A stretch of 64,000 nucleotides of DNA from Wickerhamiella versatilis (Eukaryota). Below the pieces are notes generated by a model, which was not told the origin of the DNA, searched no databases, and saw only the letters and a program-made list of their open reading frames with translations. The position numbers and the translations under genes were made by a program. The stretch is taken from assembly GCA_030867685.1 (NCBI GenBank), contig JAQOWU010000003.1, positions 186,001-250,000 of the forward strand, written 5' to 3'. Within the stretch, counting starts at the first letter, position 1; each line of letters begins with the position of its first letter. Positions 1 to 64,000 of the stretch are shown piece by piece.

Positions 1-812
1 TCTGAAAAATTTTTACATAGCGCCCTTGAAGCAGCAAGATCTGTTATCGTACGCATAACGGCAGTGGATCCCGTTCATAATACACCTCAAAGGTGGGCTT
101 CCAGGCTTATTCACGCCGTTACTTTTTTGGCTAAGGTCTTAATTTCGGAACCCCGAAAATACTTTTGTAATGCTAATCTTGATATTTTCACCCGCATAAA
201 GGAATTTGGGAGCGTACTGGATAAGTCCGCCATTCCCAGGTATGAGCGTTATTCTAAACTATTGGGATCTTTCTGTTGCAAGCTTTCGGAATGCCAAGAA
301 ATGATCTATATGAATGAGAAATACAATGGTGAGTCGACGCAAAGTAGATCAATAGGCTCAAGGAGCGATCCAAGATCGCCTTTACGAGACAATCACCATT
401 CTCACCCCCTGTCTCTTGAAGAGTTATTCCCGGGGTATTTAATCGATTTCTCTGAAACGTGGTTAGACTCTATGCCTTGTACTGTAACGTTTACCGATAA
501 CTGAAGACCCAGGATTCTTTCCTATATTTCTTTATTTATTACACTTCAAGTGCAGCAACTTATTTAGTTATTCTTAAATTCATTCTCATTTGATGGAAGC
601 CTAAAGATTCAGTCCACTACCCGAGACTGGTTGTACGCTTCAGAAAGTTTCATCAGACATTCGTATGTTTTTCTTGCGAGCTGAATTTGAGACACTTAGG
701 TATTAAAATTATCAGAGGCCATCATGTACTTTTCGTTTATGAAATCTGCTTGTATTTTTATACTATTAGGGGTATCTTATCTTTGTGCTCCCACGATAGG
801 TAGGTTCAGGGT

Positions 813-840
813 TCGGCATCTCGGCATCTCGGCATCTCGG
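813..840 (+). repeat. Tandem repeat (TCGGCATC)x3.5 upstream of the amino-acid permease
   Basis: tcggcatc tcggcatc tcggcatc tcgg read directly; a TATAAT-like element follows at about 846-851. Confidence 0.85.
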
Positions 841-1069
841 TAGGTTATAATACACAAACCCCCCCATGACGGACTTCAGAGCGTAGTTGAATAGGAAAGA
901 GGAAATAGCGAATCAGTAGTAAAGTATTGAAATAATAAGATAGTAGACTACTTCTTTTGGTATCAAGATGACAAGGTCCAGCTAAGATATGTGATTTGTT
1001 ACTGACAAATCATTAATCTCTCTTGGTATACCTTAAATCGGACGGGCTTCTGCAATAACAGATTTTAGC

Positions 1070-2830
1070 ATGAAGAAGGCTGAAGACTTAATTCACAAGG
1101 AGTCTGAAGCTCCTGAGGTAGGAAGTGTGGAATTGACCACTGTTAGCCGTGGGAATGTGTTTCAACTATTTTTTTATAACTTCAAGGCACATCCAGATGC
1201 CACAACGGTAATTCAAGCTGAAAAATGTTCTCAGGCTCTTCGACTTATGAAAGATTCAGAGGCGAAACTTTCAAAGAGACATATATTTGTCCTCTCAATA
1301 ACGAGTTGTATAGCTACTGGTTTCTTTGTCGGTAGCGGCAATGTGCTTAAACAATCTGGCCCTGCAAATCTTTTAATTGGTGCTGCCGTAATGGGAATTG
1401 CCTTAGTATGCACCATGTTCTCAGTAGGTGAGCTTTCTGTTCGATATCCCACCGTTACTCCTTACTTCGAACTTCCAATGCGCTTCATGGATGTATCTTG
1501 GGGATTTACTATAGGCTGGATGCATGCCCTTGCATATTTAATTGCTAGCCCTTTGGAGATTATTACCTGTGCCATGCTGACGCAGTATTGGAAGGACGAC
1601 AATAACCCGGCAGCACGGGTAAATCCCGTCGCTTGGGTTGCTCTTTTCTATGCTTTCATCGTAGCCGTGCAGCTATCAGGTAACCGCGGATTTGGTGAAT
1701 TTGAATTTCTGGTTGGCATGATTAAGCTTGCAACAATCATTGGTTTCATGATTTTTGCCATAGTGATTATCTGTGGTGGCGGACCGACACATACATACAT
1801 AGGGGGCAGCAACTGGCAACATCCTGAATATACGCTAGAAGGAAGCTACTCGAGGGGATTTGCTAATGGCTTCAAAGGGACAGTCATTTCGCTTGCAAAT
1901 TGGCCTTTCACCTATGGTGGGATGGAAATCTCCGCCACAGCAGCTTCAGAATCTTTATATCCGGAAAAAGCTATTCCACGAGCTGCAAAAGGAGCAGTTT
2001 GGCGAATTGCTATATTCTTTTTAATCGCTCTGACCTTAGCGACATTGATAGTTCCATATGGATATCCTGGGCTTGGGTCTTCAAGTGATGGATCTGGATC
2101 TATATTCATACTAGCCATCAAGATAGCGGGTGTTAGCGGACTTCCTTCGGCTATGAACGTGGTGATGATACTCTCGATTCTATCCATGGTCAATACAAAC
2201 TTATTCGGAGCCTCAAGAACCCTTGTTGCATTGGCCTCTAAACGGGTGGCACCTCAATTCCTTCTATATATTGATAGAAAAGGTCGGCCTCTGTGTGCAA
2301 ATGCAATTGTGCTCTTGTTTTCCCTGCTTTCATTTGTTTGTGCTTCTGATAAATACAGCGATGTGTTCAACTGGATGTATGCTTTTGTCTCACTGGTATT
2401 TCTTTTTGTATGGAGCTCGATATGTGTATGCCACATAATTGTTCGATTCGGGATGAAAAGACAGGACACACCAGTTAGTGAGCTTATCTTCAGGTCACCT
2501 TTGGGCATAACTGGTGCAATTTTAGGTGCAGTAATTTGTGCAGTGACCTTGGCGCTGCAATTTTGGGTATTCATTTGGCCTCTTGATTACAGTTCCTTTT
2601 CTGCAGGGGCACGTGCTGAGAGTTTTTTCCAGAATGAGCTGTCAATTATCTGTCTTCTGATTCTTTGGACTGGTCATAAGTTTTACACTGGTGGCAAATT
2701 TATTAATCCAGGGGATACAGATGTCAATACTGGCGTTAGAGATATTGATTGGACTCAGAGAGAGACTAAAGCAGCATCACTTAGGATCTACCAGAACCGT
2801 ATTCGACGAATGGCTAGCTTGTTTTGTTAA
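1070..2830 (+). CDS. Yeast amino-acid permease (APC/YAT family, Gap1-like)
   Basis: 586 aa with about 12 TM segments; LSKRHI..I....IATGFFVGSG, GELSVRYP, FGEFEF, ASRTL, YIDRKGRP and RSPLG motifs of YAT permeases. Confidence 0.9.
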   Translation: MKKAEDLIHKESEAPEVGSVELTTVSRGNVFQLFFYNFKAHPDATTVIQAEKCSQALRLMKDSEAKLSKRHIFVLSITSCIATGFFVGSGNVLKQSGPANLLIGAAVMGIALVCTMFSVGELSVRYPTVTPYFELPMRFMDVSWGFTIGWMHALAYLIASPLEIITCAMLTQYWKDDNNPAARVNPVAWVALFYAFIVAVQLSGNRGFGEFEFLVGMIKLATIIGFMIFAIVIICGGGPTHTYIGGSNWQHPEYTLEGSYSRGFANGFKGTVISLANWPFTYGGMEISATAASESLYPEKAIPRAAKGAVWRIAIFFLIALTLATLIVPYGYPGLGSSSDGSGSIFILAIKIAGVSGLPSAMNVVMILSILSMVNTNLFGASRTLVALASKRVAPQFLLYIDRKGRPLCANAIVLLFSLLSFVCASDKYSDVFNWMYAFVSLVFLFVWSSICVCHIIVRFGMKRQDTPVSELIFRSPLGITGAILGAVICAVTLALQFWVFIWPLDYSSFSAGARAESFFQNELSIICLLILWTGHKFYTGGKFINPGDTDVNTGVRDIDWTQRETKAASLRIYQNRIRRMASLFC

Positions 2831-2981
2831 TACGGCTACCATATTTGAATCATGGGCAACATTTGACTTATGCAAAGCAATCAAATGATATTTCGTATTA
2901 CTGAGCTCATTCTTCAGAGGCAAACGGGATGCGATTTATAGATAATCATGATGGTGACCCAGCATCCTAACATTACATAAT

Positions 2982-3668
2982 ATGGCTCGAGTGGCTCTGA
3001 TAAGTGGAGCAAACCGTGGAATCGGAAGAGCTATAGCTGAGACGTTTTTGTCAGATGGATGGAATATTTCTGTAGGTATTAGGAGCGGATCTCAGCAATG
3101 GCAAACACGGAATGGTGTTCATGTTTTCCCTTACGACGCTCTGAAAGGGAATGAGGAGGAATGGGTAAGTTCTGCGATAGCATGTTTCGGAAAGATCGAT
3201 GCTTTGATAGCCAATGCTGGAATGATGTATGTTAAGTCGGTCATCGATATCAGTGAGGAGGAATTCGACGAAATGTGGAGTGTGAACGTGAGGGCGACTC
3301 GTCGCCTGGCTAAAGCAGTGTTTCCTTCACTCGAAAATGTTGGAAATGGCCGGCTTGTCATCATTGGTTCGCTCTCCTCAAAACGTGTGGAAGGCTCTGA
3401 GTCCTCTGCTTATGCGGTGACGAAGCATGCGGTCCTTGCACTTGCACACGGCTTGCGGCAGATTGGATTTCCAAAAGGTATTCGTACAACTGCAGTATGC
3501 CCTGGATTCGTAGCCACTGACATGGCTAAAGACCAAGTTCCTGACCAGATGTCCTTCATCACGCAGCCACAGGATATTGCTGATATTGTCAGGATGGTGG
3601 TGAACTTGCCCAATACCGCCAGTGTGGCCGAGTTACCTGTTCATTTCAAAGCTGAAGCACAGTACTGA
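2982..3668 (+). CDS. Short-chain dehydrogenase/reductase, bacterial-like
   Basis: SGANRGIG Rossmann motif, NAG, YAVTK catalytic YxxxK, CPGFVATDM; 228 aa. Confidence 0.88.
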   Translation: MARVALISGANRGIGRAIAETFLSDGWNISVGIRSGSQQWQTRNGVHVFPYDALKGNEEEWVSSAIACFGKIDALIANAGMMYVKSVIDISEEEFDEMWSVNVRATRRLAKAVFPSLENVGNGRLVIIGSLSSKRVEGSESSAYAVTKHAVLALAHGLRQIGFPKGIRTTAVCPGFVATDMAKDQVPDQMSFITQPQDIADIVRMVVNLPNTASVAELPVHFKAEAQY

Positions 3669-3838
3669 TGAGTGGGTATTTTATGATCGAATATATTACT
3701 CTATGAGCAATTGTTCAGAATCTATAGAATTGAGTGATATATGACTAGATATGGGTAAATACATGATGAAATCGAACTAAACATGTTTCACCTTGAAACA
3801 ATGACTAATCGTTGATAGCAACTGAAGATAACTGGATC

Positions 3839-5011
3839 ATGAGCACAGAGGAATGTGATATTGTCGTAGTAGGCCTTGGCGCCATGGGGTCGGCAACATT
3901 TGATCAACTTGCAATCCGTGGTGTCGATGTGATAGGTATTGACCGGTTTGTTCCACCTCATGATCGAGGGTCAAGCCACGGAAGTTCGCGCATTACTCGT
4001 GAGGCCTTGGGGGAGGGACCAGTGTTCGTTCAGTTTGTCCGTGCATCTCATAAAAGATGGAAAGAGCTGGAACAAGTAACGGGAGAGAAGCTTTTTGAAC
4101 AATGCGGTGCTGTAATGATAGATTACGCGCATAAGAGTGGTTCACACAAGGATGATGATTTCATCCAAACTACGTTTGATACGGCTATTAAATATGGCAT
4201 TCCTCATGAGAAGCTAGATCGAGATGGCGTGGTGTCAAAGTATCCCCAATTCGCTGGTATGGATAAGGACGATATCGCATATTATGAGCCAGGTGCTGGA
4301 TATGTCCGCCCGGAGAAATGTATCGAAACACAAATCAAGGATGGCCAATCTCATGGTGGTAAAATATTCACAGGAGAAATTGTTACAAATATCCAGAATA
4401 CTGAATCTGGAGTAACTGTGAGCACGTCCAATGGGTTGGTAGTAAGAGCTAATAAAGCCATTGTGGCAGCAGGAGCCTGGATACCTGGTTTACTTGGAGA
4501 GAAATACAAAAATCTGTTTGAAGTTAGCCGTCAGGTACAGTTTTGGGTTGCATTAGAGGAAGGCTATCAATTTCCCCCGAACTCTCCCGTGTATATTTGG
4601 GTGGATGGTCAAGGGGAAGCTGGGTCATTTTACGGATTCCCTCCGCTACCTGGCGAGAACACTATAAAAGCTGGAAGCGAACAACGCGACAGTACTACTG
4701 ATCCTGATGAAGTGGACAGGAATGTAACTGAGGAGGAGACAAAGGAGATGATAAGTACGCATCTGAAGGGACGGATGATGGGGATTTCCGATAGAGCCGT
4801 AAAGTCATATGCTTGCCTTCTTACGTTTACACCTGACCACAGTTTCATTTTGGATTACCATCCAGAGTTACCCAATGTATTTGTGGTTGCTGCCTGCTCC
4901 GGTCATGGGTTCAAGCATTCAGCAGGAGTCGGGCAAGCTGTGGCGAAAAAGGTTACGGGTGAGGATTCAGAGTTTGATTTATCACCATTCAGTTTTGCCA
5001 GATTTAATTAG
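3839..5011 (+). CDS. Monomeric sarcosine / N-methyl-L-tryptophan oxidase family flavoenzyme (SolA/SoxA-like), bacterial-like; start may lie at 3751 if a short intron is spliced
   Basis: VVGLGAMGSA FAD motif, GSSHGSSRITR, C..TFTPDHSFILD (FAD-attachment Cys region), CSGHGFKH, LSPFSFARF C-terminus. Confidence 0.88.
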   Translation: MSTEECDIVVVGLGAMGSATFDQLAIRGVDVIGIDRFVPPHDRGSSHGSSRITREALGEGPVFVQFVRASHKRWKELEQVTGEKLFEQCGAVMIDYAHKSGSHKDDDFIQTTFDTAIKYGIPHEKLDRDGVVSKYPQFAGMDKDDIAYYEPGAGYVRPEKCIETQIKDGQSHGGKIFTGEIVTNIQNTESGVTVSTSNGLVVRANKAIVAAGAWIPGLLGEKYKNLFEVSRQVQFWVALEEGYQFPPNSPVYIWVDGQGEAGSFYGFPPLPGENTIKAGSEQRDSTTDPDEVDRNVTEEETKEMISTHLKGRMMGISDRAVKSYACLLTFTPDHSFILDYHPELPNVFVVAACSGHGFKHSAGVGQAVAKKVTGEDSEFDLSPFSFARFN

Positions 5012-5503
5012 GCTAGAGACCGGGGCTCAATCAATGTAATTCTAGTATGTGTCCGAAAGTTCAATGCCTCCTGAAAATCATTCTCTGCAGTAATAGCTAA
5101 GCTCATGATATGAAGCGTCTCCAACTGCATCAACTGCCTCATCTCCATCCCACAGCCGTGAGCTGCCATTCTCAGGCATCTTGGCATGACTCTTATTGAT
5201 TATAGAAGGCTCAATTGAGCTCGACGCTAAATATTTATCAGCAATGTCCATTGTTAAATTTTTCTGCACGCATCGCAGAACCAGTGCCGTATGCACCCCT
5301 TAGTCGTGCGACACCTGCAAGCCCTCAGACCTCTCCACCCTTTTTCCTGGATCAACTTGCCCTGGTACCGACTACGCACCGAATTTTGAAACTGAAGGTA
5401 GCTGATATACGTAAATATTGAAAAGTTTATCAAATATTCTGCTCTATGATATTATAAATAACTTGCTATCCCGATGACCTCGTATTAAAGGATCCAATGC
5501 TGC

Positions 5504-7102
5504 CTACAAAGCATAGCGAAATTCTGGGTTCTCCAGATCGGTCAGATCGGCAAATTCTGGGTTCTCTATTCCTGGCGGAAGCTTCTTGTCGCTCTTATCT
5601 CGTCTCTTGTTTCTCCAAACGTTCAGAAACATCAGCGCTACCATCATAACTAGGCCTCCCGCATCACAACCTGCCATGGTTCCTTTTCCCGTAGGATAAT
5701 CGGGTTTTTCAGAAGCCTTAAACGCTTGAGGACCTGCTATATTTCCCACGGCGTACGTTATGTTCAGAATAGCGTCTACAACGAGCATTTTGGTGAATCC
5801 ACCTGTGTTGGAGGCAATATTCGACATGAGGGCCGGCATTCCAATCTGATTTGTCCAGTTTGTGGCGAGGTAGCCGAACAACTGGGCCCCCTGGTTGGGC
5901 CCCCATGCCATCAGACAATAGCAGAGCACATCGGCAGCCGCAAAAAATATAGCATAGACCATGCGATGGTCCTTGAAGAGAAATATCGAGCAGATGCCAG
6001 TGATAAGACACCCAACCAAGCAAAGTGCACCACATGGCAAGCCCATAAGCAAAGATTTTTCGGTACTGGCAAAACCCAGGCCCTGAAGAAGAATATTGGA
6101 AAATCCTGTGGACGCCCCGTTCGGCACGTCGGAAAGTACCATATATATACCAGCAAGCCAAGTGGCAGGGTCCAGAAGCGCCTCTTTGATTTGGTATGTC
6201 TTGATAACCGGTGTGCCATATCCTGCCGAAGCGTTCTCTTCGGCAATCATCTGGACCTGCCACTCCCGTTCATCCTCAGTCAGGAACCATGCTTGGGCTG
6301 GGGTATCTGGTATGTGGAAATAGAACACGATACTGGTAAGCACGGTAATCAGGCCAAAAATGATGATCAGGACGCGCCATGGTGCCAAGCTCATGCTTTC
6401 TCGGTGGACGTAGCAACCGTACGCAATGGCATTTACAAGAATGGTTCCTAGACCATCCCAACCGAACCAGAAAAGGGTTCTACTGAAATGTTGACGTCGA
6501 GGAAACCACTGCGATGTAAGTATGGTGAAGGCCGGAGTCATCACAGATTCGAGAATCCCCATCAGGACTCGTGTGACCATATAGCCGGCATAACTTTGAC
6601 TTGCAGCCGATAAAGTAAGCACCACGGCCCATCCTACGTAGGCCGCGCAGGAGAATTTGGCAACACCAAATTTTTGCATCAGAAGCACCATCGGTAGTAC
6701 TGCCACCAGGTACCCCAGGTAGAAGCCGCTCGTGACCCAGTCGTACCTATCATTATCCTCCATGTTAAGATCTTTCATAATTCCAAGAACGCTACTCCCA
6801 CTGGAAACTGTTTTATCGGCCATCTGTAGACAGTAGCACCACCCCATGAAAAGAAACAAATACACATCTGTCTTAAACATAATTCGTCGCCGCACATCAG
6901 GAGGAACTTTCTGGCCCTCATGAGGATTGTGGAGATACTTCAAGGCAATGTCCCCCTTATCATGCTCCTTTGCGGCCCGGCGCGAGACACTGTGTTTCGA
7001 CCATACACTGGTAATGTGACCTTCTTCGAAACTCCTTTTAGGCGTGACATCGGATCCTTTCACCGGTTCCACATATATGTGACTTTTTTCTATATCACTC
7101 AT
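5504..7102 (-). CDS. MFS transporter, allantoate permease (Dal5/ACS) family
   Basis: 532 aa; FYLGYL, RVLMGILES..P, SQWF, PWR...I..G.IT, IPDTPAQAWFLT, NTGGFTK, DLTDLENPEFRYAL C-terminus. Confidence 0.9.
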   Translation of the reverse strand: MSDIEKSHIYVEPVKGSDVTPKRSFEEGHITSVWSKHSVSRRAAKEHDKGDIALKYLHNPHEGQKVPPDVRRRIMFKTDVYLFLFMGWCYCLQMADKTVSSGSSVLGIMKDLNMEDNDRYDWVTSGFYLGYLVAVLPMVLLMQKFGVAKFSCAAYVGWAVVLTLSAASQSYAGYMVTRVLMGILESVMTPAFTILTSQWFPRRQHFSRTLFWFGWDGLGTILVNAIAYGCYVHRESMSLAPWRVLIIIFGLITVLTSIVFYFHIPDTPAQAWFLTEDEREWQVQMIAEENASAGYGTPVIKTYQIKEALLDPATWLAGIYMVLSDVPNGASTGFSNILLQGLGFASTEKSLLMGLPCGALCLVGCLITGICSIFLFKDHRMVYAIFFAAADVLCYCLMAWGPNQGAQLFGYLATNWTNQIGMPALMSNIASNTGGFTKMLVVDAILNITYAVGNIAGPQAFKASEKPDYPTGKGTMAGCDAGGLVMMVALMFLNVWRNKRRDKSDKKLPPGIENPEFADLTDLENPEFRYAL

Positions 7103-8802
7103 TTTTCTTGCCGTCCTCTATGAACCGGGAGACAATACGGGGAATAGGCCGGGAAGTTATATTTCGGTTGTTATTAATCGGCGCTGAAACCTATCAAATA
7201 TCAGTCATTTCGGCAGAGGCAGGCTGGATAACGACAATAAAATACACAGGGGTTGATAACATTGCATAAACTGCTGGTGCTTCTTAGAACTCCTTACATC
7301 TCTATTCTTCAGGTGTTTTAAAAAGTTAAATTGAAGCTTTATCTCCAAGGGTTAGGGTGTTTTTTGAAAACCAGTGAGAAAACCAGCGCCTTGGACAATC
7401 TACATTTCTTTAATGGCATTCACCAATACATTGGGCCATTGAATTATGCTCTACTTCCAGTCCCTAAGACCAAAGCTAACCCTATATTTTTTAAAGGACG
7501 TCTGGCTTCTAAAAGGCAGGTAGCGCCGAGTTTATCTGAGAATATTAGGGTTTCATTGGCCCAGGATTTTCCTGAAACTGATTAGAAATCGAGGGATATG
7601 GGGTTTGCCGCAATTCTCATCTGAGCATAGTACTATCTATATAAGGCATACGTAGAAGTGGCCTGAAGTATAATATGGATTACAGGTGGTTGGCATAAGT
7701 ACCTCGAGTCGGCCGACATTATTGTTTGGGCACTTTAATATTTAATTCGCTGGTGGGCTTTAGGCTTGAGAAATTGATTATTATTCGTTACATGTATATC
7801 TATGGAACCATTCCTTATAGAATCTTGTGGCGGATAATCAGATAAGCTTGCACTTGGATTCTCTTACTATAATAATCTCTTAATTGACTTGGACTTAAAG
7901 CACATGCCGTGATATATCCTTTACGATCTCATAATCTGGACCATATTCTCTAGAGTAAGAGTCGCCACTTATTGGCAAGGATGAGTACGTCAGTGTATCA
8001 CAGGTTCATAGTTTGAGGATATACAGAAAGAACGCTGTTATGAAGGTTATCAGTTCTAGAAACAGAGGCTCTTCATCTCTCTCGGGGCTTGGTTAGTCAT
8101 TTAGGGCTTCTACTGACAGCTCATACATTTCTGTGATTAGCGGTGAGTTAAAGGGTGGTTGCGGATGCGCTATGTCGTTCACCCTAAGACGGAATATATT
8201 TCTAGTGAAATATTCGTTTTTAGCGTCGTATTATTTCATAGGTAAATGGTAATTCTGGCAGCGGCGTTGACCATGAGCACCGCTCGGTGTACTTACTAGC
8301 TTGAACTAATATTATAAACACAAGAACAAAGAATGGATCCATCTTAAATCAAACCCCCGGTCCTCTTATTACTAACAGTACTACGTGCGGCTCACGGTTC
8401 ATTGACTAAACCTTGCATAAGTTGGCATATGCTTATATGTAACATTGTGAATTATTTTCTAATCCGAGACTAATGGAATATTTTTTACAGACTTTACGTT
8501 GCTCTACACCATGACTTAGTTGCGGCAGACGAATTTACAATCCTTGCTTATTTAGATCTTGACATCCCATAATCTGGGTTTCGCGATAGATATAATTTAA
8601 GCCTTTAATGGCATGCTGAGCCTACATGTAGTTTCGTCACGATGGGCGCATCTATGTCCAGTAAGTAAGTGTTAGCTTACAAAACGTGCACATGCCGCAA
8701 AGAACTACATTATACCAACGAGGTTGTGTCGAACAGAAATGGGGATCGAGGCTATATTTTTTTCATGGATATACATTTACTTCTAGCTCTACGTATACTA
8801 AT

Positions 8803-9870
8803 CTAGGAGTCTTCCACATCAATAACAATACGTCCATTGACATCACCATCGGCAAGGCGTTTGTATGCATCGTTGATGTCCTTGAACTTAATGACTTCAA
8901 TTTCAGGGAGGATGTCCTTCTCGGCACACAAGTCGAACATCTGCTGAGTTTCGGCGATACCACCAATAGCAGAGCCAATAACACCGCGGTTGCCGAATAC
9001 CAAAGGAACGGAGTTCATGGCCTTGTCACCAAGAGGACCAAGTTGACCAACGATCACCAAGTTGCCGAAGGGTTTGAGGGCAGGTACGTATGGGTCAACC
9101 TCATGACTGACGGGGATACAGTCAATAATGATATCGAGGCTGTTAGCGGCACTCTTCATTTCGTCGCTACTGCTAGATGCGATGACATTGTCAGCACCGA
9201 GCTCCTTGGCGAGCGCATCCTTCTTGTGACTACGGCTGAAAACAGTCACTTCGGCACCTAGACCCTTGGCGAGCTTCACACCCATGTGACCAAGACCACC
9301 AAGACCGATAACACCAACCTTGGTACCCTTGCCAACCTTGAATCGGTTCAAGGGACTATAAGTGGTAATACCGGCGCACAGAAGGGGAGCGGCAGCAAGA
9401 AGCTTTTCCTTGCTGTGGAAGGCCTTGGGAACCTTGAGGACGAAGTGGTCGCGAACAACGATCTTCTTGGAGTACCCGCCAAACGTGTGAGGACCAGTCT
9501 GGTACTTATCAGGTCCGTTGTAAGTTTGGACGCTGCCCTTCACGCAGAAAGTCTTGACGTCCTGCTTGCATAGAGGGCAGTCAAGGCAGGAGTCAACGAG
9601 ACAACCTACTGCGACGTAGTCGCCAGCCTTCACGTTGGTCACCTTGTCGCCAACAGCCACAGCCTGACCAATGACTTCGTGACCGGGGACTACAGGATAG
9701 CTAGATCCACCCCAGTCGTTGCGGACAACGTGAAGATCACTGTGACAGATACCACATCCGACGACGTTTATTTCGACATCGTCTGGCTGAATGTCACGTC
9801 TGCTAATAGTGGTCTGCTTAAGATCGGCAGTAGGAGAGTCTGCGGCGTATGCTTCAACTGAGGTAGGCAT
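8803..9870 (-). CDS. ADH6: NADP-dependent Zn alcohol dehydrogenase (cinnamyl-ADH / YahK / Adh6 type), bacterial-like
   Basis: CGICHSDLH, YPVVPGHE, VGCLVDSC..C..C, TFGGYS, APLLCAGITTYSPL, GLGGLGHMGVK, GSAIGGIAETQQM; first ATG at 9870. Confidence 0.88.
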   Translation of the reverse strand: MPTSVEAYAADSPTADLKQTTISRRDIQPDDVEINVVGCGICHSDLHVVRNDWGGSSYPVVPGHEVIGQAVAVGDKVTNVKAGDYVAVGCLVDSCLDCPLCKQDVKTFCVKGSVQTYNGPDKYQTGPHTFGGYSKKIVVRDHFVLKVPKAFHSKEKLLAAAPLLCAGITTYSPLNRFKVGKGTKVGVIGLGGLGHMGVKLAKGLGAEVTVFSRSHKKDALAKELGADNVIASSSSDEMKSAANSLDIIIDCIPVSHEVDPYVPALKPFGNLVIVGQLGPLGDKAMNSVPLVFGNRGVIGSAIGGIAETQQMFDLCAEKDILPEIEVIKFKDINDAYKRLADGDVNGRIVIDVEDS

Positions 9871-10506
9871 TTTTGGAGCTATCCAGTAAATGGAACATGC
9901 TGTCCTATATATCAACCTATGACAGAGGGGTAAGGGTATTTATAATATTAATAATTTTGTTTTACAAATCGTCAGGAGAAAGGCAGATAGCAACGCACCG
10001 CCACGTCACTGTAGCAAACATGTATGGGTGAGTAATAGCTAAAACGGTTAAAGTTGGAATATTATCCAGAATATCCTAGCTAGTAAAGGAAAAAAAAATT
10101 TGAAATTAACGAAGCGTAAACTACCGATACTGACTTTAGTTAGATAAATGACACCGTACAGCTGCATCTGCTGCCAATGCACGGAATGGTCGGCCCGACC
10201 CTACATCGCTGATATCGACGCATTCTGTGATATGTTGAGCAACTTGTAATATTTCAACAGCTTAAGTGTGTAACTATAGGTTAATAAAGTGACACATGAA
10301 AAGCAATCTCAAATAATTCCACCTTTTCATGCAGTAGTATCTCTACCCTATTCCCACGTGGTCTGGACCTCTCACATGGAGGGCGATCGATCACCGAATA
10401 TACCTTTTTGTTGTGTAGGGACTTATACTCTTCTAAAGTGTAAGACACATTATTTTATGCGTATCTCGCATTTAATTATTAGGATTCTTCTGACCTAGTG
10501 CGTGAA

Positions 10507-10537
10507 TAGGCATCTTGTCTTGTAGGCATCTTGTCTT
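10507..10537 (+). repeat. Tandem duplication of TAGGCATCTTGTCTT (15 nt, 1-nt spacer)
   Basis: taggcatcttgtctt g taggcatcttgtctt. Confidence 0.8.
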
Positions 10538-10731
10538 TTTTTCTGACGGCGATACTATTAAACTTAATACCATGTCATTTCGTATGAAGGAAACATGGTT
10601 TACAGCAATTATCTACGGTTCGTGAACAATGAGCAGCCTAGGCTGCATACCGTCAAGTCTGTGAAACAATTTTTTTTCTATGCTATGTCATCACTTTCAT
10701 ATATGAAACCATCTAGCACTAGCGCAGTTCT

Positions 10732-11763
10732 TTAAAATTTCAGCAGAACTTTCATGGAACTTCCTTTATCACTAGCCAATGTAAATGCATGCAACGCCTC
10801 TTTCACCGGAAAAACTTTGGTTAGCAGCGGCGAAACATCAAAATCATCACGTGACAATGTTGCTACCGCCTCTTCAAACTCCCCTATATACCTGAACGAC
10901 CCCCGTAGCGTAATCTCTTTAGAAACAAGCATCGCCAGGGACACTTTTGCCTCGCCGATTCCGATCTGGACGATAGTGCCACGCGGCCGGACCGTATTTA
11001 GTGCATTTGACAGTCCCGCGCTACTTCCTGAGCACTCGAGGGCTACGTCGAAGTGACCCTTGTTTTCGGTGTAACGCTCTAATGCATGAGGGGTTTTCTT
11101 GAGGTTGATCACCTCGGATGCGCCTATTCCTGATACCTTGGCCAAAGGAGCATCCAGCAGGTCTGTCACGACAATCTCTCGCGCACCAGCCAATCGCACT
11201 ACCATGGTAGTTAATGCACCAATTGGACCAGCTCCAGATATTAGAACTCTCCGGTTCAGTAGATCTCCGGCTTGTTTGGCAGCATGTAAGCACACTGCGA
11301 GAGGCTCGGCAAATGTGGCGTGTTCGAAGCTGAGCTTGGCCGGCAGAGATACCAATTGCGATGCTTCACATACCAATAATTCACGAAATGCTCCCTGCAC
11401 GTGTGGGTACCGCATGGCGCTTCCGTAGAACCTCATATCCAGGGCGTGATTTATCAGTCCCTCACGGGTATAGCAGCATGGGCTAGGCACATTTCCAGGA
11501 TTTACTGCTACACGATCACCAATACTGACACCAGTAACGCCATCACCCAATGCTATGACTTCACCGGAAATCTCATGGCCTAAAATCATAGGTTCTCGGA
11601 CAATTACATTACCGAATCCGCCACGGGAATAATAGTGGAGATCAGATCCACAAATCCCACCATTATGCACCCGTATCTCAACCTGGCCAGGCCCGACACT
11701 GGTTGGAGCTTCATAGTTGTCGACGCTAAGCTGGTGTGGAGGATGGATGGTAACTGCTTTCAT
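10732..11763 (-). CDS. idnD: L-idonate 5-dehydrogenase (MDR family), bacterial-like; alternative ATG at 11814
   Basis: GGICGSDLHYY..GGFG...REPMILGHE, MRFYGSAMRYPHVQGAFRE, FAEPLAVCLHA, GAGPIG, KEITLRGSFRY, MKVLLKF: characteristic IdnD segments. Confidence 0.85.
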   Translation of the reverse strand: MKAVTIHPPHQLSVDNYEAPTSVGPGQVEIRVHNGGICGSDLHYYSRGGFGNVIVREPMILGHEISGEVIALGDGVTGVSIGDRVAVNPGNVPSPCCYTREGLINHALDMRFYGSAMRYPHVQGAFRELLVCEASQLVSLPAKLSFEHATFAEPLAVCLHAAKQAGDLLNRRVLISGAGPIGALTTMVVRLAGAREIVVTDLLDAPLAKVSGIGASEVINLKKTPHALERYTENKGHFDVALECSGSSAGLSNALNTVRPRGTIVQIGIGEAKVSLAMLVSKEITLRGSFRYIGEFEEAVATLSRDDFDVSPLLTKVFPVKEALHAFTLASDKGSSMKVLLKF

Positions 11764-12108
11764 TATCAGGCAATTGCTCTTAGTAATGTTTTGTTGGAGT
11801 AGGCTGCATCGCATTGTAAAATGACCTTAACTGATTTATGTAATCTCGATATTACCGATATTCTGCATTTGGATTATCGGCAATTTTTGCAGCAGTCTTA
11901 ATTTTATATCTGTAAACTGATTTGTCCGTCATCTAACAAGTGGTAATAACACTATTGAGATCTATCGCGTGGCATGGTACTGGCTGTTATCTAGCTGACA
12001 ACGCACAGTATTGTCGAAGAGGTGCAAAATAGGGATCATAATAACCTTTATGCAATGGAATATAACCACGGACACCTTAAAGCAATGAAGCCTGTGGCAA
12101 GAGCAAGA

Positions 12109-12891
12109 CTAGACAACACTTGTTAAGCCTCCGTCCACCAGCATCACCTGTCCATTGACAAACGACGAGGCCTTACTCGAGAAAAAGACTGCCGCGCCCA
12201 CCAGCTCCTCAATGTTGCCCCATCTTCTAGCCGGTGTACGCTTGCATAACCAGCTGCTAAAGTCATGATCATTCACAAGTGCCTGGTTCATTTCTGTAGC
12301 AAAATAGCCAGGGGCTATACCGTTTACTTGGATATTATAGCCTGCCCAGTCGGCACACATTCCTTTGGTTAGCATCTTCACTCCGCCTTTAGTCGCAGCG
12401 TATGGCGCAATGGTCGCGCGACCTAACTCACTTTGCACAGAACAGATATTAATTATCTTGCCCGCCTGTCTTTCAATCATTCCCGGTACTACTGCTTTAG
12501 TTACATGGAACACACTGCTCAAATTGGTGTTCACTACCATATTCCAGTCGTCATCCCCGAACTGTTCGAGAGGAGCACGTCGCTGAATTCCCGCATTATT
12601 GACAAGAATATCAATTGGCCCCATACTAGCGACAGCCGCCACACCATTCTTAACAGATACCGGGTCAGTGACGTCGAAAACGGCTGTTTCGGTTCGGATG
12701 CCTTGATCCCTGAGTAATTTTGCTGCCGCTTCAAGCTTTGCGGTACTTCGCCCATTGATAACTATGCTTGCCCCTGCCTTGCCCAATCCTGATGCTAACT
12801 CAAACCCAATTCCTTGGCTTGCTCCTGTTATCATGGCGCGTTTACCTTGGAGACTGAACAGTTCAAGTGCAGGTGAAATGGGCGTCTCCAT
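12109..12891 (-). CDS. idnO: Gluconate 5-dehydrogenase (5-keto-D-gluconate reductase, SDR), bacterial-like
   Basis: LFSLQGKRAMITGASQGIG, NNAGIQRRAPL, KIINICSVQSELGR.TIAPYAATKGGVKMLTKGMC.DWA, WLCKRTPARRWG, DGGLTSVV. Confidence 0.9.
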   Translation of the reverse strand: METPISPALELFSLQGKRAMITGASQGIGFELASGLGKAGASIVINGRSTAKLEAAAKLLRDQGIRTETAVFDVTDPVSVKNGVAAVASMGPIDILVNNAGIQRRAPLEQFGDDDWNMVVNTNLSSVFHVTKAVVPGMIERQAGKIINICSVQSELGRATIAPYAATKGGVKMLTKGMCADWAGYNIQVNGIAPGYFATEMNQALVNDHDFSSWLCKRTPARRWGNIEELVGAAVFFSSKASSFVNGQVMLVDGGLTSVV

Positions 12892-13361
12892 ATCAATTTG
12901 GTTATGTAATCATGGGGAAATTACAACTGTTCAAGAATCGGCATTCAACATTTGAAGTATTTGTGGCTAAATAGTCTATACTCCATCATGAACGCTTAAT
13001 AGTTTGTATGATTGCTCACAAACCAGGCAACCGACGTAAAGATAGTGTTAGTGTTTTTTTTGTTTCCAGATCAGCTGCATTATCGACCCCAAAAGAATAG
13101 CATTTAAACACTACCCACTAGCACCTTCAAAATTGAAAATTTTATAGACATTCATACCCTCGAATTAGGAAAGAACATATCATTCTGGATTTGGTTTCCA
13201 TAAATTGATGAAGTCAATACGTGGCGGAATGATACACTCAAGAGTGTCTTGTGATTCAACAACGTAGTTATTTCTATCTTGCCGTTTTCACAGAGATACT
13301 AAATTGTAGCTAGGCGAGTAATTCACTGGTAAGAGTAAGACATGTTATGTAAGGTAGCGGG

Positions 13362-15026
13362 ATGAGCGGAACGGCGACGGAACGGCAGTCCCGGCAACGG
13401 CGACATCGACTGCCAAATAAAAAAGCCTGTGCTCGGTGTAGAAGGCTTAAAAGAAAGTGCGACGGACTTGTTCCCTGTAGTACTTGTGCACGCTTCCGGA
13501 CTTCCTGTTCCTTTTCATCTGAGGACGAACGGCATCACCAGGGAGTTCCCACTGATGAAGGCGGTGAGGTCTCTGGGAATATTGCAGAAAGCTATTTAGA
13601 CTCTGACCTGAGATCACGAGAAGAGCTCACAGAGGCGGCATCTGGACTCCTTTCTTTTCGCCGGTTAGCTCGTCGGGAGGATCCTCTTGGTCTTATCACA
13701 GGAAATGCTACCGCCTTCAACCTCAGAATAAACTCTTCAATTGCTCAAACAGCTGAACAAGAATTAGCGCCAATTGATATGCTGCTTGGCTCCCAAGATG
13801 CCAAGACACTTAGTCTGGTATATTTTCAAGCTGTAAACCCTGTGTTTGGAATTGTTTCTGTGGATGAATTCGATAAATATTTGTCTTTGGAATATGCAAT
13901 GGATGGTGGTGAAACGGCGGAGCAATACCAATTGATTCTCAGGAGCTATAGGCCTATCCTGTTTGGGGTATTGGCACTAGGATCTCTTTTCTCCAGAAAG
14001 CGGACAGATATCTTGCTGAGTTACCCACATACTCGTGATGAATTGGAACGGAAAGCTCTTGTCCAAGCAAAGTATCAGCTCGATAGTTCTGAACTTTCAA
14101 CCTTCTCAAAGCCAAATGCGCTTGCAGCATATTACGTTACAGGCCAGGTATTGAGACTGATATATCTTCGTGCCACGGCACCACCAGCTACAGCCTGGCT
14201 ATGCTGTTGTAAAGCCATGCATGCAGCGGAAATGGTGAATCTCCATGATGAGACAAAGTGGGACTCTATAGACCAAGATAAAAACCATCTCAGACACATA
14301 TTTTGGGCCTTGGAAGTTCTGAACAACTGGCTATCTCTAGAAGTTGGTTGTAGTAAAGTTTATCTAGCTTTCATTCGATGCGAGTACCCCAAAGCAAAAG
14401 ATAGCAATGATTTCACCCCGGCACTGGTCGATCTTTATCACAAAACTAGGGATATCTTTTTCTTGGGTGAAAGTGGATTGAATATTGTCCTGGAGAGCCT
14501 GAAAAACCTGATGAATTATCAACCACCCCACCCAGAGCTATCACTGGACCGCAGCTATTCGGCAATAATCATTTTTCGTCGCTTGAGGCTGGTATATAAT
14601 AATGACCATGTTATTAAAGACTTGGTAGCTATTGCTTGTGATGCTCTTCACGCATGTCGCGAACTCGCAAAGGCAGGGTGTCCCTGGTGGCATGTAGCTA
14701 ACGTGCCATTTCAGCTCCTTGCAATGATTATAATGATCGACAAGGGTGAATTCTCCAATATCATTGCGGAAATTCTTCATACTATGGCAATCATCGCGAA
14801 AGAATTTGGCACGAAAGAAACATCTGATATGCTTTCCACGGCTAAAAACCTATTGCGCCTTTTTGCTCAACGTAAAGAGAACGATGCTTCTGCTATTTAT
14901 GCTAATATTGCTGATATTGAGGGAACAGATCATTTGGATCCTGAGTTGGTAGCCCATTCGACTGAAACTGACTTGCTTTCCTCGGCATTAGATATTATTA
15001 TGAACAGAGGACTCTTTCCCTTGTAA
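13362..15026 (+). CDS. Zn2Cys6 transcription factor (Rdr1-like)
   Basis: CARCRRLKRKCDGLVPCSTCARFRTSC binuclear cluster; fungal TF middle region; CPWWHVANVPFQ. Confidence 0.88.
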   Translation: MSGTATERQSRQRRHRLPNKKACARCRRLKRKCDGLVPCSTCARFRTSCSFSSEDERHHQGVPTDEGGEVSGNIAESYLDSDLRSREELTEAASGLLSFRRLARREDPLGLITGNATAFNLRINSSIAQTAEQELAPIDMLLGSQDAKTLSLVYFQAVNPVFGIVSVDEFDKYLSLEYAMDGGETAEQYQLILRSYRPILFGVLALGSLFSRKRTDILLSYPHTRDELERKALVQAKYQLDSSELSTFSKPNALAAYYVTGQVLRLIYLRATAPPATAWLCCCKAMHAAEMVNLHDETKWDSIDQDKNHLRHIFWALEVLNNWLSLEVGCSKVYLAFIRCEYPKAKDSNDFTPALVDLYHKTRDIFFLGESGLNIVLESLKNLMNYQPPHPELSLDRSYSAIIIFRRLRLVYNNDHVIKDLVAIACDALHACRELAKAGCPWWHVANVPFQLLAMIIMIDKGEFSNIIAEILHTMAIIAKEFGTKETSDMLSTAKNLLRLFAQRKENDASAIYANIADIEGTDHLDPELVAHSTETDLLSSALDIIMNRGLFPL

Positions 15027-15193
15027 GAAAAGAGTGAAGCACAGTTCTGCCAGTCATTTTCTATTCCTCCTCCTGTTTCACCTTTTTTCTGCTCCGTTCC
15101 GCTCCGTTCCGCTTCTCTGCGGAAATGTTATTATGATTAACGTTGAGGGAAACCAGATAAGGGCCAAACCTGCCTCTGGCCTATATTCCGGTG

Positions 15194-16668
15194 ATGATAT
15201 CCCTAGAAAAATTGTTTATCTTATTTGAAAGGCGAAAGCTTCTCATGATAGTAGGCAGGGAAAACATGCTAGAGCCGCAGAAATGGGGCTTGCCCGCCAA
15301 AGCTTGGACTACGTTCTTGATGTGCACAAACTGCTTTATAGTATACATGGGTGCATCTATATACTCACCTTCGATTCCAGCTGTACAAGAACAGTTCCAT
15401 GTTTCCCGCTTAGTCGCAGGTCTTCCCTTCTCTTTATACGCAGCAGGGTTCGGAATTGGGCCCCTAATTTATACTTCAATCTGTGAAATGCCTAGGGTTG
15501 GTCGAAATCTTCCTTATATTCTCAGTTTTATTGCATTCCTGTGCTTTTCATATCCAGCCGCTGTAGCTCCCGATTTTCGCACGTTAGTATGTCTACGCTT
15601 TTTTCAAAGTTTTCTGGGATCATTTTCACTAGCAGCAGGGGGGAGCACATTAGCTGACTTGTTCTCCCACAGCAATTTGCCCTACGTGATTTGCTTATGG
15701 GCATCTTTTTTCTGGGCTGGCCCTGCTGTAGGTCCATTAGTGGCGTATCTCAGTATTCCTGATACTGGATGGCGATGGAGCTTGTGGGAGACAGCATGGG
15801 CTGCGAGTCCAGTGCTTCTACTAATTGTCTTTACACAACCCGAGACTAGCAAGGAGACACTAGTATTACGCTATGGAACTGGGGGAGATTTTAGTGAAAA
15901 GGATAACCCCGAAGATAATAATCTTGGGGACAAATCCTCAAGTATAAGTATTTGTCAATTTTTTTTCGCCCAGTCGAAATATTTATATCTGACCCATCGG
16001 TTCTCTACGCTGATGTTTATATGTCTCTTTGTTACTCGATTTATTTCTCTTTTTTTGAGGCATTCCCTATCGTATTCGAGCATCATTATGACTTCTCCAC
16101 TCAGCACGTGGGGCTTGCTTTTCTAGTGATCCCTGTAGGTATATCTTTGGGCCATTTGACTTTTGTCATTTACTACCGTTTGAGCTTGCTTCCCCGTGGA
16201 CGGGAAAACAAAAGTTCACCTGAGTCCGTACTTGATGCTTCGCTCATCACATTACTTTTGATTCCCGCAGGTTTATTTATTTTTGCATTTACTTCGAAGC
16301 CCAAAATTCATTGGGTTGTTCCTCTCATCGGCGTGGTACTCTATTTGATAGGGGTATACTGCCTTAATCAAGCGATTTTAAGCTATCTTGCACAATCTCA
16401 TACTGAATATTCGGGCTCAGTATTTGCAATGAATCAGTTTTTAAGATCGTTATTTGCATTTGGACAGGTTCTTGTCGCAGTACCACTTTATAAAAACCTA
16501 GGCGTTGAGAAGGGTGTCTGCGTCCTAGGAGCACTTACTGCTGGTCTCTCTCCTGGTATGCTGGTGCTCAGAGTATGGGGACCTAAGCTAAGATCCATGT
16601 CTCGTTTTTCACAAGCCGAAAAAACTAATCATAGCTCGAAAGCAGTTAATCAACAAGGCCTTTGCTAA
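15194..16668 (+). pseudogene. MFS drug:H+ antiporter (DHA1) split into two frames at a T8 run (frameshifted gene, pseudogene or assembly error)
   Basis: ORF 15191-16126 gives the N-half (GRN.PY, LRFFQSFLGS, GWRW, PETS) and ORF 15952-16668 the C-half (RP.EI..DP, FFEAFP, HWVVP, RSLFAF); one extra T at 15959-15966 joins them. Confidence 0.75.
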
Positions 16669-16895
16669 ATAAACCCAAAAAATCTTACAACATCGTACTC
16701 TAAGTGATAGTTCTTTTTGTCCCCAAAAATATTGATTTCATATATACTCTCGGTAAAATGATTCCGCCTCCGAATGCTGAAAAATTACTATCGTAATCTG
16801 GATGAGATCAGATAGATGGAAGCAAGATCTGTTATGTAATACGCTGCAAACTTTTTCGCATCTGTGATCCAAGATATCATCAATCTATTTCATCG

Positions 16896-18731
16896 ATGGG
16901 ACTCACTACCGGCTTGAAAAATCAGATCTTTAGCAGGCGGGCTGCACTGAGTGCAGAAGGCACTATTATCAAAAACGATGATTTTAGCTCTTCATCTGAC
17001 CAGGGTGCAGAAAATAAGCAGGATACGGTAGACTCGAACAACCTGGAGTTTTTACAAGATGCGGACGTGAGGAAACATCCGGACCAGGTGACACAATCTG
17101 CCAGTGCAGGTGTTCAGAAGATCGAGGCAGCGTCTATTGTGTGGCCAAAAAAGATGGTATACGCTGTCTACGCATATATTTGGGTTTGCTTCTTTGTACT
17201 GGCACTTCAAGAGATTATCAACAGTAATCTTATGAATTATGTTTATTCTGATTTTGCAGAATCTGCGCTAATTTCTACAGCTGGAATACTTTCAAGCACC
17301 ATAGGTGGTCCAATGAAGCTTATTGCAGGTAAACTTGTGAATACAGTTGGAAGAGCTGAAGGGCTAGCCGTATTCCTTGTGATATATGTTGTGGGAATTA
17401 TTGTTCTCGCTGCCTCTAATGGACCAAGTAGCTATGCAGCAGGCTATACTCTCTTCTTCATTGGCTACGATGCAATTTACCTTATCTTGGATATCTTTGT
17501 CGCCGATACATCAGGGCTTCGGAACCGAGCATTTACATTTGCATTCGCTAGTACACCTTTCATTTGTACGGCTTTCACCGGGAGCCTCGCAGCACAGTCA
17601 TTTGTCGAAACTTCTGGCTGGCGCTGGGGATACGGTACGTTCGCTATCGTTATGCCTTTTCTGTTTCTTCCGTTGATGGTAGTATTCAAGCTCTATGAGA
17701 AAAAAGCAGAAAAAATGGGTTTAGTAACACGTGAAAAACATGGTCGTACTATTTTCCAGTCAATTGTATTCCATGTCCATGAATTTGATGTAGTCGGCGC
17801 TCTGTTGTTGATTGCAGCATTCGTGCTCATCCTCTTGCCTTTCGGACTCACTAAAAGTGGTGATGATGAATACAGCAGTGCTACGTTTATAGCAATGATC
17901 GTGGTAGGCTTCTGTCTGTTTCCTGTATTCTATCTCTGGGAGAGATTTGGCGCTCGCACCCATTTCGTTCGCTGGCAATTGTTCCGAGATCGCACGGTAG
18001 TTGGTGCCTGTGTACTGGCTCTAATAACAAATCTAAGCTTTTACTGCTGGGACTACTACTACTATTATTTTATTCAGGTTGTATATGACCTGCCAATTAA
18101 ATATACTGGGTACATGACAGAGATATATACCGTTGGTTCGTGTATTTGGGGTCCTATCTTTGGTATATACGTCCGTCTTACCAACGAATTCAAGTATTCA
18201 AGCCTGTTTTTTGCACTACCCCTTGAAATGCTCGGGGCTGGTCTTTTATGCCATTTTCGTGGACAAGGTGGAAGCCTCAATTATGTTATAATGTGTCAAA
18301 TTTTTATTGCTTTTGGCGGCGGTCAACTAGTGATTTCGCAGCAGATGGCAGCTATGAGTGCTGTGGACCACGAGGGTGTCGCAATGGTGCTTGCTCTAGT
18401 GAGTCTGTTCACTAGTGTAGGTTCATCGATTGGTTACGCTGTTGCAGCGGCTATTATGAATAATGTCATGCCAAAGAAGCTACACGAGAAGCTCCCAGAT
18501 AATCTCAAAAGCCAGTATATGAAAATCTATCTACTAGGTGGTGCAAAGCAAATGCAAGAATATCCTGTTGGCACTGCTGCCCGTGATGCAATCAACGCAT
18601 CCTACAGCGAAGGTCAGCTATGGGGTGGTGTTGCTGCTACATGTCTATTAGTGGTTGGGATCCCTGCTATCGCAGTTTGGAGGCATTATAATGTGGCTCA
18701 GCTGAAGCAGAATAAGGGAAGCGTGATCTAG
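16896..18731 (+). CDS. Siderophore-iron transporter (SIT/ARN, MirB-like MFS)
   Basis: 611 aa, about 14 TM; AGVQKIEAA..VW, GRAEG, FVADTSGLRNRAF, GWRWGYG.FAI..P, QNKG.V C-terminus. Confidence 0.88.
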   Translation: MGLTTGLKNQIFSRRAALSAEGTIIKNDDFSSSSDQGAENKQDTVDSNNLEFLQDADVRKHPDQVTQSASAGVQKIEAASIVWPKKMVYAVYAYIWVCFFVLALQEIINSNLMNYVYSDFAESALISTAGILSSTIGGPMKLIAGKLVNTVGRAEGLAVFLVIYVVGIIVLAASNGPSSYAAGYTLFFIGYDAIYLILDIFVADTSGLRNRAFTFAFASTPFICTAFTGSLAAQSFVETSGWRWGYGTFAIVMPFLFLPLMVVFKLYEKKAEKMGLVTREKHGRTIFQSIVFHVHEFDVVGALLLIAAFVLILLPFGLTKSGDDEYSSATFIAMIVVGFCLFPVFYLWERFGARTHFVRWQLFRDRTVVGACVLALITNLSFYCWDYYYYYFIQVVYDLPIKYTGYMTEIYTVGSCIWGPIFGIYVRLTNEFKYSSLFFALPLEMLGAGLLCHFRGQGGSLNYVIMCQIFIAFGGGQLVISQQMAAMSAVDHEGVAMVLALVSLFTSVGSSIGYAVAAAIMNNVMPKKLHEKLPDNLKSQYMKIYLLGGAKQMQEYPVGTAARDAINASYSEGQLWGGVAATCLLVVGIPAIAVWRHYNVAQLKQNKGSVI

Positions 18732-18933
18732 GTCTTTTGATATCTTAATTTACTCTATTATAACGTGAACATATGCTATTTCGTTCCTTTTTAGAATTCC
18801 TTACATACAAATATTGTCAACTTCGTAACTAGAAACTTTTTCCGTATATATATGGACAAGGTATAACATATACCACTTGCGTTATATGGGTTCAAGAGAA
18901 ATGAAACAATCAATTTACAATAAGCAAAGAAAT

Positions 18934-20400
18934 TCAACGCAAATTACTGGCATATGGATCTTTTTGTCGGATTTGGGGTCCATATAGATAGAATAACCAT
19001 GGAATTGGGGCGGCAGCAATAGTCACAAATCCTACGACTGAAGACGCCCAGCCAGGACCTAGAGAGTTATACATTTGGCGGGCAAACAATGGAAATACGC
19101 CAGCACAAATACTACGAAGAGCGGTGTTGGCTGCAATAGCACTTGCCGAAAACTTTGTGTAAGCATCAACAATGTAAACGATAGCACCTTGAATCACAAC
19201 AGCCAAACCTATACCAGTTAGTGCAAGCCCCACTGTGGGTACAAGCCAATGTATGGCAGTTCTCATGCTCCAACCGTATAAGAAGGCACCAACAGGCATT
19301 ATCCATCCCGCAATCATCATTGGGATTAGTCGATCCTCTGGAGAAGCTACCCCTTTGCCAGAAAGCCTCGCATAGCGCGATGACCCATAGATATTCACTA
19401 ATCCTCCACATATTGCGCCGACAAGTATTGCAATTAAGGAACAGTGAGAGGATACCAATCCCCATCCATAAAACTTTGCATAGTTTTGGCCTGCACTGGT
19501 AATTATTAAAAACAAAACACCATAAACAAAAGAAGAATATATTACCATTAAGAATACAATTGGCGTAGCAAACATAAGCACAGGTCGCATCAAGTGAATT
19601 TGAAGAAATTCTCGTATATCGAATGACCACTCTTCGTGTTTTGCGTGAACACCCCACATACCAGTCTGTAAACGCCGCTGCTTCACATATCTAGCTTCTA
19701 TCACAGGGACATAGCTCTCAGAGCATAAACATAAATTAACAATTGGTAAAATGAGTTGTAGCAATCCACTCAGCCAGCAAGTCCATCGCCATCCATATTT
19801 GCCTGTCTCCACTAGTAGCGCACCAAATGTTGGCGATATTGAAGATCCAGCAATTATAACGGTTGCATAAAGTACCATTGCAGCTGCTCTCTCATTAGCA
19901 TGCCACAAATCTGCCATTGCCCCACCGCTACTAACCACAGGCGCTGCGCTGAACAGTCCGGCAAGAAAGCGAAAAACCAAAGCTGCCCATATACTAGTCA
20001 CATTGGCAGTAACACATATAAACACCCCACCAATGAAGCATGGCACAAATACCGCCAATTTTCTTCCAAAAATTTCACTCATAGGTGCAAACAGAAAAGG
20101 TCCCACGACTTGGCCAAGTAGAAAGCATCCAAACACAAGAGTTGGCACCTCAGCATCAACATGAAACTGATGGGAGAGTTGTTCAATTGCTGGTGAAATA
20201 ATTGACGCTGAAAATTGAGCAGAAAAGGCAGTACAGGCATATGCAAGGGTGTGTGCAATTTTCTTGAAAAAAGACCAGCTGCGCGGATTCTGGGAATCCT
20301 TTTCAGGAAGTGTAATGATACCACCCGTTACAACTTTCTCGACGAGACTCATATTCTCATCAGGGCTGATAGAATCAAGCTTATTCTCCTCAGCCATCAT
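18934..20400 (-). CDS. MFS DHA1 multidrug/polyamine transporter (Tpo-like)
   Basis: D.QNPRSWS..KK, APMSEIFGRK, RFLAGLF, GWRW, ESYVP, PEDRL, SASAIAANT..RS. Confidence 0.88.
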   Translation of the reverse strand: MMAEENKLDSISPDENMSLVEKVVTGGIITLPEKDSQNPRSWSFFKKIAHTLAYACTAFSAQFSASIISPAIEQLSHQFHVDAEVPTLVFGCFLLGQVVGPFLFAPMSEIFGRKLAVFVPCFIGGVFICVTANVTSIWAALVFRFLAGLFSAAPVVSSGGAMADLWHANERAAAMVLYATVIIAGSSISPTFGALLVETGKYGWRWTCWLSGLLQLILPIVNLCLCSESYVPVIEARYVKQRRLQTGMWGVHAKHEEWSFDIREFLQIHLMRPVLMFATPIVFLMVIYSSFVYGVLFLIITSAGQNYAKFYGWGLVSSHCSLIAILVGAICGGLVNIYGSSRYARLSGKGVASPEDRLIPMMIAGWIMPVGAFLYGWSMRTAIHWLVPTVGLALTGIGLAVVIQGAIVYIVDAYTKFSASAIAANTALRSICAGVFPLFARQMYNSLGPGWASSVVGFVTIAAAPIPWLFYLYGPQIRQKDPYASNLR

Positions 20401-20952
20401 TCAACCCCGCACGGTAGACTAGTAACCTAGACAATTAATAATAACTAGTGCTTGCCTAATAACCTAAATCAAAATTTAATACTGATAAGTCGTATTGACA
20501 GCTTTACTTGCTTTGGCCAAGTTCACTTGATCGATAGACTATTGGGAAAGTATTCACGGTCATGCACTCATGGGTATTTTGCTATTCAAAAAGACTTTTA
20601 ACAAGTTATGCATAAAATCAGCAGAATTTCTTGATTAGTTTCGTATACAAGTTTGGTTTAGTCCTTGATTGAATGTGCCGTAAAGTCATCTCTCGACGAA
20701 AATTTCGTTTCGGAATCTGTATCCAATCCTAGGTTGAAAACGTCATGCATAATTCGGTTTACTATACATTGAGAACATTTGCATTGAGACAGAAACTATA
20801 AATTCCGACCATAATTGCCACCCCAGTGACATTGGTTAGGCTATTTCATTGATCGAAACACTTCTCTTTCAGCTGTTGCTATCAGGTGTATTAATAAGCC
20901 CTTCTATTCTCCCTCAACTTCTTGGTTTTCGAGCACTGTGGATCGTGCTCAA

Positions 20953-21624
20953 ATGGCTGCAGAAGTCTTAGATGGCAAAACAGATATGACAGACCTCATA
21001 TCTTGGGCTCGGAATAATCTTCAAGGTATTGAGGGTGTCGATGATGAGAACTATACTCGCATGATCAGCGGTCAAAGTTTTGACCCTTGGAAGCCAAACC
21101 TGGTTCATGCACGCCTAAGAGCAAGTGAAGCCTCTGTCAGACTCTATAAACTCAAACTCGAAGATTTTCCTGGACCGCTTCAATTCTTTCAGGGACGTCA
21201 AAAGGCCGCTATGGACATGCTAGGCAAGTCATCCAAAGGGCTAACTGTTGAGCCATTTCAAGTTGAATATGGTTTCAATATCAGTGCAGGGGAGAATTTT
21301 TATGCTAACAGTGATGTAAAGCTGTTGGATAGCTCCCTAATCCGGTTTGGAGACGATTGTGATATAGGACCGGGGGTCACCCTTTGTACTGAACGGCATG
21401 TTGCAGAGCTTAAAGGCTATGACGAAAGTGATAAGTCTATAATAGCATTGCCCATCACTATAGGCAATCGCGTATGGATGGGGGCCAATGCGCTAGTACT
21501 TGGTGGTGTGACCGTCGGAGATAGTACGGTGATAGCCGCAGGTGCAGTCGTCACAGAAGATGTGCCCAGTAATGTAGTTTATGGTGGATATCCTGCAAGA
21601 GTGTTGCGTAATATTGATAACTGA
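20953..21624 (+). CDS. Left-handed beta-helix O-acetyltransferase (maltose/galactoside family), resembling the sophorolipid acetyltransferase At
   Basis: EYGFNISAGENFYAN, IGPGV, PITIGNRVWMGANALVLGGVTVGDSTVIAAGAVVTEDVP.NVVYGGYPARV hexapeptide repeats; N-terminal SWARNNL...ENY.RMISG. Confidence 0.85.
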   Translation: MAAEVLDGKTDMTDLISWARNNLQGIEGVDDENYTRMISGQSFDPWKPNLVHARLRASEASVRLYKLKLEDFPGPLQFFQGRQKAAMDMLGKSSKGLTVEPFQVEYGFNISAGENFYANSDVKLLDSSLIRFGDDCDIGPGVTLCTERHVAELKGYDESDKSIIALPITIGNRVWMGANALVLGGVTVGDSTVIAAGAVVTEDVPSNVVYGGYPARVLRNIDN

Positions 21625-22342
21625 TATATGAGCAGCAAGTGTTCACCAGTACACTGCTAGAAAAGATAACTTCTTAAAATTGTGATTCAATGTTTTCCAA
21701 AGTTGCCATGGTACTTGAAGGTTCTCAACATAGGAAGAGGATAACGTATGCAGAACTGGGAAAGTCTAGTAAAATAAAGCGTTTATTAACTCACTTAGAT
21801 TGTCGTCAACTTATAATTACAACGACATCGTTTTGCGTCAGAGTTATTGCGATCATCAACCATTTTATACAGGTACCAGTATAGTATCCTCAATCATTAT
21901 TATCATAACACGTATATCCGGGAGACAATAGTTTTAATTGGTCTACCTTCCTAAATCCAAATCATTTTTTAAGGAATGTTTTGGAATGCTATATTGTTAC
22001 CACAATGAGATCTTATCTCACTCGTGAATCGCTAGGAGGGACAGTGCAAGATAGCCTTAACGCCCCTTGAACTAGTGGCTGACGTGCATCCATGTGTCCC
22101 CTAATTTTGCAGCACAATTTCCTCAACTCTCTACTTTTTAGAATTGAGTGAGCTCAAACATCGTACGAAAAAGCCTTGTTGCTCCAATAATGAGAATTAA
22201 ACTGTGATTCAGTCCTTGACGAACTATCTTAGGCCTTCCTACCGTTATTACTAAATTATGATGTTTGTCATGATCCAGTGGCGATTCAAGCTTGTCTAAT
22301 AATTATAAATATTGGTAAGCAACACCTGATATTCTGATTATC

Positions 22343-23338
22343 ATGCAGAAAGTGGCGAGAATCGGGGATGATGAAGTTAATTTGCCCGGGCTAGGATTAA
22401 TGGGCCTTTCAGCGTTCTACGACAATTCAAGCTCTGATGATCCGCTCCTGGTAATCAAAAAAGCTTATGATATTGGCTGCCGATTCTGGGATACCGCCGA
22501 TGTGTATTCTCGTCCTTGCACACACGGAGATAATGAGAAATTGGTAGCTGCAGCAATGAAGAAATATGATATACCGCGGAAGGATCTATTTATCTGCACT
22601 AAGTTTGCGGGATCTTTCACTGAGACAGGAATGACTATCAACGGTTCTCCAGAGTACGCCAAACTAGCACTTGACAGGTCTCTGAGGAACCTAGAGTTGG
22701 ATTTCGTTGATCTTTACTACCTTCACCGCGTAGATCCAAATGTTCCTATTGAGGAATCGGCAAAAGCTCTCGAGGAGCTTCGCAAGGCTGGTAAGACGAG
22801 ATATATAGGTATTAGTGAGTGCACTGCTGATCAACTTCGTCGTGCATGCAAAGTCGCAAAAATCGATGCAGTTCAGCGTGAATACTCCCTATTCGACACC
22901 ACTGCTGAAGAAAGTGGGCTTTATGATGCATGCCAGGAACTTGGAGTTGCATTTGTCGCCTACTCACCATTATCTAGAGGATTCCTGTCAGGAACAATCA
23001 AGAGTCCCAATGACTTTTCAGAGAAGGATTTTCGTAGGTTCTTGCCTCGATTCAGTCCGGAAAATTTCGGTTGTAACCTACATCTTGTCAATAAGATCAC
23101 AGAAATTGCAAAGATTAAAGGAATTATGCCAGCTCAACTGGCGCTCGCTTGGACAATCCACAAAGGAACGTTACCGATACCTGGAACGACCAAAATAAAA
23201 CGCCTTGAAGAGAATTTCGGAGCAGGCCGGGTTAATATTAGTGAAGAAGAACTGAATGCGATCACTGACATTCTTAACCAATTTACTATCCATGGTGATC
23301 GCTATCCAGATGCTGCAATGTCGGGCGTTGACCGCTAG
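22343..23338 (+). CDS. Aldo-keto reductase (YakC/AKR13-like)
   Basis: GLGLMGLSAFY, WDTADVY, TKF, DLYYLHRVDP, IGISE, AYSPLSRG, PIPGTTK..RLEEN. Confidence 0.9.
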   Translation: MQKVARIGDDEVNLPGLGLMGLSAFYDNSSSDDPLLVIKKAYDIGCRFWDTADVYSRPCTHGDNEKLVAAAMKKYDIPRKDLFICTKFAGSFTETGMTINGSPEYAKLALDRSLRNLELDFVDLYYLHRVDPNVPIEESAKALEELRKAGKTRYIGISECTADQLRRACKVAKIDAVQREYSLFDTTAEESGLYDACQELGVAFVAYSPLSRGFLSGTIKSPNDFSEKDFRRFLPRFSPENFGCNLHLVNKITEIAKIKGIMPAQLALAWTIHKGTLPIPGTTKIKRLEENFGAGRVNISEEELNAITDILNQFTIHGDRYPDAAMSGVDR

Positions 23339-24193
23339 ATGTATAGGTTTATTAGACTATATAACTCCAGTTAATCTGAAAGAGTAAGTGTAGTTGGCAC
23401 AGAATGTTTTGTGCAGTTCGCCTAAACACCCTAATTCTCGACAATTATAGTGATGTCCGAGGTTGATTCGTCGTAGCATTCTATTCTGCCAGCCTATGAA
23501 CTTGTTTTGAGCGTTAAAGCTTGATACCAATGCTGCCCTCATGGTTATGGTTGTAGATCAAGGAAATAGCCAACTAGATCCATTATACTGTGGATGACAG
23601 CTGGTTTAACAGACAGTTCTCAAATAAATGCTAAATCAAAAAATAGATTTCTCAGGTTTTCAGGACTTTACAGTACTATATGATATTATAAATTGCATTT
23701 GGGCCAAATATTTTGGAACTTTTTTGGCAAAAACCAAGATAATCTAAAGGGAAAGCATTGAAGTTTTCAATGAGATTCTTCTACTACTACTGGATATCTA
23801 ATCGCGAATCTGTAATGTTTTCCAGTCTTTTTCACTATACCCTAGCTTTCTATAACTAAGAAAAGTGGGGCATCATGCCTTGAGGTTTGGTTTTACAACC
23901 GGTCAGTTTATGCATTTTTAAAACCGTTGATTCCCAGACCACGTGACTGGATTAGTGTCCCGTCAAGAAACGAATACTCTTTGAGTTCTTAACTTCAATA
24001 AATTGCACCGAAATAATGAAGGACAATTAAAGCTAGATATCAATATCGCTGTAAAATTAGTGTCTAATGGCTTGAGAAAGAACCTTTGGAATGACTATCA
24101 GCTTGAAGGGAGTTGATGAATAGCCCAAAAAAAGAAATACTACGCCCTAGCATATTGCTCGCTAGGTGAATGGACAGATTCAGCTGAGACTAG

Positions 24194-25462
24194 CTATTTC
24201 GCTAATTCCAGGATGCTCTTTTCCAAAATATCCACAGGATCCAATGCATCTGACTCCTTCTTCATTCTCAGGGCGTGTTGTTTAAACGAGGGGTTACTGT
24301 GGATCTCACGTACAGCATCACGGATTTGATTCTGTGAAGGAGTAGCGGAATTTAAATCTATAGCAATTCCTGCTGCTTTCGCCCGTACGGCAACAAAAGG
24401 CTTATCCTCAGATTCTCCACCGATTATGACAGGTACCCCGTTGACAATACAGTGCTGTACACCACCATAACCTCCATTAAAGACGAAAGACTCACAATAA
24501 GGCAGTATTCTATCGTAAGAAAAGTAGTCGATCACACGACAGTTGCCAGGCAATTCAATGTCAAGACTAGCACCATGCTTACCAAGAATAGCCACAGTCA
24601 AAACATCCTCATCCTTTAATGCCATAATAGTAGGAATCAATAGTTGTTCATAGTGGCGTGAGTAAGTCCCCTGGGAAACGCCAATAACACGCTTCCCAGC
24701 AAGCTCTGGCCACCAATCAGGGAGCCTTTCTGAAGACTGTGGGTGTCTCAATGAGCCAGCGTACACAAACTGCTCAGGGAGATCAACACGTGGAAACTCG
24801 AGTGATGGAGGACATAATTGTAGAACCTTATCGGCAGCTAAATATGCGTGCTCCATCAAAAAGCTGTCAGTTCTCTTATACCCCATTCTTTCGTACATGG
24901 CACGATAGTTCTCAATTGCCGTCTTAAACACGACATTCTCAACATAATGATACATCGCGATTTTTCGCTGATGTGCTTCTTCGCTTTGATCAAGGTCGAG
25001 GCCGCGGGTTTTCCAGCTCCTTAGATAGAGCGGCATGGTACCCAGGGCAATCCACGGAACTTTCTTGTCAGGACCAGTCTCAGCACTAAGAAAGTGCGCC
25101 CCAAAGAACAAAATCTCACTTATTACAACAGAGTTTGGCCGTAAACTCTTCTTGATTGCCTCAAGTTGTATAGGCATGGCATCCACGTATTCGTTTCCGA
25201 GGTCAAGCACCGGACGATCTGATTCGCCACTCTTCAGCTGTCTCGCCTGCTCAGCTGCCGTGCTGTCATCAAAATCAGCGACGCCAGAGAGCGGTTGGAA
25301 TTCGGCTCCGATTTCTTCCACCTTTAAACGTGCACTTGAGGACGATACGACTGTAACATCAAATCCTCTCTGGAGTAGCCCTTTACATAGGCCTAGCACC
25401 GGTCTTAAGTGGCCTGACAAACCACAGCTACAAGCTATAACGTGTGGCTTCTCCGTAGACAT
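24194..25462 (-). CDS. GT1 UDP-glucosyltransferase closely resembling sophorolipid glucosyltransferase UgtB1
   Basis: EKP.VIAC.C.LSGH..PVL.L..GLL.RG..VT, LQLCPPSLEF, LPDWWP, SQGT, LLIP, ILG..GASL, DYF.YD.ILP, NGGYGG.QH, GVPVIIGG..EDKP; ATG at 25462. Confidence 0.85.
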   Translation of the reverse strand: MSTEKPHVIACSCGLSGHLRPVLGLCKGLLQRGFDVTVVSSSSARLKVEEIGAEFQPLSGVADFDDSTAAEQARQLKSGESDRPVLDLGNEYVDAMPIQLEAIKKSLRPNSVVISEILFFGAHFLSAETGPDKKVPWIALGTMPLYLRSWKTRGLDLDQSEEAHQRKIAMYHYVENVVFKTAIENYRAMYERMGYKRTDSFLMEHAYLAADKVLQLCPPSLEFPRVDLPEQFVYAGSLRHPQSSERLPDWWPELAGKRVIGVSQGTYSRHYEQLLIPTIMALKDEDVLTVAILGKHGASLDIELPGNCRVIDYFSYDRILPYCESFVFNGGYGGVQHCIVNGVPVIIGGESEDKPFVAVRAKAAGIAIDLNSATPSQNQIRDAVREIHSNPSFKQHALRMKKESDALDPVDILEKSILELAK

Positions 25463-25840
25463 GATACACAATTAGTCAATCTTGTCACTACTTTTACTAA
25501 ATGGGATGAGTCCTGCTACCGGCTCATACGAGGGTTATTGCGAATGCAATGCTTATATAACAAAGGCTAGTGATCGTCCTAGAGTCACACAAATTTTTCG
25601 GACTTTGTGCTCTGAAATTTGTCGAATATTCATTTGAAAGATAACGACCATGGAAAATAGAACTTAAAATGGTGCGTCCGCTGAGATACTAGTGGGCTAT
25701 CTTGCCCTGCTACTGCAGGCTATTTGATATGAAGCAGCCCTATTGGGCGTTAAAATGGAATAAAATAAAAACCAACTTACAAGAACACTATCTCACGGCT
25801 GTAGACTGAATGTCCAGGCATAATGATGCGCAACGTTTTC

Positions 25841-25864
25841 ACTACTACTACTACTACTACTACT
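25841..25864 (+). repeat. (ACT)8 microsatellite
   Basis: actactactactactactactact. Confidence 0.9.
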
Positions 25865-26292
25865 CAATATACTAAGCTTTTCACACAAGCATGAACCATT
25901 ATACAACGAACAGTGTGATCCAAGAATTCCAATAAAAAATTAAATGCCTGTGAAAGCTCATTTATCCATATTCAGCGGCCAGCCACAACAGCAAATTACA
26001 ATTTACTGTAGATCATGGATTACTAACAATCAATGCATAACAATACTTGTTAGTAGCTTATATATAGTGATCTGCGCTCAAAACTGAGACCCTAAACAAC
26101 ATATTTCGATATGCCGAGCATTTACAAAAACAATAGTAAAATCATGTGACTTGTAACCTCGACTATTAGCGCCACTTCATCGTACACCTACTCCTTAACT
26201 TGTTGTTCAAATCATCGCCGTTATGTGAGCCAACCTAATTTTCAGCGACAATAGGCCTGCATATTTATTACGTATGATATATAGTATACATT

Positions 26293-27780
26293 CTAGTGTT
26301 CAAGTATACTAAGAGAGCCCGTAATGACTACATTTTCCAGAACAGAGCCGTTAGGAATCTGGATCTTCTTTCCTTCCTCGCAGACAATAATAACGGTACC
26401 CTTCAATTCGACATCACGTCCTATAAAGACGTTACCGGTTATTGTTAGATGATCCAGCTCCAATATCTTAGGCATATGTGGGATATGCTTCTGGAAGTCG
26501 GATACCTTCTTGAAATGACTGCCTAGCTTGATGAGCGGAGCACCGCCGAACCTACCCTTATCCATCTGGAGTGAGCCGTGAACGAGGGAGTAAAGGTCAG
26601 ACTTCACCAGGAGCAGGTCAGAGCAAGTTTTGACAGGAAGGAAACGAGAACGCGGCACATTTACTCCACGAGCGCCCTTGAAGTATCGAATCGACGCACC
26701 AATAGCCGTCTCCAACTGGAGCACATTCTGTTCGACCTTGCCCATCTTGATGGCCTTAGGGTTAGGAATAATTTCCATCTTGAGCGCGTCTTCATCAACC
26801 AAACGCTTCATTGCCTTAAGGTTAACCCAAATATTGTTTGTATTGAAGTACTTGAACTTCTTAATGCTCTTGAACTCCTCAACGTGCTCCTTAGGGACCT
26901 GAGCAAGTTCAAGGAGCTGCACACGGCCATTATAGTTGATAAGGGTACCTCCCTTAACATCTGCACGTGTTTTGTCGGTAAGCTCCATGATATACTCTGA
27001 ACCTGTTTCCAACATATAGTTAAGTATGTTAAAATCCACCGTTGCGCCAAGGTTGTCACCATTTGAAACAAAGAGGATCTCCTTACCTTGACTGAGGAGG
27101 GTGTCTAAAACGCCAGTGCGGGCAATGGCCTCAAAGAGGTCACCATGCCCGGGGGGATACCACGCATTTCCCTCGTCATCATACGACTCCGGAACGGGTA
27201 GCAGAGTATCTTTGTTGATCCGGGGATAACGCGACTGGTTGAACATCTTAATATCGATGTTATTACCATTGTACTTCTCAATGATGGTATCAGTGTCTTC
27301 ATCTGTGTTAAAGGAGTTCATCAACACGAATGGAACGTTAGCACCGTATGTGCGGTTAAGGTATTCAATTTGGCGGACCATGAGGTCCAAGAAGCTCTTG
27401 CCATCACGGACCTCGATAACAGATTTTGGACCAACACAGCCCATTGAGGTACCGAGACCGCCATTCAGCTTCAGTACAGCAAGCTTGTCCAGATTTGCTC
27501 CGCTTGCCTGGTTCACGATGTTACCATACTGCACAACCTCATCAGGAGACGGGGTCTGTACTGCATCCCATTCTAGAGGCTCATTACGCACAGTTCCAAC
27601 AAGGTAACGCTGGTAAAGATCAAAGAAACCGTCCATTTCCTGTTCAAAATTGTCTTTTTTATCCGCAGGAGCTGAATCAACCAATTTATTAAGTACATTT
27701 CTCATTTGAGCTGCTGCCGCGCTTGTGGACGCGCGATCAAGCGCGATAGAGCTGCCCTTGCGAACATGTGGCCCGGTCAT
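26293..27780 (-). CDS. UGP1: UTP-glucose-1-phosphate uridylyltransferase
   Basis: [59 protein letters not shown]...GSL.ILEH. Confidence 0.96.
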
Positions 27781-29402
27781 TTACACGTAGTCCAACTTAG
27801 GAAGTTGATTAGTAATCGGAATTTCAAAGGAAGTGAATCAGGTTTAGGTCTAATTGATCTACAAAGAACTCCGGGAGGCGGTAGTAAGATGACAGGGCTC
27901 TACATTGATATTTTTGATCTTTGACATATATACGTTAAAAAACAGCTCTTGGCAGCTAGCAGGTTTCAGATTCTGGTACTCCTTTAATATCTATGTTAAG
28001 CCTCATGTTGTGAACCAACTGAGTTTGCTGAGATGTCACAACTATCACTCAATTATTAGGGACCGGAGACTTCCCGGTGAAGCATATCACTGGATACTAA
28101 AAAAAGGCTTTAACAAATAATGTGCTAAATAAAAAAAAGCTGACACATTTGACTGATTTATTATAGAAACCGAGGTCTGTTTCAAGGCCCAAAGCTAATT
28201 TATATGACATGTGCTAGTAACATACGCGCTAGCCCTAGCATTTGGTGGAAGGAAATATGCACATAGGGTTATAACCCTTACCTACTTCACTAGCATTACC
28301 TAGTCGACATGCCAAAGCCCGAATGGATCCCGTCTAACGGGCTCAGAGTATTCATCTAGATCAAATCGCAAAGATGAGCAGCCCCAATTTAGCACGAAAG
28401 TCCGAGGAACCAAAGCGATTAAGGGGTTATGCTGAAAAATGAATGAGCCACGATTTTGTCATCAGAGCATGCCTTCCACGTGGCATGATGACTTATAATT
28501 TCAATATGACTTTCTAGCTTTCATATAAAGTGCTCAAGTTAAAGCTGCTGGTTGACACCATTTTCACATGACTTCTTTAAACTGTCACTAGTAATGTAGG
28601 GGGCATAATACGACTGGAAATACCCTTAATGAATAGTAATAAGATAACACTGAACGATCTATTCGTAGGACAATCACCTATACACTTGAACAAGACGCTC
28701 TAACTTACCATAATTTTAGCACTTGACGCAAATTTTTTCATGCATATTCATTTTTTCTGATTCCCTTACTTCTCTAGATTGATGGTATCGAAAGAAACCC
28801 GTCTCACGTCGTGATGCTTTCAAAACCACTAATGCTTAGAATACGGATTACCAAGCGAACACTATGCAGGCTAATGGTAGATATTTTGAGATTAGACAGT
28901 CTGGAGAAGAAGTAGATGACGTAGGTCTCAATGTGGTGACAACAAATAGAAGAAATTTCGCGCAATTACAAAAAACACCAAAGAGGTGAAGTGAGCTATC
29001 TTGCATTGGCAGAACACCAAAAAAGTGAAGGGGTTAACCTAACATTGCGTTGCGGATCGAACATTCCGATTGAGGAATGAGTGATCAACATAGTAGATCG
29101 TGGTATTATTATTGGTTAGGTAAACAAAGCCTAACTTTCAAGGGGGGTGGTGAAGCGTGGATAGGTCTGAATTCTTGGAAATATTGATTGCTGACGATAC
29201 TTGCTAGTAGAGTAAATAAAAGTCTATCAAAAAATAAACTGATAACCTTTGTGAGGCTCGCGTCGTCGACTATCTTGGGAGATATGCGCAAATTACGTAA
29301 GATACTTACCCTGCAGCGTGATGTCTACCGGCTTCTCGTTACATTATACGCGACTTTAGGCAACCAGTGAATTTGGCCATTCGTGAATAACCATCAACTA
29401 CA

Positions 29403-31859
29403 ATGGTTAAGCTCTCAAGTTCTTTTGTACTCTCCTTTATGGTATCTCGGGCTGTTGGTGATACAATCATTACCGTAAGCCCGACATTTTTTGCTGATGG
29501 TGGTGGTCCAAGCGAATCTGCACAAACTGCGGACATTGACGAGTCTATAACACAGTCTATTCCCATTCCCACATCACTAGCTCATGAAACGGGCACGGCA
29601 TCGGAAACGGCGGCACCGTCTGCCGTTAACAGTGTAGTGAAAATAAAGAACCCGAACGTGCTAGCTCAAGGTGCTCTCAAAGTAATGAATCTCACTGAGA
29701 AGGCATCCATTGTAACCGGATCTGGTCTATTCACTGAAAATGGCTGTTCCGGGGAGGTCGCTGCACTAGCAAACCATCCGGAAATTTTTAACGGCTTGTG
29801 TATACGCGACGGGACTAGTGGAGTTAGAGATTTGGCCAATGTCACCGGATTTTGCAGTGAGTCTACTCTAGGCGCAACTTGGGATAAGGACTTGGTGGGC
29901 CGGGTTTATGAAGCCATGGCGGATGAGTTTAAGGGTAAAGGCAGTCATGTTATGAATGGACCGGTGGCAGGAGGACCCCTCGGAAGATCCCCATATTCTG
30001 GACGAAGCTTTGAGAATTTTGGCAGTGATCCAGTGCTAGCCGGAGACTTGACATATGCCGCCGTCCAGGCGATTCAATCTCGGGGTGTGCAGGCCGTAGT
30101 CAAACATTTCATCGGTAATGAGCAGGAAACATTTCGAAATCCTTTTGCTTTCGGTCCTTTGGGACTCGCCTATCCTCCAGCATTCTCTGCGTGGGCTCCA
30201 TTGGCATTACAACAAGAACCTTACAATAGCATTATTTCCGACCGAGCACTCCACGAGGTTTACGCTTGGGGATTTGCCGAAGCTGTGAGGGCAGGAACCT
30301 CTGGTGTGATGTGTAGTTATAATCAGGTAAATGGTACACAATCCTGTCAGAATGATGCCACATTAAATAAAGTTCTGAAAGACGAGCTGGGCTTTCAGGG
30401 CTATGTGGTCTCTGATTGGGGTGCGCTGTACAGCACGGCACAGTCTATTAATGCTGGATTGGATTTAGACATGCCCGGTGGGGAATATAGCTTTCGAAAT
30501 GGCAACCTGTTTGGTAATACACTTGTTGAGATGGTGCAAAATGGACAGGTTTCTGAATCCAGATTGGATGACGCAGTGCTTCGCATCCTCACACCATATT
30601 TCAACCTTAACCAGAAGTCCATATCTCAATCCGGCCAAGATGTTCGCTCCAATCACTATGAAATAGTACGAGAGGCTGCAGAAGGTGCCATTACTCTGCT
30701 GAAAAACAATAGAGGCGATATCACGGAGAGAAACAGCTCTTCTCAAAGAGGTGGGCTACCACTAAATGGGCATAAAATCGGCGTCTTCGGTAGCGATGCA
30801 GGAATATCGCAATATGGACCTAATTGTCCTGGATCTTATGCTATATGTCCTGACTCTGCAACCAACAACGGCACGGTGTGGATTGGTGGAGGATCAGGCA
30901 CAGTTCAGGCCGAGAGCATCGTGACACCTTTGGATGCGATACGCAGCCGCATCCATTCTCCAGATGCTTTGGCTTACAATAACACTGACTATAGCTATAG
31001 AGACGACCCGTCCTATTTCTATGAATTGTTGTCTGACCTGGATACCGCAATCGTATTTGTGTCTATCAGAGCTGCAGAGGGATCTGACAGGACAACATTG
31101 CATCTCGACAATGGTGGTGATGAATTAATCAAACATGTTGCATCTGGATGTCGAAACACAATTGTGGTCATGCATGTGACCAACCCACCCATAGTCTCTG
31201 ACTGGATTGATCATCCAAATGTGACGGCGGTTCTGAATGCTTATGCACCAGGTGAAGAGACCGGTAGCGCACTTGCGTCCATCCTCTTTGGTGATGTTAG
31301 CCCTTCAGGGAAGCTGCCTTGGACAATCGCTAAAAGTGAGGATGACTATATCAAACCAATGTCGACTGTAACTAAGACTCCAACAGTTGAATTTTCGGAC
31401 GACCTATTTGTGGACTATAGGCGTTTTGATAGGGATAATATCCAACCACAATTCCCTTTTGGATTCGGTCTTAGCTATACGAATTTTTCATACGATGCCA
31501 TGTCTTTAGAAGGAAACGGATGGAACCTTTGGTTTTCACAAACGGATGATAAACCTATAACAGTAAAGGTTTCGGTTAGGAATACAGGAAGTGTGATTGG
31601 TAGTGAAGTGGTTCAATTATATTTGCAGTACCCAGATGAACTTGGTGAGCCACCTAAGGTTTTGAGAGGGTTTGAAAAAGTTAAGAACATTCATCCTGGC
31701 CAGCAGAAAACTGTTGAAATACCACTCTCAAAGAAATCTTTTATGACGTGGGATGTCACTTCTCAAGACTGGGAACTTGCCAAAGGCACTTATACAATCC
31801 ATGCTGCGGCCAGTTCACGGGACATGAAACTCAATCAAACCATTAATATTGGTCTGTAA
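29403..31859 (+). CDS. Secreted GH3 beta-glucosidase with Ser/Thr-rich N-terminal linker and Fn3-like C-terminus
   Basis: Signal peptide; GPLGRSP..GR.FENF, KHFIGNEQE, MCSYNQVNG, GFQGYVVSDW (nucleophile Asp), PSGKLPWT, FGFGLSYT, LRGFEKV. Confidence 0.92.
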   Translation: MVKLSSSFVLSFMVSRAVGDTIITVSPTFFADGGGPSESAQTADIDESITQSIPIPTSLAHETGTASETAAPSAVNSVVKIKNPNVLAQGALKVMNLTEKASIVTGSGLFTENGCSGEVAALANHPEIFNGLCIRDGTSGVRDLANVTGFCSESTLGATWDKDLVGRVYEAMADEFKGKGSHVMNGPVAGGPLGRSPYSGRSFENFGSDPVLAGDLTYAAVQAIQSRGVQAVVKHFIGNEQETFRNPFAFGPLGLAYPPAFSAWAPLALQQEPYNSIISDRALHEVYAWGFAEAVRAGTSGVMCSYNQVNGTQSCQNDATLNKVLKDELGFQGYVVSDWGALYSTAQSINAGLDLDMPGGEYSFRNGNLFGNTLVEMVQNGQVSESRLDDAVLRILTPYFNLNQKSISQSGQDVRSNHYEIVREAAEGAITLLKNNRGDITERNSSSQRGGLPLNGHKIGVFGSDAGISQYGPNCPGSYAICPDSATNNGTVWIGGGSGTVQAESIVTPLDAIRSRIHSPDALAYNNTDYSYRDDPSYFYELLSDLDTAIVFVSIRAAEGSDRTTLHLDNGGDELIKHVASGCRNTIVVMHVTNPPIVSDWIDHPNVTAVLNAYAPGEETGSALASILFGDVSPSGKLPWTIAKSEDDYIKPMSTVTKTPTVEFSDDLFVDYRRFDRDNIQPQFPFGFGLSYTNFSYDAMSLEGNGWNLWFSQTDDKPITVKVSVRNTGSVIGSEVVQLYLQYPDELGEPPKVLRGFEKVKNIHPGQQKTVEIPLSKKSFMTWDVTSQDWELAKGTYTIHAAASSRDMKLNQTINIGL

Positions 31860-32294
31860 TTGGAATGGGATGTGCATCGGTAATCTAGAAGATTACAATT
31901 AACTAAATGACTTATGCGTCGTAGTTGTTTTTGCTAATTATAGGCTACTGAAAGACTTTCGTCAATCATCTGAAATCGTGTAAAAGTAAAAAGTTGAATA
32001 GCTTCTGAATGTATCATTTTTGAACCAAACCAAGGAATATATATTGCTCACAAAATTCTACATACGATGAAATGATTGATCGAGAGCAAGAAATGAACCC
32101 AGCCAACTAGGCGTTCTTTCCCTGAAACATTATTAACTAATTAGTTTTTCTTTCATCTTATAAACTATGAATACCCAATATTCAGCGATACAAAGTATAT
32201 TACTACAGTAGTATCACACCTAGTTATTAACCCAGAATTGCGACAGTCAAAATAATATGGCATTGAGACAACAGGAGACACGTCTTTGAATAAT

Positions 32295-33950
32295 TTAGTA
32301 CTGATGCCGTAAGGCTGCCTGTTCACTGATATACTGATTGGTGTCCTGTATTTCGTTGTCCAACGAATCCTGACCATCTTTCTCAGCAGTAGATGGGTAG
32401 TGATGGCGTATGCGTTTATATACTTCGCTCTTAGGACAATCACCACTCATAATGCATCGAGCTATTACCTTTCCCGTCTTCTTGCCCTCTGACCATGCCC
32501 CTTGAATAAAACCAAGAGATTCACGACTATAGGCTTCGCCCGTGAAAAGTAATTTCCCATCCTCTACAGGCTGCCTCAAGTTCCAATGATGCTGATCGCT
32601 ATAACCAATAGGCCAATTTGAATAGGACCCGCGAAACAGAGGGTCGTGATCCCATAAAGGCACAGTCATATCTAGTGGTTCAGGCACATCATTGCCGTAA
32701 ATTTCTTTCAATTTGTACAGAATTTCAGCCTTGATATCTTCCTTTTTCATATAACTAACGCGACGTGCCTCGTCCTCGGTCTGGGTCACAAAGAAAATAT
32801 ACCCAAGTTCACTTCCATTGAAATATCCAGGCGCGTTAAGGTTTTTCCATAGTGGATACCGTCCTCTCACATCTGGATCCGCATATCCAATGTGTTTTTC
32901 ATCTCCCCAGAATTGCCGATCAAACAAGAGGTGAATCTTTTGATAGTAGGTCATATAGAAGGAATTGATGGCCTCTCGTTTCCAATGAGGTAGATCGGGA
33001 GTCCATTTCAGATATTCGTCTTGTAGCACCCCGATACTTACTGTTGAAACAACGTGCTTTCGAGCAACAAACTTCTCGTCCTTGTCAGTAGTAACCACCG
33101 TCTCATTACCAGTATAGTCAACATTTCTTATTATGGTATTCAAACGAAGCCGCCTATCATCTAGCGTGCCATTCAATTTCTCCTTCAGCTCGTTCTCAAA
33201 AATGGACTTATATCCTCTTTGATCAACAACAAGACGTTCCGGTGAATTCTCTTGGAATGGCTTGTACTGGCTACTGGAGAAAGTATGCAGTAAACTGCAA
33301 GTCTTCGGAGATTCTGCCAGCATGTAATCCACTTCGATCCATTCTAGGAGTTTTTCAACCGGTGTTCTCGGTAGCCAGTTTATCATGCGTAGACCAGCTC
33401 GCAGTGTCATATCCACAAGATTATGCTTTTTACGATACTGAATGTAGTCGTACACACGTTGTAATGCATTTTGAAGTTTGTTGGATTCATTATGTGGTTC
33501 AATAAAATTTCCTCGAGGCCTCCCTGTTTCGGCGTGATTTATTCCCCATTTTCCTTCGAAAAGTTTAATATCCTCATATACTGGACCTTCCAACACCGTT
33601 TGAAGGTTCCATTTATTTGCCAAAGCGATGATCTCATCTTTGTTCTGGCCCTCGATCCAGTTCGCTCCCTTTTCTATGTAGGTAGTAAAATTGGTTTCAG
33701 GGTTTGTCAGGCCATCGGTTTGGGCCCTCCCACCAACCTCATGGCGACCCTCTAGGATTATAAAATCGTCGATGCCTTCAGCTAGTAGTGATAATGCCGT
33801 AGAAATGCCAGAGACTCCAGCTCCAATTATAATTACGTCGGCAGTACCAGCGAGCCCACTATCTGGAGATTCAAAGCTATGCGGTAGCCCTGAAACTGAA
33901 AGTATCAAGCTAGCACTAACCAGTAAAGCAGCACTAATTGATCGAATCAT
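32295..33950 (-). CDS. Secreted flavin amine oxidase (polyamine oxidase family)
   Basis: Signal peptide MIRSISAALLVSASLILSVSG; IIGAGVSGI..A, LEGR..VGGR, EKGANWIEG, VVDQRGY, W..DPLFRGSYSNWP, FTGEA, GFIQGAW. Confidence 0.85.
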   Translation of the reverse strand: MIRSISAALLVSASLILSVSGLPHSFESPDSGLAGTADVIIIGAGVSGISTALSLLAEGIDDFIILEGRHEVGGRAQTDGLTNPETNFTTYIEKGANWIEGQNKDEIIALANKWNLQTVLEGPVYEDIKLFEGKWGINHAETGRPRGNFIEPHNESNKLQNALQRVYDYIQYRKKHNLVDMTLRAGLRMINWLPRTPVEKLLEWIEVDYMLAESPKTCSLLHTFSSSQYKPFQENSPERLVVDQRGYKSIFENELKEKLNGTLDDRRLRLNTIIRNVDYTGNETVVTTDKDEKFVARKHVVSTVSIGVLQDEYLKWTPDLPHWKREAINSFYMTYYQKIHLLFDRQFWGDEKHIGYADPDVRGRYPLWKNLNAPGYFNGSELGYIFFVTQTEDEARRVSYMKKEDIKAEILYKLKEIYGNDVPEPLDMTVPLWDHDPLFRGSYSNWPIGYSDQHHWNLRQPVEDGKLLFTGEAYSRESLGFIQGAWSEGKKTGKVIARCIMSGDCPKSEVYKRIRHHYPSTAEKDGQDSLDNEIQDTNQYISEQAALRHQY

Positions 33951-34284
33951 CTGGGGGGGAGGAGTCAATGGGAGCTTATCTTGAATGACTAAACTTCGTA
34001 TTGATTCCTAACCACATATATCTGCGCTATAATATGGCATTCGAAATGCTGAATCAGAACTTTTGAGAGAGCTAGAATTTTGCTGATGACTTCGAGCGCA
34101 AATACTAGGTTGTTGACGCGTAATGAAACTCATGTATTCGTGTAAATATTACTCTATACACAATAGTTTTTGTCTAATCTTAGTAGCCATCTAGTCGTAT
34201 CTTCTCGCAGCAAACTCAGCAAACTCAATTCTTTGCTCAATAATAAAGGCCCTATTTGAAAAAGGTTATTCTATAAGTTACGAA

Positions 34285-35973
34285 TTATTTATGAAGACTA
34301 TCTCTCTTCTGAACAAACGAGATATAAAGCTTACGCGCCCATTTTCTAGTAGGTTTTCCCCACTTAATCATGGGAAACATCAAAGATATAAAGAAGAAAT
34401 CAAGTACACCAATAGATATTGTGGTGTTAGATGTTCCAATACTCTCCATCCAAGGCTCAGCAACAAAACTGAAAATAAGCGCAATTATATTGTAAATTAC
34501 CGAGACGCCAATCATGTTTTCCAGTACCATTTCTGGATAGCAATAAATAAGATATGTCACAGCGACATCACCAGAGCATGCCTGGCCAAATCCCAAAAAT
34601 CCCAGACCTACATAGGGAGCTGGCCATCGCCAGTTGTAGGCGGTACCGAATCCAAACAGGAAAAGGCCTAGCGGTGATAAAACTAGTGCAGGAAGCATAC
34701 ACCAGAGCGTGACTTCAGCTTCCTGGATTCCTTTATTTCGCCGACTCATGTGCTCCATTGCGTAGTAGGTGGAAAAAACAGAATAAACACAGCCAATAAG
34801 TACGCCAATTAGGCCAGGAACATTCATTAGACCAGTTCCAATATTCGTATAGTTCCATGGAGGAGATGTCCAGCCATCGAGTTCCCACTCCTTGTAGAAA
34901 CCAAGCCAGGCTAGTTGCGCTCCCCACTGAAGTCCGGCAAAATATACTTGAGGAATAGCGAATACTCGGCCCATTAGCCACAAGCGCTTTAGATACTGCA
35001 CGAGACCAAAGCCTTTAATATTGACAGCAGGAGTGATAAGCGCAATTCTTTGGAAGTAAGTTCGTGGCGGGTCAGGATTGGTTTTCTTCTCCTCTTGAAT
35101 AACATCGGGAAGCTTTATACTCGTGACAGAGAATTGGGGCATTACATGATGATGATATACTTCATTTTGGGAACCTCCTTTCGATGTCTTCGAACTGACA
35201 TGCGTCTCTATTCCTTCGAGTGTCTCAGTAGCTCCTTTTGTGCTGAAGTGTGCACGATCAAAATAGGACTCTTCAAGAAAAAATGCTATCAAAATCAGGC
35301 AAACACATTCGAAAATCAAACATATCCATCCAATCCACTGCCAATCTTGTTTCGCAACAATGAATGAGCCAATGAGTGCAGCCAGAAATACTGTAGCGTA
35401 CATGAGAAACGCGTATATCCCCACGATTACAATTAGTTCATGTTGGAAAAAGACATGAGTCATTGAATGAAGTACTACCGCATCCATCACCGAGCTTGAG
35501 CAGCCAAGGATAAACTGAGCCCATAGAAGATCTCTACCCTTCTCTACTTGGGTATACCAAACACTAGCAGCTATCCCAAATAGAGCACTCAAAATATAGC
35601 TGATTCTACTACCATAAAGGTAAACACTTGGTGCTGATACTACGAGCCAAACCAGCATGCCAGTATAATAAAGAGCATCAGAATTATCAATATCATTCCA
35701 GCTCAGGCCAACAGATTCTACAAGTATATTCGATGGAGTATCCGGCACTACCGAAAGGGCATTTGTGAAACCTGTAAAAAACACGATTATTCCCATGAAT
35801 ATGCCTTTTCTCCATAGAGGCCAATTGAGTGGATCGTTTGGAGAAATCGTGGGCTGAGGCTCCAGAATGATATTACCATGCTTTGCCAATCCTGCAGTAT
35901 CTGCCTGATTTCCTGCTACAATATTAAATGTACCGGGAATATAGTCTACTGCAAACGCGGCAGATTGTGCCAT
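34285..35973 (-). CDS. MFS transporter, Hol1-like
   Basis: YIPGTFNI, ILEPQPT.SPNDPLNW, FFQHE, FLEESYFDR, LQWGAQLAWL, PPWNY, YCYPEMVLE, WGK..R. Confidence 0.85.
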   Translation of the reverse strand: MAQSAAFAVDYIPGTFNIVAGNQADTAGLAKHGNIILEPQPTISPNDPLNWPLWRKGIFMGIIVFFTGFTNALSVVPDTPSNILVESVGLSWNDIDNSDALYYTGMLVWLVVSAPSVYLYGSRISYILSALFGIAASVWYTQVEKGRDLLWAQFILGCSSSVMDAVVLHSMTHVFFQHELIVIVGIYAFLMYATVFLAALIGSFIVAKQDWQWIGWICLIFECVCLILIAFFLEESYFDRAHFSTKGATETLEGIETHVSSKTSKGGSQNEVYHHHVMPQFSVTSIKLPDVIQEEKKTNPDPPRTYFQRIALITPAVNIKGFGLVQYLKRLWLMGRVFAIPQVYFAGLQWGAQLAWLGFYKEWELDGWTSPPWNYTNIGTGLMNVPGLIGVLIGCVYSVFSTYYAMEHMSRRNKGIQEAEVTLWCMLPALVLSPLGLFLFGFGTAYNWRWPAPYVGLGFLGFGQACSGDVAVTYLIYCYPEMVLENMIGVSVIYNIIALIFSFVAEPWMESIGTSNTTISIGVLDFFFISLMFPMIKWGKPTRKWARKLYISFVQKRDSLHK

Positions 35974-36052
35974 ACTTATTAGTGACTAATCTACCTTTCT
36001 TCAGTTGATATCCCGAGGTGCTCGGATTGATTACCCTTTTAGGCTAACAACA

Positions 36053-36120
36053 CTTATCTAAGATAAGGAATTGACCTTGATAAGTTTCCGAAAAAATTTA
36101 TTTTTCGGTATATATATATA
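36053..36120. promoter_or_regulatory. Upstream element of the Hol1-like gene: three GATAAG sites, everted CCG-N15-CGG palindrome, TATA repeat
   Basis: CTTATC 36053, GATAAG 36062 and 36079; CCGAAAAA-ATTTA-TTTTTCGG 36088-36108; TATATATATATA 36109-36120. Confidence 0.6.
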
Positions 36121-36810
36121 GCTTTAACATGAAAGAAATGGAACTTTCCATTTCCAAGCAGTATTTTTGGCATTAGGGACGAATGCTCAAGCAAGTTTGT
36201 CAATTTGAGAAAAAATGAACTCCGTGCGTTAACTATGCAAGACTTTGCGCTACTCTAGTATCGATTTTTACTAAATTTTTTTAGGACCAGGCTCATATGA
36301 TACTTCTGCTCACAGCGCTCTATGCAATGAGTCAAAATTGCAGGTAACAATATGTAATTATCCGTAACGGTTAATCACCATTGAGCAGACCAATTGAATA
36401 GTGCTTCAAGCAGTGCAGTGAAATGCAGTTAATGTCATTATGAGGTGAACATAGTATGCTGCTACATCATTCAAGCTATAGGTTGAGTGTCTAGTCCAAA
36501 CAAAAAAAAATTAGATGTGAGTAGAACGGACTATATAAAGAAAGATTACGTTAGAAAATGAAGCGTGAAAATGAATTGTCGTTATGAGAAAGCACGAACG
36601 TCCTAGCCTCAATAGATAATTGGAAGTTAACAAACCATTTGTCTCTGAGGTCTGGTACGTAAGTCTTTTCATAAAATATAAGCAATAGTTCATGATACCA
36701 AAAACGTCATAAAAACATTTGCAATCGTGAAAATCCCTCTTGGTTCAACGTAGAACTGTGGGCCGGAAAGAGTCAAATACCAACGTTGTCTATTGGAGAT
36801 TTCATACAAC

Positions 36811-37659
36811 TCATGCTAGCCAAGTCTTTATCACATCACGAATAGGCGGTAACGCAGGGGGGTTGTCTATCGTGTGGTGATCGAATATTTTTGATCTATC
36901 GACAGATTGGCTGCAATGAAGATACATTTTATTGACAGTGATTTTTATCAGAGATCTTGGTGTAAGATTGCCAACCATATATTGCTGTAGCAGGCGCTTG
37001 TCAATAATGATTTCTGCTGTTCCCTGAGCCCTCATGGTATTTCCTACACCAGGTATTAGAAATAGCATACCGACTTGAGGATTATTGACAATATTGTGTA
37101 AACTATCAATACGGTTATTACCTCGAACATCAGGAAGTATCAAAGTCTTCTTGTCAACTATACGAACCACACCGCTGGGATCTCCTCGGGGAGAAGCATC
37201 CAAGCCACTCGACCCAGAAGTTGCCAGAATCATAAAAGGCGAGGACTCAACAAATCTGTGGTAGGCCGGATGGATATGGTCAGACTCCTTGACGACAGCT
37301 ATTTTCATAGGATCCCCGTAGACACTCCTCAGCTGTTGAGATGACGTGACTTTGAAAGGATTTTCCCGTGGACGACTGGTTTGCAGAACACACATCAAGC
37401 CAATTATTATGGCAATTCCCCCTATGCACTGACCTGGATATTCGAAAACAATAGATTTGGAATCACTATTGCTCAACGAGATGGTGTGGCGTTTGATCAG
37501 GCCGTCCAAGCCCGAGTGATTCATGACTTGAATGGCAGTTGGTGAAAAAAGGTCATTGAAAGTTGGTACAATCAAGACGCATCCTAGGCATATCAACAGA
37601 ATCCCAGACGTTAGGTGGCTCATTTCTGCTGGAAAACTCTTACTAATTATCTCTAGCAT
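36811..37659 (-). CDS. Pyridoxamine 5'-phosphate oxidase-related FMN-binding protein (MSMEG_1061-like), bacterial-like, with a hydrophobic N-terminal extension; alternative start at 37395
   Basis: QLRSVYG.P, SPFMILAT....GLDASPRGD..G, LILPDVRGNNRIDSLHNI..NPQVGMLFLIPG.G.TMR..G.A, YLHCS. Confidence 0.8.
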   Translation of the reverse strand: MLEIISKSFPAEMSHLTSGILLICLGCVLIVPTFNDLFSPTAIQVMNHSGLDGLIKRHTISLSNSDSKSIVFEYPGQCIGGIAIIIGLMCVLQTSRPRENPFKVTSSQQLRSVYGDPMKIAVVKESDHIHPAYHRFVESSPFMILATSGSSGLDASPRGDPSGVVRIVDKKTLILPDVRGNNRIDSLHNIVNNPQVGMLFLIPGVGNTMRAQGTAEIIIDKRLLQQYMVGNLTPRSLIKITVNKMYLHCSQSVDRSKIFDHHTIDNPPALPPIRDVIKTWLA

Positions 37660-37717
37660 CGATCTTGACCTCTAGCGGCTAGGGTGGACTCACACCCATA
37701 TTAAAGCTTAAAGTAAA

Positions 37718-38299
37718 TCAATTAGTGAATATTTTTTTTAGGTGAGTAATGTATTCAGACTTGAACCGGTCAAAGTCAGGTACCTTCATCACATCGTTCG
37801 CAATGTAGGTGGGAAGAGCCTTAAGACCGACAAAACTTTGTGATTTGTGGAACGGGAGATAGACCTCGTCAACACCACGACCATCAAAAAAGTTCTCTGG
37901 TTCGATGAAAGCCTCTGCTGGAGCGTTCCAAGTGAGGGACATCATATACCGGCGCCCCTGCATCAAGCCACCCGTGCCATACTGTTTAGTTGGGTCTTCA
38001 CGCGTGCGACCATCACTCGCGTATATAGTACCAGCACCTACGGTAAATACTTCATCAATATAACGTTTCACTGTCCAAGGAAGGCCCATCCACCATCCTG
38101 GCATCTGGTAAACGATCACCTCCGACCACACGTATTTTTCTACCTCGTCCTTTGCATCGTATCCATTCCCGATAACTGTTTCCCGCAGTTCATGCCCAAG
38201 CTCTGTTAGCGTCTCTCGAGCGACTTGATGCATGCTGTGATTTAGCCTTCCACCAGAGTGGGCGTATTTCTGGCCACCATCAATCAGCAGTACCTTCAT
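37718..38299 (-). CDS. mdaB: NADPH:quinone reductase, modulator of drug activity B, bacterial-like
   Basis: AHSGGRLN, GYD..DEVEKYVW, QMPGWWMG.PWTVKRYIDEVFT, DGRTR.DP...YG.GGL, SLTWNAP, VYLPFHK, NDVMK.PD. Confidence 0.92.
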   Translation of the reverse strand: MKVLLIDGGQKYAHSGGRLNHSMHQVARETLTELGHELRETVIGNGYDAKDEVEKYVWSEVIVYQMPGWWMGLPWTVKRYIDEVFTVGAGTIYASDGRTREDPTKQYGTGGLMQGRRYMMSLTWNAPAEAFIEPENFFDGRGVDEVYLPFHKSQSFVGLKALPTYIANDVMKVPDFDRFKSEYITHLKKIFTN

Positions 38300-38574
38300 T
38301 GTGTCGTGTTGTCTTATTACATTGGTTTCTAAGAAATGAACAAACTGGACGCCGTTATGAGTAAGTTGATGACGATTCGATTCGAGCTGGATTGATCACG
38401 TGTGAAACCTTAGTTGTTCTGCGACGAAATTTCCTAACAGTACCCATAAATCTCTATAAATGTATTTCGCCACTTGCTGTATCCCATGGAAGAAAGGAGT
38501 GCCTGAATTAAGACATCAGGAGGCCACTACTATTTAAGCATATCAAAATGTTGAAGAATTACTAAAGCATTTCA

Positions 38575-39132
38575 ATGCCGACGACTGAACTGCGAGGCAT
38601 ACCACAAGTATCCATACGGATAAGCAAAGAGGACGACAACACGACAGAGAGCGTAGAAACTCTCCTAGACATCGTCAATACATCGTATGCCAAGGCCGAG
38701 GCTGGTTTATGGAAGGACTCCTATATTGCTAGAGTCACTCGTGATGAGCTGCAACAGCTCATCAGTAGTAAGAAGTTGATCGTAGCCGAGAAGCAAGGCA
38801 GACCAGTGGGATGCATTAAATATACGGGATATAGCGATGAGACAGTAGGCCTTGGAATGCTGGCAGCAGATCCCCAGTGCAGAGGGGAAGGCATAGGGTC
38901 TAGTTTGCTTTCCTTTTTCGAGCACCGCGCCATCCATGATGGATATTCTGAGATACAGCTTGAGCTACTGGAACCCCATGATGAACCCTCTGAAAGCAAG
39001 GAATTCTTAAAGGGTTGGTATCATAGGCATGGATACCGTCCTCAGCGTACAGAATCGTTCTCAAAATACTATGACCAAGCGGATAAGCTGAGATGTGAAT
39101 GTGACTTTTCTATATGGCTCAAAAGGCTTTAA
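38575..39132 (+). CDS. GNAT-family N-acetyltransferase
   Basis: GMLAADPQCRGEGIGS acetyl-CoA motif A, LELL.P, WY.R.GY. Confidence 0.82.
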   Translation: MPTTELRGIPQVSIRISKEDDNTTESVETLLDIVNTSYAKAEAGLWKDSYIARVTRDELQQLISSKKLIVAEKQGRPVGCIKYTGYSDETVGLGMLAADPQCRGEGIGSSLLSFFEHRAIHDGYSEIQLELLEPHDEPSESKEFLKGWYHRHGYRPQRTESFSKYYDQADKLRCECDFSIWLKRL

Positions 39133-39222
39133 TTATTGCAACTGATACCATGGTGCGTCCTTGATATTTATTCATATTTACTATTCTATCTATTATCTTT
39201 TAACACAGTCGCAGTGAACCAT

Positions 39223-40860
39223 TTAATCAAGACCAAAATCACCTCCAAGCCAACGCTCGAACATTTCAAGGGAGGATTCAGGCTGGTCGTAGGGCACCAT
39301 ATGACCAGCGCCGTATAAGCGGAGAAAAGTGAAGTGATTGTAGTTGCGCTTTTCGCCGGCAACAGAACCATTTGACAATACCCAGGGTGTCAGTGGGGTC
39401 TCTGCAAACTGCTTATGACCAGACCAGGGAAGCTTCCTCGTCCAGTTTTCATTTCCAACCCAGTTGCATGAAAAATCGAGGTCACCTGCATAGTACAGCT
39501 GCGGTACACCGGCCTCCAATAAATCCGTTGTTGCTCTCTGATACGGCTTCATCCAGTCCCCGTTATAGAAAAAAGAATTGTACACTGCGTGGCTCATCAT
39601 TTGGTACTCATCAATCACTTCTGTACCAAGGGACTCTTTCACAAAGTCTAAGTTTAGATATTTTTCAATGTCGTCGAACTGAGAATAGCAAAGTCCGTTG
39701 CCCTCGCATGTTTTGGAAAGATCATATACATTGCGTCCCGTATCCCTGACTGGACCCCAGGTTATATTATTGCAGTACACTGCGGCAGGAACACATATCC
39801 ATGTGGATTCGGAATCATAGCAGGATTCGATCAGTTGATTGCACTTAGGCAAGGATTCCCTCATGGTCTGGCATTGTTCTTCATCGAGAACAGCCGGATA
39901 TCCACCTTGACCGCAAGCCATCTTTTCATATCCATCATACTGGTGAAGAGGATCCGTTAGGCCATTTCCAATAAGTAGTGAGGTAAGATTAAAGCTCCTG
40001 TCCGCGTGACTGATTATCTCTCTTCCGAACACTGGAATATAATGTCCCCCGTATGATTCACCCGCAATGTGGAAGTTATTACCAAGATACTGCGGGAATT
40101 GCTGGAAAAATAGCTCCAAAAAAGCATATACGTCTTTACCTGCTTGTATAGTACTTGCAATATCTTCGCCCTCGTTATACGAATACCCAACTCCGGCAGG
40201 CTGATCAAGGAATATCATGTTTGCATTATTATTCCAAGAATGGTGGTTACGAATGGGCTTTAATTCGGGTCCTATGAATGAGGGGCCTAGTTCGAAAAAC
40301 TGGCCCAGGGAAGAGGAGCTTCCTGCACCGCCGTTAAGCCACATTACCACGGGAGAGTTCTCAGGATTATTTCTTGACTCAAAGAACCAAAAGAAAAGAT
40401 GCTTTTCCGCATGTTTTCCAATATCGAGATAGCCCGAAAACTGCCGCGTATCATCAACACCCAACTTCTTTGGGTCTTTCAGACGTATCTGGTACTCAGG
40501 AAATCTATGGGATGTGATGCGAAGGTCCCAGCTCTCTGCCTGCTTTTCTTTACTTCGTACTTGAGTTCGAGGCTTTTCCAAACAGCTTAGCATCCCTTCT
40601 GTCAACTTATGATCTCCATCCTCAATTTCTTCCATAACCATTGTCCACAGCTCGCATGCCTGTTCAGGAACAGGCTCTAATGATGCATGAGCGTTGTTGC
40701 TTATTTCAGTTAACATCCGCTCTGCATCATTGCTACAGACCTTATTTTCCTTGTTTGACCAGATGTCTAGATCAAAGAATTGTTGTGCAAATGAATCTGT
40801 ATACCTAGAATCCACACCATAGATAAATAGCAGTGCTGCTATACCCAATTTGCCAAACAT
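39223..40860 (-). CDS. Serine carboxypeptidase S10, carboxypeptidase Y-like (pre-pro form)
   Basis: FSGYLD, FFWFFESRNNP, WLNGGAGSSS, DQPAGVGYSY, GESYGGHY (Ser), GDLDFSCN (Asp), AGHMVP (His). Confidence 0.92.
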   Translation of the reverse strand: MFGKLGIAALLFIYGVDSRYTDSFAQQFFDLDIWSNKENKVCSNDAERMLTEISNNAHASLEPVPEQACELWTMVMEEIEDGDHKLTEGMLSCLEKPRTQVRSKEKQAESWDLRITSHRFPEYQIRLKDPKKLGVDDTRQFSGYLDIGKHAEKHLFFWFFESRNNPENSPVVMWLNGGAGSSSSLGQFFELGPSFIGPELKPIRNHHSWNNNANMIFLDQPAGVGYSYNEGEDIASTIQAGKDVYAFLELFFQQFPQYLGNNFHIAGESYGGHYIPVFGREIISHADRSFNLTSLLIGNGLTDPLHQYDGYEKMACGQGGYPAVLDEEQCQTMRESLPKCNQLIESCYDSESTWICVPAAVYCNNITWGPVRDTGRNVYDLSKTCEGNGLCYSQFDDIEKYLNLDFVKESLGTEVIDEYQMMSHAVYNSFFYNGDWMKPYQRATTDLLEAGVPQLYYAGDLDFSCNWVGNENWTRKLPWSGHKQFAETPLTPWVLSNGSVAGEKRNYNHFTFLRLYGAGHMVPYDQPESSLEMFERWLGGDFGLD

Positions 40861-41030
40861 CAAGCGCTTATGATATGAGCAAAGTCCCGTACTAAGTGAC
40901 TAATGCTTGTGAGTTGATAACCATTTGCTAACGACATGCGGATAGGAGCCATTAATCAGCATAAGACATTACCTTTCCAATCAGTCCCACCTTTGAAAGA
41001 AACTATTGTCCAATATCCAACTGGCAACAC

Positions 41031-42458
41031 ATGGACTCACAAGAAATCGTACAGCTCTCTGCTATAGAATTAAGCCAGAAGATCCATAAGCGTCAAGTAA
41101 GCTGCGTCGAGGTGATGGCAGCTTATCTGAAGCAAATCAAACACTTCAACCCCACGGTTAATGCAATAGTGGGGATGCTAGATGACAAAGTTCTGCTTGA
41201 AGAGGCTGAAAAGGCTGACATTGAACTTGCATCGGGTCATTCCCGTGGCTGGCTCCATGGATTCCCTATGGCTGTGAAAGACAAAGCAAACATTGTGAGA
41301 GGCCTCGTGGGAACGTCAGGACTGACGGTAAATAAAGGAAAAGTCGGAACTAGTGATTCCATTTTTGTACACAGAATCCGACAGCAAGGCGCTATTTTTA
41401 TTGGACGAACCAATATGCCCGAACTCGCACTGGGATCACATAGCTATAACAAGGTATACGGAACAACATGCAACGCCTTTAATCCCAAGTTAGCCGGTGG
41501 TGGTAGCTCAGGGGGTGCTGCAGTCGCCCTCGCTCTACGAATGTTGCCCGTGGCAGATGGGAGTGATACTATGGGTTCCCTGCGTAATCCAGCGGCATGG
41601 AACAATGTCTATGGTTTCCGTCCCACTGTAGGTCTAATCCCAGCATCAGGCTCGAATGATCTTTTCTTCAGCCCACTATCTACTGATGGCCCAATGGCTA
41701 GTAATATCGAGGATTTAAGCCGCCTCTTGACCACCATGGCAGGTTATGATTCTAGCTGCCCTCTGTCTTTTGATTATGAACATTCTGATAATGAATTTTT
41801 TGCGCAGGAAACTCCAAAAGTTGCCTGGCTCGGAGACCTTGATGGGCATCTCGCGATGGATCCGGATTTGTTGAATGAGTCCTGCCAGGCTTGTCACAAG
41901 CTCCAATCAGCCAACGTCGCTTCAGTGGTGGATCTCAGTATTGATTTCGATTTGGATACGTTATGGGATGCCTGGTGTACGATTAGGTCCTGGGCAATAT
42001 CAAATGGATTAAATGCGTTGTCTTCCGACCAGCAAGCTCAATTGAATGCTCAGGCAAAGTATGAGCTTGATTCCTCAGAGGGCCTCAGTGCTAAAGACAT
42101 ATATTGGGCTGAAACCGTTCGGAGTAGCTGGTACCGTAAACTCCTTGAATACTTCTATAAATTTGACTTTGTGGTTCTGCCCTCCACCCAAACCTGGCCA
42201 TTTCCCAAGGAGTGGACTTGGCCGACGTCGATAAACGGAAGGGCAATGGACACTTACCACCGATGGATGGAGGTGACACTCTATGCATCATTTGCTGGTC
42301 TTCCAGCAATTAGTGTCCCGGTAGGTTTTGGTGCCAATGGGTTGGCATTTGGCCTGCAGGTCATAGCGCCAAGAAAACAGGACGAAAGGCTGCTCTCGTT
42401 CGTAAAACTAATGGAGCCATTATACTTAGACTCTCGCAGGGCCTCGGTTTCACTTTAA
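41031..42458 (+). CDS. Amidase-signature family amidase, proteobacterial-like
   Basis: AVKD (Lys), GGSSGGAAVALA, DGSDTMGSLRNPAAWNN.YGFRP (Ser-cisSer-Lys triad), MDTYHRWMEV. Confidence 0.9.
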   Translation: MDSQEIVQLSAIELSQKIHKRQVSCVEVMAAYLKQIKHFNPTVNAIVGMLDDKVLLEEAEKADIELASGHSRGWLHGFPMAVKDKANIVRGLVGTSGLTVNKGKVGTSDSIFVHRIRQQGAIFIGRTNMPELALGSHSYNKVYGTTCNAFNPKLAGGGSSGGAAVALALRMLPVADGSDTMGSLRNPAAWNNVYGFRPTVGLIPASGSNDLFFSPLSTDGPMASNIEDLSRLLTTMAGYDSSCPLSFDYEHSDNEFFAQETPKVAWLGDLDGHLAMDPDLLNESCQACHKLQSANVASVVDLSIDFDLDTLWDAWCTIRSWAISNGLNALSSDQQAQLNAQAKYELDSSEGLSAKDIYWAETVRSSWYRKLLEYFYKFDFVVLPSTQTWPFPKEWTWPTSINGRAMDTYHRWMEVTLYASFAGLPAISVPVGFGANGLAFGLQVIAPRKQDERLLSFVKLMEPLYLDSRRASVSL

Positions 42459-42829
42459 CTGTCCCCGAAGCAGATATGACCTGTATTTATGCTGTCTAAA
42501 GATATTTAGTGCAGACTGTGGGGAAGCTGAGCTGCATGGATTAGATTATTAACCGTAGGTTGCTAAGCGATCACCGATCCAGTTTGAAATACACGTACGA
42601 GGCATTTCAGTGAGCTGTCATTGATTGAACAAGCGAGAGTTTTGTAGCCATATTTTTTGCCAGCTTTGCACTATGGTGGATCTGCCCTTCGCGAAAAAAG
42701 GTCTGAACACGAACCCTTAACCTTTTGACCAGCTGAGAATACTGGCTATATATATACATATTCACACACAAATGCACACAACATAACCCAACCAAAACAA
42801 CAGAAATACTCCAGTCATCACGCAACAGA

Positions 42830-44293
42830 ATGACTAGGGAAGAATTGCCTTTTGGGTGGGATAAGGTGGCTGATGTCGTTGTTGTGGGCTATGGATTCGC
42901 AGGAGCGTCTGCTGCCATTGCTGCCTCGGAACGTGACGCAACCGTATTGCTAATTGAGAAGGCACCAGAGAAATATAAAGGTGGTAATAGCAGGGTCTCT
43001 GCAAATATTCTCATGTGGGTCAACAATGTCGAAAAAGCAGAGACCCATTTCAAGGCTATGGCTGGGCCGTTCATGGATGGGATCTCAGATAAGATGTTAA
43101 GAAATTGGGCCGTAGGAATGCATGATAATCGGGCCTGGTTGAAACATCTGGGAATGAACCCCAAACCCCTAAATTGGGTAGAGTTCCCTGAACTCCCTGG
43201 CAGCGACTGTGTACAGCCCCTCCTGAATGGGAAGGTCATTGGCGAGGCCAAGCTATGGAATGTTATGGAGTCTGCTGTTTCGTTAAGACCTATTCGCATT
43301 TCATATGAAACGGCCGCGACCGAGTTAATCATGGTGAATGGCGAATGCATTGGCCTGTGTGCCAAGCATGACGGAAGGGAAATGAAGATTAAGGCGAACA
43401 GGGGAGTAGTTCTAGCCTGCGGTGGGTTTGAGAATAACCCAGTGATGACCCGGCAATTCGTCAATTGTATGTCGGATATTTATCCCCTAGGCACGCCTTT
43501 TAACACCGGTGACGGAATTCGCATGTGCCAAAAGATCGGAGCAGACCTGTGGCACATGGCAAACGTTTCAGGGCCGATACTTGCATTTAAACTTCGAAAT
43601 CTTTCGACTGCTATGTGGCTGAATTTTCCACACGAAAATAGCTATATTTTTGTGGGCCCAGATGGAAAGCGTTTCTGTAAAGAGGGCCCACCCTGCATAG
43701 TGAGTGATCGCCATGGGAAGATCAATTATCACGGCCAGTGGATTCAGCAGCAATTTCCTAATCGTATCTATCTGATTTTTGATGAAAACTTTCGGAGGGC
43801 TGGCTCGTTAGGCCAGACAACAAGTAGTTGGGAACATCACAATGATAACAATTACATGTGGAGTGACGACAACACAGAAGAGATCAGGAAAGGCTGGATC
43901 AAGAAATCTTCCTCACTTCATGACCTGGCGAACTTGATAGCCGTGGATCCTGAGGGCCTGGTCTCAACTGTTGAACGGTACAACATTGATGCAGGTAAGC
44001 ATGAAGATACTGAGTGGGGACGGAACAAGGACAGAGTTTGCCCAATCCAGCGTCCACCTTACTACGCTATGGAGCTCACTCCGGCATATGTAAATACCCA
44101 GGGTGGTCCAAGACGCAATCATTTGGCCCAGGTGGTGACTCCTGAAAGCAAGCCTATTCCCCGGCTGTACTCAGCGGGAGAACTTGGGTCGATTTATGGA
44201 TATCTCTACCAAGCTGGTGGAAATATTGGTGAATGCTTTGCCTTTGGCAGAATCGCAGGCACACAAGCAGCTGCAGAGAAACCGGTCGGTTAG
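42830..44293 (+). CDS. FAD_binding_2 flavoprotein (fumarate reductase / 3-ketosteroid dehydrogenase superfamily), bacterial-like
   Basis: DVVVVGYGFAGASAA, GGNSRVS, VVLACGGFENN, NTGDGI, G.RF..E, NTQGGPRRN, IPRLYSAGELGS, GGNIGEC..FGRIAG. Confidence 0.85.
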   Translation: MTREELPFGWDKVADVVVVGYGFAGASAAIAASERDATVLLIEKAPEKYKGGNSRVSANILMWVNNVEKAETHFKAMAGPFMDGISDKMLRNWAVGMHDNRAWLKHLGMNPKPLNWVEFPELPGSDCVQPLLNGKVIGEAKLWNVMESAVSLRPIRISYETAATELIMVNGECIGLCAKHDGREMKIKANRGVVLACGGFENNPVMTRQFVNCMSDIYPLGTPFNTGDGIRMCQKIGADLWHMANVSGPILAFKLRNLSTAMWLNFPHENSYIFVGPDGKRFCKEGPPCIVSDRHGKINYHGQWIQQQFPNRIYLIFDENFRRAGSLGQTTSSWEHHNDNNYMWSDDNTEEIRKGWIKKSSSLHDLANLIAVDPEGLVSTVERYNIDAGKHEDTEWGRNKDRVCPIQRPPYYAMELTPAYVNTQGGPRRNHLAQVVTPESKPIPRLYSAGELGSIYGYLYQAGGNIGECFAFGRIAGTQAAAEKPVG

Positions 44294-44557
44294 GTGAAGT
44301 CAGAATCTCAACATGTGTATATATAGCTAATGAATTAACGAAGCATACAGTCGCTAAATAGCATTATCTCCCACTCTCTAAGCAATCACTATTCTGTAGT
44401 CATAAGGAGGTTTTTCCCTGTCCTAATTAATGGCTATCTTGTTTAAGCTTCTCAGTATTTCTATAAAAGCAGTTATCTGGGTGCACAGTCAGGTTTCATA
44501 TAATCGCACCATAAACCGAGGAAATTTGCCGCTATCCTCGAGCCTACCCCGCAAAAT

Positions 44558-46708
44558 ATGGCAGGTGCGAATGGATATAGGATCATGAACTGCATGCAAT
44601 GCCGCAAAAGAAAGACCAGGTGTGATCGGAAGATACCTTGCGGGTCCTGCAGAGTGCTCGGGAAAGCATCCGAATGTGTGCCAATGACCCGATCTGTGGT
44701 AGCTGATACCAGTGATACTCATAACGAAAATTCTCCTGTTCAGTCTACGAATCCAAACACTGTTCCTGTCGAGCCTGAGACATCATCTGATGCCGGTCAC
44801 GCTCGTCTGAATCATATCGAGACTTTACTGCTTGGTGCACTGAATGAGGTCCAGATTCTTACACGTAGGCATAACCAGCAGGATGAATTGAATGAGATGG
44901 AATCACATGTGGACTCTAAACGACAGCGTACTGGTGATAGAAGTGGCGATGTTGATACCACTTTAGATAGGTCCAATCTGCTCTCAAAGGTAGAGCACAC
45001 CCTGATGGGGTTTACTTCCGAAGATTTTGAATCTCGGAAGAATCCCCCTAGTACGAATAATGGTGCTGAAATAGCATGCGTTGGTCCCGTGAATTCATCA
45101 GTCGACATGGTAATAGGCCTATTACAACTGATATCGGGTCAGCGGGCCTGTATCCTAGTAAATTACTACTTTGAATCAATCGATTGGTTTGCAAGAGTAC
45201 TAAGTCCAACCACTGGCCGAGACAACTGCCTCAGAATTGCCCGCCTGTCACCTCGTGAAATAGTTGAAAGCTTTTCCCTTCCCCAAGCATGTTGCTATCT
45301 TGCTATTCTGGGTCTCTCATTATACTTTGCATCTAACAGTCTTCTTTCAGAGATAAGCATCAGTTTCACAGATGCTCAATCCATATCAGAACGCCTTATA
45401 GCAGGCTGCGAGGAGATCCTCTGGAAACGGGATTTTGACAGCTCCCAGGACTTAGAGTTCCTGTCCTGTACGATTATAACGAGACTGTATCAGTATCGCC
45501 ATAAAAAGACCGGTGTTGCGGACTGGGCTTTATCAGGGGCAATGGTTAAAGTGGCGCAAAGTCTGGGATGTCACAGGATCGACGCATTGAAGCCGGGTGA
45601 AAGCCTGTGCCCACCATGGTCCAGCTGTATTCAGCGCGAGGTGGGTCGAAGAATATATTGGAGCTTGATTTGGGATGACTGGTCACATTCCACGGTCTCT
45701 GGTGTTTACGCCATCCACCCCAGCCAGACGTTCACGAGACCGCCTGAAAACATTTGCATCGCTGATGACGCCGAAGTCGTCCATAAAGACATCAGTGTAT
45801 ATACCACTTCCACTTATACCGTTTTCTGGATAAAATATGTTGAGGTGTGCCGCCAGATAACTGATTTGAGCTCTATGGTTGGTGGCAGCCTGGACGTGGA
45901 TCAGATCAAGCTGTTTGGTACTGCTTTGGACGAAATTCATAGCTCCATACCAGACTCGTTGAAATATAATGCCACAGAAGAGGACTTGGTTTGCCAGGAC
46001 GGTGGCAGAGCGCGGGTCATGGAAAGGTGCATGCTCGAAATTATGTACCAAAACCGGCTGCTTCGGCTACACCGAGACCATCAAATCCAGGGTTCGTACC
46101 AGCCAGCCTGGTACTTTGCCAAATCTGTGTCCATAAATGCGGCCATGAGAATCGTTCAAATCGTATCCAGATTTAGCGACGACTATCCTGAGCTATTAAA
46201 GTACTATTTGGTTAATTACTATGTCCTTGGCGCGGCAATAACATTGATAACGGAGCTCTGTTGCAAACGCTGGGAAACCACCAACGAGTTACAAGCCTTT
46301 CGAGACTATGTGGTGATAGCCAAACAGCTTTTGGGACGGACCCGGGACAGCTCGTATGTCGCCAGGGTATCTGAAAACGTACTTCATGAGTTGATTGCTG
46401 CCGAGGATTTGGTTCGTGGTGCCTTTATGGCAGAGGATGGCGAGGGTAAATTCCACGAGCTGTCACTAAATCCAGAAAATCGCCAGCTGGCATTACTATT
46501 CAGAGGTGTACTTAAGAACGTATACTTGGAACAAATAAAAGGCTTTGGTAAAGAAGGACAGTATACCCCTGGGAGTAGCAAATCTGGTGGTATCCTGAAT
46601 GCAAGCACCAGTAACCCACCACCCCTTAACCAGTATGGAGCCCAGGATCCATTTACTGCCGATATTATGGAGACTATAGATTCTATAATAGGCGCAGATT
46701 ATGGCTAG
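44558..46708 (+). CDS. Zn2Cys6 transcription factor with fungal TF domain
   Basis: CMQCRKRKTRCDRKIPCGSCRVLGKASEC; AQSLGCHR....REVGRRIYWSL...DW middle-homology region. Confidence 0.9.
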   Translation: MAGANGYRIMNCMQCRKRKTRCDRKIPCGSCRVLGKASECVPMTRSVVADTSDTHNENSPVQSTNPNTVPVEPETSSDAGHARLNHIETLLLGALNEVQILTRRHNQQDELNEMESHVDSKRQRTGDRSGDVDTTLDRSNLLSKVEHTLMGFTSEDFESRKNPPSTNNGAEIACVGPVNSSVDMVIGLLQLISGQRACILVNYYFESIDWFARVLSPTTGRDNCLRIARLSPREIVESFSLPQACCYLAILGLSLYFASNSLLSEISISFTDAQSISERLIAGCEEILWKRDFDSSQDLEFLSCTIITRLYQYRHKKTGVADWALSGAMVKVAQSLGCHRIDALKPGESLCPPWSSCIQREVGRRIYWSLIWDDWSHSTVSGVYAIHPSQTFTRPPENICIADDAEVVHKDISVYTTSTYTVFWIKYVEVCRQITDLSSMVGGSLDVDQIKLFGTALDEIHSSIPDSLKYNATEEDLVCQDGGRARVMERCMLEIMYQNRLLRLHRDHQIQGSYQPAWYFAKSVSINAAMRIVQIVSRFSDDYPELLKYYLVNYYVLGAAITLITELCCKRWETTNELQAFRDYVVIAKQLLGRTRDSSYVARVSENVLHELIAAEDLVRGAFMAEDGEGKFHELSLNPENRQLALLFRGVLKNVYLEQIKGFGKEGQYTPGSSKSGGILNASTSNPPPLNQYGAQDPFTADIMETIDSIIGADYG

Positions 46709-46752
46709 CACCATTTCTGGGTTATAATTTTGTGCATACTTATTTATTCGAA

Positions 46753-46818
46753 GCCCCGGCGAAATGCCGCGGGGGCCCCGGCCTGTCAAAAAAATTATAT
46801 AATAGGACTGTATATATA
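46753..46818 (+). promoter_or_regulatory. GC-rich element and TATA box upstream of the phenolic acid decarboxylase
   Basis: GCCCCGGC at 46753 and 46775, CGG-N7-CCG at 46757-46769, TATATATA at 46811. Confidence 0.5.
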
Positions 46819-46861
46819 CGGCACGCCCGTGCTCAGCTCAGCGAGCTTGTCGCCATTTAAA

Positions 46862-47398
46862 ATGTCAGAATTTAAAACAGATGAGAATTTTGATTCCACC
46901 AAGCCCGAGGAGCTGGGATTCTTCGTGGGGAAACATATGATTTACACCTACGATAATGGATGGCAATATGAAGTATACATCAAGAACCCTACGACAATTG
47001 ACTACCGTATTCATAGCGGAATCGTTGGTGGAAGGTGGGTCCGTGACCAGACAGTGCATCTGGTAGCGCTTGCCAAAGATATATGCAAGCTGTCCTGGGA
47101 CGAGCCGACGGGTACAGCAGTCTCGTTAGCATTCAACTTTACCACCAATAAGACCCATGGCACGATATTCTTCCCTCAGTGGATAAAGCAGGATCCTAAA
47201 AAGACTGTGTGCTACCAAAACGACCACATTCCTCTCATGCTCAAATACCGTGCTGAGGGACCCACCTACCCGAAGTTTGTGATTGACGAGTTCTCAACCC
47301 TCACTTTCATTGAAGACTGTGGCGAGAACAACGAGGAGGTCATCAACCGTGGTCCCGAGTCACTTGACAAAGAGTATACAACCAGACGCAACGTGTAA
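46862..47398 (+). CDS. padC: Cofactor-free phenolic acid (hydroxycinnamate) decarboxylase, PadC family
   Basis: GKHMIYTYDNGWQYE.YIKN..TIDYRIHSG.VGGRWV, SWDEPTGT.VSL, HG.IFFP.W, KTVCYQNDHI..M..YR..GPTYP; ATG at 46862. Confidence 0.94.
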   Translation: MSEFKTDENFDSTKPEELGFFVGKHMIYTYDNGWQYEVYIKNPTTIDYRIHSGIVGGRWVRDQTVHLVALAKDICKLSWDEPTGTAVSLAFNFTTNKTHGTIFFPQWIKQDPKKTVCYQNDHIPLMLKYRAEGPTYPKFVIDEFSTLTFIEDCGENNEEVINRGPESLDKEYTTRRNV

Positions 47399-47519
47399 TG
47401 TGCATCATTAACAAGCATCATACGTATGTATATATAGGAGGACCAGCCCTAAATACAAAATTAATGCTCACTCTAATATGCCACCATGCTATCCATATTT
47501 ACATATACACGGGCAAATT

Positions 47520-48671
47520 TTAGATGTCCAGTCCCAAAACTCGCGATGCGTTACCACCAAGAATATCGCTTTTCTTTTTCTCGTCAGCATCCAAGCACTT
47601 GCCGATGACCGACTTGTTGCTTTCCACACTTAGCCATTTGCCTGACTTATCACCAAGGGGAGGAAAGAAGGGATGGTCAGTGCCAAACATAACTCTGTCG
47701 GTGCTACCTGCGGCTTCAATGGCTGCCTTCAGCCCAGGAGTGCCGTAAATGACGGCATCCAGGTAAATATTCTCATGTAGCACCTCCCATATACTGCGCT
47801 GGGGGCCTTGCTTTTCACCGCCATTGGCAATAAATTCGCGCTCGTGGGCGACACAGGATTCTATTCGACCAGCTAGGAACGGCAACGTACCACCCGAATG
47901 GGCGAGCAGGAATTGGATTTGGGGATGACGGTCAAAGACACCTGAGAGATACATTCGTGAAACAGCGATTGTTGTTTCCAGAGGGAAGCCCAGTGCCAGC
48001 GGGAGGACATGGCCGAACCGCGCAACCACCTCAGAACCTCCATAAGCGATATCAGGAAGGCCATAATGAGGATGCAAAAATACCATGGTATTGGTCGCAG
48101 CCAGTGCCTCATATACTGGATCGAGGGCCGGGTCATCAAGACCGCCACCCAGTCCCGTGGTACCCATAATAATGCCTTTGATATGGTCTAAGGATTGCAG
48201 ACGATATATCTCAGCAGCAATGTCAGATGCCGGGGCTGAGAGAGGTAAACAGCCGAACGCATACAGCTTGAGAGGCCCATCCTTCTGAATATCAGGATTA
48301 TTATTATTTTCACGGCACTCTGAGTCAAGGTCATTGTTGATTTTTTGGGCTGACTTTAGCGCCTCAGCAGGATCCAGGAAGTCCAGCCAGGGGTTTGCCA
48401 GCGATACCACTGAGCAATGGATACCATGAAGCGCCATGAAGCGTCGTTTTTCCTCGAACGAAGAGTAGCTCTTATCTATGGGCCTTCCCCGCACGGACAG
48501 AGGCCGCGACGGATCGTCATCAGATGCTAAAATGATCAGTCTGGGGTCTTCTGAAGGATCAGGGGAATTGTAAACGTATGGCACTGTGGAGCGAGACGAC
48601 AGAAGGTCCATATATGAGGGGGGATAGATGTGCGTGTGGATATCCACCACGGTCATAGGGGGAGATGACAT
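47520..48671 (-). CDS. Uracil-5-carboxylate (isoorotate) decarboxylase, amidohydrolase_2 family
   Basis: VVDIHTHIYPPSY, SVVSLANPWLDF, GT.GLG.GLDDP, FLHPHYGLP, GHVLPLALGFP.ETTIAV.RMY, AHSGGTLPFLAGRIESC, MFGTDHPFFPP match fungal IDCases. Confidence 0.88.
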   Translation of the reverse strand: MSSPPMTVVDIHTHIYPPSYMDLLSSRSTVPYVYNSPDPSEDPRLIILASDDDPSRPLSVRGRPIDKSYSSFEEKRRFMALHGIHCSVVSLANPWLDFLDPAEALKSAQKINNDLDSECRENNNNPDIQKDGPLKLYAFGCLPLSAPASDIAAEIYRLQSLDHIKGIIMGTTGLGGGLDDPALDPVYEALAATNTMVFLHPHYGLPDIAYGGSEVVARFGHVLPLALGFPLETTIAVSRMYLSGVFDRHPQIQFLLAHSGGTLPFLAGRIESCVAHEREFIANGGEKQGPQRSIWEVLHENIYLDAVIYGTPGLKAAIEAAGSTDRVMFGTDHPFFPPLGDKSGKWLSVESNKSVIGKCLDADEKKKSDILGGNASRVLGLDI

Positions 48672-48810
48672 TCTGTTGGTGTTGCAGAGGGGCCAGCGGT
48701 TACTCTAGAAACCAGCGGTATGTACAAATTGCAGACTAGGTAGCGATGTATAAGTTCGGTACCACCAGCTTGCTGATAACGTTTCTCAGACCTTGGTTTA
48801 TAATCATCAA

Positions 48811-48868
48811 TCCGCGGAGCGGGGCACATTATCTGTCGTTTGAATCGGGGTTAAGCGGCGGGGTTAAG
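48811..48868. promoter_or_regulatory. Divergent-promoter elements: TCCGCGGA palindrome and CGGGGTTAAG direct repeat
   Basis: tccgcgga 48811-48818; cggggttaag 48846-48855 and 48859-48868. Confidence 0.6.
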
Positions 48869-49046
48869 TTTAGTATGAGACAACTCTCAGAGAAACATTG
48901 TACGGTGGATATTAATGCATAGTAGGTGAAATAGATATAATAGCAACAAAAAATCGTTATCAATCAAAAGGTCATGAGAACTCAAAAGGATAGGATGACT
49001 ATTCGACTATTTATAATCATATCAGCACCCCCAGTCTCTCATCCTC

Positions 49047-50036
49047 ATGATAGATATTTCGCAAGCACCGCTTTCTATTGTCGACCTAAGCGCATTTAAA
49101 TCTCCTGATGCAAGTGTACGGGCGGCTGAGGCGACCAAAATGAGAGATGCGTGCATCAAGTCTGGCTTTTTCTACATAAAAAATCATGACTTCGATCCAG
49201 AGGTTATCACCGCTGTTCGCAAGCAGTCCAAGGAGTTTTTCGACTTGCCTCTCAAAGATAAGGACGAGATCGACATCCGTTACTCTAACTGTTATCGAGG
49301 CTACGAGCCGTTGCGCGGTCAACGGCTTGAGGCAGGTGCTCCACCAGATGTCAAGGAGGGCTTTTATATGGGTCGGCATAAGGAATTGGACGATCCAGAG
49401 ATTAAGGGAAGATTCAATCAGGGACCAAACCAGTGGCCCTCGAAACTCCCTAACTTCAAGCCTACGTTGGAAACCTATTATAAGCACTGCACTGCAATCA
49501 TGGAAACCCTCATGAATGGACTTGCTCTTTCATTGGGACTCTCAGAGAAGTATTTCGTTGAAAATGGTTTTCTGAAGGATCCAATAGGTACATTGCGTCT
49601 ACTGCATTACCCACCACATCCTGTGGACGCCCAGCCAGATGAGAAGGGCTGTGGCGCCCACACAGACTTCGGGGCGGTGACCATATTGTTTCAGGATGAT
49701 TCCGGTGGGCTTCAGGTTCTCTCTGCAGATGGCAAGCAATGGATAGATGCTCCACCTATAGAAGGTACGTTTGTCGTCAACATGGGCGATCTAATAAGTC
49801 GCTGGACGAACGAAAAATACCATTCAAACGTTCACCGAGTCATAAACAAGTCCGGGCGTGACCGCTATTCTATCCCCTTTTTTTTCGAGGGCGGTTTGGA
49901 TTGCCTTGTTGAATGCCTGCCGACGTGCCTCGATGAGGGTGAGACGCCAAAGTATCCTCCCATCACAGTGGAAGATAACCTTAGAAACTGCTTCAACCGC
50001 ACCTATGGAGGTGTGAGGGAGGAAGTTGCAGCATGA
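49047..50036 (+). CDS. 2-oxoglutarate/Fe(II) dioxygenase, IPNS / thymine-7-hydroxylase superfamily
   Basis: GFFYIKNH, RGYEP, PDVKE, GPNQWP, LRLLHYPP, HTD..H facial triad (GAHTDFG, SNVHRV), RYSIPFF. Confidence 0.88.
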   Translation: MIDISQAPLSIVDLSAFKSPDASVRAAEATKMRDACIKSGFFYIKNHDFDPEVITAVRKQSKEFFDLPLKDKDEIDIRYSNCYRGYEPLRGQRLEAGAPPDVKEGFYMGRHKELDDPEIKGRFNQGPNQWPSKLPNFKPTLETYYKHCTAIMETLMNGLALSLGLSEKYFVENGFLKDPIGTLRLLHYPPHPVDAQPDEKGCGAHTDFGAVTILFQDDSGGLQVLSADGKQWIDAPPIEGTFVVNMGDLISRWTNEKYHSNVHRVINKSGRDRYSIPFFFEGGLDCLVECLPTCLDEGETPKYPPITVEDNLRNCFNRTYGGVREEVAA

Positions 50037-50160
50037 TAATAAGGCTTTGCTACTTCTAATATACGTTTCGTTTCAGAATAGCTTGTCTTTTTATTAAAGA
50101 GAGTAGAGGTTAAATAATTTTATCGAGTCATTACGCAATATAAAAAGTTCTCGCCTGGAA

Positions 50161-52029
50161 TCATGGTGTCTCAGTCGAGCTGTTAATCGACCGTGTAGAT
50201 TCATGGCTTCTCTGGCTGAGCTTGCCGGAATCAAGACCGTTATCGCGAACCTCTTCGTCAAAGAACTCAACGTCCACATTCTTCTCAAGCCAAATTTTGC
50301 TAAACGGTCGACCTTGAACCTCTACAGGTATCCCTTCAGGGGGGGATATCCAGCAGAACAGCATATATAACAAGGATGACAAAATGAAACCGACAAAGTA
50401 ATTAAGACGGTACAGGTATTTTGCACCAACGGGTACAGAAAGGCTCTGTCCCACAAATCCCGGCATATTGGGTACCAACGCTAACAAATATGCCGCGAAT
50501 CCTCGCCAGTTACATCCGAAAGAGGTCTTGTACATGTAGGGGGAGCTCTTGGAACCATTATAAAGATTTTTGAGATCAAGTTTCCCATGGCGAAGCCATG
50601 TATAATCCGTCAGAACCACGCCAGAAATACACGACAAAAAAACAGCATAGGCAGATAGATAAGTAGTGAACTGTGAAGAAGCTGAAAAGAAATGCCAAGG
50701 ACAAATACATAGAGCCAATGCGGCGCAAAGGAATGCACCTCGCCGAATGTTCATAAATTTTGGCAGGAAGGATGTCATATCAGTGCCAGCACTTAGCGAA
50801 TTCGCACATACGTTGGTGCCGAGTTGGCAGATAAGAAGTCCTAAAGCAATGAGAAACCCTCCACCTCGGCAGCCAGCGGTACCTGTGTTCACCCACTTAT
50901 CAAGTACCTTAAGGGGATCCCATGCCCATGTTATATCCTTTCCATACGTGGACTGTGCAGTTGAAGCTATGATGATACCCACAAGGGACGTAACCCCGAA
51001 TCCAAATGGGATGGTAATAAGTTGCGACCAGGTTGAATCAGAGGGTTTTGTGGAAAGACGAGAAAAATCTGGTGCATTCAGAACGAGCGTTGCATAGTTT
51101 GCCATTGCATTCATTACCGCATCGACGAAGGCCCAGCCTTCGTACCAACCTTCATCATGCGGATCACTCTTGTCAAACTTTATGTCGTTCTTGGGATGGT
51201 TAATCAGGTCTCCACCACCATGGTTCCGCACAAGCGCCCATATGAGAAAGCCAAATATCGTAAAAGGGGCAACGATTGCCTTCAATGTGAAAAGGTGACG
51301 AATCTGGTGAGGAGGGAACCACATGGCTGGCAAGTGGATAACCCACGCAATGAAGAAAGAAACAAACTCAAAAACAGACGTTCCACTTAAGTTTTTCTTA
51401 TCCCCCATTCGTTTTCCCACACGAGGATCGAAAATGCCTTTTAGCATTATCTGAACGCACTCACCTCCTATCCAGGTTTGAGAGCTAAACCAAATGATTG
51501 CCATGACCACGCGATTTATAACCGGCCACAACGATCCATAAACCCCAAATGATGCACGGCAAGACACCGGAAAACTAATATGATAGTATGCACCCACTCG
51601 GGACGCCCAGGTGATCAGGCACGCAGAAATGCCGTAACCAATCCAAATTCCAAGCCATGCTTCCCACCAAGTGAGCCCAGACTGTATACTACTACCTGCA
51701 ATCTGAAACGTGTTGACATTGATGGCATCAGCGAGCCACATCATCACGAAGTTGTACCATCCCCATGTGCGGCGAGCCTTTTCGACCGGCTTCAGGTCGA
51801 AATTATATAGGAAAAGCTGACTGAGTTTCAGACCTTCAGTATCACTTGTCTCCAGCCATCGAAGCCACTGGCGGCCACTTTTCCAGTTGTGCGGAATGTG
51901 GCCCTGCGGCTGGAGGCCTTTCATATCAAGATCAGAATGGCCATATGATTCTACCTGCCCTTCATCCAGGGAATTCCGGGACGACCTGGAGTATTGATCG
52001 CCGCCTTTTTTGTCCAGGTGCTCATTCAT
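50161..52029 (-). CDS. NCS1 nucleobase permease (Fur4/Dal4 type)
   Basis: LYNFDLKPVE..RRTWGWYNF..W.AD..NVNT.QI, YHISFPV..RASFG, NAPDFSR, N..ANSLSAGTDMT..LP...NIRRG, PW.F. Confidence 0.92.
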   Translation of the reverse strand: MNEHLDKKGGDQYSRSSRNSLDEGQVESYGHSDLDMKGLQPQGHIPHNWKSGRQWLRWLETSDTEGLKLSQLFLYNFDLKPVEKARRTWGWYNFVMMWLADAINVNTFQIAGSSIQSGLTWWEAWLGIWIGYGISACLITWASRVGAYYHISFPVSCRASFGVYGSLWPVINRVVMAIIWFSSQTWIGGECVQIMLKGIFDPRVGKRMGDKKNLSGTSVFEFVSFFIAWVIHLPAMWFPPHQIRHLFTLKAIVAPFTIFGFLIWALVRNHGGGDLINHPKNDIKFDKSDPHDEGWYEGWAFVDAVMNAMANYATLVLNAPDFSRLSTKPSDSTWSQLITIPFGFGVTSLVGIIIASTAQSTYGKDITWAWDPLKVLDKWVNTGTAGCRGGGFLIALGLLICQLGTNVCANSLSAGTDMTSFLPKFMNIRRGAFLCAALALCICPWHFFSASSQFTTYLSAYAVFLSCISGVVLTDYTWLRHGKLDLKNLYNGSKSSPYMYKTSFGCNWRGFAAYLLALVPNMPGFVGQSLSVPVGAKYLYRLNYFVGFILSSLLYMLFCWISPPEGIPVEVQGRPFSKIWLEKNVDVEFFDEEVRDNGLDSGKLSQRSHESTRSINSSTETP

Positions 52030-52452
52030 CTCAAAATACCACAGATAGTAAGAGAGTGATGAAGATTACCAGTGAATTCAGTACTTTCTGACATATCTCC
52101 CTCCCACTGCAGGCTTAGTTGCATAAAGCTGACAAATTTAAAGCGTTTGGTCTGCGCAGTATCTTGTCGTAAAGATTTCCTGATATATAGGTAACAGTAC
52201 TCGGAAAAAGCTTTGTTACCTTTGACTTTGCGACATCTATATCCCCTTTAGTTCAAACCACCATACCATCGCGGAAATTGCTTATCAAGGTCGACTAGTT
52301 GATTTGTAAATATCTGACAAATAGTAATGCTATTGCCGCGGAGATTACTTGCTCTCGTGATAAGTGAAGATCATATAGTATGCTAAAACCTAAAGTGGGC
52401 TATCTTGCATTGTCCAGCCAGTCTCAGGTAATGAAGTGATGATTGCTAGAAT

Positions 52453-53349
52453 TTATAGCTTAGATTCTAATTTTTTTTTCAGGCCAGCTCTCTGATACGA
52501 CATTTCTGCCAAGGAAGACCAATCCTTGTCTTCGTACCCAGTGGCCTTGGCCTGGATGAGACTATCACGCACGACTCCAGCCAGTGGCAGTGGCACTCGT
52601 GCATTATCACCAGCCTCTAAAGCTAGCCTAACGTCCTTAAGCCCTAGAGGAAGCTTGAAGCCGACAGGTTCGTACTCGCGCCTTCGGATGAACTGTGAAT
52701 AGCCCCTATAAACTCCGCACGGAAACAAGGCCTCCAAATAGAGGTCAATCATGTCATTGCGGTCGATGCCGTGTGCAGTAGCTAGGGCAGTTGCTTCTGC
52801 CATAGCCTCGATAGCCGAGGCAATCATCATGTTTCCTGAGATCTTCACCACATTGGCTTGAAACGGCATATTTCCCACATGCCATACTTTCACACTTACC
52901 GCTGAAAGCAAAGGTCGCAGGTTTTCCACATGTTCGGGCTTTCCACCCGCAACCAGATGTAATGCACCGGCTGCTGCGGCATCGGGACGCCCAAATACTG
53001 GACAGGCCACATATTCTACCCCGTGCGCGGCGTGCATTTTTTCGAGGTGTTTCGCATAGTTGACAGAGACGGTGGAGAAGTTTACGTGCAGCAAGGGCGT
53101 CCGGGCAGACTTAAGCCAGCCAGATTCAATGAGAGTACCCTGAATGGCATCGTCATGGGCCAGCATTGAAAACACTATGCCATACTTAGTCGCGTCTTCT
53201 GGTCTAGAGGCAATTTGTGCACCTACTTTCGCGAGTTCAGCCACTGGTTCGGAAAATCTGTCCCACACCACGACCTCGTGGCCAGCCTTTAGAAGGTTTC
53301 GGACGATTCCGTCACCCATTATTCCAATGCCAATAAACCCGACTTTCAT
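52453..53349 (-). CDS. beta-hydroxyacid dehydrogenase (YfjR / 3-hydroxyisobutyrate dehydrogenase family), bacterial-like, C-terminal SKL
   Basis: MKVGFIGIGIMG, HVNFSTVS, PVFGRPDAAAAG, ANVVKISGN (catalytic Lys), GFKLPLGLKDVRLA, DWS; ends KKKLESKL. Confidence 0.88.
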   Translation of the reverse strand: MKVGFIGIGIMGDGIVRNLLKAGHEVVVWDRFSEPVAELAKVGAQIASRPEDATKYGIVFSMLAHDDAIQGTLIESGWLKSARTPLLHVNFSTVSVNYAKHLEKMHAAHGVEYVACPVFGRPDAAAAGALHLVAGGKPEHVENLRPLLSAVSVKVWHVGNMPFQANVVKISGNMMIASAIEAMAEATALATAHGIDRNDMIDLYLEALFPCGVYRGYSQFIRRREYEPVGFKLPLGLKDVRLALEAGDNARVPLPLAGVVRDSLIQAKATGYEDKDWSSLAEMSYQRAGLKKKLESKL

Positions 53350-53452
53350 TTCAATCACCTAGCGAAACCAGAGCAGAGGATCACAAGTCACAAATTACAA
53401 ACTACGAATCACAATTGTTATCTATGTGCCTTAGTTAATTGATTATATAGTG

Positions 53453-54967
53453 CTAACCGTATCGAACCCCACCATTGAACCAGTCATCAAAGCCGGTGTT
53501 GGTGGAGACAATTACATTCCGCTTGATACTATATGCCTTGAGGGCATCCCAGCCATTTTCGACTCCGTAGCCACTATCCCCGTAGCCACTCCATATAGAG
53601 CGAGGATCATTTTTATGATGGTCATTAATCCATATCATTCCAGCCTTAATGCGAGTACCCATACGCGTAGCCCTTGCCACTTCTCTTGTCCATATTGAGG
53701 CACCCAGGGCATATGGCGAGTCGTTGGCTAACTGGAGAGCTTCTTCTTCGGTTTCAAACGGAGTGACGGAGACCACCGGCCCGAATACTTCGCTCCGGAA
53801 CAGGTCCATGTCCCGTGTGACATCGGCGAAAATTGTAGGCGTAACGTAATTGCCTTTGGACAGCTCTTCATCAGGCAGCTCAGGTTTATGCCCGCCTGCC
53901 ACGAGCCGAGCTCCTGCTGCTAGGGCATCCGAAATGAACTGCTCACACCGCTGCTGCGATGCACGAGAAATCACTGGACCGACATCAGTGGTCAGATCCG
54001 ATGGCCTTCCTAATCGCAGAGCCTCGGTTCTTGCCGCAAACACCTTAAGGAACTTTTCGTATATGCTACGCTGCACAATAAACCGACTGGCCGAGACACA
54101 TGTTTGGCCCGATGCCACAAAGGCAGCAAACACAGCCCCAGCAGCCGCCTCATATATATTGCTATCCTCAAAAATCACTACTGGTGTCTTCCCACCTAAC
54201 TCGAGCGTGCAGGGGACAATCCGATGGGCTGCTGCTGCTGCAACCCGTCGGCCAGTGGCGGTACCGCCGGTCAGATCGATACGTCGAACACTTTTATTCT
54301 GGCAGAGTGCTGCACCGGTCTCTGCCTCGCCAGTAACGACATTGATCACACCAGCAGGTAAGCCAGCCTCACTGGCCCAGGCCGCAATCAACAATGCTGT
54401 GCACGGAGCAAGCTCTGACGGTTTGATGACAACAGTATTGCCAGCAGCCAGTGCCGCGGCCATCTTTTTCGTGAGGATGAGAATTGGATGGTTCCAGGGC
54501 GTCAGCAATGCACAGACTCCGTAAGGCTGCCAGGTGGTTGTTGCTGAGAACCCACCGCGAAGCGAGTTCGACTCGCCCTCGAGGCCAGGAGCGATTCCAG
54601 CAAAATACTCTAACCACTCGGGTATGCGCGACATCTGTGCCCTCATTTCACGTATTGGTCTGCCAGTTATTGTGGACTCGTACCCAGCCAGCTCGCCGAT
54701 TCGCTGGGCAATAAGAGCAGCGAGTCGTCGCAAATGCCGACCTCGGTCGATCGGATCCATTTTCGACCATGTTTCGAATGCCTTTGATGCCGATGAAATT
54801 GCCTTATCGACGTCGGCTTCCCCTGCAATTGCCATGTGGCCGAGCAGCTTGCCCGTTGCAGCATATGGAAGGTCCCGCTTTGCACTACCTTCAACTTCGT
54901 GAAATTTTCCACCGTAAAAAATGTGTTTGCCATCATAAGTCTGCAAAAGTAGGTTTCCAAGAGACAT
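53453..54967 (-). CDS. NAD(P)-dependent aldehyde dehydrogenase, bacterial-like
   Basis: TPWNHP, KPSELAP, TGGTATG, LELGGK (Glu), SGQTCV (Cys), EVFGPV, SGYG.ENG; first ATG at 54967. Confidence 0.9.
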   Translation of the reverse strand: MSLGNLLLQTYDGKHIFYGGKFHEVEGSAKRDLPYAATGKLLGHMAIAGEADVDKAISSASKAFETWSKMDPIDRGRHLRRLAALIAQRIGELAGYESTITGRPIREMRAQMSRIPEWLEYFAGIAPGLEGESNSLRGGFSATTTWQPYGVCALLTPWNHPILILTKKMAAALAAGNTVVIKPSELAPCTALLIAAWASEAGLPAGVINVVTGEAETGAALCQNKSVRRIDLTGGTATGRRVAAAAAHRIVPCTLELGGKTPVVIFEDSNIYEAAAGAVFAAFVASGQTCVSASRFIVQRSIYEKFLKVFAARTEALRLGRPSDLTTDVGPVISRASQQRCEQFISDALAAGARLVAGGHKPELPDEELSKGNYVTPTIFADVTRDMDLFRSEVFGPVVSVTPFETEEEALQLANDSPYALGASIWTREVARATRMGTRIKAGMIWINDHHKNDPRSIWSGYGDSGYGVENGWDALKAYSIKRNVIVSTNTGFDDWFNGGVRYG

Positions 54968-55033
54968 ACTGGTAGAGTTCAGTCCGTCGCAGATAGCCAA
55001 TTACCTGTTATCGCCTAAGGTAAGGGTTAGTAG

Positions 55034-55043
55034 CTTAACCCCG
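55034..55043 (-). promoter_or_regulatory. CGGGGTTAAG element upstream of the ALDH gene, identical to the repeat in the IDCase/oxygenase promoter
   Basis: + strand cttaaccccg. Confidence 0.55.
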
Positions 55044-55822
55044 TCACCCTAATTTACGGCATATTGAGCAAGATTTGTCCGGTATATAGCGTCTAATCTT
55101 CGTTCCTGTAACCTATACATCAGCAAATCGTTACAGCTTGGAAAATGGGGGTCTGTACTAACCACTAGGCTGGTTGATTGTATGTATATCACATTGTCAG
55201 GTTAAAACATGAGTGGAAAGTCTAATGTATGCTAAAATGTAGGCAAATGGAACTTAATTGTGGTCTGGTTTGGGCTAGCTGGTGCAGAAAAAAGGAAGTG
55301 AATTTTATGGTACCAATTTAGGTCTTACAATGCACAGTTCTAGCATAATACACGTCGAGCGTTTTTTGCAAATAGTAGCTCTTCCACCTTTCTAACTGAC
55401 GCCTGATGCAATCGTAAACAGGCCAAATTATGATGAACCTCAACTGTCGTGTATTTCGCGAACAGGTAATAATAGGGTCAGGTACATGTAGATCGGTCAA
55501 GCTGGGGATGCAAACCCAACTCAAATCGGTAGTTTGTCTAGTCTCAATCAAAAACGTCGGTTATTTTTCTGAAATTTCAAAAATGGTGTTAAGATATATG
55601 CAATTCAGATTGATTTGAGCAGACTGCAATCGGAGGTTAATGCGTAAGATGATTACAAATACGCGTTTCATCGTTTCATCGAGCGAGGGAGAGAGATTTT
55701 ACTCGAATTTTGATTTCCAACTGTGAGTGTGGATTATAACAACTAATTTGTTTTGAAATTACTCGACTACGTCTGATATTGAGTCTGTCATAATGAGAAT
55801 TCTATTCACACAAGATATACTA

Positions 55823-55840
55823 CCCCGCATTAATTAATAA
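55823..55840. promoter_or_regulatory. Possible Mig1/CreA glucose-repression site upstream of GH51
   Basis: CCCCGC (reverse complement GCGGGG) flanked by AT-rich attaattaataa. Confidence 0.35.
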
Positions 55841-55891
55841 TCACATAAGGCTACATAACTTTGATGCATAATTTTTTTCTTAGAATATACA

Positions 55892-57838
55892 ATGTTGTTC
55901 TCAATATTTCTGGCTTCAGCAGCTGCCCTGGTAATCAGCGACAGCAGGACTAATGACTCTTCGTCTATCCTAAATGGTATCGTGTTCGAAGACATAAATC
56001 ACAGCGGCGATGGCGGTATATACGGAGAGTTGCTTGCTAACCGAGCATTCCAAGGTGACGGACCATCAACCCACAACTATACTGGCGTTAATGCTAAGCT
56101 TCAGCTCACAAACGAATCCTTATCAGATGCCTTGCCTTATTCGTTGCTTGTTAACGGTGACGGCTTCTACAACGAAGGCTACTGGGGAATCAAGGTTTCC
56201 CCCGAGGAGTATACTGCCAGGTTCTACTACAAGGGCAATGCAAGCCTAGGCGTGGAGCTAAGGAGTCTGAATGACAACACAACATTTGCTTCAGCGAAAC
56301 CAACAGCCGTGACTGAGGATGACGGAATATATATTGCCGAGTCAAATGGCTTTCGACTGTACAAAGCGAAATTAAAACCTTCAAAGAGCGCTTCGGATTT
56401 GAGTAATGCGTTGTTTATTTACGGATCAGGCCATTACAGTTTGATATCCCTATTTGGACCTACATATAACGACAGGCCCAATGGGTTACGAAAAGATCTC
56501 GCTGAAGCCGTGGCTGGTTTTGGCCCGCACTTCCTTCGATTTCCAGGTGCAAATAATCTTGAAGGTGAGGGTGGTCCGGAGACGAGATGGAAGTGGAATG
56601 AAACGATTGGGCCACTCATTAACCGTCCAGGACGCCAGGGTGACTGGGGCTATCCAACAACGGATGGACTTGGGCTGCACGAATACTTTGATTGGATAGA
56701 GGATATGAATTTAACGGCGATTCTCGGCGTATGGGCAGGCTTTACCCTCGAGCCCTCGGTGGTTCCCGAGGATGAGCTGCAGCCATACATCGATGATGTT
56801 CTTCACGAGCTTGAGTACATATTGGGTGACAGTTCAACAGAGTACGGGTCATTGAGAGTAAAAAATGGTCGAACATCGCCGTGGCAGCTAGAGTATGTTG
56901 AAATTGGTAACGAGGATTTCTTTGATTTGAATTATACTTATGGCTACCGTTTCCCGGCTTTCAACAAAGCAATAAAGGAAAAGTACCCCCACATCACAAC
57001 AATAGCGACTACACAATTCAACATATCGAGTTTTCCCAACGAAACGACCTGGTGGGACCAGCACTACTATCAGACACCGCAATGGTTTGTGGATCAGTTC
57101 GACGCATATGATAACTATCCCCGCAACGCAACCAAAATTTTCGTTGGTGAGTACGGTGCCGCCTTTAGAGATGGGCATAACGGCGATATGGGGCCTGGCG
57201 GACGTTACTTCAACCCCACTGTCTATGGCGCGGTGTCCGAGGCAGTCTACATGGCAGGCCTCGAGAGGAATTCCGATCAAGTCAAGGCGGCCTGCTATGC
57301 ACCAATAATCGAGAATGTCAACCACTATAACAATCTTAACCAGCTTCATCCCAAGCTTGTTGACTTTGATGCCGGAACAGTTAACGTCACGCCATCATAT
57401 CAGGTGCAGAAACTTTGGTCTACCACTCAGGGCGATCGCATACTTACATTAGAAAATGCAACATTCGGGCCTTTGTATTACGTTGCGAACGTTGCTGATG
57501 ATCAGCTGCACGTGAAGATTTCAAACCCCACAAATCAAACTGCTGAGTTTAGCGCAATCGTCGACGTGTCGGGATTTGACAGTGGCTCCGCATCGGCAGA
57601 GGGCATCTCTTCTAGCAATCCAGAAGCCATCAGGGTTGATATCAAGCCATGGAACGTCGACTATACCAGCAAAAAGCTTAGACTGACCATGAAGCCGTAT
57701 TCCGCGGGCGTTATAACTGTTGAAAAGAGAACAGGGGATACTCCCATCGCAAACGTAGGTTCAAGCTGTAAATTTCAAATTTCTATTACAATTTTGATGG
57801 TAGCAGCTATCGTGGATGGATTGCTCCTGATAATTTAG
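55892..57838 (+). CDS. Secreted GH51 alpha-L-arabinofuranosidase with C-terminal hydrophobic (GPI-like) tail
   Basis: FEDINHSGDGGIYGEL..NRAFQ, NEGYWGI, NGLRKDL, RFPGANNLEG, VEIGNED (acid/base), VGEY (nucleophile), GLERNSD. Confidence 0.92.
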   Translation: MLFSIFLASAAALVISDSRTNDSSSILNGIVFEDINHSGDGGIYGELLANRAFQGDGPSTHNYTGVNAKLQLTNESLSDALPYSLLVNGDGFYNEGYWGIKVSPEEYTARFYYKGNASLGVELRSLNDNTTFASAKPTAVTEDDGIYIAESNGFRLYKAKLKPSKSASDLSNALFIYGSGHYSLISLFGPTYNDRPNGLRKDLAEAVAGFGPHFLRFPGANNLEGEGGPETRWKWNETIGPLINRPGRQGDWGYPTTDGLGLHEYFDWIEDMNLTAILGVWAGFTLEPSVVPEDELQPYIDDVLHELEYILGDSSTEYGSLRVKNGRTSPWQLEYVEIGNEDFFDLNYTYGYRFPAFNKAIKEKYPHITTIATTQFNISSFPNETTWWDQHYYQTPQWFVDQFDAYDNYPRNATKIFVGEYGAAFRDGHNGDMGPGGRYFNPTVYGAVSEAVYMAGLERNSDQVKAACYAPIIENVNHYNNLNQLHPKLVDFDAGTVNVTPSYQVQKLWSTTQGDRILTLENATFGPLYYVANVADDQLHVKISNPTNQTAEFSAIVDVSGFDSGSASAEGISSSNPEAIRVDIKPWNVDYTSKKLRLTMKPYSAGVITVEKRTGDTPIANVGSSCKFQISITILMVAAIVDGLLLII

Positions 57839-58020
57839 CAATGTAACTTTAACTTTAAGTACTTCAGGGCAAGCGGGGGTACAGCAGGTGGGATACAGAG
57901 CCACACAACCAGGCTAACCACGACAAATTGACGTCAGGAGTTTCACCTAAATTGCATCGGTTGGAAGGGCATGCAGAAGAATGCATATAATTCCTCGATT
58001 CATGGTGAGTAATCAGAACA

Positions 58021-59484
58021 ATGAGACCCGGCAGATGGTTTGCACTTGTTTCCGCAACTCTGGCCCAAATCAATGAGCTCAAAAGCTCCCCTGGATTCCG
58101 TAAAATATGCTCCGGAACCTATTCATCGCGGGACTGGTCCGGGTCATACGATCCTGAGATCAGTATATCATTTTCGGCAGGTGACGTCCACAACAGGGAT
58201 AATGGTACATTAGGATCTCAGCTAGCTGTTGTTGTGTATTCCATCAAGGATGAGGCATGCCTAGGTATGCCCACTGCAGATAATCGGATCGAATTCACTT
58301 GCACACAGGCGGCAATTGCTCAGGGGTTGTGTTCATCAGAGGATCGTGGTAAATTCCTTATCAATCCAGATATTCAAGCAAGTAATTCGATATTATCCGA
58401 GAAAATTGATCTGCCAAGTAGCAAAAAAATAACCTATGAGATTGTTGATACCTCTTATTATTGTGTAGCCGCTGCGCGAGCCCAGGCCTGTCGCGATTGG
58501 CACAGCGACACAGGCTGTCATGACCTGGTGCCCATTGAGAACGACGATGATGATAATTATGCATTCAATTACAACATAAACGTGGTATTCCGCAATTCAT
58601 TCGGCTATCTAGAGGCATCCAAGGCATCGCTTGTGCGGTTCTACTTCTCATTAGCATGCATTTGTGCCGCGACACTTTTACTCTGGCTTATTTACACTTA
58701 CAAGAACCAGAATTATGTTATCATGATTCATCGTGAGATATCTGCATTCGGGGCCCTGCTTACGTGCCGACAGCTCGTCCTGGGATTCTACTATTTAACC
58801 TTGCTGCGGGAGAAGAGTTCGACCTTCGTACTATGGCTTGTATCAACTAATGACACAATTTGCACCATTTATGGACTGTCTCTTTTCCTGTCAATATTCG
58901 CTGGTTACTCCATTCTGCATGATTGCTTGAATCCGCGCAGAAAGCTGTATCTGGCGTTAATTTGCATATTTACCTTTGTTCCGTTTCTTTTATACACTGC
59001 AGATACACTTTATAGCGCGGGAAATGGCGGTAGTACCAGCTTGTTCGGCGTTGGCACTTTTTTTCCGGTTATGGTGGTGATGGTTATCGACTACATCATG
59101 CTCATGAACGATGCATCCGCAGTCAAAACATCACTTGAGGAGAAAAATCACGTTTCCAAGGCCCATTTGTATGCGAGGCTGCAAAGAGTGCTGAGAACCA
59201 GCGCCGTCTTTGCATGTACCTACTGCATTTTCATCCTGCTGCTAAATTTTTCCAGTTCTTTTTCGAGCTTCCATGAGAATTTCTGGATGTATACGTGGAT
59301 ACTTACGGTAGGCTGGCCTGAGGTCCTGTGTATAATAACAGTTTTTAGTCTGGCATCTATAATTCGGCCTTCTCCCTATCTTGAAGATTTCCAAAAACTG
59401 GCTGCGGAGGATGTGACTCCTGAATTTGCACTTGGAACTTTTCACGGCGATAATGAGTCCGAGGATGAGTTTGAATTGAATTGA
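58021..59484 (+). CDS. Ptm1 / GPR107-like (lung seven-TM, GOST) membrane protein, divergent
   Basis: Signal peptide, CSG.YS..DW.G..DP.I, G.F.I, YYCV, FRNSFGYL.AS, then about 7 TM segments and an acidic tail. Confidence 0.75.
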   Translation: MRPGRWFALVSATLAQINELKSSPGFRKICSGTYSSRDWSGSYDPEISISFSAGDVHNRDNGTLGSQLAVVVYSIKDEACLGMPTADNRIEFTCTQAAIAQGLCSSEDRGKFLINPDIQASNSILSEKIDLPSSKKITYEIVDTSYYCVAAARAQACRDWHSDTGCHDLVPIENDDDDNYAFNYNINVVFRNSFGYLEASKASLVRFYFSLACICAATLLLWLIYTYKNQNYVIMIHREISAFGALLTCRQLVLGFYYLTLLREKSSTFVLWLVSTNDTICTIYGLSLFLSIFAGYSILHDCLNPRRKLYLALICIFTFVPFLLYTADTLYSAGNGGSTSLFGVGTFFPVMVVMVIDYIMLMNDASAVKTSLEEKNHVSKAHLYARLQRVLRTSAVFACTYCIFILLLNFSSSFSSFHENFWMYTWILTVGWPEVLCIITVFSLASIIRPSPYLEDFQKLAAEDVTPEFALGTFHGDNESEDEFELN

Positions 59485-59575
59485 ATTGAATAAATAAGGG
59501 TTCGCTTTGTCATTTCATGCTTTTCCTACCTAATCTATTTAACATTCTTTATTCATGATCATAAAACCCACTAAA

Positions 59576-60433
59576 CTAAATACCAACCATTTCGAAGCCG
59601 GTGGCATCAGTGCATTCGCCATTGACTTTAATGATGAAACCATCATCAGGGCAGGCATAGAAACCATCTGTAGTGCCATCAGCGGGACTCAATTCAATCG
59701 TGAGCTCGCCATGGACAGCTGATGCATTAACTGGGTTGAACCCGAACTTGGTGTTGTAGTATTCCGAGTGACCATGGGACGTAACTATCAGCTTTCCAGA
59801 CTTGTCGACGCCCAGGAAGCTTGCATCACCTACTTGCGCAGCACCGCCATTAAATACAATTTCCAGCGGCTCACCATTATCTCCCTCCTGTTTAATCTTG
59901 ACCTCGCCATTGTCATTAACGATTTCATGTAGATGAATTCCTGGCGAGCCTGAACGCACGGCCATGTAACTCAACTTAGGAGATGATACAACTTCACGTT
60001 TCTCCTCTTCCTGCTGGATCTCGTAACTGCCAAGTTCCACACCAATAACCGTTGAACATTCTGCCGGTGCTTGGTTCACATAAATCTTACCGGTATCATA
60101 ACAGACGACATAAGGCTCAGTACCCATATACTCAAGATTATACAAGGCGCCATCTCCTGCACCCGACATTGTCCAAGGACCAGATCCCCGGGCCTCACCC
60201 AAGGTCAGGGAATTGTCGGGGCCCACCGTGACGACACTACTGGAATTTTTCACAAACAACGCACCCTTCGGGTTCAGCTCGAACTCAGAGCTACCATCAC
60301 CGTGGATGGCAAGCTCGTTATCAACAACACTGACGGATGCCATGTGGACTCGGATGTCACCAGACCGGATGGTCATGAGGCCGAAGTCAGTGGCTGCCAC
60401 AGACGCAGCTAGCAATGGGATTGTGTACAACAT
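59576..60433 (-). CDS. Secreted Cwp1-like cell-wall protein with two tandem domains
   Basis: Signal peptide; FGLMTIRSG...H and YMAVRSGS..IH repeats; FYACP...C motif. Confidence 0.7.
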   Translation of the reverse strand: MLYTIPLLAASVAATDFGLMTIRSGDIRVHMASVSVVDNELAIHGDGSSEFELNPKGALFVKNSSSVVTVGPDNSLTLGEARGSGPWTMSGAGDGALYNLEYMGTEPYVVCYDTGKIYVNQAPAECSTVIGVELGSYEIQQEEEKREVVSSPKLSYMAVRSGSPGIHLHEIVNDNGEVKIKQEGDNGEPLEIVFNGGAAQVGDASFLGVDKSGKLIVTSHGHSEYYNTKFGFNPVNASAVHGELTIELSPADGTTDGFYACPDDGFIIKVNGECTDATGFEMVGI

Positions 60434-61035
60434 TTGATCTTTTTCTTGTTTGACTTGTAATTAACTTGGTACTAATTGGGCCTCAGTCGCCCCATATTTA
60501 TGGCTGATTTGTGAAAATAATACGAGTGAGTAAGTAACTACGTAATGTCCCCGAGCTCCGGCCTATATTTAGAACATGCTTAAAGAGTTCCGCGCACTCA
60601 AGATCGGGGCGTCAGCCAGACCTAACAAAATAAGCCTCTCCGATGTTCTACGGTCTTCTATGTTTGAACGTGGTTTTCCCTGCGAACGGAAAAACTAGGA
60701 TGGGAAAATGCGTTCTTGCGGTAGACTCCAGATGACATCATGTTATGACGTCATGCATCTCGAACGTTCGCGCTATGCAGTGAGCGGAATATGCGACGCG
60801 AAAGTTAATTTTAGTAAAAAAGCTACCACGGCTTAGCTAGCATTGGCCATGCCAATTTGACCCACTTGTGACAGGTTTCTCGCCTCTTACTTGTACCAAT
60901 CACCTCGAAGTTACTCCTAGACCAGCCACCAACAAATTTTCTCTGTAAAGAAACCACACCTGCTGAATCTGAGATCTGCCCCACCCCGTGCGAATATGTG
61001 ATTGAATTATATATGTATATATTTCTATTATATTA

Positions 61036-62694
61036 TTACAAAACCTGTAGAAACTCATAATACCACATGACACCTGCAATATGCCCATCAACCGAGGAAT
61101 GCTCATTGACCGTATGGGCATTGCCTCCCGTCTGGAGCATCGGGGTATACCTATAGATATTATGGGTAAGATTCAAGTAGTGCTTTGTATCCGTATTGCC
61201 GCCTATTAAGGTTGGGGCAAAGTACAGAGGGCCCATGCCAAGAACGTCCTCATAGACGTGCCGGGTGATACCACCAATTCGATCCCAAACCAAGCCACTT
61301 GTTGGAGAACTGGAGACAGGCTCAAGGGTTTGCTCAGAGGTAGCCACCCTGAGGACACCATTTTCCGTGGGGGCTAAGAGAGTTTCGTTGTTGCGCACCA
61401 ATCCAAGATCATTACGTCGTGCCACCGAGGCAGCAATCTCGACATATCTGTCGAGTACATCAGCCACTGAGGAGTCGAGATTAATTCGGTAATTCGTCGT
61501 GACCTCAACCACCTCCGGTAACGCATTCACCTTCACACCACCCTTCACAATGTCCACCGCCTGAGTGGTAACAACCGCCGGCCGCTTGTACCTGTCGTGC
61601 TCGAAGTCTTCAGCCAGGGCTTGCCGCGCCTTGGCACTGCTTGACAGCAATGACCACCGCTCACGGGTCTTAAGATCAAGATCAGGCGAGTAGGCAGCGA
61701 AACAAGACAGCTGGGCAACGAGCGGGTGGTCCTGGGCGAGGCTTGGCCTGAACGATTCTGCATCCTCCAGTTCGGTGACGACCTGAGCAGCAAATCCAAT
61801 GCCACTGTGATCAGGTGGCATCGATGAATGGCCACCAGGTGTCTCCACAGTAAGAAGAACGTCAACGTATCCCTTTTCAGCCACCGTGGGAAGGGCGAAA
61901 AGCGCACCTGACTCGTAAGTCAAGCCAGTGCCCTCGTCCACAATTAACTCAATGGAATCTGGGCCGTACCTAGCAGTAATTTCCTCGGCAATGGATTTAG
62001 CACCACGAGGTCCACTGACCTCTTCATCAAATCCAAAGCTGATAAGGACGTCCCGTGTAGGCTTCCAACCCTGCTTCAGGAGGTTCTCCGTAGCTTCTAG
62101 GATAGCTATCAGCGAGGATTTCGTGTCAGAACTGCCCCTGCCCCAAATATATTCACCATCGTAGTACCCTGAGAAAGGTGGATGATCCCACTGGTAGACG
62201 GTTGATGGGTTTACTGGCACAACATCCTGGTGGGCCATCAAGATTGCTGGTTTCAGGCTGCGATCAGTGCCTGGGAGCGTGTAGAGCAGACCATAGGTGT
62301 TCACGGTCTCCACAAACTCTGAAGTCCTGGGAAACTTGTTTGCTAGGTAGGCATGGAACTCGCCAAACACCTCAAACCGCTTGTCCTTGGTGGGATCCAT
62401 GGGTAGATCGTCGAAGGACTCTGTAGGGATCTGAATCGCCCCACTTAGCAAGTCAATACTGAGGTTTCGGTACTTGGTGGTGGAAAATTGGGTCGCATTG
62501 GCATAGACATCTGGTGGTGGCGCTAGGACCGGCGGCTGTGCGCAACTGGGCAATTCCACAGGCTCTGACCACCAGGGCCAAATAAGACCACCAAATATGA
62601 TCACAGCAGCAGTTCCGATGGCTATGAGCCCACCCCTCTTCATCCGAGACGTCGTGCATGGGCTGGAGCCCTCTTCACGGAGTTCGATGGGCAT
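61036..62694 (-). CDS. CPS1: Gly-Xaa carboxypeptidase (M20A, carboxypeptidase S-like), type II membrane protein
   Basis: N-terminal TM; IPTESFDD, LMAHQDVVPV, WGRGSSDTK, FGFDEE, DEG, EKGY.D, GGHSS.PP, GGVKVNALPE, NTDTKHY, AHTVNE. Confidence 0.88.
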   Translation of the reverse strand: MPIELREEGSSPCTTSRMKRGGLIAIGTAAVIIFGGLIWPWWSEPVELPSCAQPPVLAPPPDVYANATQFSTTKYRNLSIDLLSGAIQIPTESFDDLPMDPTKDKRFEVFGEFHAYLANKFPRTSEFVETVNTYGLLYTLPGTDRSLKPAILMAHQDVVPVNPSTVYQWDHPPFSGYYDGEYIWGRGSSDTKSSLIAILEATENLLKQGWKPTRDVLISFGFDEEVSGPRGAKSIAEEITARYGPDSIELIVDEGTGLTYESGALFALPTVAEKGYVDVLLTVETPGGHSSMPPDHSGIGFAAQVVTELEDAESFRPSLAQDHPLVAQLSCFAAYSPDLDLKTRERWSLLSSSAKARQALAEDFEHDRYKRPAVVTTQAVDIVKGGVKVNALPEVVEVTTNYRINLDSSVADVLDRYVEIAASVARRNDLGLVRNNETLLAPTENGVLRVATSEQTLEPVSSSPTSGLVWDRIGGITRHVYEDVLGMGPLYFAPTLIGGNTDTKHYLNLTHNIYRYTPMLQTGGNAHTVNEHSSVDGHIAGVMWYYEFLQVL

Positions 62695-62745
62695 TTACCA
62701 GCGTGAGACCTGAACCCTTACCCAAAGAGGGGGGGTCCTACTTTT

Positions 62746-62768
62746 GTGCTCGTGCTCGTGCTCGTGCT
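62746..62768 (+). repeat. (GTGCTC)x3.8 tandem repeat
   Basis: gtgctc gtgctc gtgctc gtgct. Confidence 0.85.
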
Positions 62769-62828
62769 TGGACTCGCGCCGATACGGTAAATTGACTTGG
62801 GCTCAACGCTATGGCAGCAGATGTTACG

Positions 62829-63998
62829 CTATGTATGCGTATTATTCAAAGTACTGTTAACAAATGGTTTCCACCAATCGTTCACCACATCAGATAGACG
62901 CCAATCAGACCATTCATAGTTGAGCAATCCATACGTCTCATTATAACCCCGTATCCCAGACCGGATTCTGTAACTTCCACCTATGGTCCACATGGCCCAT
63001 GAAATCCCGTTATCCGTTATGAAGTTTCGCAAACATTTCAGCTGATCGGAGAGATGTTCATTCTGGGTCGTACCAAATTCCGTTAAAATTACGGGTGCAA
63101 TGTTAGCTGCCTCGGTACAATTATTGGTATCATTGCACCCCGATGGCTTCGAGATGCCTAGTGCATTGAAGCCATCTTTGTAAAGCTCCAGTGCAAGCGA
63201 GTCGCAGTCACTACCATAATTGTAATGGTGCAACTCGAAGACAAGTTTATTTCCCCAGTCGTGCTCTGTGATGTTGAAGTGGTCGCTAGAGTCCGTGGGG
63301 TCGCAATTATGACAACTCGCCTGGTTGTACGGAGTGCCAGCTGTGAGGGCACTAAGCTCGACATCAAAGTCTTTGCCTGCCCAGGTGATAAGAAGGTCCG
63401 GATTTGCTTCATGGATGAGGTCGGCGCCTTTGGTGAAGTTGCCCACGAGGGTTTCCCAGTTGTAGCCTAAGTAGTGGGAGCTAGACTTGCGCGGCTCATT
63501 GTGAAGACTTATACTGACCATATTGTCATGCTGCTTGGTATAATTGGCAATGTACTGTAACGCGCGTGTCCAGTTGTGCACTGAAAAGTTTGTATCGTCA
63601 AACCAAGCGTCGCCATCGTCCTCGCTACAGCACCAACCTGCCTTGTCGATATGCAAATCGGGGTGTACATATATTTGTCGGGAATTCGCCTTTTCAATTA
63701 TATCATCCCACACTTCAAACCTGGTGGTGTTTTCATTCCATTCCCCGTTGTTCTCCGATATTCGGTGGCAAATGCTCGTTCCGTTGTCATTGCCAAGAGA
63801 AGATGTAAGAGATTCACAAATCGGCACGTCTTTACCACCCCGATCATAGAGGTCGTCAACCATTTCAGCGGCATACCCCATTCGGATAAAATTGAATCCC
63901 GCATCCTCAATAAAGTTCAGTATAGTGTCGGCTGATTGCCATTCTATTCCTTCTGGTAGCATTGAAACCTCGTTTAGGGGCCAGTTTACGCCTGCCCA
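62829..63998 (-). CDS. GH5 glycoside hydrolase, 5'-truncated by the window edge
   Basis: Frame is open to the window end (WAGVNWPLNEVSMLPEG); D.H....WCC...DG..WF.D, SLHNEPR (acid/base), FELHHY, VILTEFG (nucleophile), W..GGSY. Confidence 0.85.
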   Translation of the reverse strand, partial: WAGVNWPLNEVSMLPEGIEWQSADTILNFIEDAGFNFIRMGYAAEMVDDLYDRGGKDVPICESLTSSLGNDNGTSICHRISENNGEWNENTTRFEVWDDIIEKANSRQIYVHPDLHIDKAGWCCSEDDGDAWFDDTNFSVHNWTRALQYIANYTKQHDNMVSISLHNEPRKSSSHYLGYNWETLVGNFTKGADLIHEANPDLLITWAGKDFDVELSALTAGTPYNQASCHNCDPTDSSDHFNITEHDWGNKLVFELHHYNYGSDCDSLALELYKDGFNALGISKPSGCNDTNNCTEAANIAPVILTEFGTTQNEHLSDQLKCLRNFITDNGISWAMWTIGGSYRIRSGIRGYNETYGLLNYEWSDWRLSDVVNDWWKPFVNSTLNNTHT

Positions 63999-64000
63999 GT

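Follow-up and report, generated by a model that had tools for sequence, protein, structure and literature searches.

Among the described systems closest to the locus reported here is the fungal thymidine salvage route of Neurospora and Rhodotorula, in which thymine-7-hydroxylase (T7H) is combined with isoorotate decarboxylase (IDCase). Other systems that bear comparison with a locus encoding a beta-hydroxyacid dehydrogenase (HAD) and an aldehyde dehydrogenase (ALDH) are the mmsAB operon, composed of methylmalonate-semialdehyde dehydrogenase (MMSDH) and 3-hydroxyisobutyrate dehydrogenase (HIBADH), and the TOL upper pathway, composed of a monooxygenase, an alcohol dehydrogenase and an aldehyde dehydrogenase. 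Yeasts of the Wickerhamiella/Starmerella clade have reportedly acquired bacterial siderophore and thiamine-salvage operons. T7H alone performs all three oxidation steps (PMC4787775). The Aspergillus nidulans hxn cluster, as described in its source, resembles the present locus as a fungal N-heterocycle catabolic cluster containing an IPNS/T7H-like oxygenase, HxnY, and differs in its nicotinate heterocycle, its native fungal genes and its lack of an IDCase (PMC9304392).

As summarized in the table, positions 47520-54967 of the window, namely the whole 64-kb stretch of DNA analyzed, hold five intact adjacent genes for an IDCase, a 2OG/Fe(II) oxygenase, a FUR-type NCS1 permease, a HAD and an ALDH, all five being uninterrupted when ORFs were called with the standard code. 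The ORFs and the Pfam, PDB and NCBIfam matches agreed with the identities assigned to all five genes in the initial annotation; the extent given there, 47520..55060, was right at its start, while its end lay about 90 bp into the spacer upstream of ALDH. The cluster genes have GC3 values of 0.49-0.51, within the window's range of 0.35-0.56, and both flanks consist of fungal-type genes. With these fungal-type flanks, host-range GC3 and collinear contigs from other runs, the stretch is not an assembly chimera.

Table. Features of the cluster and its promoter regions (positions in the window; functions and origins as judged from sequence)
Feature	Position	Strand	Remarks
IDCase, fungal type	47520-48671	-	383 aa; Pfam Amidohydro_2, PDB IDCase matches
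IDCase/oxygenase divergent promoter spacer	48672-49046	.	375 bp; two tandem CGGGGTTAAG copies, at 48846 and 48859
IPNS-family 2OG/Fe(II) oxygenase, bacterial origin	49047-50036	+	329 aa; Pfam DIOX_N and 2OG-FeII_Oxy
FUR-type NCS1 nucleobase/nucleoside permease, fungal type	50161-52029	-	622 aa; Transp_cyt_pur
HAD, bacterial origin, operon gene 2	52453-53349	-	298 aa; Pfam NAD_binding_2 and NAD_binding_11
ALDH-HAD spacer, operon remnant	53350-53452	.	103 bp
ALDH, hydrolytic type, bacterial origin, operon gene 1	53453-54967	-	504 aa; Pfam Aldedh
Third CGGGGTTAAG copy	55034-55043	-	67 bp upstream of ALDH start codon

The IDCase matched Pfam Amidohydro_2 at 7.6e-24 and the solved uracil-5-carboxylate decarboxylases over its full length (4hjw, 4.5e-112; 4hk5, 6.3e-109), the next family, ACMSD, matching at only 4.6e-21. 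The motifs DIHTH, HPHYG, AHSGG and GTDHPFF were identical in the alignment with the PDB IDCases, and the closest Atlas clusters were from Ascomycota, one of them named uracil-5-carboxylate decarboxylase. Judged by these matches, the assignment is specific and ortholog-grade. The permease matched Transp_cyt_pur (1.1e-135) and scored 437.6 bits against TIGR00800 ncs1, over the cutoff of 353.1, and its closest Atlas clusters were 'uracil permease' entries from Ascomycota. From their closest matches, both are regarded as vertically inherited fungal genes of the ascomycete type.

The oxygenase retains H205-x-D207, H263 and R273-x-S275, and the two peptides quoted from it in the initial annotation were located at residues 84-109 and 200-209. 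It was 51-58% identical to proteobacterial IPNS-family dioxygenases, with scores of 385-422 bits (rows P0004-P0120 of the 120 matches listed), as against only 147 bits (4.6e-42) for Neurospora T7H (5c3p), which agrees with its earlier placement nearer to bacterial IPNS-type proteins than to that enzyme. The first two of the 120 listed matches were the relatives P0001 (98%) and P0002 (77%), and the third (60%) was placed inside the Pseudomonas/Stutzerimonas clade of the tree; all organism-named matches among the 120 were bacterial (Stutzerimonas, Cupriavidus, Pseudomonas, Comamonas and Komagataeibacter; 51-57%). In the tree of 80 rows, the window protein, P0001 and P0002 formed one clade (SH-aLRT 100), whose stem is long, at 0.71 changes per site, inside a bacterial group of 75 rows. 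By these comparisons the oxygenase is a xenolog from a proteobacterial family and not a T7H ortholog. Residues 51-140, in its N-terminal region, gave no match to T7H at E<=0.01, and so thymine is just one candidate substrate; the protein is best described as a candidate thymine or nucleobase hydroxylase.

The ALDH matched Pfam Aldedh at 3.2e-155, and its Glu256 (ELGGK) and Cys290 (GQTCVS), invariant in the alignment, are the residues of a hydrolytic ALDH, a type that releases a free acid. It was 71-72% identical to Rhizobium plasmid, Trinickia and Vibrio proteins, and fell within a bacterial clade of 17 rows (support 100). The HAD shared 71-76% identity with Rhizobium plasmid, Trinickia and metagenome proteins and fell within a bacterial clade of 13 rows (SH-like support 100). 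Its best PDB match, 4gbj, is a structure without assigned function that shares its PVFGRP-type motif, which stands where classical beta-hydroxyacid dehydrogenases carry another motif, and it scored below the cutoff of all NCBIfam equivalogs; it belongs to an uncharacterized subfamily. The matches of the two proteins shared taxa and contigs at 71-76% identity, and a Rhizobium sp. CB3171 plasmid carries ALDH followed by HAD with a spacer of 49 bp, as compared with 103 bp in the yeast. By this gene order, the pair is taken to have arrived as a ready-made bacterial operon with its order kept.

The cluster is thus mosaic, as had been proposed, with a fungal IDCase and permease beside two dehydrogenases that are bacterial-like (71-76% identity) and an oxygenase, each of these three nested in bacterial groups in its own tree. 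Judged from these trees and matches, the three genes came from Proteobacteria, and two or more transfers were probably needed to bring them in; since the closest bacterial taxa differ between the oxygenase and the operon, no pre-assembled pathway was acquired. Their GC3 (0.50-0.51) is host-like, the donor loci having 60-70% GC. The synteny looked for in related yeasts was found: two related lineages each carry the region 42000-60000 collinearly on one contig, of 83,447 and 114,273 bases, and in a third lineage five separate contigs cover it, with a nucleotide identity of about 92-96%. In addition, for the relatives of the oxygenase, HAD and ALDH with 77-83% identity, the longest contig listed is in each case one of 70,837 bp, which is most likely the same contig of a second species. 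Operon order, host-like composition and cross-species conservation are features in common with the operons acquired by yeasts, whereas here a two-gene remnant with a 103-bp spacer shares its cluster with fungal genes native to the yeast and with one more bacterial gene, of another source.

The analysis establishes what the five genes are, which of them came from bacteria, that the operon kept its order, that the codon composition is host-like and that the stretch is conserved in relatives. Beyond this, we consider the chances about even that the locus is a conserved mosaic cluster for pyrimidine-base use in an ascomycete yeast, built of two fungal and three bacterial genes, and we infer the substrates of all its proteins as follows. 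The permease would import thymine or a related 5-substituted pyrimidine base or nucleoside, the bacterial-type oxygenase would replace fungal T7H functionally and oxidize the C5 side chain, and IDCase would strip the resulting 5-carboxyl group to give uracil. Linked to this route, the ALDH-HAD pair would oxidize an alcohol by way of the aldehyde to the acid, its substrates being either the intermediates with a 5-hydroxymethyl or 5-formyl group or the hydroxy acids and semialdehydes that arise when the ring is later broken down. The ortholog-grade IDCase, the adjoining oxygenase of the DIOX_N/2OG-FeII_Oxy superfamily and the predicted net reaction from 5-methyl base to uracil are as in fungal T7H salvage; the proteobacterial, non-T7H origin of the oxygenase and the clustering with a permease and two bacterial dehydrogenases are different. 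The cluster may represent a new way of converting thymine-like bases to uracil, and no description of a comparable one was found in the literature searched.

The relatives of the transferred genes in bacteria point to nucleobase metabolism, as judged from their gene neighborhoods. A nucleobase context surrounded the oxygenase in all 6 contexts read, 5 of them distinct because an Acinetobacter and a Moraxella plasmid carry one island (LysR, oxygenase, second oxygenase, OmpK and NCS2 nucleobase permease), with hpxO and allantoicase near it in the former and absent from the stretch read in the latter. A Pseudomonas plasmid carries LysR, oxygenase, BMP nucleoside-binding protein and hpxO, and relatives in three genomes have deaminase-type neighbors. 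None of three bacterial genomes with the oxygenase contains an IDCase ortholog. The closest plasmid-borne relatives thus lie in purine-type, not pyrimidine, islands, which also include Rieske oxygenases and formaldehyde-detoxification genes. These surroundings and the N-terminal substrate region unlike T7H favor an enzyme acting on another nucleobase or nucleoside, with a canonical T7H elsewhere in the genome feeding IDCase; HxnY, a fungal T7H-like protein of a pyridine catabolic cluster, likewise has no defined role (PMC9304392). We nevertheless hold this improbable, and equally doubtful are its candidate reactions, namely xanthine or hypoxanthine hydroxylation, N-demethylation of methylated bases and 2'-hydroxylation of pyrimidine deoxynucleosides, as the oxygenase shares its divergent promoter with IDCase and the 0.71 stem is compatible with a substrate change after transfer. 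The window is rich in accessory metabolism genes (transporters, dehydrogenases and glycosidases), and therefore thematic neighbors could partly be chance. A non-functional adjacency in such a transfer-prone region, where ALDH-HAD and perhaps the oxygenase serve non-pyrimidine roles, would also suit the commonest neighbors of the ALDH subfamily in 90 bacterial loci (SDR, GntR regulator, NMT1-type ABC transporter and FAD oxidases), which are not clearly pyrimidine enzymes, and a collinearity seen only in relatives about 4-8% diverged. It seems unlikely to us in view of the coherent trio of IDCase, nucleobase-family oxygenase and FUR permease, the nucleoside/nucleobase islands in both bacterial source contexts, and the apparent linkage of the bacterial trio on a single contig of a species whose proteins differ by 17-23%.

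How the ALDH-HAD pair would serve pyrimidine-base use can be read in two ways. In the relay put forward initially, the oxygenase would convert thymine to 5hmU only, HAD would oxidize 5hmU to 5fU and ALDH 5fU to 5caU, and IDCase would yield uracil, with a gain of two NAD(P)H instead of two further 2-oxoglutarate spent. The logic would be identical to that of the TOL upper pathway, in which two NAD(P)-dependent dehydrogenases finish what an oxygenase starts by forming the alcohol, although the two differ in substrate class, in enzyme families and in host. One adjacent gene for each consecutive chemical step, plus a permease, argues for the relay, as do the hydrolytic ALDH, whose free acid is the form required by IDCase, the variant motif of the uncharacterized HAD subfamily and the 10-mer common to the IDCase/oxygenase and ALDH promoters. 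On the Rhizobium plasmid, GntR-ALDH-HAD diverges from deoA (thymidine phosphorylase), and a nucleoside phosphorylase, deoC, phosphopentomutase, a BMP ABC transporter and the pyrimidine nucleotidase YjjG lie within 30 kb. ALDH, HAD and an IPNS-type oxygenase are consecutive on bacterial contig L168, and on the related L166 the pair adjoins TenA and a THI5-like binding protein, neighbors suggestive of a hydroxymethyl-pyrimidine setting, the identities to the yeast proteins being low (43%, 25-26% and 32%); IPNS-type oxygenases also occur within about 3 kb of ALDH in 6 of 80 metagenome loci. However, of the donor synteny envisaged earlier, the operon was recovered and the linkage to IDCase was not, an IDCase-like gene being found by tblastn in 0 of 99 bacterial loci (9 genome, 6 further, some of them oxygenase contexts only, 80 metagenome and 4 others), and the 540-kb plasmid with the closest operon carries neither an IDCase nor an oxygenase homolog. 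The differing nearest taxa speak against a pathway assembled beforehand, the oxygenase gives no sign in its sequence of being unable to perform all three steps as T7H does, and dehydrogenases of 5hmU or 5fU were not found described in the literature searched. The comparative evidence leans mildly against the relay, to which we assign a low probability. In the other reading, likewise of low probability, the pair, like mmsAB, would act on C3 products of ring breakdown and leave the C5 side chain alone; the semialdehyde of malonate or methylmalonate, together with 3-hydroxypropionate or 3-hydroxyisobutyrate, would serve as substrates, none of them probable. Both superfamilies and the predicted alcohol to aldehyde to acid chemistry are shared with mmsAB. 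The ALDH-then-HAD order, which mirrors mmsA-mmsB, favors this reading. So does an operon of aminotransferase, SDR, alpha/beta hydrolase and carbamoylase-type amidase 10 kb from the Rhizobium pair: these four directly adjoin HAD on L166, and the first three adjoin ALDH on L156, along with acyl-CoA dehydrogenase, enoyl-CoA hydratase and CoA transferase. In the neighbor census of 48 de-duplicated groups, SDR (30), arylmalonate-decarboxylase-like (12), aminotransferase (10), alpha/beta hydrolase (8) and M20 amidase (7) genes recurred. On the other hand, the ALDH is below the NCBIfam cutoffs for the BADH and MMSDH equivalogs (246 bits against 448 for the latter) and the HAD below that for HIBADH (138 against 292), the hydrolytic Glu/Cys pair and the variant substrate motif set the yeast proteins further apart from mmsAB, and among solved structures the ALDH is best matched by hydroxymuconic-semialdehyde and betaine-aldehyde dehydrogenases. 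Moreover, most bacterial loci with the ALDH lack the HAD (it was present in 0 of 9 genome loci with ALDH orthologs of 60-67% identity, and 2 of 80 metagenome loci), and pyrimidine ring-opening enzymes were not recognized within the window.

The exact 10-mer CGGGGTTAAG occurs three times in the 64 kb, with two copies in the IDCase/oxygenase spacer and the third upstream of ALDH; as the motif was noticed post hoc, its presence in both promoters is a weak lead to shared regulation. Among the accessory genes of the window are MFS and amino-acid permeases, alcohol dehydrogenases, GH3, an amine oxidase and an amidase, and a bacterial-type phenolic acid decarboxylase and a GH51 arabinofuranosidase are also present.

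The five genes of the cluster, encoding a putative isoorotate (uracil-5-carboxylate) decarboxylase (IDCase), an IPNS-family 2OG/Fe(II) oxygenase, a FUR-type NCS1 permease, a beta-hydroxyacid dehydrogenase (HAD) and an aldehyde dehydrogenase (ALDH), were called with the standard code. As summarized in the table, all five open reading frames (ORFs) were uninterrupted, and their Pfam and PDB assignments matched the five-gene cluster proposed in the initial annotation, the peptides quoted there being oxygenase residues 84-109 and 200-209.

Features of the cluster and of its surroundings, in window coordinates
Feature	Coordinates	Strand	Description
Three-gene group	42830-47398		Directly upstream of the cluster
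IDCase ORF	47520-48671	-	383 aa; Pfam Amidohydro_2
CGGGGTTAAG, two tandem copies	48846-48868		IDCase/oxygenase spacer
Oxygenase ORF	49047-50036	+	329 aa; Pfam DIOX_N and 2OG-FeII_Oxy
Permease ORF	50161-52029	-	622 aa; Pfam Transp_cyt_pur, 1.1e-135
Repeat-like element	52394-52433		Between the permease upstream region and the HAD 3' end
HAD ORF	52453-53349	-	298 aa; NAD_binding_2, 1e-31; NAD_binding_11, 6.3e-18
ALDH-HAD spacer	53350-53452		103 bp
ALDH ORF	53453-54967	-	504 aa; Pfam Aldedh, 3.2e-155
CGGGGTTAAG, third copy	55034-55043		67 bp upstream of ALDH
GH51-type gene	55892-57838		Divergent from ALDH
M20 peptidase	61036-62694

In the PDB search, residues 5-382 of the first protein matched the solved uracil-5-carboxylate decarboxylases (4hjw, 4.5e-112; 4hk5, 6.3e-109), and the next family, ACMSD, followed at 4.6e-21. 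The motifs DIHTH (position 10), HPHYG (200), AHSGG (257) and GTDHPFF (330) were the same as those of 4hjw in the pairwise alignment; the HxH, the later His and the Asp in DHPFF are the metal-binding/substrate motifs of IDCases. The end-to-end match, far above the next family, identified this product as an IDCase, an assignment more specific than amidohydrolase, for which decarboxylation of 5-carboxyuracil is predicted. The permease scored 437.6 bits against the TIGR00800 ncs1 model (curated cutoff, 353.1). The HAD showed the two-domain architecture of beta-hydroxyacid dehydrogenases, fell below the cutoffs of the HIBADH, GarR and threonate/sulfolactaldehyde reductase equivalogs (best, 160.8 versus 397), and found its best PDB match in 4gbj, a structure without known function. 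In the ALDH, E256 (general base) and C290 (catalytic) were invariant in a 16-row alignment (A1), and none of the characterised equivalogs (BADH, MMSDH, SSADH and others) was reached, the scores being 450.6 for BADH (cutoff, 668.6) and 246.2 for MMSDH (cutoff, 448.5).

The initial annotation had placed the oxygenase nearer to bacterial IPNS-type proteins than to Neurospora thymine-7-hydroxylase (T7H), and this placement was borne out. Among PDB sequences, Neurospora T7H (5c3p) ranked only 8th with 147 bits (4.6e-42), behind 9ovh with 229.6 bits, whereas bacterial proteins reached 385-422 bits; judged by these comparisons, the oxygenase is not orthologous to T7H. It carries H205-T-D207 and H263 at the iron site, R273-Y-S275 at the 2OG site, and RLLHYP at 184, and the roles of the iron- and 2OG-site residues are those described for T7H (PMC4787775). 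Such motifs at the iron and 2OG sites occur throughout the superfamily and are not diagnostic of T7H. In NcT7H, mutations of the substrate-contacting Asn87 and Glu122 selectively weaken the second and third oxidations (PMC4787775). A search with residues 51-140 alone, aimed at the region of these two T7H residues, returned eight PDB matches (SpoC, TropC, 9ovh, TraH, 6jyv and 3oox among them) and no T7H at E<=0.01.

The oxygenase was also searched against 5.8 billion proteins. The best two of the 120 matches listed were relatives at 98% and 77% identity, the third (60%) grouped with Pseudomonas and Stutzerimonas in the tree, and the organism-named matches among the 120 were all proteobacterial, at 51-57% (e.g., Stutzerimonas, Cupriavidus, Pseudomonas, Comamonas and Komagataeibacter). 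The tree comprised 80 rows, namely the window protein, the first 70 of the 120 matches listed and nine locus-translated proteins, with P0071-P0120 left out. In it, the window protein grouped with the two best matches (P0001 and P0002) at an SH-aLRT of 100; this clade has a long stem and nests in a bacterial group of 75 rows, which did not resolve its exact sister. The family was found in 3 of 401 sampled bacterial genomes at E<=1e-80, and in 2 of 301 at E<=1e-95.

The bacterial affinity supposed for HAD and ALDH was likewise recovered: they were 71-76% and 71-72% identical, respectively, to proteins of Rhizobium sp. plasmids, Trinickia, Vibrio and metagenomes, and the bacterial relatives of the two appear to share contigs, as judged by matching contig sizes. 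FastTree phylogenies of each gene nested the yeast pairs in bacterial clades (HAD, 13 rows; ALDH, 17 rows), with a support of 100 each, which also held the sequences of Rhizobium plasmids, Trinickia and Vibrio. In the protein atlas, the clusters nearest to the IDCase and the permease were those of Ascomycota ('uracil permease' for the latter), so that the mosaic of fungal and bacterial genes envisaged at the outset was upheld. The plasmid of Rhizobium sp. CB3171 has the order GntR, ALDH, HAD with an ALDH-HAD spacer of 49 bp, and in the yeast, ALDH is followed by HAD on one strand, the bacterial order and orientation being retained. Judged by this common order, the pair entered the yeast as an operon; bacterial operon transfer into yeasts is a known phenomenon. 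The 103 bp between the ALDH stop and the HAD start leave very little room for a separate yeast promoter, and the two genes may share a transcript.

Since the CB3171 plasmid contained no oxygenase or IDCase homologue, and since the nearest taxa of the oxygenase differed from those of the ALDH-HAD operon, two transfers seem more likely than one. The GC3 values of the oxygenase, HAD and ALDH genes (0.50-0.51) were host-like (host range, 0.35-0.56) as against the bacterial loci, mostly of 60-70% GC, and the transfers are accordingly judged not to be recent. A scan of genome contigs with the HAD protein matched only N-terminal Rossmann peptides, and the resulting loci (L001-L057) were discarded as irrelevant.

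The cluster is flanked on both sides by fungal genes. For each of the oxygenase, HAD and ALDH, the longest contig listed for the relative at 77-83% identity measures 70,837 bp, which was read as a single contig from a second species. When contigs of four public runs were compared with positions 42000-60000, two related lineages covered this region collinearly with one contig each (83,447 and 114,273 bases), a third covered it with five separate contigs, and the fourth run, a metagenome, gave short pieces only. In one run, sequences diverged by about 8% across 45422-52393 and by about 3.6% across the HAD-ALDH part. The flanking fungal genes, the host-like GC3 and the 83-kb and 114-kb contigs from other runs, each spanning the region, show that the cluster is integrated in the eukaryotic chromosome, and an assembly chimera or contaminant is ruled out. 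The contig comparison shows that the arrangement is fixed in near relatives and says little on deeper conservation. At none of the 99 bacterial loci scanned by tblastn was an IDCase-like or NCS1 gene found. One public run guessed to be RNA was not taken as transcription, its contigs spanning opposite-strand genes and having adapter-like ends.

All six bacterial contexts read for the oxygenase family were nucleobase settings, five of them distinct, one island occurring on two plasmids. A Pseudomonas putida plasmid carried LysR, the oxygenase, a BMP nucleoside-binding protein and hpxO, with Rieske and GST genes nearby; an Acinetobacter plasmid carried LysR, the oxygenase, a second 2OG oxygenase, OmpK and an NCS2 nucleobase permease, with hpxO and allantoicase near, and a Moraxella plasmid had the identical five-gene run, with no hpxO or allantoicase in the stretch read. 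In three genomes, the oxygenase adjoined deaminase-type genes (CMP/dCMP-type, Amidohydro_1 and adenosine deaminase), and none of the three had an IDCase orthologue. The islands of Acinetobacter plasmid NZ_CP026416 (L087, 3480-16456), L088 and P. putida pKF715A (L059) contained two or three IPNS-type 2OG oxygenases together with LysR, OmpK, the NCS2 permease, Rieske subunits, hpxO, allantoicase and genes for formaldehyde detoxification. They resemble islands for the catabolism of purines or methylated purines, where no role has been assigned to the 2OG oxygenases.

On the Rhizobium plasmid, the ALDH-HAD operon is divergent from deoA, and within 30 kb lie genes for a nucleoside phosphorylase, deoC, phosphopentomutase, a BMP ABC transporter and a YjjG pyrimidine nucleotidase, as well as an operon of aminotransferase, SDR, alpha/beta hydrolase and carbamoylase-type amidase. 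This four-gene module (class I/II aminotransferase, SDR, alpha/beta hydrolase and M20 carbamoylase-type amidase) was linked to ALDH-HAD both on the Rhizobium plasmid (L060, 17000-21073) and on a marine metagenome contig of 32% GC (L166, 8488-12539). Of 401 genomes sampled from one order, 10 had an ALDH orthologue (60-67% identity), and HAD lay within 10 kb of the ALDH orthologue at none of the nine genome loci examined. Among 80 metagenome ALDH loci, an IPNS-type oxygenase (32-36% identity) was located at about 3 kb or closer in six and a HAD-like gene adjoined ALDH in two; on contig L168, ALDH, HAD and the oxygenase were consecutive, and on the related L166, TenA and a THI5-like binding protein adjoined ALDH-HAD.

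A census of 90 bacterial ALDH neighbourhoods, forming 48 groups at 90% ALDH identity, gave as neighbours SDR (30/48 groups), ABC ATPase (29/48), ABC permease (27/48), NMT1/THI5-like binding protein and GntR regulator (25/48 each), DAO oxidase (16/48), Pyr_redox_2/BFD oxidase (14/48), arylmalonate-decarboxylase-like protein (12/48), Zn alcohol dehydrogenase (11/48), aminotransferase (10/48), alpha/beta hydrolase (8/48) and M20 amidase (7/48). In an ALDH subfamily with the motif NDHHKND (loci L071-L079 and L089-L168), SDR, GntR/FCD, an NMT1/THI5-type ABC transporter and a two-subunit DAO plus Pyr_redox_2/BFD oxidase recurred, with a nucleoside hydrolase and a luciferase-like monooxygenase also present in some lineages; this neighbourhood is apparently undescribed.

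Taken together, a conserved mosaic cluster is well supported, in which a fungal IDCase and FUR permease are combined with a nucleobase-linked oxygenase of a bacterial family and with an ALDH-HAD operon from a nucleoside catabolic island. In its most likely working, the permease would import a 5-substituted pyrimidine, the oxygenase would provide the oxidation done by T7H in other fungi, and the IDCase would yield uracil. The four readings weighed for the cluster overlap in part, and their likelihoods are not meant to sum to one. According to the initial annotation, the oxygenase may make only 5-hydroxymethyluracil (5hmU), HAD and ALDH would act as dehydrogenases of 5hmU and 5-formyluracil (5fU), and the IDCase would free uracil from the resulting 5-carboxyuracil. 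This relay is chemically neat, and in its favour are an ALDH of hydrolytic type, a HAD from an odd subfamily, the deoA neighbouring the donor operon and the contexts on L166 and L168; the donor contexts, however, come without IDCase and without oxygenase partners, and we consider it unlikely. A four-enzyme line for 5-methylpyrimidine demethylation, assembled from native and bacterial parts with ALDH-HAD recruited from a bacterial hydroxymethyl-pyrimidine oxidation pathway, is similarly doubtful.

The aminotransferase, carbamoylase, hydrolase and SDR modules would fit a role of ALDH-HAD in handling C3 semialdehydes from ring breakdown, but HAD and ALDH both score below the curated cutoffs for those functions, which leaves this role with roughly a one-in-five chance in our estimate. 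Comparably improbable are a different substrate of the oxygenase, as suggested by the purine-type islands of its bacterial relatives, and a chance adjacency of the genes in an accessory region.

In the fungal thymidine salvage pathway, T7H performs three oxidations and IDCase then decarboxylates the product (PMC4787775). The net chemistry predicted here from the genes is alike, whereas the oxygenase of the cluster is evidently not a T7H orthologue. As the case of HxnY shows (PMC9304392), T7H-like oxygenases of fungal heterocycle clusters may be without a defined role. Among open-access papers and bioRxiv preprints, we found no paper on 5hmU/5fU dehydrogenases, no yeast IDCase cluster with bacterial genes and nothing on the function of the bacterial oxygenase family. 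If the cluster works as one unit, it would exemplify a eukaryote that combined native genes with bacterial genes of two origins, the remnant of an operon among them, into a pathway for catabolism or salvage. It would then provide a system for thymine oxidation with an ancestry separate from that of fungal T7H, of interest for 5-hydroxymethyl-, 5-formyl- and 5-carboxy-pyrimidine chemistry and for biocatalysis. Functional leads would also follow for three large bacterial families whose functions are not known: the IPNS-family oxygenases of nucleobase islands, the ALDH subfamily with the conserved gene neighbourhood, and the 4gbj-type beta-hydroxyacid dehydrogenase subfamily.

The exact 10-mer CGGGGTTAAG had three copies in the 64 kb and contains CGG triplets, as do Zn2Cys6 binding sites. 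By chance, the IDCase/oxygenase and ALDH upstream spacers should have about 0.17 11-mers in common, and the 10-mer, found post hoc, is a weak lead to a candidate shared regulatory site. With one mismatch allowed, four occurrences were observed against 2.3 expected, which was not significant; only the three exact copies are notable. The 8-mer CCGCGGAG, common to the IDCase/oxygenase and permease upstream spacers, was dropped, as spacers of such size should share about five 8-mers by chance alone.

The three-gene group upstream of the cluster looks like a putative hydroxycinnamate decarboxylation/reduction unit. It encodes a 487-aa FAD_binding_2 flavoprotein with distant similarity to fumarate/urocanate reductases and to the vinyl-phenol reductase family, a 716-aa Zn2Cys6 regulator, and a phenolic acid decarboxylase of bacterial type (PF05870), which matched PAD structures at 5.3e-80. 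On the other side, the GH51-type alpha-L-arabinofuranosidase (ASD1_dom and Alpha-L-AF_C) is another plant-cell-wall or accessory function of the region. The M20 peptidase was rejected as a beta-alanine synthase because its PDB matches were only of the aminoacylase and DapE types. The repeat-like element of about 40 bp occurs once in the window, with no tRNA found there, and is lacking from two related lineages as a clean 40-bp skip; since contig depth there is very high (774 and 1419) and loose ends are numerous, the element appears to be a short repeat with many copies in these genomes.

Follow-up and report, generated by a model that had tools for sequence, protein, structure and literature searches.

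The window analysed here is a 64-kb stretch of Wickerhamiella versatilis DNA. The genes under study encode, from left to right, a lineage-restricted Zn2Cys6 transcription factor (44558..46708, + strand), a phenolic acid decarboxylase (46862..47398, +; PF05870, E 2.5e-77), IDCase (uracil-5-carboxylate decarboxylase; 47520..48671, −), a bacterial-type 2OG/Fe(II) oxygenase (49047..50036, +), an NCS1 nucleobase-type permease (50161..52029, −), a HIBADH-like beta-hydroxyacid dehydrogenase (52453..53349, −), and an aldehyde dehydrogenase (ALDH; 53453..54967, −, with the ATG at 54967). The Zn2Cys6 gene is flanked by genes for an FAD oxidoreductase and the phenolic acid decarboxylase, the latter separating it from the IDCase gene. 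The divergent IDCase and oxygenase genes are separated by a spacer of 375 bp, and ALDH and the neighbouring arabinofuranosidase gene by one of 924 bp. Among three contigs of related genomes compared, one of 114 kb is collinear with the cluster and carries 93 other letters in place of 48780-48845, exact realignment starting at 48846; the contig X1 gives no cover at 48780-49046, 51949-52449 and 55209-55598, and these stretches were left out as evidence. No Rfam family was found over 44000-56000, and the boxes described below are therefore not part of a known RNA gene.

T7H and IDCase form the fungal thymidine-salvage pair, and uc-7 of Neurospora crassa is NCU06417 (PMC8550094 and PMC4787775). 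The IDCase of the window is of the fungal type (PDB 4hjw, E 3.8e-112) and orthologous to that of this pair, being 76% identical to the protein of fungal locus L002, of which the partner is T7H. As in 26 of the 80 fungal IDCase loci collected, it is located head-to-head with a 2OG oxygenase gene. Unlike in the T7H/IDCase pair, however, the partner is not T7H: the oxygenase shares 32% identity with the L002 T7H, its best non-self relatives are proteobacterial oxygenases (55-60% identity), and it matches PDB 5c3p with E 4.6e-42 vs 2.6e-114 for the L002 partner. Orthology to T7H was rejected on these grounds, and no further T7H-like open reading frame was found in the window. With a bacterial-type oxygenase and no T7H orthologue, the label of a pyrimidine cluster, under which the initial annotation had placed these genes, is not supported. 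The NCS1, HIBADH, ALDH and Zn2Cys6 neighbours are also peculiar to this locus, being present at 0 of the 80 fungal IDCase loci. ALDH and HIBADH, genes 1 and 2, are a transferred bacterial operon (HIBADH 70-72% to Trinickia), and their predicted bacterial origin is supported. Co-transfer of the oxygenase with this pair was rejected, because the Trinickia genomes encode homologues of only 36-41% identity, at a distance from the ALDH locus. In NCBIfam, no equivalog score of ALDH, HIBADH or the oxygenase reached the cut-off, and no specific function was obtained for them.

The 10-mer CGGGGTTAAG occurs three times in the window, with no further exact copy in the 64 kb. Copy 1 (48846..48855, +), preceded by T, is located at distances of 175 nt to the ATG of IDCase and 201 nt to that of the oxygenase. 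Copy 2 (48859..48868, +) starts 13 nt further on, in the centre of the spacer, and is preceded by G, thereby forming GCGGGG at 48858-48863. The tandem pair thus formed is located in the middle of a bidirectional promoter with TATA-like boxes on both sides, one facing each gene, and contains the CGG direct repeats CGG-N10-CGG and CGG-N7-CGG; Tandem Repeats Finder reported no repeat in this spacer. Gal4-type Zn2Cys6 dimers recognize two CGG/CCG triplets of set orientation and spacing. Copy 3 (55034..55043, −), preceded by A and reading in the ALDH sense, contains only one CGG and is located 67-76 nt upstream of the ALDH ATG, between this ATG and the only TATA-like box there (TATATA, 55083-55088), 40-49 nt downstream of the latter. 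The 11-mer CGGGGTTAAGC is common to copies 1 and 3, and the letters flanking the copies differ.

Other G/C-rich words are present in the same promoters. Within the IDCase/oxygenase spacer, the palindrome TCCGCGGA (48811-48818), a perfect everted CGG pair, overlaps CCGCGGAG (48812-48819), and with the abutting GCGGGG (48819-24) they form GCGGGGCAC (48811..48824, +). A second CCGCGGAG is located 307 nt upstream of the NCS1 ATG (52336..52343, +), and CCGCGGGGG (46767..46775, +), in a G+C-rich stretch of the phenolic acid decarboxylase promoter, holds the third and last intergenic CCGCGG. The box TGCGGGGTAG, with an AT-rich flank in both cases, is located 5-14 nt before the Zn2Cys6 ATG (44544..44553, −) and 63-72 nt before the arabinofuranosidase ATG (55820..55829, −). 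The NCS1 promoter carries two GATAAG sites 78 nt apart (CTTATC 52281-52286 and GATAAG 52359-52364), as is typical of promoters under the GATA factors AreA/Gln3 (HGATAR, usually at least two GATAAG close together). In the IDCase/oxygenase spacer three HGATAR sites (TGATAA 48774, TTATCT 48829, TTATCA 48957; span 48774..48962) were found and no GATAAG. All coordinates given in the initial annotation, namely those of the three CGGGGTTAAG copies, the 11-mer, CCGCGGAG at 48812 and 52336, the GATAAG sites, and the start of the reading frame at 44558, were reproduced.

GCGGGG, examined as a prior hypothesis, has 5 sites within the 2.2 kb of cluster promoters and 2 within the remaining 14.2 kb of intergenic DNA (p=0.00077), and ranks first among 1221 6-mers for enrichment in the cluster promoters; this p-value, taken alone, fails correction for 1221 words. 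Likewise, five of the nine intergenic CGGGGT sites are in cluster promoters (p=0.0026). Among six promoter regions, the CGGGGTTAAG 10-mer is present in two, GCGGGG in four and CCGCGG in three. The HIBADH spacer contains none of these words and the NCS1 spacer a single CCGCGG (52336) and neither of the other two. A co-regulated cluster with its own regulator would be expected to carry one cis word in the promoters of all member genes; none of these three words is so distributed. The 10-mer is also absent from the Zn2Cys6 promoter, and the single regulon suggested by the initial annotation is unproven, given this distribution and the compatibility of the lone ALDH copy with chance (17% of shuffles, see below).

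For comparison, a total of 23 non-redundant fungal IDCase/T7H head-to-head promoters was collected from metagenomes. GATAAG was present in all 23 (5.8 expected; in 200 shuffles the count of any 6-mer stayed at 18 or below), at a density of 2.71/kb vs 0.32/kb in the remainder of these loci. Fungal IDCase/T7H promoters are characterized by GATA sites, in agreement with the nitrogen-type sites noted at the NCS1 gene. The second most enriched word was (G)CGGGG(T): GCGGGG was found in 16 of the 23 promoters (4.4 expected; 1.60/kb vs 0.45/kb in the rest of the loci), GCGGGGT in nine (1.2 expected), and GCGGGGTA in five (0.23 expected). The two words are often close to each other, GCGGGG within 20 nt of GATAAG being observed 13 times in 14.4 kb of promoters vs once in 306.7 kb of the rest of the loci, and not at all in a further 67 kb of non-ORF DNA. 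A frequent arrangement is GATAAG-N2-4-GCGGGG(TA), and the fixed spacing GATAA[G/C/A]-N2-4-GCGGGG was found in nine cases. When the set was widened to 48 non-redundant upstream regions, 41 contained GATAAG, 27 GCGGGG, and 13 the tight composite; elsewhere, only five tight composites were found in 505 kb. A G-rich box (C)GCGGGG(T)(A) is located beside GATA sites, 120-480 nt upstream of IDCase, in many fungi.

The window differs from these promoters in detail. No tight GATAAG-GCGGGG composite was found in it, and its boxes are antisense to IDCase, 34 of the 42 fungal GCGGGG sites being sense. Exact CGGGGTTAAG is absent from all related IDCase promoters and occurs in one of the 80 loci, 3.9 kb from the gene; its TTAAG half is not enriched in the fungal promoters (GTTAAG 0.14 vs 0.20/kb). 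Since GATAAG and GCGGGG are conserved in the 23 promoters, the tandem pair appears to be a lineage-specific variant of a box conserved in IDCase promoters, and it probably represents the local form of a switch located before the same gene in many fungi. With respect to the proposed link between promoter CGG words, the core of the tandem pair has thus gained support from the fungal set, and the shared word CCGCGGAG is at chance level by count (two copies in the window, 0.76 expected; 17 of 100 shuffles reach two).

The reading preferred here, tentatively and with somewhat less than even confidence, is that the two tandem CGGGGTTAAG copies form a genuine cis-regulatory element in the bidirectional promoter of IDCase and the oxygenase, the lineage version of (C)GCGGGG(T)(A), conveying zinc-finger and GATA input to both genes. 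Its CGGGG core would be read by a zinc-finger protein whose gene is located elsewhere in the genome and which may work with or against the GATA nitrogen factor on both divergent genes; the neighbouring Zn2Cys6 gene would not be required. The single ALDH copy may pass the same input to the transferred ALDH-HIBADH pair. This is the weakest step, and the presence of a copy near two bacterial-derived genes could be a coincidence. The reading starts from the observed positions, enrichment and core conservation, from which we infer that a protein binds, which factor it is, and that the genes are co-regulated.

A comparable organization is known for the bidirectional nitrogen-catabolic promoters of Aspergillus nidulans, in which AreA GATA sites are combined with zinc-finger boxes, paired CreA sites (SYGGRG) in prnD-prnB and NirA sites (CTCCGHGG) in niiA-niaD. 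As in these systems, a short central control region is common to two divergent catabolic genes, GATA sites are located near G/C-rich zinc-finger boxes, and the boxes are paired; GCGGGG and GCGGAG agree with SYGGRG, and CCGCGGAG with the NirA consensus. Unlike at prnD-prnB, two of the three CGGGGTTAAG copies fall outside SYGGRG. The prnD-prnB and niiA-niaD promoters are not known to have a fixed GATAAG-N2-4-GCGGGG spacing.

The leading candidate for the reader is a C2H2 factor of the CreA/Mig1 type, of which SYGGRG is the site consensus; the alternative is a factor of the pathway. SYGGRG is fitted by copy 2 (GCGGGG, 48858), by GCGGAG at 48814, and by the sites at 48819, 44547, 46769 and 55823. 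Copy 1 (TCGGGG) and the ALDH copy (ACGGGG) do not fit, because T or A precedes CGGGG in place of the conserved G. In budding yeasts, Mig1 sites consist of the GC box SYGGGG and AT-rich DNA 5' of it, typical targets being regulator and glycosidase genes. Both TGCGGGGTAG boxes, which have AT-rich flanks and precede a regulator and a glycosidase gene, resemble such sites; CGGGGTTAAG, in contrast, carries its AT-rich part on the opposite side, and two of its copies lack the S-Y start. Unlike at prnD-prnB, enrichment in the 23 fungal promoters is limited to two of the eight SYGGRG variants, GCGGGG (3.6x) and GTGGGG (2.0x), the other six being at 0.4-1.4x. The fungal promoters thus do not make use of all permitted variants, and the enrichment is better fitted by a factor more specific than CreA. 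The site of the general regulatory factor Reb1 is TTACCCG; this reading was rejected, CGGGTAA being found in 0 of the 23 fungal promoters and the window copies reading CGGGGTT. A telomere-like (Tbf1) reading of the boxes was also rejected.

The statistics of CGGGGTTAAG bear on a rather unlikely alternative, in which a 13-nt microduplication made the tandem pair, the ALDH copy is a chance 11-mer, and the promoters are regulated independently, with no shared function. Three copies were found in the window vs 0.05 expected, and 0 of 100 shuffles reach three. This whole-window figure is, however, inflated by post-hoc choice, because 306 distinct 10-mers occur at least three times in the window. 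When up to two mismatches are allowed, the number of matches (35) is at expectation (36.5). A common word of at least 11 letters links the IDCase/oxygenase and ALDH/arabinofuranosidase spacers in 333 of 2000 dinucleotide shuffles (17%), and an 11-mer match to any other cluster spacer is obtained in 32% of shuffles. Unrelated words also link other cluster spacers, two pairs by 10-mers and one by an 11-mer. The differing flanks and the odd placement of the ALDH copy fit this alternative as well. The fairer test is that of repeat plus recurrence: just 13 of 2000 shuffles gave a 10-mer that is repeated within one of five cluster promoters and recurs in a second. This result, together with the independent enrichment of the core word in the 23 fungal IDCase promoters and the central location of the pair between two TATA-like boxes, argues against a lack of shared function. 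If the ALDH copy is due to chance, the place of the dehydrogenases in a pyrimidine cluster is left to adjacency alone.

Another explanation, which we regard as unlikely, is that the everted CGG pair CCGCGG (TCCGCGGA at 48811) is the word through which the local Zn2Cys6 factor is tied to the promoters of the decarboxylase, IDCase/oxygenase and NCS1 genes, CGGGGTTAAG serving a different factor. CCGCGG occurs nine times in the window, and all three intergenic sites fall within cluster promoters, which make up 2242 of 16484 intergenic bp (p=0.0025, a post hoc test on three sites); TCCGCG and CCGCGG rank second and third of the 1221 6-mers. TCCGCGGA is the site type of Pdr1/Pdr3 and NIT4, and CCGCGGAG is the complement of the NirA consensus CTCCGHGG, both of which would favour this link. 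In the fungal promoters, CCGCGGGG is 17-fold denser (4 vs 5 sites); CCGCGG is not enriched in the set of 23 (0.35 vs 0.28/kb). The promoters of ALDH, HIBADH and the factor itself lack CCGCGG, and the count of the 8-mer CCGCGGAG is at the chance level given above.

A more extensive version of the preferred reading, that of a lineage-specific cis element, is quite doubtful: in this yeast lineage the bacterial 2OG oxygenase would have replaced T7H and, with the separately acquired ALDH-HIBADH pair, been wired into an ancient and hitherto undescribed fungal GATA plus GCGGGG circuit for thymine/pyrimidine salvage by the gain of sense-oriented CGGGGTTAAG boxes, giving a chimeric catabolic regulon.

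Improbable above all is binding of CGGGGTTAAG by the Zn2Cys6 factor at 44558, the driver proposed in the initial annotation, which would recognize the CGG half-site with its AT-rich extension as a monomer, or CGG-N10-CGG, and switch on IDCase, the oxygenase and ALDH-HIBADH together. All copies start with CGG, the tandem pair offers CGG-N10-CGG, the exact 10-mer is confined within the 64 kb to these two spacers, and its copies run in the sense of both bacterial-derived transcription units; the factor gene is 2 kb off, with a G-box directly before its own ATG. The Aspergillus AraR/XlnR site is CGGNTAAW. A monomeric Zn2Cys6 site, one CGG with an AT-rich tail, is described for S. pombe Pho7 (PMC6265462). 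Like these sites, CGGGGTTAAG is an asymmetric word of 10-12 nt, in tandem, with CGG followed within a few bases by TTAA/TAA; unlike them, its spacing matches neither published consensus. Against this factor, the conserved core is located upstream of IDCase in fungal loci without such a neighbour: tblastn with its protein gave no match over the 80 loci, and a Zn-cluster signature, of another type, is present in only three. Only three relatives of the factor are detectable (76%, 39% and 31%), its phenolic acid decarboxylase and FAD oxidoreductase flanks suggest a different job, the NCS1 and HIBADH promoters lack CGGGGTTAAG, and the ALDH copy has a single CGG.

If the boxes work as the preferred reading of a lineage-specific zinc-finger and GATA element predicts, they would show how bacterial-derived genes, here a T7H-displacing oxygenase and a two-gene dehydrogenase operon, gain eukaryotic control. 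The GATAAG-N2-4-GCGGGG(TA) module marking IDCase/T7H promoters in many fungi may outweigh the original finding in usefulness, as a handle on the regulation of thymidine salvage and on finding its regulator. Titles, abstracts and some article text contained no description of the module, and literature on GCGGGG plus GATAAG, on URC2/pyrimidine regulators and on regulators from Neurospora DAP-seq yielded nothing usable. Local versions of the arrangement are present in the window: GCGGGGCAC, which also occurs in fungal loci L022, L025 and L036, has a neighbouring GATA site here as it does in L022 and L025, and TAAG-N2-GCGGGGT is found as in L027.

When metagenomes were scanned with the IDCase protein, 80 fungal loci of 36-76% identity were obtained. 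In 26 of these loci (23 after removal of near-duplicates), a 2OG oxygenase gene is located head-to-head with the IDCase gene, 400-1100 bp upstream, and the divergent partner in one of them, locus L002, is a true thymine 7-hydroxylase, T7H (PDB 5c3p, E 2.6e-114). GATAAG ranked first in word enrichment, being present in all 23 spacers against 5.8 expected, and no 6-mer exceeded 18 of the 23 in any of 200 shuffles. GCGGGG ranked second (16 spacers, 4.4 expected); GCGGGGT was found in nine spacers (1.2 expected) and GCGGGGTA in five (0.23 expected). The density per kb in the fungal promoters and in the rest of the same loci was 2.71 versus 0.32 for GATAAG and 1.60 versus 0.45 for GCGGGG. Across 14.4 kb of promoter DNA, GCGGGG lay within 20 nt of GATAAG 13 times (in eight of the 23 promoters), compared with once in the remaining 306.7 kb and never in 67 kb of other non-ORF DNA. 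A fixed layout, GATAA[G/C/A]-N2-4-GCGGGG, was frequent (nine cases), TA(A) often being next. When the comparison was widened to 48 non-redundant upstream regions, 41 contained GATAAG, 27 GCGGGG and 13 the tight composite, and elsewhere five tight composites were detected in 505 kb; 34 of the 42 GCGGGG sites in this set are sense to IDCase. The fungal sites lie mainly 120-480 nt from the IDCase ATG, and in the clade nearest to the window (L002, L005, and L007) the box reads GCGGAGGACGCCG. These comparisons altogether indicate that GATAAG-N2-4-GCGGGG(TA) is a conserved module of IDCase/T7H bidirectional promoters in many fungi. No description of this module was found in the titles, abstracts and openly accessible text searched. 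Together with the bacterial origin of the oxygenase and the ALDH-HIBADH pair (see below), the module is the most useful product of this analysis.

The shared words of the initial annotation are located in the window where it had placed them. CGGGGTTAAG is present at 48846-48855 and 48859-48868 on the forward strand (copy 1 and copy 2) and at 55034-55043 on the reverse strand (the ALDH copy), with no further copy in 64 kb, and the 11-mer CGGGGTTAAGC is common to copy 1 and the ALDH copy. CCGCGGAG was found at 48812 and 52336, and the NCS1 promoter carries both GATA sites (52281-52286 and 52359-52364). The tandem pair occupies the middle of the 375-bp spacer between the IDCase gene (47520-48671, reverse) and the 2OG oxygenase gene (49047-50036, forward), at a distance of 175-197 nt from the start codon of IDCase and 179-201 nt from that of the oxygenase, and is flanked by TATAAA toward IDCase (48797-48802) and by TATAAT-type boxes toward the oxygenase (48936-48943 and 49012-49018). 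The ALDH copy lies 67-76 nt 5' of the ALDH ATG. The sole TATA-like box upstream of ALDH (55083-55088) is 40-49 nt farther from the gene than this copy, which is rather unlikely to be functional. Two more boxes, each TGCGGGGTAG, were identified directly before the ATG of the Zn2Cys6 factor gene (44544-44553) and 63-72 nt before that of the arabinofuranosidase gene (box at 55820-55829; gene at 55892-57838, forward). As a separate observation, the 7-mer TATAATC tops the enrichment in six cluster promoters (including 48800 and 49012), with five sites versus one elsewhere, in four of the six promoters (uncorrected p=0.00025), and could be a TATA-box variant common to them.

The exact CGGGGTTAAG is not conserved at IDCase promoters, the single occurrence among the 80 fungal loci being 3.9 kb off the gene, and its TTAAG half showed no enrichment in the fungal promoter set; it is the core of CGGGGTTAAG that is conserved. 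In the window spacer, GCGGGGCAC adjoins a GATA site (48819-48834), and the same 9-mer stands beside GATAAG in fungal loci L022 and L025. With the left flank included, copy 2 is TAAG-CG-GCGGGGT, while the fungal locus L027 has TAAG-CC-GCGGGGT. With the word GCGGGG fixed beforehand by the independent fungal set, five sites were counted in the 2.2 kb of cluster promoters versus two in the other 14.2 kb of intergenic sequence (p=0.00077); taken alone, this value would fail correction for 1221 tests. Among 1221 6-mers in the cluster promoters, GCGGGG ranks first, TCCGCG second, CCGCGG third and CGGGGT fifth. Points against simple homology are that the window has no tight GATAAG-GCGGGG composite, that its boxes are antisense to IDCase, and that T (copy 1) or A (ALDH copy) precedes CGGGG where the conserved box has G.

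The most likely reading, held tentatively, is that the tandem CGGGGTTAAG pair would function in the bidirectional promoter as this lineage's form of the conserved GCGGGG(TA) box, and that a zinc-finger protein encoded elsewhere would read the box and act with a GATA nitrogen factor. The leading candidate for this reader would be a CreA/Mig1-type repressor. The CreA/Mig1 consensus is SYGGRG, which both GCGGGG and GCGGAG match, and, as expected for Mig1, both TGCGGGGTAG boxes have an AT-rich flank and stand before genes of the type that it targets. Against this candidate, only two of eight SYGGRG variants are enriched in the fungal promoters, GATAAG stands at a fixed spacing, and the copies with T/A-CGGGG misfit; this leaves room for a specific factor other than CreA/Mig1. 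The nearest known arrangements to the IDCase/oxygenase promoter are the Aspergillus bidirectional promoters prnD-prnB, with AreA and paired CreA sites, and niiA-niaD, with AreA and NirA sites. The finding is of an ordinary kind, a candidate cis element for which the statistical support is moderate.

Chance, without any shared function, is an unlikely explanation of the shared words. In whole-window shuffles, 0.05 copies of CGGGGTTAAG are expected and three or more were obtained in none of 100, a test that ignores the post-hoc choice of the word; the window contains 306 different 10-mers and 35 different 11-mers with three or more copies. Since two of the three copies form one 13-nt tandem, the real question is that of a word common to two spacers. 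A word of at least 11 nt common to the IDCase/oxygenase and ALDH spacers arose in 333 of 2000 dinucleotide shuffles, sharing of this length with any other cluster spacer in 32%, and between any pair among five spacers in 57%. Other spacer pairs are joined by the unrelated words GTATGCTAAAA, GGCTATCTTG and CTACCCCGCA; the 11-mer GTATGCTAAAA, common to the NCS1 upstream region (52378-52388) and the ALDH/arabinofuranosidase spacer (55227-55237), shows the ease with which such sharing arises. With up to two mismatches, CGGGGTTAAG gave 35 matches against 36.5 expected, and the sole one-mismatch match falls within the NCS1 coding region. CCGCGGAG, put forward as a second common word, is at chance level with its two copies (0.76 expected; at least two in 17 of 100 shuffles). 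The fairest test devised for CGGGGTTAAG, a 10-mer repeated in one cluster promoter and present in another, was satisfied in 13 of 2000 shuffles.

Unlikely as well, and slightly more so, is that CCGCGG is the true site of the Zn2Cys6 factor (gene at 44558-46708, forward), a proposal compatible with the lineage-form box. The window has just three intergenic CCGCGG sites, one each in the promoters of the decarboxylase, of IDCase/oxygenase and of NCS1 (p=0.0025, post hoc), and one of them forms part of a perfect TCCGCGGA (48811-48818); if the factor has nearby sites, CCGCGG would be a better candidate than CGGGGTTAAG. That this factor drives CGGGGTTAAG itself, as the initial annotation had supposed, is quite improbable; nothing links the two. 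The protein has only three detectable relatives (76%, 39%, and 31%) among 5.8 billion proteins, and a Zn-cluster signature near IDCase, of a different type, was found in three of the 80 loci. On one side of the factor gene is an FAD oxidoreductase gene (42830-44293, forward; weakly similar to the vinylphenol reductase VprA, below the cut-off) and on the other a phenolic acid decarboxylase gene (46862-47398, forward; PF05870, E 2.5e-77) overlooked before, which suggests that the factor gene belongs to a different module. A Reb1-type site was excluded as the identity of the boxes. The decarboxylase gene is intact and of bacterial type, its promoter (46740-46790) carries a G+C-rich stretch, CCCCGG...CCGCGGGGGCCCCGG, and the three genes may form a hydroxycinnamate module with its own regulator.

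The ALDH gene (53453-54967, reverse) shows up to 70-72% identity, over the full length, to bacterial relatives (Trinickia, Burkholderiaceae; loci L085, L087, and L132). In Trinickia, a HIBADH gene (70-72% identity) follows about 100 bp after ALDH. Because this pair matches in order, orientation and spacing that of the window, where the HIBADH-like gene is at 52453-53349 (reverse), ALDH-HIBADH is a two-gene bacterial operon that entered the yeast as a unit, hence the 103-bp ALDH/HIBADH spacer. The oxygenase is likewise of bacterial type: the matches listed are two close relatives (98% and 77%) and otherwise proteobacterial proteins at 51-60%, including those of Stutzerimonas, Cupriavidus, Pseudomonas and Komagataeibacter. 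It is 32% identical to true T7H, no other T7H-like ORF is present in the window, and it has apparently taken the place of thymine 7-hydroxylase in the conserved head-to-head arrangement. Its co-transfer with the ALDH pair was rejected, Trinickia genomes having only 36-41% homologues, elsewhere in the genome. None of the 80 fungal loci has a counterpart of NCS1 (50161-52029, reverse), HIBADH, ALDH or the Zn2Cys6 factor beside IDCase. The label "pyrimidine cluster" is therefore an assumption, since a pyrimidine pedigree is limited to IDCase and perhaps NCS1.

The interval 44000-58000 is matched collinearly by contigs of three sequencing runs that represent two related organisms, with DNA differences of 2% to 17% by segment. 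In one 114-kb contig, 48780-48845 is swapped for 93 other letters and exact alignment resumes at 48846, where copy 1 begins; the ALDH box is covered by contigs of both organisms. Divergence is very uneven among neighboring genes, being 16-17% for the Zn2Cys6 gene (44545-46506) and 2-5% for the ALDH-HIBADH segment (52450-55208). RGCTATCTTGCA recurs six to seven times (52394-52433, and also 16382, 22046, 25696, 28995, 44434, and 45295), mostly in intergenic DNA. The occurrence at 52394-52433 belongs to a 40-nt stretch absent from the collinear contig of a related genome; in two of the runs (X2 and X3) the summed depth of this stretch is very high and its flanks are numerous and varied, which suggests a short dispersed repeat or insertion. 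Two overlapping ORFs on the forward strand (15194-16126 and 16021-16668), the first with a partial MFS_1 domain, look like a frameshifted or split transporter gene. The amidase gene (41031-42458, forward) scores 578.6 bits versus the NCBIfam cut-off of 465 for the bacterial PRK07486 amidase subfamily, and may be another bacterial acquisition of the region.
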